From Macrostomum lignano (lineage: Eukaryota): DNA of 64,000 nucleotides. Below are positions 1 through 64,000 of this stretch, piece after piece. Location: contig NIVC01000073.1 of NCBI GenBank assembly GCA_002269645.1, positions 496,001 through 560,000 on the forward strand, given 5' to 3'. Below the pieces are notes generated by a model. It saw only the letters and a list, made by a program, of their open reading frames with translations, had not been told where the DNA came from and ran no database searches. Made by a program: the position numbers and the translations under genes. Positions within the stretch are counted from its first letter, which is position 1. The number at the start of each line of letters is the position of its first letter.

Positions 1-478
1 AAAAAGCTTCAAATTACAAAATAAAACAATTCAACAAAGAGTAAAAATTTTTTTTGAAATACTTTTCAATGAAAATTTGCTTTTATTTAGTTTTATAATA
101 ATTAAAAACCTCAATTTAAGATTTTGCCCTTTAGTTGTTATTGCCCCCTATTGTGGACACTTATTTGATCCTCTAGATACTTTTTTGGACATTCTTTTAT
201 CAATTAGGTTCATTTTTACAGGAGACAAGGTATGAAATTTTGGAAATTATACCTTATGCCCAATTTTGAAATACAATTTAAAGGTTTAAAATGCAATTTC
301 TCTTAGGCCTATTAAATAACGCTATCCTTATAAAAGGAAAATCAGTTATGAGACCATACCTAAACTATAGTTTAATTTTTTTAATTTTTATATGCAATTT
401 CAAAGTGTATACTCTACTATATATACACAAAAACCCAAGCTGCACCTATCTTATTTTATTATTGCTTATATAGGCTAT

Positions 479-2314
479 TGTCGCGACTTTCCTAGTCATT
501 TCTTTAGTTCACCTTCACTTGTCTCTGTTTACTCCGTTTTCTCTCTCTCTGTCTAGCTCAATCTTGTTATTCTTATCTCTCTCTCTCCCTTGCTGCCTTC
601 TGATTGGTTCTCCATTCTCGCCTCTCTCTTCAGTCGCGCACTTCACCCCTCTCCTTATTATCTGGAGTCAACCCCCCTCTAAATTAGTCATATAAATATA
701 CTTGTTTGGGCCCTGCGCCCACTTACTGGCGTATCTTAGTATTCAATTTAACATCTAATTTAGTTCTAGTGTTTTTAGTCTTATTTTCTCTACATGGCGC
801 CCAATGTGGGGCTAGTTTAGTTTAGTTAGTATTTTCTCTACATGGCGCCCAATGTGGGGCTAGTTTAGTTTAGTTAGTATTTTTTCTACATGGCGCCCAA
901 TGAAAAATAATTCAGTCAATGCAGTAAGGCTGGCAAAGGCCATGCCATCGTCGTTGTCGTAGCCCTACACCAGTCATCTCGTCATCCCGTCATCGACTCC
1001 TAATCGTCTCGTCTCTGCTTACCGGCCTCTCAATCGTCTCGTCTCTGGTTGCCGGCCTCTCAATCGTCTCGTTGCCGGCCTCTCAATCGTCTCGTTGCCG
1101 GCCTCTCAATCGTCTCGTTGCCGGCCTCTCAATCGTCTCGTCTCTGGTTGCCGGCCTCAATCGTCTCGTCTCTGGTTGCCGGCCTCTCAATCGTCTCGTC
1201 TCTGGTTGCCGGCCTCTCAATCGTCTCGTCTGCCGGCCTCTCAATCGTCTCATCTCTGGTTGCCGGTCTCGTCTTCGGAGTCGGTGCCGGCAGCATATTC
1301 ACATTTCAACTCGGGCTGTCGGTCTCGTCTTCGGAGTCGGTGCCGGCAGCATATTCGCATTTCAACTCGGGCTGTCGGTCTCGTCTTCGGAGTCGGTGCC
1401 GGCGGCATATTCACAATTCAACTCGGGCCGTCGTCACGTCTTCGGAGTCGGTGTCGGCAGTCAATCTCACCGGTCTTTGTCAAACTTTCTTCACTCGGTC
1501 CCCTCCTCTCTTGTCAGTGTCTCCAGTTGTCTCTAGTCGTCTCCAGTTGTTCTTTTCATCAACTTGATTCTCATCTCATCTCATCTCTCTCATCTCAGCT
1601 CTCTTACTCAACTGACAATGTTAATGTTTTCTCTAAACTGTACTAGCCATTTACAATTAAAAATTGCTAATTTTTAAGGGGGAGGGTGGATATATTTAGT
1701 CTTTTCAGTCTTCTCATTGGTTCAAAAACTACTCAATAAAAATCTAAGTTTAAAATTCGGTCTAAATAATTTGCATTCGCTCTACTGTTTTTGTATTCAA
1801 ATTCTTAGTCATTATGTATTTTTCAAATCGTTTTATACACCATTTATTGTGAATGTGTTTTTCAATTTAATTCGACCTAATTCTAACTCATTAATTTCAA
1901 TTGGTAATGGTACTCGAAAATTCAAAAAATGTTCCATTTTTTGGGGGGAGTGTCGCGACTTTCCTAGTCATTTCTTTAGTTCACCTTCACTTGTCTCTGT
2001 TTACTCCGTTTTCTCTCTCTCTGTCTAGCTCAATCTTGTTATTCTTATCTCTCTCTCTCCCTTGCTGCCTTCTGATTGGTTCTCCATTCTCGCCTCTCTC
2101 TTCAGTCGCGCACTTCACCCCTCTCCTTATTATCTGGAGTCAACCCCCCTCTAAATTAGTCATATAAATATACTTGTTTGGGCCCTGCGCCCACTTACTG
2201 GCGTATCTTAGTATTCAATTTAACATCTAATTTAGTTCTAGTGTTTTTAGTCTTATTTTCTCTACATGGCGCCCAATGTGGGGCTAGTTTAGTTTAGTTA
2301 GTATTTTTTCTACA
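479..2314 (+). mobile_element. Non-autonomous LTR retrotransposon (TRIM/LARD-like, probably Gypsy-dependent), 1836 bp
   Basis: Near-identical LTRs start TGTCGCGAC at 479 and 1951 and end CTACA (842/890 and 2314). 5-bp TSD GCTAT at 474-478 and 2315-2319. PBS TGGCGCCCAATGTGGGGC is tRNA-Lys type. PPT GGGGGGAG at 1943-1950. No gag/pol in the interior. Confidence 0.93.
1015..1460 (+). repeat. Tandem repeats inside the LTR element (about 22-31-bp units, then 56-bp units x3)
   Basis: TGCCGGCCTCTCAATCGTCTCGT(CTCTGGT) is repeated over about 1020-1265. A 56-bp unit starts at 1266, 1322 and 1378. Confidence 0.9.
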
Positions 2315-3220
2315 GCTATATTTATATGATCTTAAATATAGCATAGGCAACATGCTTAATACTAGTTATTTTAGAATGACACAAAATCTTTCTAATAGGA
2401 ATAAATATCACAAATTTTAAAACTTCAAAAGACAAAAATACCAAGCAAAATGTAATAAAAACTTACATCTTTAGGAATCAACACAAATCTAGAGATTGCC
2501 GGATGAATATATTAGACCAAGTGATTACAATTTAATTAAACTCTAAAAAACTTAGCTAATTTCTTAAGTTTTCAATACAGCATGTAGTAACTTAGGATTA
2601 ATATAAATTATCTTTTCCTCAAACCAATGCGAAGTTTATTAATTATTGCTGACAAAGTTAAGTTAATTACATGCAAGCACGCGTTAAGTTGAAATTGAAT
2701 TTTTGAAATTGATCATTTGTAAATAATGCGCAACAATATGCGCAATGTAAATATAAACTTGAGAGCTCACTAGCTTGCTTTACTTGACAAGAACTTTTAG
2801 AAAGCGAACAAATATCAGTTATCGTCATCGATGCAATAAGTCTTTTAAGCTTGTTCGGGTAAATTGAAAATAGGCAAGTTTAGTCAGCTTTTTTGAGGTT
2901 GCTGATAACAGCTTAAACAATATGTATCTCACAACTTTAGGTTTATGATTGATAGTAGGCTAAAATTGGCTTTATTGTTTATTTTTTGTTCGTAAATTAA
3001 TCAAATAAAAAAAGTAATTATTAATAAAGAAAACTTTCCTGTTGACGTTTGAAACACAAATTTGAACAGTTAAGTTTCTTGTAAATAGGTATTGAGTATA
3101 TTTTCGCTGAAAACTGCAATCGTCCATTAGAAGTAAGTTATTTAATGCGTGTGATGTTTCATCAAGCCAGGAACCAGGAACCCTTTTTACTTTGGCAGTA
3201 GATGTTATATGTTATATGTT

Positions 3221-4283
3221 TTATTGGGCATTCTTTCGTTATAGAAGACTCAAAAATGTGTGACTTTCGTAATGGAAGACCCATGGAAAAGGGGAAGAAA
3301 TCAATCGAAAAACGAGCATTCACTAGGCCTAGCAAAATGAAAGCGTAGCAAAAGTTAATTCCACACAAAGTTGATGCTTTAATCGACAGTGCTTAATTTC
3401 ACACAAAGTTGTTATACTGTAATCGCAAGCGTTTATTCCACCAATCTCATACCCAGCCTGTCAAACTATAATACACTAGTGCCATGAGGTCACTGTGTAT
3501 ATACACTTTCGTTTTAGAAGACTGCAAAATAGGAATATTGCTTGTGGGTCTCCTGAAACGAAAGTAAGAAAGAAGCAGCGAGTAATTGGACCAGTTGACA
3601 GCCGCCTCACTCTCTAGTTGGTACATTGTCATCAGCGACCTACATGGGGTAAATATGGATGAAAGATACTTGTACGAGTACAAAAGATTCAGAAACGCAT
3701 GAAAGCAGCGTGTGCACGTACCCCCCCCCCTCACCTTCGAAAAAGAAGACCCAACTCATTTCACCTAAGTATTTACAACACTGAGGTCTTGCATTACGAA
3801 AGTAAGAGACCTTTATGTTAAACTTACTTGTTAAACTTGTTTCTGTTGAATTTCTAGACCACAATAGATTGCTTTTCTTCCATATCCCCTACTTTCGTTT
3901 CGGAAGACCTTTAATAGATGCTTAACATTGTTGGTCTTTTAAAACAAAACTGTATATATCAGACATTCATAGAAAATGTACCCAAGGCCGACATAGGAAA
4001 ACAAATCATCTAAACCCTACATTTCTGCAGCTTTTGTTGCTGCCACCCCTACTACCTTCATTTTGGAAGACCTTCAATGAAATAATAGCTTGATGGTCTT
4101 CTAAAACAAAACTGTAATATAAACTAATAAAGGACACACAAAGCCATTAAGAATAAACAAACAAAATAATAGACAACAATATGTGAGCAGATTCCTATGT
4201 TTTAGGTAGGTCTTCTTTTTCAAAACTGCCAGCTTCCTATTTGATACATAAAAGGTCTTCTAAAATGAAAGAATGCCAAAGAA
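3221..4283. repeat. Symmetric array of twelve 19-bp motifs with terminal inverted repeats (putative MITE/foldback or hairpin cluster)
   Basis: Consensus about ACTTTCGTTTTRGAAGACC. Forward copies at 3232, 3263, 3505, 3733, 3891, 4054; reverse copies at 3547, 3785, 3933, 4095, 4209, 4254. Imperfect outer IR of about 30 bp at 3221-3250 and 4254-4283. Confidence 0.75.
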
Positions 4284-5589
4284 GGGCCTAGTAAAAAAAT
4301 AATCTCACATTTGGCTATGCGGAGTTTCAGCAAAGTATTGTTTTCACTAGTAATATTTCGGCACAATCAGTTTTTGTTTTTTTGAGATCTTTTTTAAATT
4401 TCAATTGTATTCTTCAATTTTGTTTCTATAGTATTTGGTAATTTTGATGCTTTGTTACTTTAACATCACTCTTATTATTTGTAAGCCTACTTTTTTATTT
4501 GTAGGCCCTAATATTAAGCTGTTTCCTATTTGCTATTTTAAATCTTTTTTGTTTCCTTTTTGCTACTTTTGAGATACGGGCTATTTTCAAAATAGATGGC
4601 TATACACCAATACTGCAGCTACTAAGCCTAAGCTAAGCCATGTAAGGCCTAAGTGCAAATTTGTATGCTTCATGCCAAAAAATAATGCAGTGTATTCATT
4701 TGAATTCTACATTGTTTCTACATTTGAATTCTGCATCTGAAGATAGATTGACTAAATTTTTCCATCTTCTATAGGTCCTTAATTTTATGGGAAAAGTTAT
4801 TAAAAATATTGTAATCAAGAGATCATTCAACTATATATTAAGTCTATATTATTTTTTTAATTCATTGGAATATTACAATACTTTGCCTAAACATTTTTGT
4901 GATTTGCCAAAATATTACTTTGCTGAAACATCATATAGCCTTGTAGTTCTATAGACCATATTTGTTTTCAAATGTTATTTCTTATATTTTTATCACTTTC
5001 TCATTTTTTGCTAGAATCATGAATTCTATAGAATAGAAAAGAGCACCATAGATATAAATTTTGAAATATCCTCATATAACTATTTAAGTCAATTGTATTA
5101 GGCCTTCTTTTCCTTACTGACCTTAGATACTTTAGGTAAATAGCCTATAGGGCCTATCTTTAATCTTTATTCAAATAACTTTAAATGTTTGAAGCTATTA
5201 CTTATATTCAATAGTGATTTCATCTGCTACATTTTGGCAGCCATCTTTTTGTCTTTTAATATTCATGAAAAATCTGTTTATCTATCAGTTTCAATATTTT
5301 GTCTATTATGAAAGTTTTTAAGCCTTAAAGATATATATTAAATTGGAATTGGTCAATCATTTGGTTTGGCTTTTTGGTTTCCTGCTTTATTTTTTCTAAA
5401 ATTTTCTAATATTATTATTTTTCTAGCATTTTTTTCTGGCATTTCTAGATTAGCAATAACTAGTGAATAAATGACTTATTCACTTTAGCAGTAATTTTGA
5501 AGTAATTTTCTTATTTCAAAAGAGAGTAGTTGATTCATTCTATATTAGAGATGAACCAACAGAAGAAAAGCAAAAGATGCAATGAGAGA

Positions 5590-5980
5590 AAAGATAGAAG
5601 AGTAGGAAAAAGCTAAGCAAGAAAAGAGATAAGAGAAAAGAGGAGATAAAAAAAGAGAGGAGAGATGAGGCAATAGATAAGATCAGAAAAGAGAAAGGAA
5701 GAGATAGTAGATGATAAGAGAAGAGAGGATAAAAAGGATATAAGAGAAAAGAGGAAAGATGAAAGATTAGAGATGAGAAGAAAGATAGGAAAGTAGAGAA
5801 GAGAAGAAAGATTAGAGATTAGAGAGGAGAAATAAGACTGTAGTGGAGAAAGATGATAAAAAAGATAATAGTATAGAGTAGAGAGAGGAAAGAAAAAAGA
5901 AGAGGAGAGAGGAAGGATAAAAGATGAGAAAAAAGAAAAAGAGGAAATAGACAAGAAAATTGAGGAAAAGAAATAAGTTT
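5590..5980. repeat. GA-rich low-complexity tract
   Basis: Nearly pure purine sequence on the + strand. It explains the spurious F/S/L ORF 5613-6011. Confidence 0.8.
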
Positions 5981-7940
5981 CAAAGGCCTCAAATCTTAAT
6001 TTAATATGCATTTACTCCAATTTTTTGTTTGCCTTCTTCCTAATTATTAACAAGTTTTTGTTTGAGCATGACTTTAAATTTAAGAATTTATGCAAAAATA
6101 GTTCCCGGAATTGGAATTCAGTGTTTTCAAAATCCCTGGGTTTCAATAGCTTGGGTTCATATTCTGCATCTGATTAGCCATCTGAATCAGGACTCTCATC
6201 TTCCATGCCAAATTGTATGGCAAGTGGAATTATCTTTTCTTGAGCTATAAGTGAATATATTATGAATTGTATCACACTGTATTCACTTCACTTTTATTTC
6301 TAAGCATTAGCCTTCTAGACATTCATGAATCATGACTATGTAGTATGCTCACTACACTGTATTAAGACAATTTTACAAATTACTTCACAGGCTGCCACTA
6401 GACAGCATACTGATTAGCTGTTATAAAAATGCAACTAATCTGCATGTAGTACTAATTAGATGGTGAGGCATTTAGACTTAATAATATGGTTATCATTACT
6501 CCTGCCTTTTATTCAAAATTGTTTATTTTGCTAAGCTTTCTTTTTTGGCCGCAAAGTAAGTCACATGGCCAGTGTAAATCAGGGGGTTGCGCATATATGT
6601 ATAGCATGCCATTTACATAACTTATATTCAAACAAGTAAATTATATATATTTTAATTTACTTATAAGTTGTCCTATAGGTCTAAGATTGTATCTAGGACT
6701 TACATTCTATTTGTCTATTAGTAAAAGTTGTTTTATTTTGCTAGCAAATAAAACATTGCATACCTTAGTTATATCTCATTCTTTATTAGCTTTCATATCT
6801 AGGCTAGCTTTTAGCAAACCAATGATATAAATTGTAGCACTTATAATTAAGTATTCTGTATTCATATCAATTCAGTTATAGTAAATGTTATGGAAATCAG
6901 TTGTGTCATAATTAATTTCTCAAATAGTCAATATCAATCATTATTGAAGTTTGCAATATGTTTGCATAATCTAAATTAAGTCTTATACTGTTTCTACACT
7001 GATTTCCCATACTGTAATATAATTTAAGTCAAATTCATAATTCAGCCACTGTGATAATAAATATTCAATAGCCTGTTATATTGTAATATTTATCAGTTAA
7101 TCAGTTTTTTCTATAATCATTATATATATGTATGGTTTAAATTTCTGTTTGACCTTTGCAAATGTATGTTTTTGAATATTTAATCCATATAGCATTGAGA
7201 AATTTCTTAGCTATAACAAAAGATACTAAAATAACTAGATAGGCCACTCAGGCATATATATATATATATATAATTAAACAGTTTTCTCTTTTTTGTTCAG
7301 TATCAAAGAAAATAAGAATATATAAACTACATTATAAAAACAAGGCAGCTGAAATGACTTTGATAAGTTTAGAAGCCCAAGATTGCATGTGTAAACAATT
7401 TGCTAATTGGTTCAGCAATAACATATATTAGCTAGTCCACTGAAATAAATGTATATGGCTACTTTAGGCTAGAATTCCAAGGAAGGCAATAAAAACTAAG
7501 ATGGGGCAAAATAGTAGTATGTAAAGGCACAGTTGGAGGTTTTAGTAGAGGTGAAGGATAAAAGCCAATAAATAAACCTTGGCTTTAAAAATACATTAAA
7601 TGCTTCTATTTAACGTGCTACTGAACTGAAAGTAGCTTTTATACTAATGTCCTAGCTAAGTGGTCCATCTAGTTATTTGAGTATCTGTGGCTATCACAAA
7701 TGTACTATTATAGGAAAATTTCTGATCAAATGGTATAAGTTTCATTAAAATTGGTTAAGCCATTTTTATTAAGTCAATCACATATATAGACAGATACTGG
7801 CAAGCCATAGAGGGTAAGGTAAAGATGATGGTATTTTTTTTAACTTTATGACTGATGCCAGCGGGCAATTGTTTTTCAATTTCGCATCCTGATTTTAGAC
7901 TCATGTTTATACTTTTAGCATTTGGGTTGTAGTCTAAAAT

Positions 7941-8143
7941 GGGTTGTAGCCTAGCTGCAAAAGTTTAGGGGTTCAACTCTTGACTTACTTATAGCAGTTT
8001 GTGTTTTTGAGCAAGACACTTAACTCTGCATTACTTCAGTTCACCCAGCTGTAAAATGGGTGCCAGCATTAGCTAGGATAATCAAGGGTGTGTGGTGGCG
8101 ACCCCCAGGCCTTGGACTGAACAGCCATATGCAGCCTTCAGAT
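7941..8143 (+). mobile_element. tRNA-derived SINE, degraded copy
   Basis: GGTTGTAGCCTAG head, degenerate B box GGTTCAACTC, and body TTGAGCAAGACACTTAACTCTGCATT...CAGCTGTAAAATGGGTGCCAGCATTAGCT...CCTTGGACTGAACAGCC. Homologous to 30275-30503 on the minus strand. Confidence 0.8.
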
Positions 8144-8391
8144 TCTGATGTGCAATAGCTGCAGCTGAGCTGTCTGTTGCACATTTGCAATTGGGGTAGG
8201 TGTAATTAGGTATATATTATTTTTTATTATCCTATTAGATTCTGCTTATGACGGAAGGATATGTACTGTTTTGTTATCCAATACATCCCCATTTCAGCAA
8301 TAAGGGCTTCCCGGCTGTATTGATCACAACTGAAACTAAATTTAAAATCTTCCTCTAAACAGTCAAATCAACTTAAATTTCATCACCGAAA

Positions 8392-8748
8392 ATGGCTGAA
8401 GGCGGCGGTTTTGATCCATGCGAGTGCCTCTATGGTCATGAGAGCGCCATGCAGCGCCTATTGAATCTGCTGCGTCACGCCCAGGCCCAGTGCACAGATA
8501 CCGATTGCATCACTAATCCTGGCCAGCAACTGTTGCCTGGCGATCCGGCTAGTAATTCACCGTTCGGCAATCCCAGTCTGTGGCTGGCTCTGCTAGGCTG
8601 GATTGTTGTTGCTACGGCGCTTTTTGTAATGCGGCCTAGGAGTCTGCGTTTTGACGCTCAAAAGCCTGGTCGTGGCGGCGGCGGCAGTGATAGCGGAGGC
8701 AGCGGCGGCAGTGGCGGCAGCGATAGGGACCCACCTGTGGCCTCTTAG
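8392..8748 (+). CDS. SMIM14: Small integral membrane protein 14 homolog, single coding exon, 118 aa
   Basis: MAEGGGFDPCECLYGHESAMQRLLNLLRHAQAQCTDTDC matches the SMIM14 N-terminal signature (MAEGGFDPCEC..SHE.AMRRLINLLRQSQ..CTD..C), followed by one TM helix and LRP. Confidence 0.93.
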   Translation: MAEGGGFDPCECLYGHESAMQRLLNLLRHAQAQCTDTDCITNPGQQLLPGDPASNSPFGNPSLWLALLGWIVVATALFVMRPRSLRFDAQKPGRGGGGSDSGGSGGSGGSDRDPPVAS

Positions 8749-9040
8749 ATTAACAACGTTATAGGAGGATAGCGAAGACGCGTGGACTAAATTGGTCGAA
8801 GTTTTAACGTTTTTTTAACACTAAAAGTTTCAATTTTTGTTCGTCTATGTGCATCGGTGGTGAATGTATGTCGACGATTAGTCTGTCATCATTTTTTGGC
8901 ATTGTTAAGCGGCTGAAACAATTTGAATTGTACTAACTGGTCTTCCAGTAAAGTCTACTTTTAAATGGTTTTTGCTGGTCTGTCTGTTATTTGATTAGCC
9001 GCCTCTGTTCCTTTTCTGGATCTGGTTCCCCTGTCCTCTA

Positions 9041-9387
9041 CCCAGATCTCGATTCCTATTGGCCAGCCAGTCACCCCTCTCCCCTACCCCAGATCTCGAT
9101 TCTTATTGGCCAGCCAGTCACCCCTCTCCCCTACCCCAGATCTCGATTCTTATTAGCCAGCCAGTCACCCCTCTCCCCTAACCCAGATCTCGATTCCTAT
9201 TGGCCAGCCAGTCACCCCTCTCCCCTACCCAGATCTCGATTCTTATTAGCCAGCCAGTCACCCCTCTCCCCTACCCCAGATCTCGATTCCTATTGGCCAG
9301 CCAGTCACCCCTCTCCCCTACCCCAGATCTCGATTCCTATTGGCCAGCCAGTCACCCATCTCCCCTAACCCAGATCTCGATTCCTAA
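9041..9387. repeat. 47-bp minisatellite, about 7 copies
   Basis: Unit CCCAGATCTCGATTCCTATTGGCCAGCCAGTCACCCCTCTCCCCTAC. Confidence 0.95.
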
Positions 9388-10424
9388 AACTATTCAACCT
9401 GAAAACAAAAATGTTACGAATGTGTCGCTATATTTGCCAATTAATGTTAATATGTTTTTGCCTCTAAAAATAATTATAAAACTATAAGTGTCGTCATTTC
9501 TCCTTATTTTTTAGTTTGGCTCTTGCCTCGTAGTTGCTTTGCGCTTCTTCTTATAGCTTATTTTTTGTTTATAGATAATAACTTATTGAATAGGAAATGG
9601 TTTATAATTTCTGTCAACAAGCGTTATTGGAATATAATTTAGCTTAGCCATTTTGCAGTGCGTGGATGATATTATTTGGTTTTAAAAAACTGCAGACTAT
9701 ACTCCAGTGTCTATAATACAGTGCAACAAATAATTCTATATGCCCCGGGTTATAGCACATTTAGATATTCTCTCTATATCTGCCTTATTAAAATCTGTGC
9801 GAGAATATTTAATCAAAATTGTACAGTTCAATTGCTGTGTGAAATAATTTCAATGTTGTAATTGCTTAATTTTTTTGTTGCCTATTCGCAGTAACAACAA
9901 CCTTTTTTGTGTTATCATTTCAATAACTATAACTGCGCTAAAAGATGGTTTCTGCTGAGCCTTAATTATTTTTCTACTTATTTGTGATCTCGTCTCTACA
10001 GAGCTGACCTCCCTTTTGAGATGGCGCGCAACAGCATCCATCGAACTCCTCACGACTGTGCCAATCAACCAATCTCTAAGAAGTTTTTTATTCTGAAAAA
10101 ATTAATAAACTTTCTTCTTTTGACAAACGAATACCCCTTTTAAATAAGCTGATTGTCATTAGCGCTGTGTCATCTGTCTGTCAGTAATTCAAAACGATTT
10201 GTCGTCTTTCTTCGCTTTTTTTAGCTGTCTGTTTGTCTGTCTCCCAGCCTGCCTTTCTTGTTTCAAATTCGTACGCTAGTTTTCGGTTTGACTTTATTCT
10301 GGTAATATTAATGTTGCCTCGTTTTTGTGAATGCCTTGGTGTCTGGGTCCAATTAAATTTGACGTACAATATTGGACTTATCATTGTCAGATTCACAGTC
10401 GCTAGATCACCACCGTCCCAGATC

Positions 10425-11125
10425 CTCAGTTCCTGATCCAGCCTCCCAGTTCCTTAGTTGCTGGGCCAGCCTCCCAGATCCTCAGTTGCTGGGCCAGCCT
10501 CCCAGATCCTCAGTTGCTGGGCCAGCCTCCCAGATCCTCAGTTGCTGGGCCAGCCTCCCAGATCCTCAGTTTCTGGGCCAGCCTTCCAGATCCTCAGTCA
10601 CTGGGCCAGCCTCCCAGATCCTCAGTTACTGGGCCAGCCTCCCAGATCCTCAGTTGCTGAGCCAGCCTCCCAGATCCTCAGTTGCTGAGCCAGCCTCCCA
10701 GATCCTCAGTTGCTGGGCCAGCCTCCCAGATCCTCAGATGCTGAGCCAGCCTCCTAGATCCTCAGTTGCTGGGCCAGCCTCCCAGATCCTCAGTTACTGG
10801 GCCAGCCTCCCAGATCCTCAGTTGCTGAGCCAGCCTCCCAGATCCTCAGTTGCTGGGCCAGCCTCCCAGATCCTCAGTTGCTGGGCCAGCCTCCCAAAGT
10901 CCTCCGTTGCTGGGCCAGCCTCCCAAAGTCCTCAGATACTGGGCCAGCCTCCCAGAGTGTCAGTTGCTTGGCCAGCCTCCCAGATCCTCAGTTCCTGATC
11001 CAGCCTCCCAGTTCCTTAGTTGCTGGGCCAGCCTCCCAGAGTGTCAGTTGCTGGGCCAGCCTCCCAGATCCTCAGTTTCTGGGCCAGCCTCCCAGATCCT
11101 CAGTTGCTCGTCCAGCCTCTCAGAT
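10425..11125. repeat. 28-bp minisatellite, dispersed family locus 1
   Basis: Unit GGGCCAGCCTCCCAGATCCTCAGTTGCT, about 25 copies. Confidence 0.95.
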
Positions 11126-11676
11126 CCACAGTTTTTCATAACGGCAAGCTCAGCTGTCACTCTACGACCCTGCAGATTCGACATAACTTTCTAAAAGCCC
11201 GTTAGATTATGTCTCGGTGTCCAAATAAAAATAATTTAAATTTGTTTTGCTGCTGTAACCCACGTACGGGCCTGAACTGTTTTACTCCTTTTCTTGTATT
11301 GCTGCTTTCCCTGGTCGTTATGAAATGCTCCGTGTGTATTTTCTGCCCACATTGTTTTTTTAATAAACCACCCCGTCTAGTTTTTTGTTGCCGTGATGCT
11401 TTGGTTTTGGGGGATTTAGCCAATATATATTTTTTTTCTCCGTTTCAAAGCGCGAAAGACAGTCTGAGTCTAATAAATCCCTTATAATTGTCAATTTTTT
11501 TGGTTGAATCGCATTCTAAAACTGCAAGCTCGAGAGCTCTGTGTTTGTTATTTGTTACTCATACTAATTGAAGCTGTCTGAAAAAAAGTATGCGGGCTTT
11601 CTAGGAAAGTACGAACATCCCACATCTGGCCTGTGGCCTTGTGCCTCAGCACTGCATCACATTTCACAAAATTTTC

Positions 11677-12445
11677 TCCTCCTTCCAGGAGATGCCCAGC
11701 ATTCTTCTGTTTGTCTCCTCCTTCCAGGAAATGCCCAGTATCCTTATGTTAGTCTTTTTCTCCTTCCAGGAAATGCCCAGCATCTTTCTGTTAGTCTTCT
11801 TCTCCTTCCAGGAAATGCCCAGCATTCTTCTGTTTGTCTTCTCCTTCCAGGAAATGCCCAGCATCCTTCTGTTAGTCTTCTCCTCCTTCCAGGAGATGCC
11901 CAGCATTCTTCTGTTTGTCTTCTCCTTCCAGGAAATGCCCAGCATTCTTCTGTTTGTCTTCTCCTTCCAGGAAATGCCCAGCATCCTTCTGTTAGTCTTC
12001 TTCTCCTTCCAGGAAATGCCCAGCATTCTTCTGTTTGTCTTCTCCTTCCAGGAAATGCCCAGCATCCTTCTGTTAGTCTTCTCCTCCTTCCAGGAAATGC
12101 CCAGCATTCTTCTGTTTGTCTTCTCCTTCCAGGAACTGCCCAGCATCCTTCTGTTAGTCTTCTTCTCCTTCCAGGAAATGCCCAGCATTCTTCTGTTTGT
12201 CTTCTCCTTCCAGGAAATGCCCAGCATTCTTCTGTTTGTCTTCTCCTTCCAGGAAATGCCCAGCATCCTTCTGTTAGTCTTCTTCTCCTTCCAGGAAATG
12301 CCCAGCATTCTTCTGTTTGTCTTCTCCTTCCAGGAAATGCCCAGCATCCTTCTGTTAGTCTTCTCCTCCTTCCAGGAAATGCCCAGCATTCTTCTGTTTG
12401 TCTTCTCCTTCCAGGAAATGCCCAGAATTCTTCTGTTAGTCTTTA
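11677..12445. repeat. 39/42-bp minisatellite, probably intronic to TMEM170
   Basis: Units CCTTCCAGGAAATGCCCAGCATTCTTCTGTTTGTCTTCT and a 42-bp variant are interspersed. Confidence 0.93.
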
Positions 12446-12547
12446 TGTCAAAAGCTCTCAGTCGCTCTTAATCTTTCTTCTCCATTGTCTAGGCCTCTAG
12501 GCATTGGTATTCTGTTAATAATTAATAAAGCTCTTGCCAACCCGCAG

Positions 12548-12952
12548 GCGGACAACTCCAGTGAGCTGACTATTTCCCCAGCAACAGTCGGTCCGACATC
12601 TGATTCGCCTGAAGCAGTCGATGTTGGCGACGACTACCAGTATATCTGGCTGACCATATTCCTGTGGACTATGGGATTATCGCTTGTGCTGCACCTTGGC
12701 GCTTTAGTTGTATCGGCTGTTTACCTACGTCTGCATCGGATTGGCAAAGTTTTCCCTCTGCTATTTATTGTGGGATTTGTTTACAGTTTGCCTAGTCACG
12801 CTATCAGCGGCCTGTGCTTAGCATTCGTGTATTATTCCGCGAGTCTGTTGGGGCACAGTTTTTTTAGTTTCTATCACGCCATTGCCTGGTCTGTTGTGCT
12901 TAATCTGTTGTCAACTGTACTGCCCTTCTCTGGACTCACTTCGTTGCTTTGA
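12548..12952 (+). CDS. TMEM170: TMEM170-like membrane protein, 3' exon (start exon not located)
   Basis: YIWLTIFLWTMGLSLVLHLGALVVSAVYLRLHRIGKVF...ISGLCLAFVYYSA...FSGLTSLL* resembles TMEM170 (W.G.FLW.L.SS...H..A..L...LR.HK.G.F ... A..Y..A ... SF.R.L.TL). No in-frame ATG precedes the conserved part. Putative acceptor CCCGCAG ends at 12547. Confidence 0.75.
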   Translation, partial: ADNSSELTISPATVGPTSDSPEAVDVGDDYQYIWLTIFLWTMGLSLVLHLGALVVSAVYLRLHRIGKVFPLLFIVGFVYSLPSHAISGLCLAFVYYSASLLGHSFFSFYHAIAWSVVLNLLSTVLPFSGLTSLL

Positions 12953-13820
12953 AGATTAATTGGCTAATAATAACTATTAAACTAATAGTGTGCCAATTTA
13001 AGCATCATTCATTAAGAATAGGCTCAGCGCCTAGCATCCTACATCTAGAGATGTCCGACATCCTTCATTTAGTGTACTCCATAGATCTTATTTTCTCTTT
13101 GATTCTCTCTGTGTATATATATGATCTTTGGGAGTACTCCAATTTTGCGGACAAACAATCAATATTCGTGGCTTTGTACATTATAGCTTTTTGCGTTCTA
13201 GTTTGGACTGCGGGCTTTTAATTTGGACACAAAGTTGAGCAAAGCCCAGAGAATTCTGGCTAGTCTATGGCACAAACCAGAAGCAACTGATGGGCTTTTA
13301 AATTCGAACGCAACTAGAACGCAAAAAGCTATAGTTATATATTGTTAACGCCACCGACCTGTGTCCTAGACAAATTTATCGTTATAAAAGACCTATGAAA
13401 ATTCTAAAATATGCAATCAGCTAGATGCTTTGTAACTCGATTTCGGTTCTCTGTGTTAAAAATTGTGCTAAATAGCTTTTATCGGTTTTCTCCTTAGTAT
13501 GATAGTTATACTGGTGCTAAATGAGTACGTTTTTGGAGGATATCAAATAAACTTAATGACTTCCATTGTCATCTTCATTCTCTTTCGCGTTCAATATTTT
13601 TTATTTCTTTGTGTCAAAACTAATAAAATATGTAAAAATTGATTGTCAAACACTACTGCTAATTTAAATTTAATGTTGGATTTTTTATAAAAAAAAAAGC
13701 GAAATTAGAGCTCCTGAGTTTTTATCTTTTTTACGATGTGATATCGTTATGCACTAAAGCTCGTATTTGGTATGCAGGTGCGTGTATATATAGTACATGT
13801 AAGTTAGAGCATGCTCTGAA

Positions 13821-13956
13821 CAGTGGCGTAGCCAGAAATTTTCTTTAGAGGGATAGATGAAGTGCGCTTGAGAGCAAATGCATATTGCCAAATGTTTTGT
13901 CGGGCTGTTCGAAGAGGACTCTACGTCATCCTCTTATTCCCACCCTTCCGCTACTG
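13821..13956. mobile_element. Old hAT-like MITE
   Basis: Left end CAGTGGCGTAGCCAG, degenerate right end CCGCTACTG. Flanks GCTCTGAA and GTTCTGCA match 6/8 as a possible 8-bp TSD. Confidence 0.4.
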
Positions 13957-15227
13957 GTTCTGCAATCTGCACACATGCATGTTCATGTATTTTAGCCGAC
14001 TTTCTGGGAAAGAAACTTAGGCAGACCAATCAGTAGATTTTATTTGTCGGTAGATTATACTGCTTTATAATGTAGTAATTACATCTGCATTCGATTTGAA
14101 TTTCGCGTTACCATACCTAGGAAAATTTGACGATACGTGTACTGCAGTACATGCCACGTCAGTAAATTTACTAAATTAGCAAGTCGCGTACATGAACGAA
14201 AATTTAATGACAAACTGAATTCGAGCAATTTTTGTTGTAAACATGCTTTAATCTGACTAAGCACGTAAAACATCTTTTATAAAATTTATGTTCATGGGAC
14301 ATTAAAGATGCATTCATATAGAGCTTCTTGACGGGCCAATTTTTGCCGATAAATTCCACCGGCGCCTTTCTTAAGTTTCCTCTTAAGATAGTATAGTAAG
14401 TTGGAGTTTTTGTTTTTTGTAAAAGATTTTTATTTGCAAAGATAGGGTATAATAAATATTTTAAAAATGAAATAATATTTTGTTATATAGAAATAAATAT
14501 ATTTAAATAAAGATAAAATTTAAACGTTTGTCGAAGTTGATTTTCTTGAAGTTGATGTTGTTGATGAGTCGGTCCTCATCATATATCAAATTATATCTAC
14601 TACTCTTTGGATCCTATCATTATCTTCTTAACTGTTTAGGAATCTGTCTTCGTTCAGTGTCGGTCAATTGTATGGTATTAGATTACTATTCAATATTTTG
14701 TATGATCCATTATACTTATAGCCCATGATATCCATCAATTCATAATCAACAGTATTTTAAAGTTCTTTTCAATTCCTAAATTCAAATTCTGCTGTTACTG
14801 ATTAGTCAGTTATGTGCTATTAATATGACTTTCTCTGCTTTAAGAGTTGAGTAACCTGCTGCTACTTTTGGCCTAGCTATAATTTAATAATTTTTATATA
14901 AAATTACTTTTAGTTTTACAAAGCAAGTTTTTGAAGACATAAGCCTGAAAAAATGCTAGGCCCTATACTAGTGTTCTGCCATAAGGGTGGTCCATGTGCT
15001 GTAGCCATAGCTGTAAGCAAAACTGGCTTCTTTCAATTCTCTATTCCATAGGCCCTTAGCTATATCCCTATACTAGGCCTAGCATTGGCAGTAGCTGAAA
15101 AGTTCAAAAAGGGGTTTAAATAATTTAGAATGGGAAACTGAAGGATCACCTATTCGTTTATATTGAAAGTACCATGCAGTACTGAACTTTTTAACATTAA
15201 TGAAATTAAGAATTTGCTAGTGTTTTA

Positions 15228-15661
15228 GGCGATCCTACAGTTTTCCGCTTTTAATTATTTTTCGGCTTTTCTGAGTGATCACTGACCAGTGGGCCACCTA
15301 TAATCAACTGGCCAATCATGTGACCATTAATCACTCTATCCGGTTTGTCAACCCCAATGATCCTACCATCCATACAAACACCATTGAGGGTGCATGGGCC
15401 AACTGCAAGGCCAAGTACCAGGCAATGCATGGTATTACAGAAGGCCTATTTGAGATGTACCTCCAAGAGTTTTTATGGCGCCGGCTGTTTCAAGAGTGCC
15501 AATTTGGGAACATGTTGTATTGGATATGCCATTATTATCCATGTTAACTGTGCTGACTATCATGAGTGACTATTATAAAAGTTTATCGTCATTTCTTATT
15601 CCTGCTATGCCTGCCATAATTTTTCGAAAAATAATTAAAAGCGGAAAACTGTAGGATCGCC
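15228..15661 (+). mobile_element. Merlin (IS1016/IS1595-related) DNA transposon, internally deleted, 434 bp
   Basis: Perfect 37-bp TIRs GGCGATCCTACAGTTTTCCGCTTTTAATTATTTTTCG at 15228-15264 and 15625-15661. 8-bp TSD GTGTTTTA/ATGTTTTA. Interior 15275-15547 encodes a transposase C-terminus (ITDQW..Y..L..H.TINHS..FV.P....HTNTIEGAW...K...YLQEFLWRR). Confidence 0.92.
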
Positions 15662-18600
15662 ATGTTTTATTGTACTATATTATAAATAACTTTAAAGTTT
15701 TTAAATCTATAATGATTAGGGCCTAATAATCTAAAATAGTTTATATATATCTTTGTTTTTTATCTTTTTGTTGGCCTAATATTTAGTAATTTTTTAATTT
15801 ATAACTATGGCTATAGGAATATACAAAATGTAGCTGCAATTACTATATTTATATAGTTGTAGCCATAAAAAAAGCTATCTATTACTATGTATATCTGTAG
15901 TTGCCATAGTCACCTATCACACTAGCTTTGCTTTGGCAGAACACTTTCTAATTCTATATTATGTAGTATGCTTATAAAGTGATGCAAAATATTCATAGGC
16001 CCTTATATGCCTTGTAAGATCATAGATATAATGATACTTTTAGGATAGTAATTTTTCCTAGTTTAGGCCTTTATCTTTTGATTCAAGTTTTTTCTGATTC
16101 TGAAAGCAGTTTTATTTAAGCTTTAGGTCTAGTTATTGGTATATGACTTGCTATGTATATATGAATAGTACTTAGGTAGTAGCATACATGCGCAACAGTC
16201 GGCCGAGTTGGCCAATCCAGCTGACCAATTTGGCGGCCAACCAAGGAAGTCGCAAAAATGCCCACCCAAAAAAATAGTAGTACCAAAATAGTAATACTAA
16301 GTAGCTGACAAGGCATTTTGAATTAATAAGACTGTCATAGCTACTTCTGCCGTTTACCCAAAGTTGCGTTAATTTTGCCTTTGGGTTTTTTTACTTGTAA
16401 GTCACATTTTTGGCCAAAAACTACGTTGCATTTTTGTTAAAGCTAAGTCGCATGGCCAACCAAATTTTGGAGGTTCCACATGTATGGGTAGTAGGCCAAA
16501 GGTTGGAAAAGATCTTAATCTTAATCATCAAGATCTTGGGCTTGGATATAGTTTAAAACACTTTGTACCCTAGAAAAAATAACTAAATTTTTAGTATATA
16601 CCCATGCCAGACTCCAGATAGTATACATATATGCCAGAATTTTCTGGCATATAGAGACCTAGATTATACCATTGGTGTACAACTTGGCGTACAAAGGAGC
16701 CTGGCATGCCCTCTTGGCATATAGCTTGGCATATAGAGAATGCTGAGACCAGCAGGTGGGACCAAAAGTTCTGAGTCCCAACAATCAATCTATACAGTTA
16801 GCATACAAAAATGATTAAGTTTGTATTTGGTGTAGTCTCCATGTACATAGTTAAAGTAACTAAATTTTAATCAGAAAGAATAGCTGGCCCTTTATGAAAA
16901 AATGGAAAACTAAATTAAAACACCAGGTTTAACTCTTCCAAAAAATTAAAAGTAAAACAAAAATAGTTGAAATGAACTATTCTCTACAGTTTAGTAAAAA
17001 ATGTTTCAGTTTAACTCATAAGTTTTTTGAATATTAAAATTTTGCAAGATTTTAATATTGGTTATAATTTGTAATTTTTATTTTGGTGTATTTTTGTATA
17101 CAATAAAAAGTTCATTGGCGTACATTGGCATGCATGAGCTACGGAAGCAAATCTTGTTCCAGCGTATAGCAGTATACAATCCTGACCCTGGTACTAATGT
17201 ATTTCAAATATATTACCTTCTGCAAAGTTCCATATTGTCAATTTTGAAATGTTATTACTAGGCTAAAGATTTGGAATGTCAAATTTCTATATCCCAGAAA
17301 TTTCTAGCATACATGCCTTCTTTTAAGTATAGGATCTTTACACTTTTTTCAGTCTCAATCTCAGTTTTGAGATCTTAAAAAAGTAAAAATTGTGATTCTA
17401 TAACTTTTTATGACTATGCATAATGTTATATTAGTCTTTCAATTTGTTTTGTGAAAGGCCTATTATTTTCAAGTTTGAATTAGTGCTTTAATATAGTGCT
17501 ATAGTAGAAAATTATGTTTATGGCAAAAAGGTACAGGAAATATTATTTGAAAATTCTTTAGCCTCTAGCTTTATCTACCACTCTAGCTATGGCTCTATTT
17601 ACTACTTTATTAACTGCTCAGGGTCAGAGACAAAGGCAATTTATTATAGTACTAATTCAAACTAATTAAAAAAATATTGCAAAACAAACTCAAAGATTGT
17701 TAAATATTTTCAAACTTATTTGAAATATATCAAATTATTAATATGCTCTCCATATTTTCAATAATGATTGGTTTTCGTTCTATTATAATATCTACATATA
17801 AAAATGAAAACTTTGTTTATCTGTGTATGTATAATTTTGATTGCTATGGACTCCCAAACTGCTCAACCAACTGATACCAAATTTTGCACCTACCCTAAAC
17901 TCACTATGGAAAATGTCTTAGGCTACCTTAAAATTTCCTAAACTCAAGTCTTCCTATCTAAAAGTGCAAAAAAACTGCTCAAAATGTGTGAGTTTTTCAC
18001 TAAATTCTCCATAGCGCTACTCCAGTTTTACCAATCTTCTTCAAATTTAACTTAATTATTCTACAAGTTTTTTGACACCATTGTGTAAAATTTGAGTCTC
18101 AAAGTTACTCCTGAATAGTGCTATGCACTTTTAAAGTTAGTCTGCTTTTTGTCAGCAAGACATCCACCCCGACCTCCACCTCTCTCTCTTTCTCTCTTTT
18201 ATATCTGGCAAGATGTGAAAAAAGGTTTGAAGCAATTGACATTAAACTTGACACAATTCTACATTGACTTATTTCTTTGTCTAATTATAGTCTCAACTCT
18301 GTAACTCAATCAGAATAGAAACTGTAAGCATGTGAAGTTTGTCTGCTTCTTCTGTTGTTTGTGCTGCTTATCCAACTCATTCCCCAGACAAAGGATCAGG
18401 CAATAGGGCTTAGTATACATAGCAAGTGTACAGTGTTTTGAATAAATTTAAATTTTTTATAGCCTTCTCTATTGGTCTTCTCTAGGTTTTCTATACTTCA
18501 AGAGCTAGAAATAGCCAATAATAATTTAGAAAACTTGAAAAATGCCTTTCTTTACACAGGCCAATTAGAACTATAGCCACCTTAGTGTGTGGCCCCTTTA

Positions 18601-19575
18601 GACATATGCTGAATCTTTGCATTGTGATTTTGGAACAGAGAGTTGTGCACATTTTTTGTGCAAATTTTTGGTAGTTGAAATATATGAGCCAATTTTTCAA
18701 TACAAATCTCTAGTAAAAAATAAATTTTATAATTTTTCTTTGATGTTGCTATAGTGCTTAGTGGCTTTGCTTTTAAATGTAATAACTTTGTTTTGTTTTA
18801 ACAAGTGCAATATGCCACATTTTCAAATAAGATCGGACAAGTTTTTAAGTGCAAAGAACTTGCTTATATAAATGCCCAAATGGTATATCCCTAAGAATTA
18901 GCAGCATTTTATTTTGTTATCCTATGTTTTATAAATTATAAAGAGCCATTTGGGGATTATAAATAAAGATCATAAAACCATAACAAGAATAACTAATCAA
19001 AATTTTATGAATGTATATTAGGCCTTAATTACTTATGCCATGTTTATAAGCTAATGAATTCTTATTACCAATAGCAAAATTACTAAAAATCTAGTGCTCC
19101 TATTTGGGGTGCCCAATAAACAAGGGACAACATTTATGTACTATCCTATTTGTGTTGACATCATGCTCCAGAACGAATCCTATAAAAAAGTTTGTTTGCT
19201 TAGTTTGCTTGCGCTGTATGCTGAAAATAGATCTCAATTTATAATTTTGTTTGCTTTGCTTTAGGTCTTCGACTGAAGTCTCTCATGTGCCATCGATGCC
19301 TTGAATCATTGACTAGACTGAGGTGCAACTAACAGCCTCAACTGATCCGTATTTTTTGTTTGAAAAGTAGTAGTGAACCAAAAATACTAGTGAAACTTGT
19401 ATTTGAATCTGTTTCATAAACTGTTTCAAAATATGTGGACATATTTTAAATTAAAAAGCCATCAATACACAATCAAATGAAATAGCACTATTTTCTGTCG
19501 GCAACACAGCCCTCCTGCAATTATGATTACTATTATTATCATGCATATCACGTTGATGTCTAAGACGTCCAAAAC

Positions 19576-19953
19576 ATGGATGCCAACACTGCTGCTGACT
19601 CGGCTGCTGCCCCGGCTCCTAATCCTGATCGGGCAGCCGCAGCCGCGTCTGGCGACGGTCCCCGACTGTATGAGCTGCGCCAAGAAGTGCACGTGGTGTC
19701 CAACATAATGCGCGACAATGTTAACAAAGTGATTGAACGCGAGGGTCACCTGTCTGATTTAGTTGAACGATCGGAGAATTTGCAAGACTCGGCGGCCGCT
19801 TATCAGCGTACAACAACCGCTTTGCGACGTAAAATGTGGTGGCAAAATACTAAAATGCGCATCATTATTGGCGTAGCCGTGGCCGTTATAGTCATCATTA
19901 TTATTATGGCTATACTGGGCTCTGCTGGCGTTTTCGATAGCAAGAGCAATTGA
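19576..19953 (+). CDS. Synaptobrevin/VAMP family R-SNARE, single exon, 125 aa
   Basis: RLYELRQEVHVVSNIMRDNVNKVIEREGHLSDLVERSENLQDSAAAY...LRRKMWWQNTKMRII is an R-SNARE motif with a zero-layer R, followed by a C-terminal TM helix. Confidence 0.95.
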   Translation: MDANTAADSAAAPAPNPDRAAAAASGDGPRLYELRQEVHVVSNIMRDNVNKVIEREGHLSDLVERSENLQDSAAAYQRTTTALRRKMWWQNTKMRIIIGVAVAVIVIIIIMAILGSAGVFDSKSN

Positions 19954-20160
19954 TTGAAGTGTTAATGGCCACATACTCTAATGACTTTATATATTGTCAC
20001 TAAATTCTGTACGCTTATGTACTGTTTTCACTAATATTCTTTAAGCCACTATTTAACGGTAGAAATTTGAGATCAACTACTGAACTCTCCAATATGGCTT
20101 ATATAGAGTTGGTAAGCCCCACAGATACTAGAATAACTAAATTTCCCTCGCAAAAAGTGC

Positions 20161-20440
20161 CTCTCCTTACTGCTCTCTAATTGGCTGAGCCAGCTTTGGC
20201 CTGCCACCCTAAGACAGCGTTTCGTCTGTCTGACCTTGACCTCTCTCCTTACTGCTCTCTCATTGGCTGAGCCAGCTTTGGCCTGCCACCCTAAGACAGC
20301 GTTTCGTCTGTCTGACCTTGACCTCTCTCCTTACTGCTCTCTCATTGGCTGAGCCAGCTTTGGCCTGCCACCCTAAGACAGCGTTTCGTCTGTCTGACCT
20401 TGACCTCTCTCCTTACTGCTCTCTCATTTGCTGAGCCAGA
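20161..20440. repeat. 82-bp tandem repeat, 3.4 copies
   Basis: Unit starts at 20161, 20243, 20325 and 20407. Confidence 0.9.
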
Positions 20441-21562
20441 TTAGGCGTCAGGCCCTACACTGAGTTTCGTTTGCCTTATTGGGTTCACTTTCGTACATGA
20501 AGTTAAATTCTTGTTGTTCATTCTTAACCCCATATGCTCTTGAGAACGCAAAGCCTGAGAAAGGAAGGAAATTTTATCTGCTATTTTAAATTTAAATGAC
20601 ACTGCGCAGAAAACTACTGAAGAAAAGTGACATCTACTGCAGCTATTCAAGTGTCTGTGGTATGCCTTTAATTTAAAAAAGGAAACTACTAAGATTTTTG
20701 GGTCGGATTTTTATTGGAAGTTCTCCAATTGTAAACAAGACTTGTGAACAGAATATTGGCTACTGTATTGTGCCAGCATTGTTAAATCTTTTTTAATTTT
20801 GCTTGTTTCTCTTTCAAATTTATAACTTTTATTATCAACTACTGACTAAGTAGTCTGGAGTTGTTCTTTTTTCAAAATTTTGCGTGAGCCTATTTTTATA
20901 CTGTTTTGTTGTCATTCCCGACTCTTAATATACTTGTTCTTATTCTAGTCACAAAATTATGTGTTTAATAACGAGTTCTATTTTTACGAGGGAAACGACA
21001 GATTTTGTCGGTTTTTGACTAAAGGCTTTTGTTTTTTCAGAAACCGAATCGAGTAACGCCTCTCTGCTTCTAGAGGCTTCTGTGTAATTTTTGTGCAATA
21101 AATTTCAATTATTATATTAATCACATTATCGATTAACTACTGTCTGTCAATTTTTTAAGTGTTGTCTTATTTTTAAAACAGCTTCAGTTATTGTAGTCCT
21201 CGTATATTTTTATTATATTTTGTCTCTAGTCGCACTAAACCATTCTAGTCTAAGTCTAAATCTTAGTCTAGTAGCCAGTTTCTGTTGTTGCAACAATCTA
21301 GTAGATTGGAAGCCTTGTTATTGTTATTTTGTTACAAAAAATAAAGAACGACATGTACTCTAAAAACTTTTTAAAACGATTTGTTAGCCTCAGTAAATAT
21401 TTTTTATTTTAATTGAAATAGGTGTGTTAGATACGTGCTGTCATCATAAAAATGATTTAGGTGTCATGTGACTGTCCAATAATGCTTTAACTCTGTCTAT
21501 TATAAAGTATAGTTTACTCTGAACAATCCCTAGAGTTTTCAATAAACAATCCCTCCCTAAAG

Positions 21563-23025
21563 TTCACTCTGAACAGTCTCTAGAGTTCACTATGAGCAGT
21601 CTCTAGAGTTCACTCTGAACAGTCTCTAGAGTTCACTATGAGCAGTCTCTAGAGTTCACTATGAGCAGTCTCTAGAGTTCACTCTGAACAGTCTCTAGAG
21701 TTCACTATGAGCAGTCTCTAGAGTTCACTCTGAACAGTCTCTAGAGTTCACTATGAGCAGTCTCTAGAGTTCACTATGAGCAGTCTCTAGAGTTCACTCT
21801 GAACAGTCTCTAGAGTTCACTATGAGCAGTCTCTAGAGTTCACTATGAGCAGTCTCTAGAGTTCACTCTGAACAGTCTCTAGAGTTCACTATGAGCAGTC
21901 TCTAGAGTTCACTCTGAACAGTCTCTAGAGTTCACTATGAGCAGTCTCTAGAGTTCACTATGAGCAGTCTCTAGAGTTCACTATGAGCAGTCTCTAGAGT
22001 TCACTCTGAACAGTCTCTAGAGTTCACTATGAGCAGTCTCTAGAGTTCACTATGAGCAGTCTCTAGAGTTCACTATGAGCAGTCTCTAGAGTTCACTATG
22101 AGCAGTCTCTAGAGTTCACTATGAGCAGTCTCTAGAGTTCACTCTGAACAGTCTCTAGAGTTCACTATGAGCAGTCTCTAGAGTTCACTATGAGCAGTCT
22201 CTAGAGTTCACTCTAAACAGTCTCTAGAGTTCACTCTGAACAGTCTCTAGAGTTCACTATGAGCAGTCTCTAGAGTTCACTCTGAACAGTCTCTAGAGTT
22301 CACTCTGAACAGTCTCTAGAGTTCACTATGAGCAGTCTCTAGAGTTCACTATGAGCAGTCTCTAGAGTTCACTATGAGCAGTCTCTAGAGTTCACTATGA
22401 GCAGTCTCTAGAGTTCACTCTGAACAGTCTCTAGAGTTCACTATGAGCAGTCTCTAGAGTTCACTATGAGCAGTCTCTAGAGTTCACTCTAAACAGTCTC
22501 TAGAGTTCACTCTGAACAGTCTCTAGAGTTCACTATGAGCAGTCTCTAGAGTTCACTCTGAACAGTCTCTAGAGTTCACTATGAGCAGTCTCTAGAGTTC
22601 ACTATGAGCAGTCTCTAGAGTTCACTCTGAACAGTCTCTAGAGTTCACTATGAGCAGTCTCTAGAGTTCACTATGAGCAGTCTCTAGAGTTCACTATGAG
22701 CAGTCTCTAGAGTTCACTCTGAACAGTCTCTAGAGTTCACTATGAGCAGTCTCTAGAGTTCACTATGAGCAGTCTCTAGAGTTCACTATGAGCAGTCTCT
22801 AGAGTTCACTATGAGCAGTCTCTAGAGTTCACTCTAAACAGTCTCTAGAGTTCACTCTGAACAGTCTCTAGAGTTCACTATGAGCAGTCTCTAGAGTTCA
22901 CTCTGAACAGTCTCTAGAGTTCACTCTGAACAGTCTCTAGAGTTCACTCTGAACAGTCTCTAGAGTTCACTCTGAACAGTCTCTAGAGTTCACTCTGAAC
23001 AGTCTCTAGAGTTCACCCTGAACAA
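21563..23025. repeat. 23-bp minisatellite, about 63 copies, two main variants
   Basis: AGTCTCTAGAGTTCACT + ATGAGC or CTGAAC (rarely CTAAAC). Degenerate related units continue at about 23450-23700. Confidence 0.97.
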
Positions 23026-23903
23026 TTCCTAAATAAATGAGTTAAATTAGTTACAAGCTAATGTGAGAGAGTTACCTTATTTGTCTCTAGTCAGCAATGC
23101 TTTTAATTTTGCCTTGCCTTTGGACAACACAGTACTCTCTCACAGATTAACTGTAATACCAGGTGCGCATGTAATCCACCAGCTAAGTTTTTTATCTCAG
23201 TGATTAGCTGGACGTTTGATGCGCATATATTCAGGTTAATAGAACGTTTTATAACAGTCCTAAACTTGACCTTCAACTGTTCCTAAATCATAGATAGACT
23301 GTAGTCTTGACTTCTATATATAGTCTATATTTACTCATGGTTTTGGAAGTTCCCTAATTATATTTGGTTTAACTATTGAAATACTCTCAATTGTCTTTAA
23401 GAATCCTAAGATTTGATCCAAAATAGTGCCTTAATTTGGGTTTTAATTAGTCTCTAGATTTCACTGGTCAGTCTCTAGATTCGACTGGTCAGTCTCTAGA
23501 TGTGAATGGTCAGTCTCCAGATTTATATATAACCAGTCTCTAGATTGAGATCTAATCAGCCTCTAGATTGAAATCTACTCTGTCTCAAGATTAAGATCTA
23601 ATTAGTCTCCAGATTTATATCTAATCAGCCTCTAGATTGAGATCTAATCAGTCTCCAGATTGAGATTTACTTAATCTCCATATTTAACTCTAATCAGTCA
23701 ATTTTCATTTAATTCAACTGTCAACTATTGTGAATTGTACATTTATTGATTGCTGATAACTCACCAAAGAGCAGACACTTCAGCCTGTCAATTTGGCAGC
23801 TATGGTGACTTGACACCGATCGATAAGTAAAGAGAAAAAAATAATTTGGCTACTTGGTTTATTCTCATTGTCGATTATTTCCGCAATTGAATCTTGGCTA
23901 ACC

Positions 23904-24290
23904 ATGCAGCAGCAGCAGCAGCCTCGGCCGCCTCATCAGGCCCCGCCACCTTATCAGCACTATCAGCATCAGAGTCATATGCAACCGGCGCCGCCGCCTC
24001 CGCCGCAGCACATGATGCAACAACAACAGCAGCATCAGCAGCACATGATGCATAATCAGCACATGATGCAGCAGCACATGCTGCCCCAGCCGCAGGAAAC
24101 TCCGTTAGACAGTGTTCGACGAGTTGTCGATCGCGTGTCAACCTTTCGGGATCACCAGGCTGTCAGTGAGAATCGATTTCTAGCCAGACAGCCGGTCGAT
24201 GAGCAGAAAAGTCACGAAGAGATGCAGGCGCTGACTGCCCGAGTTGAGGAGACAAAAAAGGGCAAGAAACGTACGGCCACTGCTGCTCAG
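23904..24290 (+). CDS. Candidate Mastermind-like Notch coactivator, exon 1
   Basis: ATG at 23904, then a Q/P/H-rich start. SVRRVVDRVSTFRDHQAVSENRFLARQPVDEQKSHEEMQALTARVEETKKGKKR aligns gaplessly by eye to the MAML1 CSL/Notch-binding helix. Donor CAG|GTGCGT at 24290/24291, phase 0. Confidence 0.7.
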
Positions 24291-24299
24291 GTGCGTCTC

Positions 24300-24545
24300 A
24301 ATCCCACTAATGGATGAGAATGGTCTCTTAATCCCCCTAATGGATGAGAATTGCCCTTAATCCCCCTAATGAACGAGAATTGCCCTTAGTCTCCCTAATG
24401 GATGAGAATGGTCTCTTAATCCCCCTAATGGATGAGAATCGTCCCTTAATCCTCCCAATAGATAAGAATCGCCCATTAATCCCCCCAATAGATGAGAATC
24501 GCCCATTAATCCCCCCTAATACAAGAGAATCGCCTATAAGCCCCT
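24300..24545. repeat. 30-bp minisatellite filling the Mastermind-like intron
   Basis: Unit about AATCCCCCTAATGGATGAGAATCGCCCTT(A), about 8 copies, within intron 24291-24567. Confidence 0.9.
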
Positions 24546-24567
24546 CTTGACTATTTTGCTCCCGCAG

Positions 24568-25941
24568 AAGAAAAAGGCAGCAGCCGCCGCAGCAGCGGCA
24601 GCCGGCAGCGGCAACAATGGCCCGCCGTCAAACAAAGCCGCCAATATTGTCGGTCCCGGCCAGCCGCCACCCGGTATGCCGCCGCCACCGCCGTCGCAGC
24701 AGCACCAGCCGCAGCATCCCTATCATCATCACCAGCAGCAGCAGCAGCAGCAGTATCCGCACTCGCAGATGATGTATTCGCAGCATCCAAGCGGCCCTGG
24801 GATGCCAGCTGGGCTGCGGCCGCCGCATCCGCAGCAGCATCATCACCCCGGTGGCTACCCGGGTCACCCGCCGCCGATGCCGCAGCAGCAGCAGCAGGCC
24901 TACATGAGCATGATGCAGCATCCAAATCAGCCTCCCGGCCATCTCTATCCCAGAGCGCCTCCGCCGCCGCACTATCCTGGCATGGGCGTGCCCACCAATC
25001 ATCGCATGATGCAGCAGTCTCATCCGTCCCAGTATCCGCCCCATCAGTATCAGCAGCAACAGCAGCAGCATCAGCCACAACAAATGATGCCATCTCAACA
25101 ACCCGCAGCCTCAGCAGCTCAGCAGATGCCGCCCCATCAGTATCAGCAGCAGCAGCAGCAGCAACAGCAGCAATCGATCTCATACGATCTCCCAGAAGAC
25201 TTAGCTAGCTTGTTCGAACCAATGCCGCCAGTGAACGATAATTCGGCTCCTTTACGTCAGCAGCAGCAGTCTTCTCAGCTGCCAGAGATTCACCTTCTAG
25301 ATGGCGAATTAGATTCCACAGCTCAGCCTCCGCAATCATCGTCTGCAACAGCAGCGACTGTTAAAGCTGGCGGACCTGGTAGCAATAATTCCTCATCCGC
25401 TAACAGCAATAATAACAGTAATAATAAAAGCAAATCTGCTTTAACTAAGAAAGCTTCAACAGTTAGCAACAACAGCAATGGCATGGCCGAGCATCAAGCT
25501 GCCACAATTGCACCTAATTCTCCCGCTGTTAACAATAACAACAACAACAACAATAATAATAACAACAACAATGGCAAGCCATTAGCTACAATTGGTAGCG
25601 GCCAAAATAATAACAATGGCTGTTTAGAGACTCATCTACAGGCGTTTATGGCTAGCCTGCGCGCGTCGGATGAAGTATTGGCTGCTAGACGGTTAGTTGC
25701 CTCGTATAGAGACGATTCTGTTGAATACAGTCCGCCGGTGGCTGCTCCAGCCTCTGCTCAGCAGCAGCAATCTTCATCGTCTGTACCGCCAACTCCGGTG
25801 TCTGCCGCAATGACACCGGCTTCTGTTGTTGCATCGCCGGCTAGCGGCATTGTGGAGTCCTCTTCGTCAGCTGGCAATAATAGCAATAATAATGGCCGGC
25901 CCCCTGTTTCATCAACGCCGCCAATATCTGTTAGCAGTGGT

Positions 25942-25973
<32 letters not shown>

Positions 25974-26097
25974 ATATTCGTACACTAATGCTTCTACATC
26001 TTCTGCCCAGCAGCCCTCCGCGTCTGTTAACTATAACAGCAGCACGCCTGGACAGCAAGCTATCTATCACAACTCCAACTACTACGGTTCCGCATAA
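24568..26097 (+). CDS. Candidate Mastermind-like protein, exon 2 (spliced product about 638 aa)
   Basis: Acceptor TTTTGCTCCCGCAG at 24567 is phase 0, in frame with exon 1. The long open frame has poly-Q/P/N/A tracts and acidic hydrophobic patches (DLPEDLASLFEP, LPEIHLLDGELD). Confidence 0.75.
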
Positions 26098-26168
26098 CTG
26101 CGTGTTTTACTACAACAGATCGTGTTTACTATTGGTTTTCTTGTTCTACGAGTATTATAGCTAAAGTA

Positions 26169-26797
26169 AGGTGTTGGGGCAGCTTGTGTGTACACGAATA
26201 GTGGATTCAATTCCGTCAGTGAGGCGTTGGGGAAGCTTGTGTGTACACGAATAGTGCATTCAATTCTGTCAGTGAGGTGTTGGGGCAGCTTGTGTGTACA
26301 CGAATAGTGCATTCAATTCCGTCAGTGAGGCGTTGGGGAAGCTTGTGTGTACACGAATAGTGCATTCAATTCTGTCAGTGAGGTGTTGGGGCAGCTTGTG
26401 TGTACACGAATAGTGCATTCAATTCCGTCAGTGAGGCGTTGGGGAAGCTTGTGTGTACACGAATAGTGCATTCAATTCTGTCAGTGAGGTGTTGGCAGCT
26501 TGTGTGTACACGAATAGTGCATTCAATTCCGTCAGTGAGGCGTTGGGGAAGCTTGTGTGTACACGAATAGTGCATTCAATTCTGTCAGTGAGGTGTTGGG
26601 GCAGCTTGTGTGTACACGAATAGTGCATTCAATTCCGTCAGTGAGGTGTTGGGGAAGCTTGTGTGTACACGAATAGTGCATTCAATTCCGTCAGTGAGGG
26701 GTTGGGGCAGCTTGTGTGTACACGAACAGTGCATTCAATTCCGTCAGTGAGGGGTTGGGGCAGCTTGTGTGTACACGAACAGTGCATTCAATTCCGT
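26169..26797. repeat. 53-bp minisatellite, about 12 copies with A/B alternation
   Basis: Units alternate GGTGTTGGGGCAGC...TTCCGTCAGTGA and GGCGTTGGGGAAGC...TTCTGTCAGTGA, giving a 106-bp higher-order repeat. Confidence 0.93.
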
Positions 26798-26910
26798 GAG
26801 TGGGAGAGCGTGGGGTGGTGGGTGCTACGATAGTGAATTTAGTGAATTCTTTTCTTCGTCCCGTGGACACAAAATCCTGCATTAGATAGATTTCATTTTA
26901 GTCAAACTCA

Positions 26911-27080
26911 AATTCTATTTCGTTTGCACTAGCTGAAATTGGATAATTAGATAATTATTATAGCCAGAGGCGCAATCGTATAATTGCCTTCGACACAAGT
27001 TATTCACTCATCTACTCTTTCATCTTGCCGACAGACACAGCCTTGAATCAAATTTCAGCTAGTGCATTCAAAATAGAATT
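26911..27080. mobile_element. Small MITE-like inverted repeat
   Basis: 30-bp IR AATTCTATTTCGTTTGCACTAGCTGAAATT at 26911-26940 vs 27051-27080, 3 mismatches. No clear TSD. Confidence 0.45.
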
Positions 27081-27639
27081 TACTTTTGCTGAAATAGAAT
27101 GAGAAAACCATTAGTAACGATATTAACTACATGTGTAACTACTACTAATTATTAGTAGCTTATTTAGAGTTTTATGTGTGCACTTGTATTTTATAACTAT
27201 ATGTTTATTATATTTTTACATAATATGTGTTTTTGCATGTTGCTATATACATTTTTTCAGTTGTACATTAGTAGTATAAGTAGTATACTTTGTGCAGTTT
27301 ATTAATCGCTTAATGTGTTTGAGTAATAGCGTCTATTGTTGTGCCGCCCTGTTTGCGACGGATTTATTGCTTCAAAGTCCCCCGCCAACGGGCCGCTCTG
27401 CTCTGCTAAATGTTAGAAAATAGAGCCATTTTCTGTTAAAATATGATTATTTAGCATATTCGAATTTATCCTGCTTTTCGCCGCTCTGTTTCTATTTTTT
27501 TTGCCTCGCTCGCTGCCGCCTTCGCGTATTTAATTGCACAGTTTCACTTCTTTGCGATCGAACCAGTTACCTATCTTAGATTTCTAATAGTCTTTCCGTT
27601 TTAATGAATTCATGGACCTATCGCCAACCTCCCTGATCC

Positions 27640-28146
27640 TCCCAGATCCTCAGTTGCTGGGCCAGCCTCCCAGATCCTCAGTTGCTGGGCCAGTCTCCGA
27701 AAGTCCTCAGATGCTGGGCCAGCCTCCGAAAGTCCTCAGATGCTGGGCCAGCCTCCGAAAGTCCTCAGATGCTGGGCCAGCCTCCCAGATCCTCAGATGC
27801 TGGGCCAGCCTCCCAGATCCTCAGATGCTGGGCCAGCCTCCCAGATCCTCAGATGCTGGGCCAGCCTCCCAGATCCTCAGATGCTGGGCCAGCCTCCCAG
27901 ATCCTCAGATGCTGGGCCAGCCTCCCAGATCCTCAGATGCTGGGCCAGCCTCCCAGATCCTCAGATGCTGGGCCAGCCTCCCAGATCCTCAGTTTCTGGG
28001 CCAGCCTCCCAAAGTCCTCAGATACTGGGCCAGCCTCCCAAAGGCGTCAGATACTGGGCCAGCCTCTCAAAGTCCTCAGATACTGGGCCAGCCTCTCAAA
28101 GTCCTCAGATACTGGGCCAGCCTCTCAAAGTCCTCAGATACTGGGC
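27640..28146. repeat. 28-bp minisatellite, dispersed family locus 2
   Basis: Same unit and orientation as 10425-11125. Confidence 0.95.
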
Positions 28147-28969
28147 ATATTACCCACAAACGAATCACCCTCCCCCCTCTATTCTACGCACTAACCCAAA
28201 CCAAGAGAAGTATTTAAAGCTTGTTAATTAAAAGATCAATTCTTATTTTAACAGCGTATTATTGTTAACTGTTTTTAATCATGCAATCATTGAGTGGCGT
28301 GCTTAATTGTTTAATTTTTCTTTACTGTCATCCAAGATTCTTGGATGAATTCTTGGACGCGTGTAGCAGCACTCATCTTCCGCATTCTGCTAATGCCCTA
28401 TTATCTCAATGTTGTTGCCTCTCTCGCTTCGTTGTACGAGTATTATGATTGTTAACAAACGCATGAATATTTTAATAAACCGTTTGTTAAGCTGTTTGCC
28501 ATTGTTTGCGCAATATGCTATTTTCATTTGTGTTGTTGAAAAAATATTTATTGTCGTCTGTTGTCCCCTCCTATGATGGAAGTATGCCTATGAATGTACG
28601 TCTCTTTTTTGTTTATCAATTCTTGCTTAGAATTGCTATACTTACTACTTACTTCATATACGAATAAGTAGCTAAAAATGTACAACTGCCGCATTGTACA
28701 TAGACTTTTCAGCGGCCACCTACCAGTTTTGGCCACAGGTTTTATCTTAGAAACACAATTTTGCACTGTCAAATTATGTATATGTTAATGCTAAATATGT
28801 GAAATTCGCTTAAAATGTACGTTTTACAAAATGCAAAACATGCATGTTTTATTTACAAATATTCAATCCAAACGGAAGTTTTCTTAAGTCTCCTTTTGTT
28901 TTTTACTGTTGAATAATTATGCTTGCTATTGTGAATTTGGATTCTGTTGCATGTGGTTATGATGTGCTG

Positions 28970-30022
28970 CGCCAGCCTCCCAGTTCCTCAGTTGCTGGGC
29001 CAGCCTCTCAGATCCTCAGTCACTGGGCCAGTCTCCCAGATCCTCAGTTGCTGGGCCAGCCTCCCAGATCCTCAGTCACTGGGCCAGTCTCCCAGATCCT
29101 CAGTCACTGGGCCAGTCTCCCAGATCCTCAGTCACTGGGCCAGTCTCCCAGATCCTCAGTCGCTGGGCCAGCCTCCAAGATCCTCAGTCACTGGGCCAGT
29201 CTCCCAGATCCTCAGTCGCTGGGCCAGCCTTCCAGATCCTCAGTTACTGGGCCAGCCTCCCAGATCCTCAGTTACTGGGCCAGCCTCCCAGATCCTCAGT
29301 TACTGGGCCAGCCTCCCAGATCCTCAGTTGCTGGGCCAGCCTCTCAGATCCTCAGTCGCTGGGCCAGTCTCCCAGATCCCCAGTTGCTGGGCCAGCCTCT
29401 CAGATCCTCAGTCACTGGGCCAGTCTCCCAGATCCTCAGTCACTGGGCCAGTCTCCCAGATCCTCAGTCACTGGGCCAGTCTCCCAGATCCTCAGTCACT
29501 GGGCCAGTCTCCCAGATCCTCAGTCGCTGGGCCAGCCTCCCAGATCCTCAGTCACTGGGCCAGTCTCCCAGATCCTCAGTCGCTGGGCCAGCCTCCCAGA
29601 TCCTCAGTTACTGGGCCAGCCTCCCAGATCCTCAGTTGCTGGGCCAGCCTCTCAGATCCTCAGTCGCTGGGCCAGTCTCCCAGATCCTCAGTTGCTGGGC
29701 CAGCCTCTCAGATCATCAGTTGCTGGGCCAGCCTCCCAGATCCTCAGTTTCTGGGCCAGCCTCCCAGATCCTCAGTTTCTGGGCCAGCCTCCCAGATCCC
29801 CAGTCGCTGGGCCAGTCTCACAGATCCTCAGTTGCTGAGCCAGCCTCCCAGATCCCCAGTCGCTGGGCCAGTCTCACAGATCCTCAGTTGCTGGGCCAGC
29901 CTCCCAGATCCTCAGTTGCTGGGCCAGCCTCCCAGAGTGTCAGTTGCTGGGCCAGCCTCCCAGAGTGTCAGTTGCTGGGCCAGCCTCCCTGTGTGTCAGT
30001 TGCTAGGCCAGCCTCCCAGTTG
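28970..30022. repeat. 28-bp minisatellite, dispersed family locus 3
   Basis: Same unit and orientation, about 37 copies. Confidence 0.95.
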
Positions 30023-30145
30023 CAAGTTTGATGACATCTCTTGAGCAGAATTCTTGTCGGCTAGCATACCGTAACTCACAAAATGTAGCTCGAAAACCTG
30101 ATAGAAACTAGATTTCCAATCAGGGTTAGTAATGATAATAATATC

Positions 30146-30148
<3 letters not shown>

Positions 30149-30197
<49 letters not shown>
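30149..30197. repeat. (AAT)n microsatellite
   Basis: About 16 perfect AAT units. Confidence 0.95.
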
Positions 30198-30274
30198 GCT
30201 CGTAATAATTGATTACACCTGCCCTAATGGCCAAATGTGCAACCGACAGCTTAGCCGCAGCTATTGCGCGGCGC

Positions 30275-30503
30275 ATCTGAAGGCTGCGTACGGCTGTTCA
30301 GTCCAAGGACTGGGTGGGCGTCGCCACACAGCCTCAATTACCCCAGCTAATGCTGGCACCCATTCTACAGCTGGATTAACTGAAGCAATGCAGAGTTAAA
30401 TATCCTGCTCAAGGGCACAAATTGTTTCAGTAGGATCGGGAATCGAACCCCCGACCTTTCAGTCGTGAATCCGACGCTCTAACCACTAGGCTACAACCTC
30501 GCC
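30275..30503 (-). mobile_element. tRNA-derived SINE with intact A/B boxes
   Basis: Minus strand reads GGCGAGGTTGTAGCCTAGTGGTTAGAGCG...GGGGTTCGATTCCCG, followed by the same body as 7941-8143. Confidence 0.85.
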
Positions 30504-31546
30504 AAGTCGCAAGTAAACAAGCAAAAATGAATGTTATAAATTAACTGTCAAATTGATTGCATAAAATAGTTCCGCATCTGTAATTGCGAGTAGAATCAGT
30601 TTTACAAAAATGAAGTAGCAGTAGAATATAACAAATTATCCGTGCTTAATTTGCACTGCTGTTGTGGTTATCTCAAAGCATTTTATTATTATATTGTTTC
30701 CTCACTGTAACAGTATTTAAGCTCAGAATTTCCCGCGTTCATGGTTTGGGTTGATGTACGTCCAGTGCTATATAATACTTTTCAGTAGTGGGAAGAAGCC
30801 AATGCGTTTTAGCGGGGGTTCATAGTCCATACCAATCTGCGAGGCCCTGCGATTACGTAATAGCCCTTACTAGGCAATACTGGAAATGGCAAGGCCCAGC
30901 CCAAGCGTGGTGATAGACAGAGCTTGGAACATTTAGAGAGAGAGAGATAGAGCGCGCGGAATAGTCAGTGTAGTGTTGTAAGAGCCAAGCCCATGTGGCC
31001 ATGTTGTGTTGACGATGACTCATCGCGGCCTCCCCGTGTTGCGTACGTTTAGAAGTTGGAATGGAGAGCGACGCTACTCTCCAATTTTCATTCCTTTTCC
31101 CTCTCGCCTCTCTTCCCCTCTCTGCCCGCCGTCCCCACTCCCAGCCAGAGTCGCATGACCCCGTCCGTACAAGCCGCCGCCCCTGCCCTGGGAGCTGAGG
31201 TCAAGGCTCCGCCGGCTCTGTACACTTGGGCTGTCCGACGGCGGGGCCTCTTACCCAACTGGATAACCCACCCACCCACCCACGCATGCAAGCGAGGGCA
31301 GAGAGGCTTAACACAGCTATAGTTATACCGAAGCAAATTCCAGGGACCAATCCGCTGAATATCTGCCTCCGTTCTCTTATACACGCCCCTCTCATTTTTT
31401 AGATCAGGATTAAATAGGGGACTTATACTTCGATTGTAAATAGATTTTAATCTATTTTGCTTTCTTAATTATTAAAATAGCCATGGTCAACGCTAAGGAA
31501 ACTGGTGTCAAAGACAAAGCGGGCTAACCTTAGCTGTTTAAACACA

Positions 31547-31897
31547 ATGTCCTCGTCTCAACCAGCTTGTCGACTCAGCTCGGGTTCGAGTCTTGTCAAG
31601 CTTGAACCGGTTGGCGTCGGCGGAGGTATGAACAGCGCCGCCTCCGACGCCTCCGACGCCTCCTTGCTAATGTTCAATTCGGTTGATTATTATTCGCAGC
31701 CGAGCTGCCTAGTGACCGGTTCGAATAGGGGCGATTGTATTGTTGGCCAGGTGGGCGGGACGGTGCCAGCCTCGGGTCTGGTGGCCGCTCACTACACTGA
31801 CGATGAGGATCAGCCTATGGTGACAGATCAACACGATGACGGTATCGATGCTGACTTGCCGTTGATCTCGTCGGCTCTGGTGGCAGATTACAGTCAG
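31547..31897 (+). CDS. THR: Thyroid hormone receptor, exon 1 (A/B domain)
   Basis: ATG at 31547 (MSSSQPAC...). Donor CAG|GTGAGT is phase 0 and matches the acceptor at 32477. Confidence 0.65.
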
Positions 31898-31960
31898 GTG
31901 AGTGCTAATTTACCTGTGCAAGTTTTCTGTGTCTAAAAGTTTGAAAGTTGTTAGTCCGCT

Positions 31961-32320
31961 GGTATTGCTGCTATCCAATGGGTATTGCTGCTATGCTGTG
32001 GGTATTGCTGCTATGCTGTGGGTATTGCTGCTATGCTGTGGGTATTGCTGCTATCCAATGGGTATTGCTGCTATCCAATGGGTATTGCTGCTATGCTGTG
32101 GGTATTGCTGCTATGCTGTGGGTATTGCTGCTATCCAATGGGTATTGCTGCTATGCTGTGGGTATTGCTGCTATCCAATGGGTATTGCTGCTATGCTGTG
32201 GGTATTGCTGCTATGCTGTGGGTATTGCTGCTATGCTGTGGGTATTGCTGCTATGCTATTGGTATTGCTGCTATGCTGTGGGTATTGCTGCTATGCTGTG
32301 GGTATTGTTGCTATGCTGCG
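31961..32320. repeat. 20-bp minisatellite in TR intron 1
   Basis: GGTATTGCTGCTATGCTGTG / GGTATTGCTGCTATCCAATG, about 18 copies. Confidence 0.95.
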
Positions 32321-32477
32321 GGTTGAGGGTATTGCTACACATGTTTCCTTCAGCGGGTATTGCTGTGGCCCCTCTGTTCCAGATAGTCCTTCAGAGGGCA
32401 GTCACTGTCATTCTACATCAAACAACTGATACATATAAAAATACATTCATGAAGTCTAAAATAATTTTCACAAACAG

Positions 32478-32905
32478 ACAAGCCTGTCCTGTAGCCAGCA
32501 GCAGCAGCAGCAGCATCAGCAGCACTATGCACAACAATCGGATTCCTTCTACGCAATTCCAACCGCAATGCAGCCAACCCTGCAACTGCCCGCCTCGCAA
32601 CAGCATCAGCACATTCATCATCATCAGCATCATCAGCATCATCAGCATCATCACCAGGGTCAGCTGCGAATTCAAGGCCCGATGCCACAGCCGCCGCCGC
32701 CGCCGCCGCCGCCGCTGTACGCACACGACGGGACGCTGACCGCAGTGGCAGCAGCGGCTGTTCCCAACGCCGCCACCGGCTGCTTCCTGCCGGCCTCGCC
32801 GCCGAACTCGTCGGTTTCGTCGTCGACTTCACCGACGGCGACTCCATCTGGCCTGATGCAGCAGCAGCAGCAGCGTCTTCAAGCTCAGTCAATCTACCTG
32901 CATCC

Positions 32906-32940
<35 letters not shown>

Positions 32941-33216
32941 TTGCGTCAATGCTGCCACCTAGAAGCAACACAGTCTATCTGACGCCTTCGTCTTCCATGA
33001 CAGCAGCTTCGAGTGCTGCTGCTGCTGCTGCTGCTGCTGGCCGTCAGCGAAGCCAGACGGTCAGCGGCGGCAGCGGCGGAGGCAGCAGCAGTGGTGGCGT
33101 CGGAGGAGGCAAACGAAGTCCCAGTCAGAAGCAGCAGCAGCAACAGCCGAGTACAACTACTCAAGACGAAAGCTCCGCTGCCAAAAATGGCCGCCGAGGA
33201 AAAACGAGAAACGGAA
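32478..33216 (+). CDS. THR: Thyroid hormone receptor, exon 2 (poly-Q/H/P/A A/B domain)
   Basis: Acceptor TTTTCACAAACAG (phase 0), open frame TSLSCSQQQ...GKTRNG, donor GGAA|GTGAGT (phase 1) matching the exon 3 acceptor. Confidence 0.8.
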
Positions 33217-33321
33217 GTGAGTGCACCCGTTATGAGCTGGTTTTATTCACAAGGAGTCTGTTTTTTAGTTTTTTGGTGGCTTTGTGGGATGAATGAGTTA
33301 AACTGTTCTGCGTTTTCGTAC

Positions 33322-34330
33322 AGTCATACAGTGGTTTGTCATTGCTCTCCATAATTGGGTCATACAGTGGTTTGTCATTGCTCTCCGTCATTGGGTGATA
33401 CAGTGGTTTGTCATTGCTCTCCGTCATTGGGTGATACAGTGGTTTGTCATTGCTCTCCGTCATTGGGTGATACAGTGGTTTGTCATTGCTCTCCGTCATT
33501 GGGTCATACAGTGGTTTGTCATTGCTCTTCATAATTGGGTCATACAGTGGTTTGTCATTGCTCTCCGTCATGGGGTCATACAGTGGTTTGTCATTGCTCT
33601 CCATCATTGGGTGATACAGTGGTTTGTCATTGCTCTCCGTCATTGGGTGATACAGTGGTTTGTCATTGCTCTCCATAATTGGGTCATACAGTGGTTTGTC
33701 ATTGCTCTCCGTCATTGGGTGATTCAGTGGTTTGTCATTGCTCTCCGTCATGGGGTCATACAGTGGTTTGTCATTGCTCTCCATAATTGGGTGATTCAGT
33801 GGTTTGTCATTGCTCTCCGTCATGGGGTCATACAGTGGTTTGTCATTGCTCTCCGTCATGGGGTCATACAGTGGTTTGTCATTGCTCTCCATCATTGGGT
33901 GATACAGTGGTTTGTCATTGCTCTCCTTCATGGGGTCATACAGTGGTTTGTCATTGCTCTCCGTCATTGGGTGATACAGTGGTTTGTCATTGCTCTCCGT
34001 CATGAGGTCATACAGTGGTTTGTCATTGCTCTCAGTCATGGGGTCATACAGTGGTTTGTCATTGCTCTCCGTCATTGGGTGATACAGTGGTTTGTCATTG
34101 CTCTCCTTCATGGGGTCATACAGTGGTTTGTCATTGCTCTCCGTCATGAAGTCATGCTGTGGTTTGTCATTGCTCTCCGTCATGGGGTCATACAGTGGTT
34201 TGTCATTGCTCTCCGTCATGAAGTCATGCTGTGGTTTGTCATTGCTCTCCGTCATGAAGTCATGCTGTGGTTTGTCATTGCTCTCCGTCATGGGGTCATA
34301 CAATGGTTTGTCAATACCCCATACAATGGT
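33322..34330. repeat. 36-bp minisatellite in TR intron 2
   Basis: Unit CATACAGTGGTTTGTCATTGCTCTCCGTCATTGGGT, about 28 copies. Confidence 0.95.
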
Positions 34331-34831
34331 CGGTCATTGCTTCGTCATGGGGTCATTGGGTCCTATTGTGAGCCTTCAACGAAGTAATTTTATATCGCTG
34401 TTACTACATACTTTTATACAAAGGTCTGTTTCAGCCAGTTTCCCAGCTTGCATGTAAATCGAGTTTAACAAGCGTCATCCGTCATTGCTTTTAGGGGTAG
34501 CATTTGCTCATCAATTTTTCTTTCACGAATTTTCGTCCCTACATGTATTCGGTGCAGCAGCTGTCAGCTGCTATGGACTATTGCTGTCACAGTATTCGTT
34601 GTGCTCCCAAACTGATTACGTAACGCCGAGGTTTGTTTAACTGATTGCAAGCTGTTGCGTCAAGGCCTTGTTTACTACGACAGTTTTTTCGTATCCATGG
34701 CCGAACTTGCTGCTTTTTGTAGATCTGAGAAATTCAACATCTGTTCTCGGGGCTTTCTGGGAGCCGTACGAAATTATTTATGGGCTGATAATAAATGACA
34801 TGTTGATCTGCCTCTACTCAAATACGAGAAT

Positions 34832-35088
<257 letters not shown>

Positions 35089-35100
35089 TCACACGCGCAG

Positions 35101-35216
35101 GCACGCCCTACATCCCAAGCTACATGGACCTGTCAAATGGACCCGAGCCGTGCATTGTGTGCAACGATGCCGCCACAGGATATCATTATCGTTGCATGAC
35201 CTGCGAAGGCTGCAAG
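35101..35216 (+). CDS. THR: Thyroid hormone receptor, exon 3 (zinc finger 1)
   Basis: [38 protein letters not shown]: TR-specific YIPSY.D motif, GYHYRC.TCEGCK and an EGCKG P-box. Confidence 0.97.
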
Positions 35217-35840
35217 GTGAGCTACTAATCATGTATTGCGACTACCTTGATATGTATTGTCGCACGATTGTCGGTGGATTTGATTTACATCCATAAGTGC
35301 CAACCCCATAGGTTTACCTATTCAAAAATCTTATTTTAAACAGTTCTTGCTCGTTAACCTTTTTTCCTTCTCTCCCTCAATCTATTTACTGCCGCGCATA
35401 TTACGTAACCGAATTTCATACAGTGTGCATATAGAATGCGTGCCGACCCCAGATTGCGTTGACAAGAGAAAGGACAAAATTCGAAATTCGAAACGAAAGA
35501 AAAGAGAGAGAGATTATATATAGAGAGAGAAAATAAGAAAAGGTTTTTATTGGCAGGTTCGTGACCTCGGCCAGTTTAAAACCTGCTTGTTGTTATTGCG
35601 TTTCAATTCTGCTTTTAGGGTTGGTGGGGTGGGTAAGGTGCAGCAACGCTCGATCGTTCTCAACGTGTCTTTTCCTGTGTTTTTCGCAGTGGCCTCCTTA
35701 GCTAGTTTGTAGCTGTTACACAATCTGGTTCCGAATCACAGGAAATTTATAGTCAATACAATTCTGAATAAATTTTTGTACTTTTAATAGTATATTCTGT
35801 AATTTGTAGTGTATTTCATCAAGATACTGTGACATAGGTC

Positions 35841-36255
35841 GTGGTTAACTCCGGTCATTCAGGTGTCACAGTAGTTAACTCAGGTCATTCAGGTGTCATA
35901 GTAGTTAACTCAGGTCATTCAGGTGTCATAGTAGTTAACTCAGGTCATTCAGGTGTCACAGTAGTTAACTCAGGTCATTCAGGTGTCATAGTAGTTAACT
36001 CAGGTCATTCAGGTGTCACAGTAGTTAACTCAGGTCATTCAGGTGTCACAGTAGTTAACTCAGGTCATTCAGGTGTCATAGTAGTTAACTCAGGTCATTC
36101 AGGTGTCATAGCAGTTAACTCAGGTCATTCAGGGGTCATAGTAGTTGCCTCAGGTCATTCAGGTGTCATAATAGTTAACTCAGGTCATTCAGGTGTCATA
36201 ATAGTTAACTCAGGTCATTCAGGTGTCATAATAGTTAACTCAGGTGTTATAGTAG
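35841..36255. repeat. 30-bp minisatellite in TR intron 3
   Basis: Unit GTAGTTAACTCAGGTCATTCAGGTGTCA(C/T)A, about 14 copies. Confidence 0.95.
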
Positions 36256-36370
36256 TCGATTCTAGTTCTATTGGTTTTTACTCTAGTAGTAGATTACTCT
36301 TAGTAGTCAAATGCTTAAAATCAATTTTTTAAAACAACATCAAGCACCGCGTGATCATTATTTATTGCAG

Positions 36371-36512
36371 GGCTTCTTCCGACGAACTATTCAGAAGAAT
36401 TTGCAATACCACTGCAAATGGAACGAGAGCTGCCAGATTGACAAGAACACGCGCAACCAGTGCCAGCAGTGCCGGTTTAGAAAGTGCCTGGCAATGGGCA
36501 TGGCTGCCGACT
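36371..36512 (+). CDS. THR: Thyroid hormone receptor, exon 4 (zinc finger 2)
   Basis: [47 protein letters not shown]. Acceptor TTGCAG, donor GACT|GTAAGT (phase 1). Confidence 0.97.
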
Positions 36513-36533
36513 GTAAGTCTGACTGTTGGATTT

Positions 36534-37630
36534 CAGAATTGGGACCTGTGATCCCATACTGATCAGAATTGGGACTTGTGATCCCATACTGATCAGAATG
36601 GGACCTGTGATCCCATACTCAGAATGGGACCTGTGATCCCTACCTCAAAATGGGACTTGTGATCCCTACCTCAAAATGGGACTTGTGATCCCATACACAG
36701 AATGGGACCTGTGATCCCTACCTCAAAATGGGACTTGTGATCCCTACCTCAAAATGGGACTTGTGATCCCATACTCAGAATGGGACCTGTGATCCCATAC
36801 TCAGAATGGGACTTGTAGTGTATTTCTTGTGATAGAGTACAGAATGGGACCTGTGATCCCTACCTCAAAATGGGACTTGTGATCCCATACTCAGAATGGG
36901 ACCTGTGATCCCTACCTCAAAATGGGACTTGTAGTGTATTTCTTGTGATAGAGTACAGAATGGGACCTGTGATCCCTACCTCAAAATGGGACTTGTGATC
37001 CCATACTCAGAATGGGACCTGTGATCCCTACCTCAAAATGGGACTTGTGATCCCTACCTCAAAATGGGACTTGTGATCCCATACTCAGAATGGGACCTGT
37101 GATCCCTACCTCAAAATGGGACTTGTGATCCCATACTCAGAATGGGACCTGTGATCCCATACTCAGAATGGGACCTGTGATCCCTACCTCAAAATGGGAC
37201 TTGTGATCCCTACCTCAGAATGGGACCTGTGATCCCATACTCAGAATGGGACCTGTGATCCCATACTGATCAAAATTGGACTTGTGATCCCATACTCAGA
37301 ATGGGACTTGTGATTCCTACCTCAAAATGGGACTTGTGATCCCATACTGATTAGAATGGGACTTGTGATCCCATACTGATCAGAATGGGACTTGTGATCC
37401 CATACTGATCAGAATGGGACTAGTAACCCCCCTTAATAAATACCTGGACTGGGGGCCTGTGACACCCCTCTTAATGAATCCGGACTGGGGGCCTGTGACA
37501 CCCCTCTTAATGAATCCGGACTGGGGGCCTGTGACCCCTCTTAATGAATCCGGACTGGGGGCCTGTGACCCCCCTCTTAATGAATCCGGACTGGGGGCCT
37601 GTGACCCCCTCTTAATAAATCTGGACTGGG
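36534..37630. repeat. Two minisatellite families in TR intron 4
   Basis: About 24-28-bp AATGGGAC(C/T)TGTGATCCC(A)TAC.. units at 36534-37420. About 33-36-bp CTTAATGAATCCGGACTGGGGGCCTGTGACCCC units at 37430-37630. Confidence 0.92.
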
Positions 37631-37729
37631 AACTCTTGATTTATTGATTCCATAGAAAAAATCATAGGGACTTACATAAACTCTCAAAATGAGTTCCCAA
37701 TGCTCCCTCTCCCCCCCCCCCCATCGCAG

Positions 37730-38064
37730 TGGTGCTCAACGAGAGGCAGCGAGTCGCCAAGCGGAAGCTCATCGAAGAAAATCGACAGCGTCGAAGCGCC
37801 GGCGAGCCTTGCAAGAAGCCGTCGGCAAAAGAGGAACTCCCCGCATCAGCGTCGGCTGCGTCGGCATCGGCTGCTCCTGGCGTCGGCGGCGGCTTCAGCT
37901 GCTGCGGCTCCGAGGACTCCTGGGACATCGGCGACGACGATCGAGCGATCATCGACGGCTTGGCCGCCTCCTATCGGCTGGCGTGGCCGACCCGTCTTGG
38001 ACAGTCACAGGCGCTGCCGTTGCCACTGTCGTCGTCAGATGAAATTAGCGGCGACGGTTTCGGG
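37730..38064 (+). CDS. THR: Thyroid hormone receptor, exon 5 (T/A box, hinge, helix 1)
   Basis: LVLNERQRVAKRKLIEENRQRR matches TR LVLDDSKRLAKRKLIEENR. Acceptor CATCGCAG (phase 1), donor GGG|GTAAGT (phase 0). Confidence 0.95.
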
Positions 38065-38086
38065 GTAAGTCATGCTGTTCAAACAC

Positions 38087-38490
38087 TATTTTCGATACAT
38101 ATCGGGGAAATTAGTGAATTCCTGTATTGCATTTTCGATGCATATCGGGAGCATTAGTGAATTCCCTTATAGCATTTTCGATACATATCGGGGGGCATTA
38201 GTGAATTCGCTTATAGCATTTTCGATACATATCGGGGACATTAGTGAATTCCTGTATTGCATTTTCGATACATATCGGGGACATTAGTGAATTCCTGTAT
38301 TGCATTTTCGATACATATCGGGGACATTAGTGAATTCCTGTATTGCATTTTCGATACATATCGGGGACATTAGTGAATTCCTGTATTGCATTTTCAATAC
38401 ATATCGGGGGCATTAGTGAATTCGCTTATAGCATTTTCGATACATATCGGGGACATTAGTGAATTCCTGTATTGCATTTTCTCGGGGACA
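38087..38490. repeat. 43-bp minisatellite in TR intron 5
   Basis: Unit ATTTTCGATACATATCGGGGACATTAGTGAATTCCTGTATTGC, about 9 copies. Confidence 0.95.
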
Positions 38491-38800
38491 TAATTAAAAT
38501 AAGTTTTATTTTCGATACATATAGTTGACGCAATTAAACTACTGTTTATTCGATGCTTTTTTCGATACATATGCATGCATTGGTAATTTCAATCCGTAAG
38601 AGTTACGTAACGTTAACGTAATTTAATTATTATCTTCGAGACATTTCAGGAAAGTTATTGATATCAAGTTTGTGTTAGAAGTACGTGTATTTAGCACAAG
38701 TATTACATAATTAATTTTAGCAGGGCATTAATTTAGCGGAGGAATTCAAATATGCTTTTACGCTACACTAACAGTAGTTTTAGCTAGGGTAAATGCTATA

Positions 38801-39388
38801 CTGTCCGTCAAAAGTTCCGGAACCCTTGCTACAATGTCTTCTAGCGGACATAATTTCAGTCCGTTTCAATTGTAACTTGATTCAAATGAAAGCTGCGGAT
38901 CTCAGCTCCATGATGTGGTCAAGAAAAAGTTTATTCGAAGGAGCGCGTGTGAACAGGCCAGTGTTATGTACATAAAGGTTAGAGAAAAAAAGTGAGTAAA
39001 AGACAAACAAGCAATTGACTCTCCCATGAAAGCTGACTGCACAAGAATCCATAAGAGCCTGTTGATTTCAACACAAGTTTTGGCCATAGACTAATGTTAG
39101 CCAGGCTGAACACTGCGCGCAAACCGATTCCTTCCCATGTGTGTTTGCTCCATAGACTCAGCAACCATAGACAATTGCTTGTTTGTCTTTTCCTCACTTT
39201 TTTTCTCTAACCTTTATGTACATAACACTGGCCTGTTCACACGCGCTCCTTCGAATAAACTTTTTCTTGACCACATCATGGAGCTGAGATCCGCAGCTTT
39301 CATTTGAATCAAGTTACAATTGAAACGGACTGAAATTATGTCCGCTAGAAGACATCGTAGCAAGGGTTCCGGAACTTTTGACAGACAG
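38801..39388. mobile_element. MITE with 217-bp terminal inverted repeats (Tc1/mariner-like, TA flanks)
   Basis: 38801-39017 is the near-perfect reverse complement of 39172-39388. Flanked by TA|CTGTC...GACAG|TA, with a 154-bp unique core. Confidence 0.85.
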
Positions 39389-39424
39389 TATAATTAGAGC
39401 GGGGGAAGATCGCTAATTTTGGAA

Positions 39425-40309
39425 CTTCGTTACTAGTAAAGAGCAGTTGGGCTCTTGGGCAAGCATCCATTGCGGGCCGTGGTTTTGTCTCGCATAGAGA
39501 CGCCGAACCGCAGTACCCCCTGTGACATGTCTCTGCCCGGCTGAAAGCTTGTAATGAGTTAGTAGGCTGGGTTAGAGGGTAATAGTCGATCAGGATCAGT
39601 CGATCAGTCGATAGTTGTGGGTAGCTGTATAGGAAGGCAGGCCTATAGCTGTTCCAGTTGATGCTCTGACGGTCTCCCTCGCAGTGTCCTCTGGTGAACA
39701 GGCCAGCGATCCTATTAAAGCTGGAGTTTGCCAAAAGCAGGACTGAGTCTGACCAGGACGGGGCCGTTGGCACGGCCACTATAAAAATGGCGGGTGGACG
39801 AAGCAAAGGGTGAAACAGTCCCGGCGATTAGCCCTCCTGCCGCTTCAAAGTTAAGAGACTGTCTGGCAAAGAGTACCCGGGGTTTAGTGGGTGGGGAGGT
39901 TCCTTCGGGTCGCCACGGCCGTGGGGGCATTGGTCAAATGACCAATTTTATTGGCTTACTAACCCGGTGAAGGCACGGGCTTCCCTGATTGGTTCACTCA
40001 ACCCCCTCTAGCCCCGGGGAGGTTTAGATTTGAGTTTGGAGTAGGTGTGACGCCCCGACAGTTGGGGGTAGGGCCCGCCCTCAGCCCGACTGGTGTCGCC
40101 TGCTCGGCTTGATTGGTCACAGTCTCTTTAGCCTAGCCTAGAAGCTTAGTGTACCTGAGTACACTCCTAACCTGGAACCTAATTTATTCCTAGTGGCGTA
40201 AGAGCCTGTTCAATGGCTCAGGCGCCTTATTTTATGATGCCATGATTTTATGATTTTATGACTTAATTTAGTTTAGTTAGTTAGTCTTGGGCAAGCATCC
40301 ATTGCGACA
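39425..40309 (-). mobile_element. Probable solo-LTR-like insertion in TR intron 5
   Basis: GC-rich non-coding block. Minus strand begins TGTCGCAATGG and carries CCAAT and AATAAA motifs. A 22-bp direct repeat TCTTGGGCAAGCATCCATTGCG lies at 39453 and 40285. The left boundary is not canonical. Confidence 0.4.
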
Positions 40310-41040
40310 CTTCTAACTTAGGAATTAACCGAAGAATTCAAGGTAAAAGGGGAATAAAGGAGATAGGAATAGGAATAGGAATAAAATAGGCTTGCACAAA
40401 GAGGAGTCTTGCCTCGAAAACATTGGGAGTCTTGCCCAAAAGCTCATAAGGGAGTATAGGAAATTAATGTAAACAACTTTTGTACAGCTTGCGTTAACTA
40501 ATTTGTGTTCTCTTTATAAACTTGTGTTTAAATTACAATTGGTGTCCTGACTCACTTCTTTAATATCTAAAAACTAGAATTAGGGAAATCAGGGACCTGG
40601 TGCCAGCGAAATCTACCAATATACCCAAATAATCCACTAAGTTCTAAGAGTAGACAAAACCAGTAAGCCTAGACCGCAGGTACCAAGCTTGTCCATAATG
40701 CTTTAATTTGAGCAACTAATTCCGTGCATAACTTTACCAAGATTATCCATTCTGCCTCGCAGAACCGCGCAACCAATCAACCGAGTTGTCGTCGTCAACA
40801 ATTTGGACCGACCTCGCCGTGTCCAGATTTAGTAGATCAGCTCTCGCGTCATGTGGTCTGCTCTCTAATGAGCAAGGTCTGTTATTATCCGTCTAAGATC
40901 ATTAAATAACGCGTTTTTTCTATATTTCTACTATCAGTAGTGTAGTTTGTAACAGTAGTAAAAAATGCTATACTATTATCTAAATATACTAAATCTCTAA
41001 TATTTGTATGCTTGTCCATAATATTATACTATTTTTACAG

Positions 41041-41178
41041 TCCGAGCAAGTTGAAGATGATGACGTGGCCGTGTACAGACAGGAGGCGCCAAGCGTTTTC
41101 GACAGCCTGACCCAAGTGATGTCGAGTGCAGCCTCCGGGGTTGTCAAGTTCGCCGAAGGAGTGGTCGGGTTTCGTTCG
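41041..41178 (+). CDS. THR: Thyroid hormone receptor, exon 6 (LBD helix 3)
   Basis: SEQVEDDDVAVYRQEAPSVFDSLTQVMSSAASGVVKFAEGVVGFRS aligns to TR [25 protein letters not shown]. Phase 0 at both ends. Confidence 0.88.
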
Positions 41179-41587
41179 GTAAATATTTTGGTTTCGGTTT
41201 GCTGGTTGGATGATAGACTTCATGGTGCTATCCAATGGAATGCCGCGTACATATGATGACATCGTACATGATAGCAGAGCTGAAGACTCAATAAAGTCAG
41301 GGATGGCATCATAGCAGAGCTGAAGACTCAATGGAGTCAGGGACGGTGTGAAGTGTACACTGCTTGCCTATCTGAGTGTAAGCTTGTACATTTAGTAATT
41401 CATTGCATGTACATCTTATCGGTTGTATGAGGTGGGGTTGAGGTGGGGTTGTTGGTGGGGATCATAGCAGAGCTGAAGACTCTATGGAATCACGGATGGC
41501 ATCATAGCAGAGCTGAAGAATCTAAGCTGACATCAAAATAGGACACGATGACCTCTTACCGATCGTATTTTACCTTTTTCCAAACAG

Positions 41588-41828
41588 CTAAGCCAGACGG
41601 ACCAGTTCCAGCTGCTCAAGTGCAGCTGCATGGAGATCCTCTGCCTTCGATCGGCCTGTCGATATATTCAACAGCGTGACAGGATCAGCGGTAGCAGCTT
41701 CATGACGTTCGGCGGCGACGAGACTGGAAGCGACAAACTGCTCAGCGACTTCCTCGAGCCTCTGTGGGAATTCGCATCTAGCCTGAACCGACTCGAACTC
41801 GACCAGCAAGAAGTGGCCCTGCTGACAG
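41588..41828 (+). CDS. THR: Thyroid hormone receptor, exon 7 (LBD helices 4-8)
   Basis: LSQTDQFQLLKCSCMEILCLRSACRY aligns to TR [26 protein letters not shown]. Also LWEFASSLNRLELDQQEVALL. Confidence 0.95.
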
Positions 41829-41919
41829 GTGAGAGGCGCCTTTTCATATCTCGATTGGAATCATTCTAATAAACTCACAAAACTATATTTTTTCATTCCG
41901 AATCTCGCCGTTGTTGCAG

Positions 41920-42068
41920 GAGTCCTACTGATGCAGAGCGATCGCATGGGTCTGCAGCATCCTGACCGGATTGAGTCGATGCAGGACGCCATTTTGAGCG
42001 CATTCAAGCGCTACGTGACGGAGAAACGGTGCAGGCGAGGCGTTGACTGGGCTAAGATTCTTATGAAG
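41920..42068 (+). CDS. THR: Thyroid hormone receptor, exon 8 (LBD helices 8-10)
   Basis: GVLLMQSDRMGLQHPDRIESMQDAILSAFKRYV...WAKILMK aligns to TR AVLLMSSDRPGL...IEKYQD..LLAFEHY...WPKLLMK. Confidence 0.95.
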
Positions 42069-42626
42069 GTAAGAGGTCTAGGTGTTAAGTGTGTTAATTC
42101 TGTTAGTAGCGTGTAATTGAATAGGGCTGCGAGCACGCTGACGCAACGCCTTCGGCAAAATTGTCCTACAATCAGCGCTAACGGCAATTCTGCCTATTTC
42201 GCTGACTCCTGAGGACATGCAAGCTAAGCTATTACTCTACGCAGGCACGCACTCACACACATTCACACAGGGTGTAAAGCGACCCATTGATTTTCTTATC
42301 GGTCAGACATGTACACTCTGCGCCTTGGGGGGGTTGGCCCTGGATGCATTAACCACTGACCCGCTGAGGGGTTCTCCAGCTAGTCCTCTATACTATTTTT
42401 AGTAACAATGATTGGCGGCTAAGCAGTAGGGCGGGGGAGGGCAGAGCGGCTTATCGCTTATCGCGTCTAAGCGCCACGACCCTTGGTTCGATAGCGTGCT
42501 GGAAGGTTGTCGCGCGATTCACACGACAAGAGTGCAAATATCTGACGATTAGAAAGTCAATGGCCGCTGTACACCTGATGTGCTGATCTGAGGAGTCTGA
42601 GGATGCTTAACGCTCCACGCCCCCAG

Positions 42627-42848
42627 GTGACGGACCTGCGCACCATAGTGACTCGCCAAGGCGATGCCGTGCTGTCAATGCGATTCGACGCCCCGTCGAG
42701 TTCCAACGCTGTGCCCGAACTGTTCAAAAAAGTGTTCTGCGAGACAGCAGACGACGCCTGCAACGTGGAGGTGTCCAACGACGGTGGAGGAGGTGGAGAT
42801 GGCGACGAGTGCTTAGCCGGGTTGCAGCTCAAAGCTGAGCTCGCGTGA
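42627..42848 (+). CDS. THR: Thyroid hormone receptor, exon 9 (helices 11-12 plus C-terminal extension)
   Basis: VTDLRTIVTRQGDAVLSMRFDAPSSSNAVPELFKKVFCE aligns to TR [37 protein letters not shown]. Stop at 42846-42848. Summed exons are 2433 nt, giving 810 aa. Confidence 0.93.
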   Translation: MTDLRTIVTRQGDAVLSMRFDAPSSSNAVPELFKKVFCETADDACNVEVSNDGGGGGDGDECLAGLQLKAELA

Positions 42849-45286
42849 TGTGACTTCATTACAGGGGGCATGTTCTTCTGAGTACACTTTTTAGTAGCAC
42901 CTCAAGAAGCAAACTAATTCGATAAGAACAACACACTGCGTGTTATATTTATACTAATTATTTTTAATTGTCATGCTTTCTTGTACATAGCAACTCGATT
43001 CGCGATTACCTCTGCCGTGTGAAACGTGAGTACAAGTTTACGTTTTTGTTATAGCTGCAGAACTAGCTCCAGTTTTTTTATACAGCGGCTTTTCTGTTAA
43101 GACTCTCCTTTTGAGTAGAGAAGGACGCAGCGCTGCAATCTGATGAGGCATAAGGACCAATGCGAGATGGCTACTAGAGAGGTGTTGGGGAGCCAGCTAC
43201 AGAGAAGGGACACCACGGGGTATTTCGCTACGAGTACAAGACGGTAAAAGCCTCGCGAAAAACTGCCGTGCTGATATCCCAATTAGTGTGAAAAGTTAAT
43301 CCACTCGAATAACTCCTGCAAACATCTGCGTCCACATCTACATGTACCAATTGGAAGTTCTTAAAATTTAAAGAGGATGAATACCTCAAAGATTAGCCCG
43401 TTGATGCAAAACTACCATACATTTTTTATTAGATTTTCGTCCGGTCAATTTTATTTATTTATTGTCTATTTTTTGTTATAGTTAATTGGTCTTTATTTAT
43501 TGTACATTAAATTAACCGATGATGTCCGATGATCGTACCCACTGTTGACAGAACTGTATTATATTTCTATTGAGAATCTGTCCTTCATTCATTTTTATTA
43601 ATTACCTGTGTTTAATTAATACAGTCCCGGTTTGAGGAGTGCTGCACCAGCAGTTATAATGCTTGCTTTTAGTGTTACACACAGCAGGAATTTTTTAATT
43701 ATGAGTTAGCTAGGTTTTCCCACTTTTAAACGGTACGAAAAAATAACTTTTTCTTTTTTGCACTCTGGTTTCTACCAACGCGATTTAAATAAGCAGGGCA
43801 CGGAAAGGTTCATTTCTTAAAAAAATCAAACATTTTTAATAAAACTTTTTGCAATCCATATACTAAAATAAAAGGTAAAATTTGAAAAAAAGTTTCATAA
43901 AAGTAAAGAAAATTTAGGAGAAATAGCTTTGTAAAATTCATGAACTAAATTGTAAATTTTTAAGTCAATTAAAATCTAACTTTTCATGAATAGAAATTTA
44001 AATATCAATAAGTGAAGCGGTGTATATTATGCTATGTATATAGTGCAAAATCAAATTATTACTTACGATTTGATTTCATAGAAAGCTTTGTAGAAATTAA
44101 TAAAATAAGCAAGTACGTTGAACTAAAATACGTGCATATTAAATTCTAAATAGTTGTCATTTTCTGTCGAAAAAAATTAAGCTCGCGTATCTCGATAGTG
44201 TACTTAGGATACTTTTCTCTACGAAGTTTTTCGGGTCTACTTAGGCCGTCTTTGTGTTTTATTTATGAATATATTAAACTTATTTCGTACACGCGTGTCG
44301 TTACTACTGTTTTCTAGTTTCATAGAGTATTAGATTTTTCCGACATTATTTTTTAATCACTAGAGTTCGTCGTATCATGCTTTACTTGTCACGTTACACG
44401 ACGCTTAGCTACTTATTAAAGTAGGCAGTATATAGCAGATTAGAGTAATTAGACTTATATTAACTAAACCAAAATTCGAGCTTAAATAGGCGAGTTTCAA
44501 TGTTATCCGTTGTGTTTTTTGTTTCATTGTTTAATTAAAAAGTGGTTTAAAACAGGCGGTTATTTTTGCGTGTCAGAATTGGCACCTGGATTATAGCTCG
44601 GCCTTATAGCTACGACTTGTAAATATAGTTTACCTATTAAAGTTTTGTTTGCGCTTATCTCTGATGGTTTTTTTACGTGTACTTTAATTCTTATTTAGCT
44701 AATCCTTTCCACCAGAATTTTATCAACCCAATTTTAGTTTAATGATGGTCTGTGGTATTCCATATTTTTTTCCAATTTTGTTCACAATTGTAGACTAAAT
44801 TTAAAAAAATACTTGCTTTTTCTTTCGTTGTTCTAGCTAAAATTCAATTTATCGACAATTCAATGAACTCGATTGGTTTTTAATATTGTTTGTGATTGCT
44901 TATACTTTTATCTATCAAAAAACCACTCAATATTCTGGTTTTGTGGTTTTTCATTTGTACATGTAGTGGCTCTTTCATTTTCTCAGATGCGAAACCCTGT
45001 GTCTGTTTGCTATTAATTGTTTACCAATCGAAAATATGCGCTAAGTTTAGGTTTCTATGAAAATAATATACAGAAATTTTTCTGTTTGTCATTTTGGTTT
45101 CACTTCTGCGATACAATTATTTATAGCTCGATCTCAGGGGCTGCTGTTTTGTTATATTGAACTTAAAACTTGTCGCACTTTTTAACATTCTGTTTATTTA
45201 TGATATGAGTTCGTAACAATGCGTGACGACTCTGGCTAAAAGTGGAAGTGCGACGACGAATTGCCAACAATGGTTTGTTGTCTATA

Positions 45287-45505
45287 AGGTTTCATTGGTG
45301 GATAATGATCAACTGTCACTAGTGGCTAGATGTCGCAGTTGATATAGCGTGTGATGCTCAGTTATTATCAAACGTTGGATAATGGTTAGTTGCATGTCCA
45401 TACGGTTTCATTGGTGGATATGATCAATTGTCACGAGTGGCTAGATGTCGCAGTTGATATAGCGTGTAATAATCAGTCATTATCAAACGTTGGATAATGG
45501 GTGGT
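45287..45505. repeat. About 117-bp tandem duplication (2 copies)
   Basis: GGTTTCATTGGTGGATA..TGATCAA.TGTCAC.AGTGGCTAGATGTCGCAGTTGATATAGCGTGT.. occurs twice. Confidence 0.8.
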
Positions 45506-45739
45506 TAGACGAAGGTTGGAACTCGGGATAATGGGTGGGGGGCACGAGTGTGCTTAATTCAGCAACGCCTAGATCACGAGTGTTCGTAGCGCACGAGTGT
45601 CTATGGCGTAGCTGAATTCAACGCACAAGTGGGCTCGAACCTGGGACGTCGCTCCTTGTCGCTCTGTAGGCGGCGATGACCTCTCAAACGGCGTCGCTGA
45701 AACCCTCGGTCTACTGCCCTCACCTAGCATATTTTTGAA

Positions 45740-46790
45740 GCGCTCGACGTTGCCGTTCTGCTCCGGGCAGTAGACCGCTGTTCTTTTGTGCTCGACCGCT
45801 TTGCCGTCTAGGTAGTCGTCGAACTCACGCCCAAGCTAGGGTCCGTTGTCTGTCGTGATGCTTTTTCGAGTGCCCCATCTCGTCCAGGTGATCTCGAGGA
45901 AGTTGATGATGGACTTCGTGGTGACAGTTTCCACCAGCGCGACCGCGGGCCAAACGGCTAAATTTGTCAACCAGGGCGATCGCGAATCGTTGGTGCCTTG
46001 GTGCCCATTTGAACTCGCCGCATCCTCCCACGCTGTCACCGGTGCTCGTGGTGCTCATCAGCGGAATGCTCGGTCGCATGGATTTGCCAGCTTGTGCGTA
46101 AGCCTTGCCCCTAGTCTGTCGGCGGCCCCCCCCCCCAATGGAAAATCCTGCGTACGCCACTGTGGCGAAGCTCTTCTTGGATCACCGTCGCTTGGCCTCG
46201 GGCGATGCAGCCGTCTCTTCACAGGTACAACTCGTCTTTGACACTGTGAAACTCCTGAAGCTCCGGAGGCAGTTGCTTGCATGCGGGCCATCCCTCCTTG
46301 ATGAAGCGCGTGACCGCTTGCAAGGTTGTATCTCTCGCGGTCGCTTCGCGGACTTCGTTGAGGCTGACTATCGGTGCGAGTTGAGTCATCAGGATCTGGT
46401 TGACTTCGAGTTCATCCACTTTGCTGTTCTGCTCGTTCTCGCTGCGCGTTTTTGGATGCTGCCTTGACAGTAGATCGGCGACTGTGTTTTCGCTGCCGCG
46501 GTGGTAGCGGATGTTGACCAGCGGGTACGCGCGCAGTCGTTCAGTCCAGCGTAGGATGCGCACCGGCCGCAACCCTTGGCTTCCCGCCGTCAGCAGCGTG
46601 CTGTGGTCCGTGTAGACTTTCACTGTCCTGCCGTAGGTAAACAGGTGCCATTTTTCGACTGACCAGACGACTGCAAGCGCCTCCTTTTCGCCAACCGAGT
46701 AGTTGTATTCGGTTGATGCAACTAGTCGGCTCACCGCCTTGGACCTGCGCCAGCACAGCTCGGTTTTATGGGCACTGGAGTGTGTTTGTG
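45740..46790 (-). mobile_element. Decayed Gypsy (Mag-like) pol 3' part: RNase H, linker and integrase core
   Basis: NYSVGEKEALAVVWSVEKWHLFTYGRTVKVYTDH...NTVADLLSR (RNase H). FAIALVDKFS...TTKSIINFL...ITTDNGP...PEQNGNVERF (integrase). Frameshifts and stops are present. A CAGTGGCGTA MITE end interrupts at about 46110-46155. Confidence 0.9.
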
Positions 46791-46792
46791 CG

Positions 46793-46793
<1 letters not shown>

Positions 46794-46860
<67 letters not shown>

Positions 46861-48712
46861 TAGCCTCAGTGCCCGCACCGGGAAGGCAGTCTCGAGGAAC
46901 GAACAGACCTCCCTGGGCTGGATCCAGAGAGGTTGGTCGACATGGCAGTGCAGTCGAAAATGTGCGTAAGGGTTTCGTCGTCCCGGCCGCATTTGCGGCA
47001 CAGATGTGAGACCGACGGGTCAATTTTGGCCTGGTACGAGGCGAGCAGTTTGCAGTGTCCAGAGCGCAGCTGAGCGAGGGTGGTGCGCTGACGACGACAA
47101 AGGAGGCTCTCGGGGGTTCTGATATCCGTGTGCACGAGTGCCGAGGACGGGGTTTGTCAGCTGATTGATGAGGAACTCGCTGACGAGAGCCGTATGGATC
47201 GCCGAGTGGGCGCGGCGAAGAGAGGCGAGATCCGTGATGGGAGCAGGATAAAAGCGGATGCGAGCGAAGATGGCGTGGCAAAAGGAACGGAGGTTGCAGC
47301 GGATGGAGCGACGTGGCTGAGGGTCTTGGAAGAGCTGGTGATTAGGATGCCAAGGGGCCAAGCAGGAGGCCCAGAACTGAGACCCGAGGAGCTCGGAGTG
47401 CGCTTTGACTGGAAGCATGGCACATTCGGAGTGAAGATGCTCGATTTGTGTACAGCTGTGGCACCCGGTGATTATACGCAGCGCCATATTCTGACAGCGT
47501 TGGAGCAGGTTCCAGCTGGTCTCGCTGAGCAGGGGCGACCAGACCGGAGCACAGTAATTGAGAAGGGACCTGCAGATGGCTTTGTAAGTCACGCTGAGAG
47601 TTTCTATATCTTGGCCCCATTGCGTCCAACAGAGGACACGGAGGATGGTGGTATTAGCGCGGATTTTGTGGCTGGTCAGCTTAGCATGCTCGTGAAAACT
47701 AGGAAGAAGTGGGTCAAAAGTGACTTCACGAACCCGAAGGATCTTCGGGTTTGTGAAGTAGAGCAGAGGAGGCGAGCCGCGCAGAAAAATCGGCGGAGAC
47801 GAGCGGAATTCATGAGTGGTGCTGGTAAAGATGGTGGCAGTGGATTTGCCCGGTGAGAGCGGAAGACTTTTGGCTTAGAGATTGCGGCTGAGCTGATAGA
47901 GGTACGGTTAAATGAGCTCGGACAGTTTGTGGACGACGGACCGCGAGCACAGATGGAGATGTCGTCGGCATACTGCGTGATGTGCAAGTTTGGCGGCGGA
48001 CACGGAAGGTCGGACACGAAAAAGCGAACAGGAGAGTAGATAAAACTCCGCCTTGTAGGACTCCGACATGCAGCGGGCGGGATTTGGAAAGAATAGAGCG
48101 ATATTCCACTGTTGCAGAGCGACTCTCAAGATAAGCATGCAACCATGAGCGAACCAGAGTGCGCGGCAGAGACGACTGGAGCAGCATCTCGCAGAGCTCG
48201 GTATGAGAGACCTTGTCGAACGCTTTTTGAAGATTGAGAGCGACCAGTAGGCTGCACAGAGCTGGCTTCTGGGTGTTAAGGCCATCGCTGATAAAGGTGG
48301 GCAGGCTGAGCAGAGCTGTGGTGGTGGAATGACCCGCACGGAAACCATGTTGCCAGCTTGGCAAGCTAGGCTAGCGATTCTTGGAAAATGGGGAGAAGCG
48401 CTTTCTCCAAGCCGAGAGAGGGGTCTTTGCCGGCTTTAGGCAGAGGGACGACTTTGGCGGAGGTCCAGGTGGATGGGAAAATACTGGTGCTGATACACAG
48501 GTTGAAGAGCATGCAGAGAAAGGCTATGCCATTAGGACCAAGGTGCTTCCACATCGCCGGGCAGAGGCCGTCGGGTCCTATAGCTTTGGAGGCAGCGGAG
48601 CTTTTGATTGCGCGGTGGAGTTCATTCGGAGTGAGGACCGGGCAGTCTGAGGACTCAAGATTGCGGCAATTTCGGCTGATCTGCCGGTCGCGCTGGGAGC
48701 ATGGAGGCTTGA
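46794..48712 (-). mobile_element. 5'-truncated non-LTR retrotransposon (I/Jockey-group-like) with (CA)n 3' tail
   Basis: RT motifs W..AKVVPLPKAGKDP, QHGFRAGHSTTTAL, LQKAFDKVSH, GVLQGGVLS.LLF, QYADD and YKAICRSLLNYCAPVW. C-terminal TLAQLRSGHC...CRKC...HIFDC. The (TG)n tract at 46794-46859 on + lies right after the ORF end. Frameshifted. Confidence 0.9.
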
Positions 48713-48714
48713 AT

Positions 48715-50957
48715 TGAATTGGGGAATTGGGGAATTGGGGTTCTAGAATTGGGGAATCTAAGGAGAGTTACTATAATTAGCATAGATACAATTTACATTA
48801 CTTTCTCAACACTCCCACTAAATGAAATAGTCCATGTATGCGATTACAAAAAATGTCGAGTTTTCACTAAGTTCTGATTAAGATTTTAGTAAATTCAAAC
48901 TCCTCTGTTACGTTTTAACAACCCCAAGCATTGTTCGCAGTTGCATGAACTTGTCCTTGGGTAACGGCTTAGTAAGCACATCTGCAACCATATCGCCAGT
49001 TGGACAGTAGGCCACTCGAATAGTCCCATTGCTGACGGCTTCGCGAATTAAGTGATGTCTGATATCAATGTGCTTTGTCCGTCGGCTTCCAGCAGAAATC
49101 TCAGAAAGAGCAATAAATATTTCCTTGGTTGTCCTCGTAGATCACAGTGGGTCGCTCGGATCCTGATCTTTCAAGATCACTTAGTTGCCGCCGCAGCCGC
49201 ATGGCTTCTTGTGCTGCAGAGCTCAGCGCGACGTACTCAGCTTCCATTGTTGAGAGTGTGACGGTTGATTGCTTCTTGCTAAGCCAGCTGATATCGCCCC
49301 CCCAATAGCTTAAACACGATGCCAGAAGTGGAATGTCGATCATCTACGTCACTCGCCCAGTCCGCATCAGAATAGCCGATCAAGTCCTCTACACCAGAGT
49401 TGTACTCTAGGCCAAAGTCGATTGTTCCCTTTAGGTATCGGAAGATTCGTTTCACTGCGGTTAGATGTATTTCTCTTGGTTTGTTGTTGAACTTAAAGAC
49501 AACTCCCACTGCATACGAGATGTCTGGACGCGTAGCAGTTGCTGCATAGAGCAAGCTTCCGACCAATGACTGGTAAACTGTTGAGTCAACTGGCTTGCTG
49601 CTCTCGTTGTATTTGGCTAGTTTTACGTTGAAATCCATCGGAGTTAGGGCTGGGTTCGCCTCTGCAAGTCCATAGCGTTCAAGCAGTTTGGTTATGTACT
49701 GCTTCTGATTAAGCTTGATACAGCGGTCCTCCTTGTTTGCTTGGATGTTGGCATATAGGCAGTAGTGCAACTCGCTCATGTCTTTTATCTTGAACCTTTT
49801 GGAAAGTTCATCCTTCATTTGTTGAATTTCCACCAGACTCTTCGCAATTAGTATTAGGTAGTCAACGTATACGGCTAGGGTAGTGAGATCCTCCCTTTTC
49901 CTAATGAAGACATAACTGTCGGCTGAGCTTTCCTCGAAGTTAATTCTGGCTAGGTAGTCGCAAAAGGCTTTGTTCCAGCAACGGGGCGCTTGCCATAAAG
50001 CGTCCATAAAGCGACTTCTTTAACTTACAGACAAGTTCTTCCTCTCCTGGCTTGACGAAACCCGGTGGCTGCTCCATGTAAATTTCTTCGCACAATTCGC
50101 CGAACAAAAAAGGCAGTTTTAACGTCCATCTGATGAACGTGTAATTCATATTTAACCGCTAATGCCAACATTGCGCGAACAGATAGGAATTTTACAACTG
50201 GCGCTAAGGTCTCTTCATAATTAATGCCAAACTTCTGTGAATAGCCCCTGGCTACAAGTGTTCCCTTAAAACGATATAACCTCCCATCACCGTCATACTT
50301 GACCTTAAAGATTGCCTTGCGTCCTTCAGGTAGTCGTACCAGATCCCAGGTGTCATTCTCCATCAGGAATTATATTCTGAGTCAGCGGCAGCTTTCCATT
50401 TGCTTCGCATAGTCACCTTTCAGGGCTTCGTCAATCGTTTTCGGTTCGATAATTTCGGTCATTCTGAACGCAAAGTGTTTGGCTTCGGATGCCACTTTTG
50501 CACCTTCATATTTGAGACGATCAAGGGCTCTCCTTTCTCGTTGAGGATATCGCGTCTGATCAGTTTCTGTCGACACCGACTGTTCCTGTTCTTGACCTGG
50601 TGTCTCTTCTGTCATATTGGGCTCCAAGTTGAGTTCCAAGTCAAGTTCCAAGTTGAACCAGCTCGCGTCCTTGTCTCTTGTTCTATTCTTTGAGGTTCCA
50701 AAATAAGTCTCGTTGAACACCACATCGTAGCGGATGACTGTCTTTCTCAACCTTTCATCAAACAGTCTGTAGCTTCTTCCATCCGTATTGTAGCCAACGA
50801 ACCATAGGATGGAGGCAGAGGCTGATTTAATCGCTTTACTTTCAGGCATTGACGAATTTATACAGTATCGTTCTAGAAAGTTCTAGAATTGGGAAATCTA
50901 AGGAGAGTTACTACTCGTATAATTAGCATAGATACAATTTACATCACTTTTTCAACA
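48715..50957 (-). mobile_element. Internally deleted Ty1/Copia element (integrase C-terminus, RT, RNase H)
   Basis: LTR remnants begin TGTTGA at 50957 and 48811 on the minus strand, with a PPT at 48812-48822. FVGY..DGRSYRLFD (integrase); NDTWDLV.LP.GRKAI, YEETLAPVVK, QMDVKTAF, YVD.LIL, TRPDISYAVG, GYSDADWA (RT); LSTMEAEYVA, EDNQG (RNase H). Confidence 0.93.
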
Positions 50958-51950
50958 ACCGGAAGCGTTGCTGTGCTGTGCGTCTTGATGCGGCACCCAC
51001 CGTATGCTATCAGCGGAGTCGCCAGCTCTCCCTTGCTGACCGCGTGCTGCCGCACTTGCTGAAAGTCTGAGAAGTTGATCACTGAAACAGCTGCGCCGCT
51101 GTCTAGCGTCAGTGTCAACGCTGATGGTCATGGACGAGCTGTTTTGCAGCCTGCATCTGGACCTGGTTCAAAAGATCGGCTATGCGGACGATGTTACCGC
51201 CATCACGAGCTATCATGAACGCGACTCCCTCTACGCCCTTTGCTGGCATGAACTCTTTCCTGGACATTCCCCACTTGACCTCTTTGTCAGAGGGGAGGCA
51301 ATGAAGACCACCCGCTGTCTGTTTGACGCGGGTGTCCCCATCCAGAAGCGGTTTGCCTTCAGAAAGCGGAACCTCCGGCCACACGGCGACCTCAGCCTGC
51401 GAGACCTGGAAGCAGCGGATGGCCTGCTGACCCTCTCGGACGGAATCCCGTTCAAGCTCTGCCAAAACCAGCATTCCACCACGTCATGAAGCAAGAAACA
51501 ACTGGAAACCCCGTGAAATCCACTGCTTCACTGACGGGTCCCAAATCAATTCCGCCACTGGCTACGGCTACTGTACCTTGGTGACGGCCTGCACCGCGCT
51601 TTTCTGACTGTAGGACGCGCTGGAGCATCAGAGATGGTCTTGGCTTCCGTGATGGCAGTCTCGATTTAGATGGCAAGTTTAAGGGATTTTTCCAGTGTCA
51701 GGTCGTCAGACTCCATCGGCAGTCGATCTCCAATGCGGGGCACACAAGTCTTTTCGATAAGCTGGTCTCGCACCATCTCGCTAGTCAGGTCCTTGAACGC
51801 ACAGTCGGCCGTGAGTTGCTGCAGTTACCTCGGAGTCTTGGCCTTCAGAAAGGTTAGCTTCCGTCGGAACGAAATCAACAAGTCAGAGAACTCAGCACTG
51901 CATGCAGATTTGCAGGATAACGAACGAGGCGACTGGTCAGCAGATCCTGT
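50958..51950 (-). mobile_element. Gypsy (Mag-like) gag and protease, 5' part of the interrupted element
   Basis: Minus strand LTADCAFKDLTSEMVRDQLIEKT...RL.MESDDLTLEK (gag), degenerate CPAKG knuckle, LTLDSGAAVSVI (aspartic protease at about 50960-51118). Confidence 0.85.
51121..51230 (+). mobile_element. Short LINE RT fragment in the opposite orientation
   Basis: LVMDELFCSL...QKIGYADDVT includes the YADD catalytic motif of non-LTR RTs. Confidence 0.65.
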
Positions 51951-53427
51951 CGGGCTCATTGGGGTTGGGAGGACGGTGTTAGCCTCTGTTCAGCGTTGGC
52001 CGTCCAAGTTAATTGGGTAGTCAGGCTCAGGTTCAGACACTTAGAAATGGCGGAGAGCTGGGAAACTCGGAAACAGAGAACTGGGGGACGGGAAAAGATG
52101 AAAAGAAAATCCTTGACGGAAACAAAGGGTGAGAGATCCCGTACTTATAGGCTGGGAATCTCCCTTTCGTCATTGTGTGCAAGATCACGTGACTCAGTAT
52201 CTTTTTTTAGAAACTGGCGTCACCTCCTGTTTTAAAGAAGCAGGGGTCCCGGGGCACGTGATTTCCTCATAAACACGAGCCAAATAAAGCAGTAAAAATA
52301 GTTACTGCTCTTTTGGACTCCAAGAAAACAAGGCTTGTCATGTGACTAGCTCAAGTGACAAGGGAAAAGCAGGCCACCACCCGCGAACTCTGAAATGGAG
52401 CGAACGAAGAGCAGACCACAGCAGAGACGCCCGCGTGGCTGCAAACGAGAGCGCAGAGCAAGGCGGGTAGACCAGGTAGACCAGAAGGTAAGGGCAACTG
52501 CCCAGCAGCAGACAGCAACCCAAGGCGAAAGCAAGGGAAACTGCTGACAATAGTGGGACGCCTAACAAGCGGCTCACTACAACTGTACATTCCTTTCCGG
52601 CTTCCAGCTTATTTCTAAGAAACTCGAGAGTAGCATCTAATTTCTACTTCAGTTGTCCATTGCCGTGTGGGTTTAAAACTTCCCCTACAGGCTCTACTCA
52701 TCGAGTAGTATAGCTACCGCAAGTCATTTTTTCGCTATAAATGAATTTTTAAGCGCTTTAAAAAATGTGAAAGTCTACTTCTAGTTCCAGTAAAATCGAG
52801 CTTTAGCTGATAGGTATGGTATTTAATGCACAGACTTCTTTTGCATTGTTTGCCTGCACACAAGCCTCTCGAAGCCACACCCTTCTGTGAATCTAAGAAA
52901 AATGCACAATGGTTTAGATAGACAGAAATATCGTAGTTTGACCATCTCTACCCCCTGAAGCCTTCTTCTTTAAGACAACCTATTGTAGATAAAATGGAAG
53001 AGAGAGTTTACACTTGCTCCATATAAAGAATTGAGAGCTATAAGAGACCTGCATTCTTTTGCCTTCTCCGACGGCCGCACAGTTTTTCAACGTCGCTATA
53101 TTAACTTTTTAACACTTTTTAAACAGGTATACACGTCTTGCTTGAAAAAAAGAAGTTTTCAAGGTAGGTCCTTTCCTTTTGAACTATTTGTTGCAATGTC
53201 TGATCAGATCGTGTTTAGCTGCTTTAGAGGGTATAGCTTTACTGTTTATTAAATTTCTTTTCTTCGCCCATATGCATAGTGCGTCCATCCTAAAGTGAAT
53301 TTGATTAAATCATTAAGAGAAGTTTTCTGTTTTCCCCGATCTTATTAGATTTTTATCAAATCAGTGTAGAGTTAAGAGGAATGAAAACTTTTTTCGGCGC
53401 ACGGCCGAGGGCAGGAGGAAAACAGCA

Positions 53428-53530
53428 GAGGGCGGGAGGAACATTTAATTGGGTGCACGGCTCAGCCAATGAGGGAAGAGCTGAGGGCAGGAGGAACATT
53501 TATTGATTGCACGGCTTAGCCAATGAGAAG
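53428..53530 (+). promoter_or_regulatory. Duplicated promoter module with CCAAT boxes
   Basis: A 55-bp module GAGGGC(A/G)GGAGGAACATTTA..G..TGCACGGCT.AGCCAATGAG occurs twice, about 110 nt upstream of ATG 53636. Confidence 0.4.
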
Positions 53531-53635
53531 AAAGAAGACATATGAAGGCATATACGAGTATTAATTACAAATTAAAAACCGGCCGCAAAAAATACTGCAA
53601 CTGCAATCCAATTCACAGAACAGAAGCCAGTTAGC

Positions 53636-53847
53636 ATGGACAAGAAGCAGCAAAAGTCTCCATTAGGCTCGGCTTGCAGCCATCAGTCGCTTTGCATGAT
53701 GTCATTTGCGGATGCCGACAAGCTAAAAGAGATTTACAACAATCGCTATGGTCAGTGGCTGACAATTAAAGGCAAGATTCACGTGCGATTAGTGGCTGCC
53801 TTCTTGATCAGCTGGGGGAAAATTGTCAGCTATTATGTTTTCGACAG
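53636..53847 (+). CDS. Unknown protein, exon 1
   Basis: ATG at 53636. Donor GACAG|GTGAGT is phase 2 and matches the acceptor at 54532. Confidence 0.65.
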
Positions 53848-54002
53848 GTGAGTAGTGCTTACGTGTCATGCAACTGGGAGGCAGATATAATTGTGAAATG
53901 TGATAATAATGAGAAACAGTTACAGAATGATTATAGGTGCGAAAATAATGTCAGATATGGTGACGCAAAAGACTCAAAGGCGCTAACTAATTTTTAATAG
54001 TG

Positions 54003-54470
54003 ATAGAAATGGCCAAGGAGTGACTGGCTAGAAATTGCCCAAGAGTGACGGAAATAGCCCCAAGAGTGACTGGCTAGAAATGATCCAAGAGTGGCAGAAA
54101 TGGCCAAAGAGGGACTAAAATTGCTCAAGAGTGACAGAAATGGCACAAGAAAGAAAGAAATGGTAAAAAATTGATAGAAATCGCCCAAAAAGTGACAGAC
54201 ATGGCTCCAGAGTGATGGAAGTATCCCAAGAGTGACAGAATCGATCCAATAGTGACAGAAATTCCCAACAGTGACAGTAATCGCCCAAGAGTGACAGAAA
54301 TGGCTCCAGAGTGATGGAAGTGGCCCAAGAGTGACAGAAATGACTCCAGAGTGACAGAATGACCCAAGAGTGCCAAAAATTACCCAAGAGTGACAGAACG
54401 GACTGCAGAGTGACAGAATGACCCAAGAGTGCCAGAAATGACCCAAGAGTGACATAAATGTTCCAAGAGT
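54003..54470. repeat. Degenerate 19-21-bp minisatellite in intron
   Basis: CCCAAGAGTGACAGAAATG-like units. Confidence 0.85.
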
Positions 54471-54532
54471 AACAAATATTACCGAAGACTCCTACTCACA
54501 GTAGCATTATTGCAACACAAAAATCTATCCAG

Positions 54533-54755
54533 AACCGAGCCCTTCTCCATGACCGAGCGGAGACGCAGGCTGCTGGCAAAGTACTACAAGTCGCCACGCG
54601 ACCGCTACGTCTTGATGTTTGCCGAGCCTAGCACGGACACCGAGTACTATCACCCCGTCAGCCTCAAAGACTTCTCGGAGTGGCCAAATCTCGAATCAAG
54701 AAAAAAGAAGACTACTAAGCAAATATTTCGCGAAGTCTGGTTTGGATCGGTTTGA
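54533..54755 (+). CDS. Unknown protein, exon 2 (spliced product 144 aa)
   Basis: Acceptor CTATCCAG (phase 2). GC-rich codon-like frame TEPFSMTERRRRLLAKYY...EVWFGSV*. Confidence 0.65.
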
Positions 54756-54957
54756 TTTGGACGATTTTTTGATTTTCTAAATGTGCTACTTGCAGTTAAT
54801 AAAATCAGGAAGGTTTTATAATTTGTTATTAACGAAGTTCAACTGTTCATTTAAAAGTTATCGTTTGTCGTCATTTAATTGAATTGTGCAATTCATAGCG
54901 TTGCTATCAACTGAACCATCACCTCATCAGTGTGCTATCAGCTGTGTTCAGGACTCA

Positions 54958-55630
54958 GAGACAGGGGCGCCCACCAAGAGACAGGGGCGCCCACCTAGAG
55001 ACAGGGGCGCCCACCAAGAGACAGGGGCGCCCACCAAGAGACAGGGGCGCCCACCAAGAGACAGGGGCGCCCACCAAGAGACAGGGGCGCCCACTAATAG
55101 ACAGGGGCGCCCACCAAGAGACAGTGGAGCCCACCAAGAGACAGTGGAGCCCACCAAGAGACAGGGGCGCCCACCAAGAGACAGTGGAGCCCACCAAGAG
55201 ACAGGGGTGCCCACCAAGAGACAGGGGCGCCCACCAAGAGACAGGGGCGCCCACCAAGAGACAGTGGAGCCCACCAAGAGACAGGGGCGCCCACCAAGAG
55301 ACAGGGGCGCCCACCAAGAGACAGTGGAGCCCACCAAGAGACAGGGGTGCCCACCAATAGACAGGGGCGCCCACCAAGAGACAGTGGAGCCCACCAAGAG
55401 ACAGGGGCGCCCACCAAGAGACAGTGGAGCCCACCAAGAGACAGGGGTGCCCACCAATAGACAGGGGTGCCCACCAAGAGACAGGGGCGCCCACTAATAG
55501 ACAGGGGCGCCCACCAAGAGACAGGGGCGCCCACCAAGAGACAGTGGAGCCCACCAAGAGACAGGGGCGCCCACCAAGAGACAGGGGCGCCCACCAAGAG
55601 ACAGGGGCGCCCACTAATAGACAGGGGCGG
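54958..55630. repeat. 20-bp minisatellite, about 33 copies
   Basis: ACAGGGGCGCCCACCAAGAG with an ACAGTGGAGC variant. Confidence 0.97.
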
Positions 55631-56055
55631 CCAGCATGGCACAGGTATTGACGCTCCAGATGGCTAAAACTCCCTCCCACTAAAACTCCTGAGTACACCT
55701 CTGGGTTTTCCCAGTTTACAGTACATCGAAATACATCTTTTAGCTCATTCTGCTGTTTAGTCTGAAATATGCGTTCTTTTAGTCTATTTAATCCAGTACG
55801 TGTTTTTTTCTAAATGCATAGGACTAATGCATATGTATAGTAAGTAACCTTGCACAAGTAAACAGACAGACACTAACCTCACTAAGCTCTATGGCACAGC
55901 TGCTTTATAGAAAACGATTTTTTTTACTCAACGAAGTACTTGGATATCTGTCTACGTTTCTAATCTATTGATTCGTATTTTTTGAGCGATATCATCCTTC
56001 AATATAGATGCTATATAGGCTATTAGTACTCTCGTAAATTACGTCGTTGTGTGTC

Positions 56056-56276
56056 ATGTCCTCAACAGTGCACCGGCGTTATTCCAGTAGTCACAGACGT
56101 CATCGGACGAGCCAAGTGAGCAGAGATGAGCAGCAGCAGCGCAATGTCAAAGCCGGAGGGGGTAGCTCTCCGGCGGCAGGTAAATTTACTGACGGCTCAG
56201 GCGCAGGATTAGCGCAACCACCGCAGCTATTGAGCAAGAACTCCGTTAGCCAACGACCGGCAAGCCACTTCTGCAG
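56056..56276 (+). CDS. RING finger/coiled-coil protein, exon 1
   Basis: ATG at 56056. Ends ...SHFC with donor TGCAG|GTAGCT (phase 2), supplying the first RING cysteine. Confidence 0.7.
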
Positions 56277-56841
56277 GTAGCTATCATAAGTAATTTGATT
56301 TCTAAATTTTAGTTTCTGAAACGCAACCTATTACTCCATTAACAAGCATAATGAAGTGAAATCTGGGGCTCTATCTATCGATCGATCGTGCGTTAAGAAA
56401 GTAATAGTCATTCCGCTGTACATTCTGCGTGTGGGTGCCTGAACCTTTAACCACAGCCGATCATCAGTGTGTTATTGTATGTGTTATCAGTATGTCATCA
56501 GTGGGGTTTTCAAAGGTAACCAATGTCGCTTTGTTGAAGCTGAAATCAAAGAAGCTCCTTCAAAATGAGAACAGAGGGAAGGCAGTCGACCAGATACGTC
56601 GAGTGCGTAGCCTAGTAGTTCGAGCATCGGACTTATCGAACTCACGACTGGAAAGCTTAACCGGCTTAACCGGCTGAGCTTTCGGTTGCACAGTTGTCCA
56701 TTAGGGCAGGTGAATTTATTATTAAACCATAATATTCGTTATCCAAGCATAGTGTCACAAATCTAGTGCTTCCTGAACACCCCCACTAGCCGTATTTCCT
56801 TCTCGAAAATTGACTGTTTTCATATTGTCTTTAATTTCCAG

Positions 56842-57181
56842 AGCCTGCGGTCGTCTTATGCTTAGCAGCCAGCGTCACCCAATCCGCCTAGAGCCGTGTG
56901 GTCACATAGTCTGCGGTCGCTGCTCGGAGTTAATCGCAACCACATCCGTCGCCTCATCAGCCGTCTGTTCCGTCTGTGGAGTCGCCGTGCAATCTCAACA
57001 ACCCGACTCTCTGCTCAAACTGGAGGTGATAAAATTTGCCGAATCAAGTCTGGCTGTAGCGACGGTAGCAAACTCTGGATTTGACGACCATGAGATTCCA
57101 GCACCTCTCATTTCTGAAGCCAACAACTCGCTAAAGTCATCAGCCGGTCAACGGCTGCTCGTTAAACAGAAAGGTTTCGAG
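56842..57181 (+). CDS. RING finger/coiled-coil protein, exon 2 (C3HC4 RING)
   Basis: The spliced sequence reads C-RA-C...LEPCGHIVCGRC...CSVC. Acceptor TTTCCAG (phase 2), donor GAG|GTACGA (phase 0). Confidence 0.85.
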
Positions 57182-57239
57182 GTACGAGTAAATAGTTGAA
57201 ACGTGGCTTACTGTTTTTGCTGCTACACCTCTGCTGCTA

Positions 57240-57500
57240 CCTCCTGATGCATCAACCACCGCTCTCTCCTGATGCATCAAACTCTGCCCTTTACTGATAC
57301 ATCAACCTCTGCTCTCTCCTGATGCATCAACCTCTGCTCTTTACTGATACATCAACCTCTGCTCTCTCCTGATGCATCAACCTCTGCCCTCCTGATGCAC
57401 CAACCTCTGCCCCTCCTGATACATCAACCTCTGCTCTCTCCTGATGCACCAACCTCTGCCCCTCCTGATACATCGACCTCTGCTCTCTCCTGATGCATGC
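57240..57500. repeat. About 24-26-bp minisatellite in RING gene intron 2
   Basis: TGAT(G/A)CATCAACCTCTGCTCTCTCC units. Confidence 0.9.
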
Positions 57501-57522
57501 TTTTTATGAGATATTAGAGCAG

Positions 57523-58167
57523 CCCAATGGCAACGCATCCGATTCTACCCTCCCGATAAACCCTGCGAGTTCGTTTCCGTGCGGCAGCCGAATTTATTTT
57601 TGGCCAAATGCACAGAAATCCCTGGTGGGATGTTCGATTCCCACCCGAGAGTACCAACTCCCAAGACCACTCTACTCGCACAAACATTCGCAGGACTTGG
57701 TAAATGGGTGTCCACTGCAGCAGCAGTCACAGCCGCAGCATCAGCAACAGAAAGAGTACCAGCAGCAGCAGTCTCGAACAGACTTAGGCACTAAGCAATG
57801 GTACAGCCAATTAGACATGATCGCCTTCAGAATGCGCAGTCTGGAATCGTCGCTTGAACAGCTGAACTCCGAGCTGAAGGACCTGACAGTCCGACAAGCC
57901 GCTGAAGTTGACAAGGAGCGTCAGCTGCGCCGCGCCGAGGCGGAGGCGCGCGACAAGCTGGAGCGTCAGCAGGAAGAAATTCGCCGGCTGGTTGAGCAGC
58001 GAACTGCGTCGAGCGAAGCGCAGGCTCAGTTTCAGACTCAGGTGGAAGCGAAACGGCGAGCAATTCAAGTGGCTTTAGCGGCGCAGCACTCGGTCAGCAT
58101 TGAGCTCAGTCGGTTGCAGACACTGTGCGGAGGCGGCGGCGGTATTGACGGTGGCGGAGTCGCCTGA
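57523..58167 (+). CDS. RING finger/coiled-coil protein, exon 3 (coiled coil; total about 401 aa)
   Basis: Heptad-like region LDMIAFRMRSLESSLEQLNSELKDL...IELSRLQTL, stop at 58165-58167. The exact acceptor is uncertain by a few nt. Confidence 0.75.
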   Translation, partial: PNGNASDSTLPINPASSFPCGSRIYFWPNAQKSLVGCSIPTREYQLPRPLYSHKHSQDLVNGCPLQQQSQPQHQQQKEYQQQQSRTDLGTKQWYSQLDMIAFRMRSLESSLEQLNSELKDLTVRQAAEVDKERQLRRAEAEARDKLERQQEEIRRLVEQRTASSEAQAQFQTQVEAKRRAIQVALAAQHSVSIELSRLQTLCGGGGGIDGGGVA

Positions 58168-60449
58168 CTGTTCGACAATTAATTGGTCGAATTCGAAGCT
58201 ATAGTGCGTTGTCTATTTTAGGTGTCTCTAAAGTCCTATGATAAAATCTTTCATTTTCTTGGCACACGCACTCTCGTACATGTACACTATTGTATTAAGG
58301 AAACCTTTACAAGATGAATTATTTAAGCTGAAACTAAATTTGAATGTTTCATTATTTAAAATCTATTCTAAAGTTTTTGTTTCCTTTTGTTGTGTAGTGA
58401 GCAACTATAGTCACGGGTTTTTTTATTTTTGTTGAATTTTTGGTAAAATTTCTGTATAGTTTTTCATGCTTAAAATAAAGTGCTGCTTAGGAGCTGCTAT
58501 AGCTATACAGTGTACATGTAAAAGTATCACACCGGTTCTCCAAATTGCCAAAAAGCTGCTACCGGGGTTCGATCTTCAAACTGCCATAAAGTTATATACA
58601 TTGTATGTACACGTACTGTAAATTATATTCTACATGTGATGTAGCTCGTACATTTATGCTAGCAAGAACAAGTTCAATTTTCCCTGTTATCCATGGTTTT
58701 ATATATTCACAACTCTTATGTACATGCACATTTAATTATCCAAAAATGACATGAATATGCATTAATAATTTAAAACGAATTTGCTTCAGTGCAAATACAT
58801 GTACATCAGTCATGTACGCTGGTACATTTATGTACATTGTAGCGTCAAAAATCTTACTACAGTGTACCTTGCTCGTTAACCCTTCGCAATTAAGTGCATC
58901 ATGTCCCTAGAGGACATTCTGTTTCTCAAACTTAGCAGATCTTCTCAATCTGCTCGGTTCTTGCAGGATCTTCTAATAAATACGAGTAGGGAGGCCGGTA
59001 CATGTACATTTGTTTTGTCATTCATTTGGCCAAAGTGTTCTAGCTTTATTATTTTTTATTTATGTCAAAATGGAACAATAAATTTAATAAGATATGCGAT
59101 TCGAAGCTATAAAAAAGATATAAAAGTTAAGCTCTTGTACGATGTAGCAAGTCGCCCAGATCTGGTAAGTTTACCTAATGTATCATAGCGAAGATCTTGC
59201 ACGTTCTTTCAAGTACTTGCGCAGCAACCCAAGAAGATAGATTAGATCTGTTAAGAATAAACACGCCAATGTCTTCTGGGGGTTGGATATATGTACAAGT
59301 ATTGCATTTTTTGGCTCATGGCCAGTCTACATGTAAGGTGTTTTATAATAATTTGTGTGCAGTTCTCAGACAATATGCTTCGATCATGCGTTTACCTGGA
59401 TGGGAAAGCTTCAGCAGCGACGCGAAAAACTTTAAATACCTGTGTTAACGTTGTAAAAAATTTCAACTTGCTGCTACGTGTACATATCAAGGACCAAGTT
59501 AGCATGCAGTATATATACTGCTATATAGGCCTGGTCGGTAGGTACAATTACCTAAGTGTACACATCACATGTATGAACGCGCCATGCAGCGTATGCACAT
59601 GTGCTTGTTATTAAAAAAACGACTTATTCCCCCCGTAAGCCTTGAAGTCTTAGCCATTCCCCCAAGTAAGCCTCTTAAAATGACAGCAATCCCCCTGCAG
59701 AAGACTTGACACCTAAAGCAATTTTCAGTAAGTCTTTGGCATCTCAGCAATTCCCCCAGCAAGCCTTGACATCAGCAGTTTTTCCATTAAGCCTGGAAAT
59801 CTCAGCAAGTCCCCCAGTAAGCCTTGACATATCAGCAATCACAGTAAAAATAGTACGCAAAATTCGATAACTGCCGTCGAAAACATACGCGTCGCTATAT
59901 TTGTAAATAAAAGGATCAGGCTGTACTTCAATTTTAAAATATAAAGAAAATTTTTAGAGTTCACAATTACTTACCATATTGCTAATTATTTGTATATTAG
60001 TGTAACTTATTTGTTAATGTCGTTAGTTTCTAAAACGTTGCGTTTTAAAATCATATGTAATGCCCAGCCCTGACATAACGATCAGCTAAAAAATGACTAA
60101 ATTTAGCTATCTGAGTTAAAACTGTGTACGTTTTTTAATCAAAGTATACTTACCGAAAACGTAGCATCATCAATATTTTACTACCTAGTGTTCTATTTAG
60201 GGACTATTCTTGTAAAAACCAGAGCGATTTTTTGACATCCTAGGCCTAGCGCAATCTGTGCTCGAAAGTCGAAATAGCATTGCGGCGACTGCGCCGTGCG
60301 CAACTGCTGCTGAGCCGACTTGCTAGCTGTAGCTAGTCGAGCCAGAATGTATAGTCAGCTTAGAATTGGTTTGATTATCAGCAATAATCTTTCAGCAGGA
60401 TCACAGATTCAATTTTTGTAAAAAGTTTGCAATTTCAATTTAGCCTACA

Positions 60450-60766
60450 ATGCTGTGCTTAAGCGGCCCTCAAGCCGTTTCAGTTTTGCTTTGTATTGCT
60501 ACAGCCAGTACGGTGCTTAATGCATCAGCTGCACTTAAAAAGCAGACAAGTGGCAGCTCTTTTCGACAGCATGGGTCTGGAAAGTTGAGCTGGTACAGGT
60601 ATAGTCATAGGCCTAGGAACTTTAGGTCTCTTAGTGATGAAAACACCTGCTATATTCTGGGCCTTCATGCGACCTGTACTGGAACAACATCTGACCAAAA
60701 AACGGACCAAAGAACATTAGCAGAACTTCTTTCATCATCTCGGATCTCACCAAATATTCAATACCT
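60450..60766 (+). CDS. LRR-containing secreted/receptor protein, exon 1 (signal peptide)
   Basis: Hydrophobic N-terminus MLCLSGPQAVSVLLCIATASTVLNA. Donor TACCT|GTAAGT (phase 2). Confidence 0.6.
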
Positions 60767-62668
60767 GTAAGTTTTCATTTTTATTTGATTTTATTTAACC
60801 AACCTAAACTTTTACTTAGGCCTTATTGATTCAAATTATTTATTAGATTGCCCTATCTTGATTCGATTTATATATAAATAGGGCCTATACTATTTTCAAG
60901 TTCTTTTTATGATTTAAATCAAGTTATTTTTATAGCTCTTACAATAATAATTGAAGCTTATAAAATAAAAAGTAGGGCCAAGGCCTAATATAATGTTTAA
61001 ATAAAAATATGTTTTAAAGATAGGCCTTTAATAATTATTAGCAAATAGCAACGTATAGTAGTATAAAACATCTGATCTGCAACAAATAATATATATTTTA
61101 TTATATTTCTTAATTTTGTTTAAATTTAAAAGATTAATTAGCATGTTCCCATAGTCTGGATCATGGCAGGTATATGCCAGAATGAAAATTGTGAAAAAAA
61201 TTTTTATGCCCGGACTAAAATTGTTTATACGCCATTTTTTCAAAGCATATATATTTTTAGAAATTCAAAACTTTTACTTAACTTTAAAATGGCTGTTTTT
61301 TGCTAAAAACTGATATTCTTTGTTTAAATTTAGACTTTTTTGTAATTTTGCATTATTATTTTCTATTTTAGTTTCCAATTATTTTTAAAGAGCTTTCGAC
61401 GTTGGTTGATATTCAACTACACGATTAAATTAGCCTTAAACTTGGCTATATGTTGTATGCCAACTATATTATACACTTCATATTGAACCTGAAAATTCTA
61501 TATGCCAAGTATACACGAAGATTGTCAGTGAGACCAAAAATACACTAGAAAATTCCAGCATAAAGGCCACTTTCCGGACCATAGGCATGTTCTAATAGAC
61601 TCTAAAGCAATAAAAACTACAGATGTCTAATTTGAAGCTTTATATAAGACTAATTTGTTTTTTTTTAAACTGTTAAGTATAAAATTGAATTTTATCTCTA
61701 TAGCATAATGTAGAAAATAATATATACCCAATGTGATAAATTGAAGCATAGTCCTAGTCCATAGAATAACTGAAATATTGTGTAGGAATATCATAATCCA
61801 GTGATAATGCAATGTATTATATTGGCATCAAAAAATAAATGTATAGATAATGGCAATATAACATAATGTGCCTCAAATTTAAGATAATATTTGTTGCATA
61901 TCTATAAAAGGTTTCTGAAAAATATTCTATTAGAGATTTGAAATAATATTAACTTATTATCTTAAAGATAATAGCTATTATAATATACTTAGATATATGT
62001 GATATTGTTTGAATTATAGAGTTAGGCATATAGATATAAGACTAGCAGTGTAGAGCCCCCTTTAGGGCACCAAATAAGCAAAGAGCAAAAATTATTCATG
62101 CATATCCATTAAATTAAAAAAAGCACATTTTCTTAAAAACCAACTCTTTTTTCAGTTTTATAAATCACCTTATTCAAGTGAAATTGTCATTGACAAAGAT
62201 GCTTGCTATGAATCTCTTTTCTAAAAGTAACAAAAGTATACAAGAAATAAAAGCCTTCACAAAAATAACAAGCATTCCCATAAGTCAAATGCATTCTCTA
62301 GATAGCAAGCTTCTCCTAATAGGAAGCATCCCCCAGATCTTGAATATAAATGTTTGATCAGATCAAGTTTTATGGTTGAGCAAGATTGGGATCCTTTTTT
62401 TGCTAGGATTTTTGGATTGTTGGGGATTAGGATGCCTAAGTAATATATCAGCACATTGAGATATCATATTTGATCATTAGCAGGATTCCATCCTACCTAT
62501 ACTTGGGTAGCATATCATACTCCATTTTGTAAAGTATAAAGAAGTTAAAATTAACCATAATCTTTGCTCTAATGCATTGCTCAGTGTTCATCTTGACTTG
62601 ATGATGTGTGCAATATTTCTAAATCTAACTTATCTAACAAATCTAAACACTTTCCCACCCAATTGCAG

Positions 62669-62734
62669 TACCATTAGCCAGAATGTTGACCTGTCCTCAA
62701 GAAATCTACATGTGCTGGAACGTTTAAGCGAACT
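62669..62734 (+). CDS. LRR protein, 66-nt symmetric exon
   Basis: (L)TISQNVDLSSRNLHVLERLSEL. CAG acceptor, GTAAGT donor, phase 2-2. Confidence 0.65.
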
Positions 62735-62980
62735 GTAAGTTAAGCTTCTTCTGTTTGTTTCTTTAAACATATTTTTTGGTTAAAAAAGAGCCAGGATTAG
62801 CAGTTTTTGCTGGAACATTTAGCCAGGAAGTGTTGCGCCTTAACTTCCTGCAAGCCGAGTTAAAATTCACCCTGCTATTCCCAACAGTTTGCACAGGAAA
62901 AAAGCAATGACAAACTTTTTTCCTTTCAGTCTCTCTGTAAAAACCTAAAACTCATTCCTTCCTTTATTTCCTCGTTGCAG

Positions 62981-63058
62981 CAACATCAGCAACAATGCGG
63001 TGGCCGCGCACACGTTGGATGAAAACTTTCTGGCCCATTTTCCCCGGCTAACTACTCT
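62981..63058 (+). CDS. LRR protein, 78-nt symmetric exon
   Basis: (L)NISNNAVAAHTLDENFLAHFPRLTTL fits the LxIxxN...FxxLxxLxxL repeat, phase 2-2. Confidence 0.75.
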
Positions 63059-63583
63059 GTAAGTGTCCAGTTGGGTCGACTCTAACTACTTAGCTTGTAT
63101 TTAGTTGCTATAGGCCCTTATAAAGCGGTGTCAAGGGAAAGTGAGAAATTTGCTTCAATTTTTTGCTATGTTTAATAAAGCTAGATGAAGAAGGGAAGTC
63201 TTGACTGCTTGGTACTAACCCTGCTTAACCTATAAGCTCAACCGCTCCCGTCCTTAGTGGTAGAGCAGTGCAGCGCTGCGGTATAGCGAGTGACTCATTT
63301 TCTTTTTTGATTCTCCCCTTCCCTCCTCTCCGACCTACCTTGCCCTTCACACAATAGCGGCCATAGTGGCTCCCCGACCTTCCCCTCCTTCAACTCACTA
63401 AAACGTTGACTGCATTTACCTGAACCATATGAAGTTATAATCGATAATTTAACAAAAATTACATCGCGGGTAAGCGGCTGGAGTAACTATGACTGTATTT
63501 TTACTAATGAAAAGCGTCGGCACATAATTAGTCTAGGGTTGAAGCATAATTTCAAAGTCAAATAATATAAAAATCTTCCGCAG

Positions 63584-63658
63584 AAAAATTGTCAGATCCG
63601 GTTTGACAACTCTGCCAGTGTTTCGCGATCGGCATCAGTCGCTAATTAAACTTGTGCT
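63584..63658 (+). CDS. LRR protein, 75-nt symmetric exon (gene continues beyond window)
   Basis: (L)KIVRSGLTTLPVFRDRHQSLIKLVL. TTCCGCAG acceptor, GTAAGT donor, phase 2-2. Confidence 0.7.
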
Positions 63659-64000
63659 GTAAGTGATCCAGTATCTTTTATATATATATTTTTGACACTC
63701 CAACTGCATTTATTAAATATTTACGTCGCACCAGCGTCATAGTCTCGCGTCCATCTCTGCCTGGCATTGTCTCTTAGTATCCCCGTCACCGACTTGTGCG
63801 GATTTATTTTATCCCTATTTTATTCCTTACCAATCTGCAGAGAGTTTCATTCTATAGAATAATTTTAGAGCTGCTAAGTAGCTTTTGATCGTTATCTAAC
63901 GTGTTTTAGATAAGAATCAGAAATATAGTTTTCTTCAGTCTGGGGCTGTCTTCTTTAATGCTAATTCTCTCTTTCTCTCTCTCGCTGCCATCTCTGATGA

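Follow-up and report, generated by a model that had tools for sequence, protein, structure and literature searches.

The DNA analysed here, referred to below as the window, is a stretch of 64,000 nucleotides from Macrostomum lignano (contig NIVC01000073.1, positions 496,001 to 560,000). It contains the genes for synaptobrevin, a DUF2615/SMIM14-like protein and TMEM170, as well as exons of a thyroid-hormone-receptor-like nuclear receptor, copia- and gypsy-type fragments and very many minisatellites. The stretch between 2 and 8 kb is AT-rich, has a CpG observed/expected ratio of 0.37 and bears many traces of mobile elements. An insert of 1.95 kb that is specific to the window occupies positions 433-2378 and is flanked by the 8-bp target site duplication (TSD) ACACAAAA; two MITE-like inverted-repeat elements are found at 4313-4940 and 7213-7694; and a Merlin-type MITE at 15228-15661 has perfect 37-bp terminal inverted repeats (TIRs), an 8-bp TSD and a fragment of an IS1595-type transposase. 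A further MITE, of 303 bp, is specific to one of the homeologous contigs (L105, see below). The subject of this work, an array of a short bipartite motif at 3227-4282, is separated from the nearest gene start by 4.1 kb that include other TE-like inserts.

The motif array and its anatomy

A preliminary description of this DNA had recognized twelve copies of the motif YTTCR-N5-GAAGACY, six in the forward and six in the reverse orientation, and all of them are present at the same positions. As a 19-bp pattern, the forward copies begin at 3232, 3263, 3505, 3733, 3891 and 4054 and the reverse copies at 3547, 3785, 3933, 4095, 4209 and 4254, in the order F F F R F R F R F R R R. The gaps within the four head-to-head pairs (23, 33, 23 and 22 nt) agree with those reported before. 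The strict pattern is enriched over shuffled controls, with seven occurrences against 0.08 expected, and none of 100 shuffles reached seven. With up to two mismatches allowed, the 64-kb window holds 30 matches, compared with 30.2 by chance; 12 of these cluster in a 1.06-kb segment, and the remaining 18 are dispersed at chance level. Comparison of the 64-kb window with itself revealed nothing outside 3227-4282 that repeats any portion of the array. Individual copies were scored with a weight matrix (PWM) built from the twelve, for which about 0.3 matches above 9 are expected per 6 kb.

The bipartite structure of the motif holds, and the length of 19 bp assigned to it does not: the conserved unit is 20 bp, with Y-A-C/G upstream also conserved, and the consensus of the twelve aligned copies is YAS-TTTCG-N5-GAAGACC. 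Information content is highest in the two end blocks and low in the centre, in line with the conserved ends and variable middle noted originally, and pairwise identity among the copies ranges from 10 to 19 of the 20 bases. CpG decay was considered as the source of the TTTTG and TTTCA variants of TTTCG and was not adopted (the local CpG observed/expected ratio is the above 0.37). The segments between the motifs are indeed unique, without meaningful homology to one another in either orientation. The layout is mirror-symmetric as far as the twelve clear copies are concerned; the left end, however, does not consist of two forward copies, as had been thought, but of a forward copy followed by a forward copy that faces a decayed reverse one, the 13th copy of the motif.

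Table 1. Features of the array and corresponding pairs of motif copies, in window coordinates
Feature	Position	Strand	Remarks
Whole element	3227..4282		1,056 bp; homeolog contigs carry unrelated 89 bp instead
Left terminal inverted repeat, GGCATTCTTTCGTTATAGAAGAC	3227..3249	+	holds motif copy A; 21/23 vs right repeat
Right terminal inverted repeat, reverse complement GGCATTCTTTCATTTTAGAAGAC	4255..4277	-	holds motif copy A'
Motif copy A, TTCTTTCGTTATAGAAGACT	3231..3250	+	PWM score 24.8; best partner 4254
Motif copy B, GACTTTCGTAATGGAAGACC	3262..3281	+	31 bp inside A, equal orientation; best partner 3785
Decayed 13th copy, CGCTTTCATTTTGCTAGGCC	3326..3345	-	PWM score 11.9; faces copy at 3262
Hairpin unit H1	3498..3567	+	arms 3504-3523 (+) and 3547-3566 (-); 23-nt gap
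Hairpin unit H2	3732..3804		arms 3732-3751 (+, type C) and 3785-3804 (-, type B'); 33-nt gap
Hairpin unit H3	3888..3958	-	arms 3890-3909 (+) and 3933-3952 (-); inverted vs H1
Hairpin unit H4	4051..4121	-	arms 4053-4072 (+) and 4095-4114 (-)
Motif copy C', CAGTTTTGAAAAAGAAGACC	4209..4228	-	45 bp inside A', equal orientation; best partner 3735
Motif copy A', TTCTTTCATTTTAGAAGACC	4254..4273	-	outermost right copy
Pair A/A'	3234 / 4254		common GGCATTC flank
Pair B/B'	3265 / 3785		common TAATG middle
Pair C/C'	3735 / 4209		common GAAAAAG
Pair D/D'	3507 / 3933 and 4095		common TATATACA flank
Pair E/E'	3893 and 4056 / 3547		mutual best match, 15-18/20

The terminal inverted repeat of the unit is 23 bp long and can be extended to 29 bp (ends GGCATTCTTTCG...GAATGCC); to the right of it follow five element-specific bases, AAAGA, at 4278-4282. 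Rich in AT, the element has no coding capacity: its longest frame with a start codon is 95 aa and its longest frame from stop to stop 102 aa, and for the translation of the latter, 1.84 billion protein representatives include no homologue.

The variants of the motif come as forward and reverse counterparts that make up five pair types, A to E (Table 1). The long-range best partners pointed out in the preliminary description were recovered, with 17/20 identical bases for 3234/4254, 18/20 for 3265/3785 and 17/20 for 3735/4209. The decayed 13th copy, which is similar to the region 4253-4280, forms together with B a degenerate hairpin, H0. Among the whole hairpin units, H1 aligns better with the reverse complement of H3 than with H3 itself (54.5 vs 36), H0 aligns better with the reverse complement of H2 than with H2 (36 vs 26), and H4 aligns directly with H3 with a score of 75, at an offset of 162-163 bp. 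Judged from this last alignment, H3 and H4 go back to an old tandem duplication, flanks included. A hairpin unit of ~66-70 bp is present three times, in both orientations; the match between the arms of H2 is poor (14/20). In the H3/H4 duplicate, 37 of the 40 arm positions are identical, compared with 76 of 106 in the loop and flanks, where the null is ~68% (Fisher p = 0.007). The arms are kept and the loop and flanks are near aligner noise, so that the sites have been conserved while the rest drifts.

Going by the coordinates, B and B' flank H1, at distances of 222 and 218 nt. Instead of being nested, the B/B' and C/C' pairs are interleaved, so that neither simple nesting nor one large palindrome fits the whole; a large simple palindrome with homologous arms was also rejected on account of the spacers, which have no inverted homology. 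Three of the head-to-head pairs have a spacing of 39-40 bp and one has 50 bp, a difference of about one helical turn; this regularity is too weak for helical phasing of the pairs to be relied on here. The arrangement TA followed directly by CAG is limited to a few of the internal copies, which have this flank in common by descent. Duplications of TA at the small hairpins were considered and rejected, given that the TATATA flank common to H1, H3 and H4 is shared by descent and is not independent.

Comparison with the homeologous contigs

M. lignano is a neopolyploid with three subgenomes, which differ by ~2% in SNPs and by far more via long insertions (PMC10733133). Two other contigs of the same assembly (GCA_002269645.1, Mlig_3_7), denoted L105 and L106, encode the DUF2615 protein; they are identical to each other over the compared stretch, and the window is homeologous to them over its first 15 kb. 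To the left of the array, blastn aligns window positions 2379-3226 with L105 positions 4626-5480 (89%) and, to the right, window positions 4283-4950 with L105 positions 5571-6188 (82%). Between the aligned segments, the window has 1,056 bp, exactly the array, and the homeologs have 89 bp. On the left, homology with L105 stops exactly at 3226, and the first base of the outer repeat is 3227; on the right, the limit lies five bases (AAAGA) past the last base of the outer repeat. By this comparison, the array extends from 3227 to 4282, slightly less than the 3221-4283 given originally. Because the homeologs align up to 3226 and again from 4283, with the limits at the outer inverted repeat, the array is a discrete unit that is present or absent between very close relatives. 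The DUF2615 frame differs between the window and the homeologs by 2 synonymous changes in 357 nt, which places the presence/absence difference between close relatives, and the flanks are 89-95% identical. In a setting this rich in TEs, the simplest account of an indel of 1 kb that is bounded by repeats is that it is one more mobile element.

The site in the homeologs is not cleanly empty. The 89 bases that it contains resemble neither the array and its ends nor the flanks on either side, and the sequence comparison supports neither a remnant of the array nor a repair insert templated from the flanks as their source. This filler implies that the difference between the homeologs needs either two events or one complex event. 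As to direction, the comparison fits a gain in the window contig and a loss in the other lineage alike.

A transposon reading and its rivals

We favour, at about even confidence, the interpretation of 3227-4282 as a non-autonomous, foldback/MITE-like DNA transposon, or a relic of such a transposon, in one of the three homeologous copies. The preliminary description had offered two explanations, namely, a non-autonomous transposon or foldback element built from transposase-binding sites and a cluster of four hairpins resembling pre-miRNAs; the first of these is the better supported. The limits of the unit are set by terminal inverted repeats, the unit is absent from both L105 and L106, and ordinary TE turnover is evident nearby. 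The motifs are conserved and the spacers have no homology, and it is the sequence of the motifs that is kept rather than their pairing, given that permuted arms do equally well and partnerless copies keep the motif. In addition, an end-loop-end unit of ~70 bp recurs in both orientations, and the AT-rich element has a longest frame without a protein match.

Several observations speak against a transposon. As noted from the start, there is no TSD, and none at any sub-element either, unlike the case of the 433-2378 insert and the Merlin-type MITE: no direct repeat of at least 3 bp is compatible with the inverted-repeat ends, which are flanked by TTTTATTG on the left and AGGGCCTAG on the right. 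The homeolog site contains 89 unrelated bases, no transposase with the motif in its ends was identified, and simple nested insertion does not explain the interleaved B/B' and C/C' pairs. A second copy of the element, the hairpin unit or the terminal repeat is likewise missing from ~125 kb of M. lignano DNA, which comprises the other 63 kb of the window and ~60 kb from L105, L106 and L107 (L108 belongs to a different assembly); L107, an unrelated M. lignano locus, has no array. Searches of viral and JGI metagenome contigs with the motif patterns produced single chance matches and no clustered locus, a result of little weight because these collections are mostly prokaryotic, environmental or viral.

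If the element is a transposon, the 20-mer would be bound by a transposase whose bipartite DNA-binding domain contacts the blocks (Y)TTCG and GAAGACC, centred ~11 bp, or one helical turn, apart and separated by a free 5-nt middle. The outermost sites, inside the terminal repeats, would position cleavage at the ends, and the next site inward, at 31 bp on one side and 45 bp on the other, would be an inner site as in an IR/DR arrangement. The internal head-to-head pairs could be additional sites for the protein, or else small nested copies with internal deletions (end-loop-end, ~66-70 bp) that belong to the same family. Mobilization would be restricted to copies with intact sites, and selection would accordingly act within the family and not at the locus. 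Because mobilization needs intact sites, these would be conserved over the history of the family while the spacers drift.

Assignment of the element to two known superfamilies was considered and rejected. For Tc1/mariner, including pogo, the outer ends are GGCATTC rather than CAGT, and there is no flanking TA duplication. For Merlin (IS1595-like), the ends do begin with GGC, but there is no TSD of 8-9 bp, and the TIR is not that of the Merlin-type MITE at 15228-15661.

The array could also have grown in place, as a palindromic array expanding via inverted and tandem duplication of the ~70-bp hairpin unit, with no mobility involved, a scenario that we consider unlikely. Fold-back priming or template switching would have generated the copies, and the homeologs would have lost the unstable inverted repeats through deletion at the base. 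Such growth would be in keeping with the inclusion of the flanks in the tandem duplication of H3 and H4, with the mirroring of H3 by H1 and of H2 by H0, with the distances of 222 and 218 nt between B, B' and the sides of H1, and with the perfect mirror symmetry of the orientation string. It would dispense with a TSD and with further copies in the ~125 kb, and if the deletions ended at the base of the outer repeat, the limits would be those observed. However, neutral decay predicts equal divergence throughout, whereas the motifs are 70-95% identical and the spacers are at noise; the 89 unrelated bases in the homeologs are not explained either.

We regard as quite unlikely the possibility that the array is a palindromic cluster of binding sites used by the host, such as an enhancer, an insulator or an origin-like or architectural element, bound by a factor that is perhaps itself derived from a transposase. 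The conserved motif with free spacers, its bipartite form (blocks at a distance of one helical turn, inner dyad TTC-N6-GAA), the pair spacings of 39-40 and 50 bp that differ by about one helical turn, and the occurrence at a single locus within the ~125 kb of M. lignano DNA are all consistent with such a role. Yet the array is absent from both homeologs, which argues against a conserved regulatory module, and it is 4.1 kb away from the nearest gene start, behind TE-like inserts. Nor does the site of any nameable factor match: the motif departs from the core of the CENP-B box, and heat-shock, STAT, IRF/Blimp, nuclear-receptor and Smad sites misfit in spacing or in half-sites. A scan for promoters and terminators of the bacterial type is uninformative for an animal genome.

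There is a similarly slim prospect that the array is a working device of one subgenome, either an operator landing pad for a DNA-binding protein or a young, TE-born cluster of hairpin RNAs that feeds small-RNA pathways. The conservation of the 20-bp site would then reflect selection at the locus and not within a transposon family.

The folding of the hairpins bears on the second explanation offered in the preliminary description, that of four pre-miRNA-like hairpins, which failed in the folding comparison and in other tests too. Folding is clearly better than in shuffled sequences for H1 and H4 alone. The fold of H1 has -23.7 kcal/mol (z -4.4). When 30-nt flanks are included, the z values are -3.6 and -6.5 for H1 and -3.2 and -2.2 for H4, for which the range across folds is -2.2 to -4.5; on the plus strand, H2 fails to form, and on the minus strand it has a z of -0.7; H3, with -0.5 and -1.3, is indistinguishable from shuffles. 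The stems are ~19-20 bp long, with no contiguous lower stem, compared with the ~33 bp or more, lower stem included, that would be expected of an animal miRNA hairpin. Covariation specific to pairing is absent as well: the local pairs have a mean of 14.5 Watson-Crick positions, identical to the mean of all 36 forward-reverse pairs (14.5), and, with G:U included on either strand, 8 of the 24 permutations of the internal arms match or beat the real arrangement. Four motif copies lack a local partner, and the only one that a fifth (B) faces is the decayed copy; all five keep the motif. Rfam 15 gives no match at the gathering score in the window, the best E-values in the region being ~0.8-1 with scores far below threshold, and a tRNA scan of the sequence found none. 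A resemblance to the hammerhead ribozyme (CGAAA, GUC) was discarded, there being no CUGAUGA and no helix II, with Rfam silent.

A young cluster of miRNA or siRNA hairpins, possibly TE-derived and most likely transcribed from the minus strand, on which arm differences compatible with G:U are more numerous (a mean of 2.5 per local pair, vs 1.75 on the plus strand), would account for the good folds of H1 and H4 and for hairpins 150-230 bp apart over ~1 kb whose arms are more conserved than their loops, as in paralogous miRNA clusters, but the unremarkable H2 and H3, the short stems, the lack of covariation, the motif kept in copies lacking an intact local partner, the silence of Rfam and the absence from both homeologs make it very improbable. 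Published small-RNA libraries of M. lignano exist (PMC4604429).

Likeness to known systems

The array is real, well delimited and unusual in its internal layout, but it is probably an ordinary kind of homeolog-specific non-coding element, with no bearing on a long-standing open question. Its features can be compared with those of several known systems. The REP/BIME arrays, which are prokaryotic and depend on a transposase of the HUH type, similarly consist of clustered short imperfect palindromes in alternating orientation with variable linkers; this is an analogy only, with no link to the M. lignano locus.

The CENP-B box, nTTCGnnnnAnnCGGGn, is the site of a pogo-derived protein (PMC11804003). 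It has in common with the array motif the YTTCG(TT) start and a bipartite layout of 17 bp, but its second block is CGGG, whereas that of the array is GAAGACC, and the 64-kb window has no match to the box even with one mismatch.

MITE-derived miRNA hairpins of plants (PMC3086885) are, like the hairpins of the array, short end-loop-end palindromes of pre-miRNA size. In the array, two of the four hairpins are thermodynamically unremarkable. Among human sequences, MADE1/miR-548 is an example of a MITE-derived miRNA hairpin.

The subterminal regions of En/Spm (CACTA) elements contain direct and inverted copies of the 12-bp TNPA motif, which are bound as tail-to-tail dimers. The array likewise combines a single short motif in both orientations, partly as inverted pairs, with a non-coding element; it differs in that it has no CACTA termini and no 3-bp TSD, and its motifs are spread over the whole element instead of being only subterminal.

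At each end, the array has two site-like copies in the same orientation, as does Sleeping Beauty, a Tc1-like transposon of the IR/DR type (PMC5224488). A further likeness is that the site is bipartite, ~20 bp long, and would fit a paired-like domain with two helix-turn-helix motifs. The inner and outer sites of Sleeping Beauty are spaced by ~165 bp. In the array, by contrast, the inner sites are only 31 and 45 bp away, the ends are GGCATTC and not CAGT, there is no TA duplication, and 8-9 further sites are present in the interior.

Foldback and MITE-like elements, such as FB and Tetris of Drosophila (PMC4079207) and Tm1 of root-knot nematodes (PMC3169594), resemble the array in being non-coding and bounded by inverted repeats. 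Their arms also contain short repeated motifs and can snap back, and their presence or absence between related chromosomes has a counterpart in the array, save that the site without the array is not cleanly empty. In foldback elements, however, the repeats run in one direction in each arm, whereas the interior of the M. lignano array is made of alternating head-to-head pairs, and there is no TSD. If the transposon interpretation is correct, the array would represent an uncatalogued family of non-autonomous DNA elements in M. lignano, a model of regeneration. Its layout, with sites in the termini, another shortly inside each end and a series of internal end-to-end pairs, would then illustrate compactly the number of transposase-binding sites that a single natural element can carry. 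The array is, furthermore, a ready marker that separates the homeolog in the window from the other two.

Mobile elements and the homeologous contigs

Record positions on NIVC01000073.1 (Mlig_3_7, GCA_002269645.1) are obtained by adding 496,000 to the window positions. Two contigs, NIVC01004325.1 and NIVC01002879.1, are homeologous to the first ~15 kb of the window, with 82-95% identity, and differ from it by many long insertions and deletions. In the 1.95-kb insert and the DNA immediately upstream of it, ~470-bp direct repeats surround GC-rich minisatellites (1002-1604). The MITE-like unit closest to the array is common to the window and the homeologs; the other lies within a 1.5-kb window-specific stretch (6143-7680). 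The 303-bp MITE of the homeologous contig L105 has a second, inverted copy in the window (16183-16486, 88% identical), which demonstrates that in this region members of ordinary repeat families are found more than once in about 100 kb. The retrotransposon remains are interrupted by several frame breaks.

The Merlin-type MITE is accompanied by an 8-bp target duplication, (G/A)TGTTTTA, and contains the C-terminal portion of a DDE transposase of the IS1595/ISXO2 type (Pfam PF12762, E = 1e-9). Its insertion seems to have been very recent. The 11-mer ATGTTTTATTG abuts both the left end of the array (3216-3226) and the right end of this MITE (15662-15672), an agreement that could be due to chance, with a probability that we put at roughly 0.1-0.2, or to a common target preference.

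Features of the window and of two other M. lignano loci (scores are from the weight matrix built from the twelve motif copies of the array)
Position	Strand	Feature	Details
433-2378		1.95-kb insert	homeologs without insert; 8-bp duplication ACACAAAA on both flanks
4313-4940		MITE-like unit	32-nt terminal inverted repeats (81-82% matched, range for both units)
7213-7694		MITE-like unit	39-nt terminal inverted repeats (same range)
8392-8748		DUF2615/SMIM14-like frame	single exon, complete, 118 aa
12551-12952		synaptobrevin frame	single exon, complete, 125 aa
15228-15661		Merlin-type MITE	perfect 37-bp terminal repeats, GGCGATCCTACAGTTTTCCGC...
17947-17966	-	lone 20-mer resembling main motif	CACTTTTAGATAGGAAGACT, score 15.7
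19576-19953		TMEM170-like frame	single exon, 133-aa gene model without ATG start
24547-26097	+	516-aa open frame	rich in Q, P, H and N runs
37693-42113	+	thyroid-hormone-receptor-like nuclear receptor exons	
within 45572-51200	-	gypsy-type reverse transcriptase and RNase H remains	broken; 61% identical to M. lignano protein
within 45572-51200	-	copia-type integrase and reverse-transcriptase fragments	adjoin gypsy-type remains
9028-12443, 21557-23016, 26165-30019, 31961-37630, 54004-55633 and others		minisatellites	
L105 7392-7694		303-bp MITE	terminal repeat ATACATGCGCAAC; inserted at that site in the homeologous contig only
L107 20646-20665	-	lone 20-mer resembling main motif	TACTTTATTTTTAAAAGACC, score 15.9

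Motif-like sequences outside and beside the array

The two lone 20-mers, one in the window and the other at the unrelated locus L107, have neither a partner nor an array nearby; they could be solo sites or could match the motif by chance. A second, loose motif, AGG(G)CCTAG / TTTATTTGTAGGCC, has copies of both orientations just beyond the array and one copy within it (4283-4300, 4472-4507 and 3325-3343), and can be likened to the main motif, with GGCC replacing GACC.

Reading frames and minisatellites

The synaptobrevin product has no gene model on record. The top named relatives of the nuclear receptor are bivalve receptors, with 36-42% identity. The 516-aa frame has no Pfam match and possibly represents one exon of a nuclear protein of low complexity.

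The window has an extraordinary density of minisatellites, with units of 20-80 bp (76 Tandem Repeats Finder rows), and several of them give rise to long spurious reading frames. One 28-bp unit is common to the minisatellites at 10416-11133, 27638-28146 and 28965-30019.

Follow-up and report, generated by a model that had tools for sequence, protein, structure and literature searches.

Structure and identity of the gene

The stretch of DNA analyzed here (the window; 64,000 nt of contig NIVC01000073.1 from Macrostomum lignano) carries on its plus strand a gene of eight exons (32568-42848). Every intron is GT-AG, and a frame of 663 codons stays open through all eight exons. Judged by its sequence, the gene is MlTRb, the second thyroid hormone receptor (TR, NR1A) paralog of M. 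lignano. The features are listed below, and residue numbers throughout are those of human TRbeta.

31547-31897, plus strand: candidate additional 5′ coding exon (putative); ATG at 31547, donor CAG/GTGAGT, in-frame junction with the acceptor at 32478
32568-33216, plus strand: A/B-domain exon; start ATG at 32568, or continuation from the acceptor at 32478; 216 aa
35101-35216, plus strand: DBD exon 1; TR N-terminal signature and first zinc finger, the last residues being the P-box CEGCK
36371-36512, plus strand: DBD exon 2; no differences from the published MlTRb DBD
37730-38064, plus strand: hinge (T/A box) and helix 1 exon
41041-41178, plus strand: helix 3 exon; VVKFAEGVVGF at 41140-41172
41588-41828, plus strand: helices 4-8 exon (LSQTDQFQLLKCSCMEILCLRSACRY...)
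41920-42068, plus strand: helices 8-10 exon (GVLLMQSDRMGL...WAKILMK)
42627-42848, plus strand: last exon, with helices 10/11, helix 12 and the C-terminal tail; stop TGA at 42846-42848

The A/B-domain exon is rich in Gln, His and Pro and ends in phase 1 at a GTGAGT donor. MlTRa, the paralog, lacks the 91-bp intron (41829-41919) that lies here upstream of the helices 8-10 exon. The 5′ part of the window has a homeologous copy on NIVC01004325.1 and NIVC01002879.1 (83-94% nucleotide identity). A SMIM14 open reading frame also lies in the window, with an exact counterpart in GCA_002269645.1, and a 28-bp minisatellite family is common to the window and the M. lignano locus L001.

The DBD encoded in the window was identical to the published MlTRb DBD, the part from which this receptor was previously known; no record in protein databases extends to the LBD. 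The protein has two C4 zinc fingers and the P-box EGCKG, and its T/A box is of the TR type; DLVLNERQRVAKRKLIEENR comes after the DBD. The sequence YIPSYMD stands directly ahead of the DBD, across the splice junction 33216/35101, where TRs carry the N-terminal signature (Y/G)IPSY(M/L)D (Wu et al. 2007, PMC2045677). In a full-length search only TRs appeared among the best 120 matches (lowest E-value, 1e-113), and identity to TRs was at most 49% among the best 60 matches. The nuclear receptor LBD fold was supported by a Pfam match (PF00104, 1.8e-20) and by the alignment of helix 3 through helix 12 to the sequences of TRalpha and TRbeta crystal structures. The LBD by itself scored equally against solved RAR and TR structures; therefore, the assignment was decided by the DBD and the N-terminal signature. 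In a neighbor-joining tree MlTRa and MlTRb were sisters within the TR clade and RAR-like sequences fell outside it. An RAR identity was thus ruled out by the DBD, the signature, the full-length matches and the tree, and on the same four lines of evidence the first-pass annotation was right to call the gene a thyroid hormone receptor; it is a flatworm TR orthologue.

With canonical TRs (human TRbeta, Owenia, Lingula and chiton) MlTRb has in common the P-box, the YIPSYMD signature, the T/A box, the LBD fold, the groove floor, R316 and R320, and the WAKILMKVTDLR helix 10/11 region. It differs from them in having a Glu/Lys instead of a Lys/Glu clamp, Gly at R282, Gln at H435, a long Q-rich A/B domain and an acidic tail of 33 aa after helix 12.

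Both charges of the AF-2 clamp are inverted

In MlTRb the helix-3 clamp position, K288 in TRbeta, was Glu (GAA, 41155-41157). Helix 12 read LFKKVF (42720-42737), with Lys at position 456 (AAA, 42726-42728) and again at the clamp position E457 (AAA, 42729-42731). Two nearby positions were also altered: 285 was Lys (AAG, 41146-41148) and 453 was Glu (GAA, 42717-42719). Three independent alignments (phmmer against solved TR structures and two MAFFT alignments) paired Glu with K288 and the second of the helix-12 lysines with E457. The phmmer alignment was gap-free in helix 3 and also aligned helix 12. The human TRbeta reference had 461 aa, its C-terminal half matched a database TRbeta fragment exactly, and it carried K288, E457, R282 and H435 where expected. 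Because invariant anchors flank both clamp positions (F286 and A287; P452, F455, V458 and F459), a register shift is implausible. Sensitive tblastn across the 64-kb window revealed no second exon for helix 3 or helix 12 that would carry the canonical residues. The inversion of charge at both clamp positions is confirmed in this assembly, where the residues and codons reported at first for helix 3 and helix 12 are all present.

The pair was also said to be highly conserved, and the counts agree; the inversion goes beyond chance. Among approximately 260 aligned NR1-type LBD segments Lys prevailed at the helix-3 clamp position (approximately 250), with 3 cases of Arg and 2 of Gln, and MlTRb was the only one with Glu. 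The helix-12 Glu was present in 118 of the approximately 125 segments in which helix 12 was aligned. Compared with the AF-2 charge clamp and helix-12 consensus, MlTRb has FAE in place of FAK and LFKKVF in place of LFLE(V/M)F.

Of the TRs compared, MlTRb alone had both charges reversed. A generic flatworm feature was ruled out: schistosome TRs have YLHELF or YFHELF, and a fluke-like TR (P0204) has FAK and HELF. As in MlTRb, the helix-12 core of oyster CgTR and of other invertebrate TRs departs from the consensus hydrophobic-hydrophobic-X-Glu-hydrophobic-hydrophobic. Such degenerate cores read QLLDLF in oyster, QVANVF in Dimorphilus and LLNLF or LLLAIF in unnamed TR fragments. All of these receptors kept the helix-3 Lys, however, and none had the double charge reversal. 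Oyster CgTR acts as a repressor, and none of T4, T3 and TRIAC activates it (PMC4692385).

Selection, gene integrity and database record

Between MlTRb and MlTRa, dN/dS came to 0.069 for the DBD and 0.18 for the LBD (helices 3-12), values that are approximate, with dS above 1 and near saturation, and that recent relaxation could escape. These estimates indicate purifying selection on the LBD of MlTRb and a gene that is not decaying. The earlier description of a gene intact apart from its clamp stands in part. The open eight-exon frame and the selection on the LBD agree with it; two ligand anchors, R282 and H435, have given way to other residues, and among the TR LBDs compared none evolves faster than this one. 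The MlTRb LBD was 48% identical to that of Owenia TR (MlTRa, 55%; Owenia-Lingula, 88%) and 47-50% identical to those of other spiralian TRs, which were approximately 88% identical among themselves.

The polar anchors of T3 and TRIAC, which we take to be R282, R316, R320 and H435, form an incomplete set in MlTRb: R316 and R320 were kept, and Gly and Gln replaced R282 and H435. MlTRa had Cys and Gln at the same two positions. The remaining TRs compared retained Lys or Arg at 282 and His at 435. The residues of the coregulator groove were conserved in MlTRb (V284, F302, L305, K306, C309, L454 and V458), four of them (F302, L305, K306 and C309) lying in the helices 4-8 exon.

Among 5.8 billion protein clusters, neither the helix-3 exon and the last exon nor the A/B and hinge exons had a match to any predicted protein or assembled transcript, and an exact look-up of the 663-aa model in protein databases returned no record. 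Current protein annotations thus lack the MlTRb LBD. The gene is known here from genomic sequence.

This record bears on whether MlTRb is non-functional, either as a freshly silenced duplicate that has yet to acquire stop codons or as a product of assembly errors at the codons concerned. No protein model or transcript-derived protein matched it in the databases searched, and it is missing from the list of a protein-based nuclear receptor survey (supplementary file 6). In this assembly the L001 copy of MlTRa also bears at least one defect, either an indel error or a genuine frameshift. Silencing is nevertheless difficult to reconcile with 663 open codons in eight exons with canonical splice sites, and with a dN/dS of 0.07-0.18 maintained over a divergence of dS above 1. 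Errors in long-read assemblies are mostly indels, unlike two G/A substitutions placed at two functional codons, and Wu and LoVerde independently found the identical DBD on scaf73. We regard a silent or artefactual copy as highly improbable.

The paralog MlTRa and the order of changes

MlTRa (PAA84071.1, identical to P0267) is the sister of MlTRb, with a DBD 92% identical (99/108 residues), helices 3-12 63% identical and intron positions mostly alike. The two paralogs have in common Lys285, Phe302, Gln435 and the absence of the helix-12 Glu. In MlTRa helix 3 reads VIKFARGIPGF and helix 12 LLFMNIF. Its helix-3 clamp residue is thus basic (Arg), whereas that of MlTRb is Glu; Met-Asn stands where MlTRb has Lys-Lys; and position 453 is Leu rather than Glu. 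A single step separates AAA (Lys) from GAA (Glu, MlTRb) and likewise from AGA (Arg, MlTRa), and the position 457 codons AAA (Lys) and AAC (Asn) of the paralogs are also a single step apart. On its sequence, MlTRa looks defective for coactivators and competent for corepressors.

The clamp had been described as a reciprocal double reversal. Given that MlTRa has Asn457 with Arg288, the helix-12 Glu was probably lost before the duplication and K288E followed later in MlTRb only, and the changes were probably not coordinated; a single concerted swap is probably to be discounted. Within helix 3 of MlTRb the substitution amounts to a local exchange of EFAK for KFAE (i/i+3), which suggests that the helix-3 change fits better with the neighboring E285K than with helix 12. 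By parsimony from two sequences, E285K and the loss of E457 would have occurred in the common ancestor of MlTRa and MlTRb, and K288E would then have arisen in MlTRb alone, regaining an i/i+3 ion pair with Lys285. Most likely, the inversion accumulated step by step in an AF-2 that had been disabled beforehand and was under relaxed constraint.

Lys285 and Glu453, each a helical turn away from a former clamp residue, might restore a clamp with the usual polarity. Under such a shift, Lys285 of helix 3 and Glu453 in the first turn of helix 12, each one turn N-terminal, would take over the capping, and LxxLL-type coactivators would bind in their usual orientation. Position 285 is acidic (Glu or Asp) in 234 of the approximately 260 LBDs and Lys in MlTRb, Glu453 replaces the Pro of other TRs, and positions i-3 and i-4 lie on about the same helical face. 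ERalpha likewise has an acidic residue four positions ahead of its helix-12 Glu. The pair does not behave as a conserved unit, however, MlTRa having Lys285 with Leu453. Furthermore, Glu288 and Lys456/Lys457 remain at the ends of the peptide, where they would repel the helix dipole, and Lys285 is more likely engaged in the ion pair with Glu288. A shifted clamp seems quite unlikely to us.

Functional consequences

A reversed clamp is not without precedent. NR4A receptors (Nurr1, Nur77 and DHR38), which are ligand-independent, have the same reversed polarity as MlTRb. Their groove is hydrophilic and bulky side chains fill their pocket, whereas the groove residues of MlTRb are hydrophobic and conserved. 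By orthology MlTRb belongs to NR1A and not to NR4A; the likeness is one of working, not of membership. According to a passage in PMC10259986 citing Wang et al. 2003, the reversed clamp of Nurr1 blocks typical coregulator binding; LxxLL docking to NR4A receptors is prevented, and their activity runs through RXR heterodimers or other surfaces.

The second comparison is human TRbeta. The E457A knock-in removes by engineering the helix-12 Glu that is naturally Lys in MlTRb; it abolishes NCOA binding and leaves T3 and NCoR binding in place (PMC7351129). For E457K a literature search returned nothing relevant, and E457A serves as the comparison. TRbeta AF-2 mutants carry a single change in a hormone-binding receptor, to which MlTRb adds the helix-3 reversal and altered ligand anchors. 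The proposal that canonical coactivator docking is lost in MlTRb thus gains support by analogy with both TRbeta E457A and Nurr1. The suggestion of a constitutive repressor is weakened: the helix-3 Lys or Arg also bonds corepressor peptides, and in PPARgamma K329A lowers NCoR affinity approximately 7-fold (PMC6925260), which makes this option less likely.

We infer all functional consequences for MlTRb by analogy with these receptors. To a reading with the following elements we give an even chance of being correct: canonical LxxLL docking is lost, corepressor docking is probably weak, the protein is a ligand-independent or differently liganded factor bound to DNA, and the inversion arose stepwise. 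The most likely consequence is that LxxLL coactivators would fail to dock in the canonical mode; CoRNR-type corepressors would probably dock poorly. MlTRb is probably no classical hormone-switched activator. Its output could pass through other surfaces, such as RXR heterodimerization, as in Nurr1-RXR, through competition with MlTRa for shared response elements, through the long Gln/His/Pro-rich A/B domain (AF-1), or through several of these. A typical TR DBD, the LBD fold, the helix 10/11 dimerization region and the hydrophobic groove floor are all retained under purifying selection.

One observation runs against this loss of canonical docking: a conserved hydrophobic groove is unexpected if the surface was simply abandoned, as in NR4A. 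The groove may instead still dock partners, its inverted charges selecting a helix bound the other way round or a charge-complementary motif other than LxxLL, in which case the coregulators of MlTRb would differ from those of MlTRa. Consistent with adaptive rewiring of this kind, the groove floor is hydrophobic and conserved despite the inversion of both capping charges, and selection on the LBD is purifying. Each reversed residue amounts to a single transition that has persisted in an intact frame, and with DBDs as similar as those of the paralogs the divergence could lie in partner choice. The changes were probably not concerted, however, as Arg288 and Asn457 of MlTRa indicate. Residues of the groove have a further role in packing helix 12 and the protein core, so their conservation does not point specifically to a partner. 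The reverse-polarity partner proposed at first is without support, no candidate emerged, and we know of no natural AF-2 ligand in reverse orientation. Such rewiring is unlikely on balance. In its strongest form, this reading would make MlTRb the first nuclear receptor in nature with a hydrophobic AF-2 groove and inverted capping charges that selects a reverse-oriented or new non-LxxLL motif, and the paralogs would share DNA targets and recruit different machinery; we hold this to be decidedly improbable.

Significance

TR is the receptor that textbooks use to explain switching by a hormone, and few functional pairs in the nuclear receptor superfamily are conserved as well as its Lys/Glu clamp. 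MlTRb is a natural TR under selection in which both clamp charges are inverted, and its sister MlTRa shows an intermediate state. The gene model presented here exposes the absence of the MlTRb LBD from protein annotations. The two paralogs form an evolutionary series for the loss or re-specification of AF-2, parallel to NR4A. As M. lignano is amenable to RNAi and transgenesis, a role of an invertebrate TR without canonical hormone activation is directly testable in this animal.

RESULTS

Identity and structure of the MlTRb gene

The two clamp codons lie in separate exons of one forward-strand thyroid hormone receptor (TR) gene, MlTRb. Eight exons were readable, all with canonical AG/GT splice sites, and the model product (663 aa) has a long, Gln/His/Pro-rich A/B domain and a 33-aa acidic tail after helix 12.

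Exons of MlTRb
32568-33216, +, exon 1, A/B domain
35101-35216, +, exon 2, first zinc finger
36371-36512, +, exon 3, second zinc finger
37730-38064, +, exon 4, hinge and helix 1
41041-41178, +, exon 5, helix 3
41588-41828, +, exon 6, helices 4-8
41920-42068, +, exon 7, helices 8-10
42627-42848, +, exon 8, helices 10/11 and 12, C-terminal tail, stop TGA 42846-42848
31547-31897, +, possible additional in-frame 5′ exon, which would join an acceptor at 32478

The introns consist mostly of minisatellite arrays (33323-34313, 35844-36245, 36533-37421, 37426-37630, and 38088-38481, with periods of 36, 30, 26/52, 36, and 43 bp, respectively), and spurious long ORFs arise from many of them, in several frames. 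A perfect (TAC)85 microsatellite (34832-35087; 256 bp at 100% matches) stops 13 bp before the acceptor of the first DBD exon (35101) and in effect occupies the stretch of this intron where a polypyrimidine tract would normally lie.

The ligand-binding domain (LBD) matched the nuclear receptor LBD family (Pfam PF00104, 1.8e-20), and the DBD contains an EGCKG P-box immediately preceded by the N-terminal signature described as TR-specific (Wu et al. 2007, PMC2045677). Against solved structures, the LBD alone scored equally with RAR and TR (about 1e-29 to 1e-30). When DBD and LBD were used together, the best 120 database matches were all thyroid hormone receptors, the top ones being spiralian TRs (~49% identity), and MlTRb fell within the TR clade in a neighbour-joining tree. 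Every letter of its DBD agrees with the “MlTRb” DBD mined from M. lignano scaffold 73 by Wu and LoVerde (2021, PMC8363021, supplementary file 3). The gene was already catalogued, but as a DBD only. Because the DBD alone was published, MlTRb has no protein accession (PMC8363021, supplementary file 6), and its A/B, hinge, helix-3, and helix-12 exons had no predicted-protein match among 5.8 billion clusters, the LBD has been unannotated so far. No transcript evidence for MlTRb was found.

Clamp residues, groove, and ligand pocket

The first-pass annotation had proposed that both charge-clamp residues, TRbeta K288 (helix 3) and E457 (helix 12), are opposite in charge in this gene, and the sequence read directly confirms it. 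VVKFAEGVVGF is encoded at 41140-41172, with GAA (Glu) at 41155-41157, and LFKKVF at 42720-42737, with AAA at both 42726-42728 and 42729-42731. The register held in three alignments, one made with HMMER against TR crystal-structure sequences and two with MAFFT: K288 aligned with Glu, and E457 with the second Lys. Anchor points were the invariant Phe-Ala just before the helix-3 site and the Pro, Phe, Val, and Phe surrounding the helix-12 site. Among ~260 aligned NR1-type LBD segments, the helix-3 position was Lys in ~250, Arg in 3, and Gln in 2; MlTRb alone had Glu. No alternative helix-3 or helix-12 exon was present within the 64-kb window.

The residues of the hydrophobic groove floor (V284, F302, L305, C309, L454, and V458; TRbeta numbering), together with K306, are conserved in MlTRb, as is the helix 10/11 stretch WAKILMKVTDLR. 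Of the T3 anchors, R282 (carboxylate) is Gly in MlTRb and Cys in the sister paralog MlTRa, and H435 (4′-OH) is Gln in both; the other TRs compared keep Lys/Arg at 282 and His at 435. R316 and R320 are retained in MlTRb. Identity to spiralian TR LBDs was 47-50% for MlTRb and 54-57% for MlTRa, and spiralian LBDs are ~88% identical among themselves; both Macrostomum LBDs evolve fast, that of MlTRb the faster.

Position 453 is Glu in MlTRb and Pro in other TRs, and position 285 is Lys in both paralogs and Glu/Asp in 234 of ~260 LBDs. A clamp displaced one turn, onto Lys285 and Glu453, which would keep normal LxxLL binding, is quite unlikely.

Selection and origin of the inversion

In the comparison of MlTRb with the full-length MlTRa model (PAA84071, P0267; MlTRa locus L001, NIVC01000985.1), dS was 1.0-1.6, close to saturation, and with dS so near saturation dN/dS was 0.069 in the DBD and 0.18 in helices 3-12; only the hinge approached 0.8. 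Because non-synonymous divergence is low despite near-saturated dS, both paralogs appear to have been long maintained by selection, which upholds the earlier view that the inversion is not decay. That MlTRb is silent, or that it reflects an assembly error, seems highly improbable.

The corresponding MlTRa segments are VIKFARGIPGF (helix 3) and LLFMNIF (helix 12). The helix-12 Glu is gone from both paralogs: position 457 is Lys (AAA) in MlTRb and Asn (AAC) in MlTRa, and AAA is one step from AAC and one step from the ancestral GAA. Most parsimoniously, their ancestor would already have lacked this Glu. At position 288, a single step leads from AAA (Lys) to GAA (Glu, MlTRb) and likewise to AGA (Arg, MlTRa), and a basic residue was probably still there at duplication. 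Given that basic residue and the shared Lys285, helix 3 of MlTRb would have passed from E-F-A-K to K-F-A-E, an i/i+3 pair swapped inside a single helix. By parsimony on two sequences, AF-2 would have been disabled first, and a later Lys-to-Glu change would have restored a local ion pair. A reciprocal swap in the sense of a concerted helix-3/helix-12 exchange fits poorly with Arg288 and Asn457 in MlTRa; the pattern suggests a stepwise history instead.

Neighbourhood and related loci

Other features in the window
8392-8748, +, SMIM14/DUF2615, ORF with an exact match in assembly GCA_002269645.1
12485-12952, +, TMEM170 (PF10190, 1e-14)
19576-19953, +, synaptobrevin/VAMP (PF00957, 3e-30); exact ORF absent from the protein collection
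23868-26097, +, Gln/Pro/Asn-rich ORFs (149 and 516 aa), no Pfam match
46219-48364 and 49279-50849, -, two retrotransposon remnants with broken frames, RT/RNase H-like and copia-type
56810-58167, +, weak RING-finger ORF (E about 2e-4, below the Pfam cut-off), then a coiled-coil-like ORF

Upstream of the TR gene, the Gln/Pro/Asn-rich ORFs may represent exons encoding a low-complexity nuclear protein, and the RING-finger and coiled-coil-like ORFs may form a single downstream gene. One remnant carries RT (RVT_1) and RNase H-like domains, the other, copia-type, RVT_2 and a retroviral-polymerase SH3-like domain; the first also contains a (CA)n-type run. Window positions 1-15000 have a collinear second copy on NIVC01004325.1 and NIVC01002879.1 (83-94% nucleotide identity) that encodes an identical SMIM14 protein. 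This is probably a homeologous region, which should hold a second MlTRb copy.

The intron at 41829-41919 is absent from MlTRa. A 28-bp minisatellite found at 10416-11133, 27638-28146, and 28965-30019 recurs at ~90% identity in an MlTRa intron (L001 17285-17568) and appears to be a genome-wide M. lignano repeat family. The MlTRa copy on L001 has a 1-bp deletion at about 18699 (GCGGGCG to GCGGCG, the EVALLA/GVLLMQ junction), which accounts for the frameshifted C-terminus of PAA73930 (P0057) versus the intact PAA84071; the deletion marks either a decaying homeolog or an indel introduced in assembly.

DISCUSSION

TRbeta E457A abolishes NCOA binding and keeps T3 and NCoR binding (PMC7351129). Corepressor peptides, too, bond to the helix-3 clamp Lys/Arg, and PPARgamma K329A lowers NCoR affinity ~7-fold (PMC6925260). 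By analogy, MlTRa (Arg288, Asn457) looks coactivator-defective yet corepressor-competent, and for MlTRb (Glu288, Lys457) the prediction is that neither class docks canonically. For this reason we favour, at roughly even odds, a ligand-independent or differently liganded, DNA-bound MlTRb, whose output would come through RXR pairing, competition with MlTRa at shared sites, and/or AF-1. In Nurr1, a reversed charge clamp blocks typical coregulators, and activation occurs via the RXR partner (PMC10259986); the oyster TR, whose AF-2 core is degenerate, acts as a repressor, and none of T4, T3, and TRIAC activates it (PMC4692385). The conserved hydrophobic groove would also suit a surface retuned to a partner that binds in reverse orientation or through a motif other than LxxLL, but two points make this unlikely: the clamp changes seem not to have been concerted, and no candidate partner was identified.

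Reversed clamps were already known in NR4A, and degenerate AF-2 cores in some invertebrate TRs. Dimorphilus and several unnamed TR fragments lack the helix-12 Glu, as MlTRb does, whereas schistosome TRs retain HELF. What is new is the reversal of both clamp charges in a bona fide TR under selection with the hydrophobic groove kept, and the sister paralog MlTRa appears to preserve an intermediate state.
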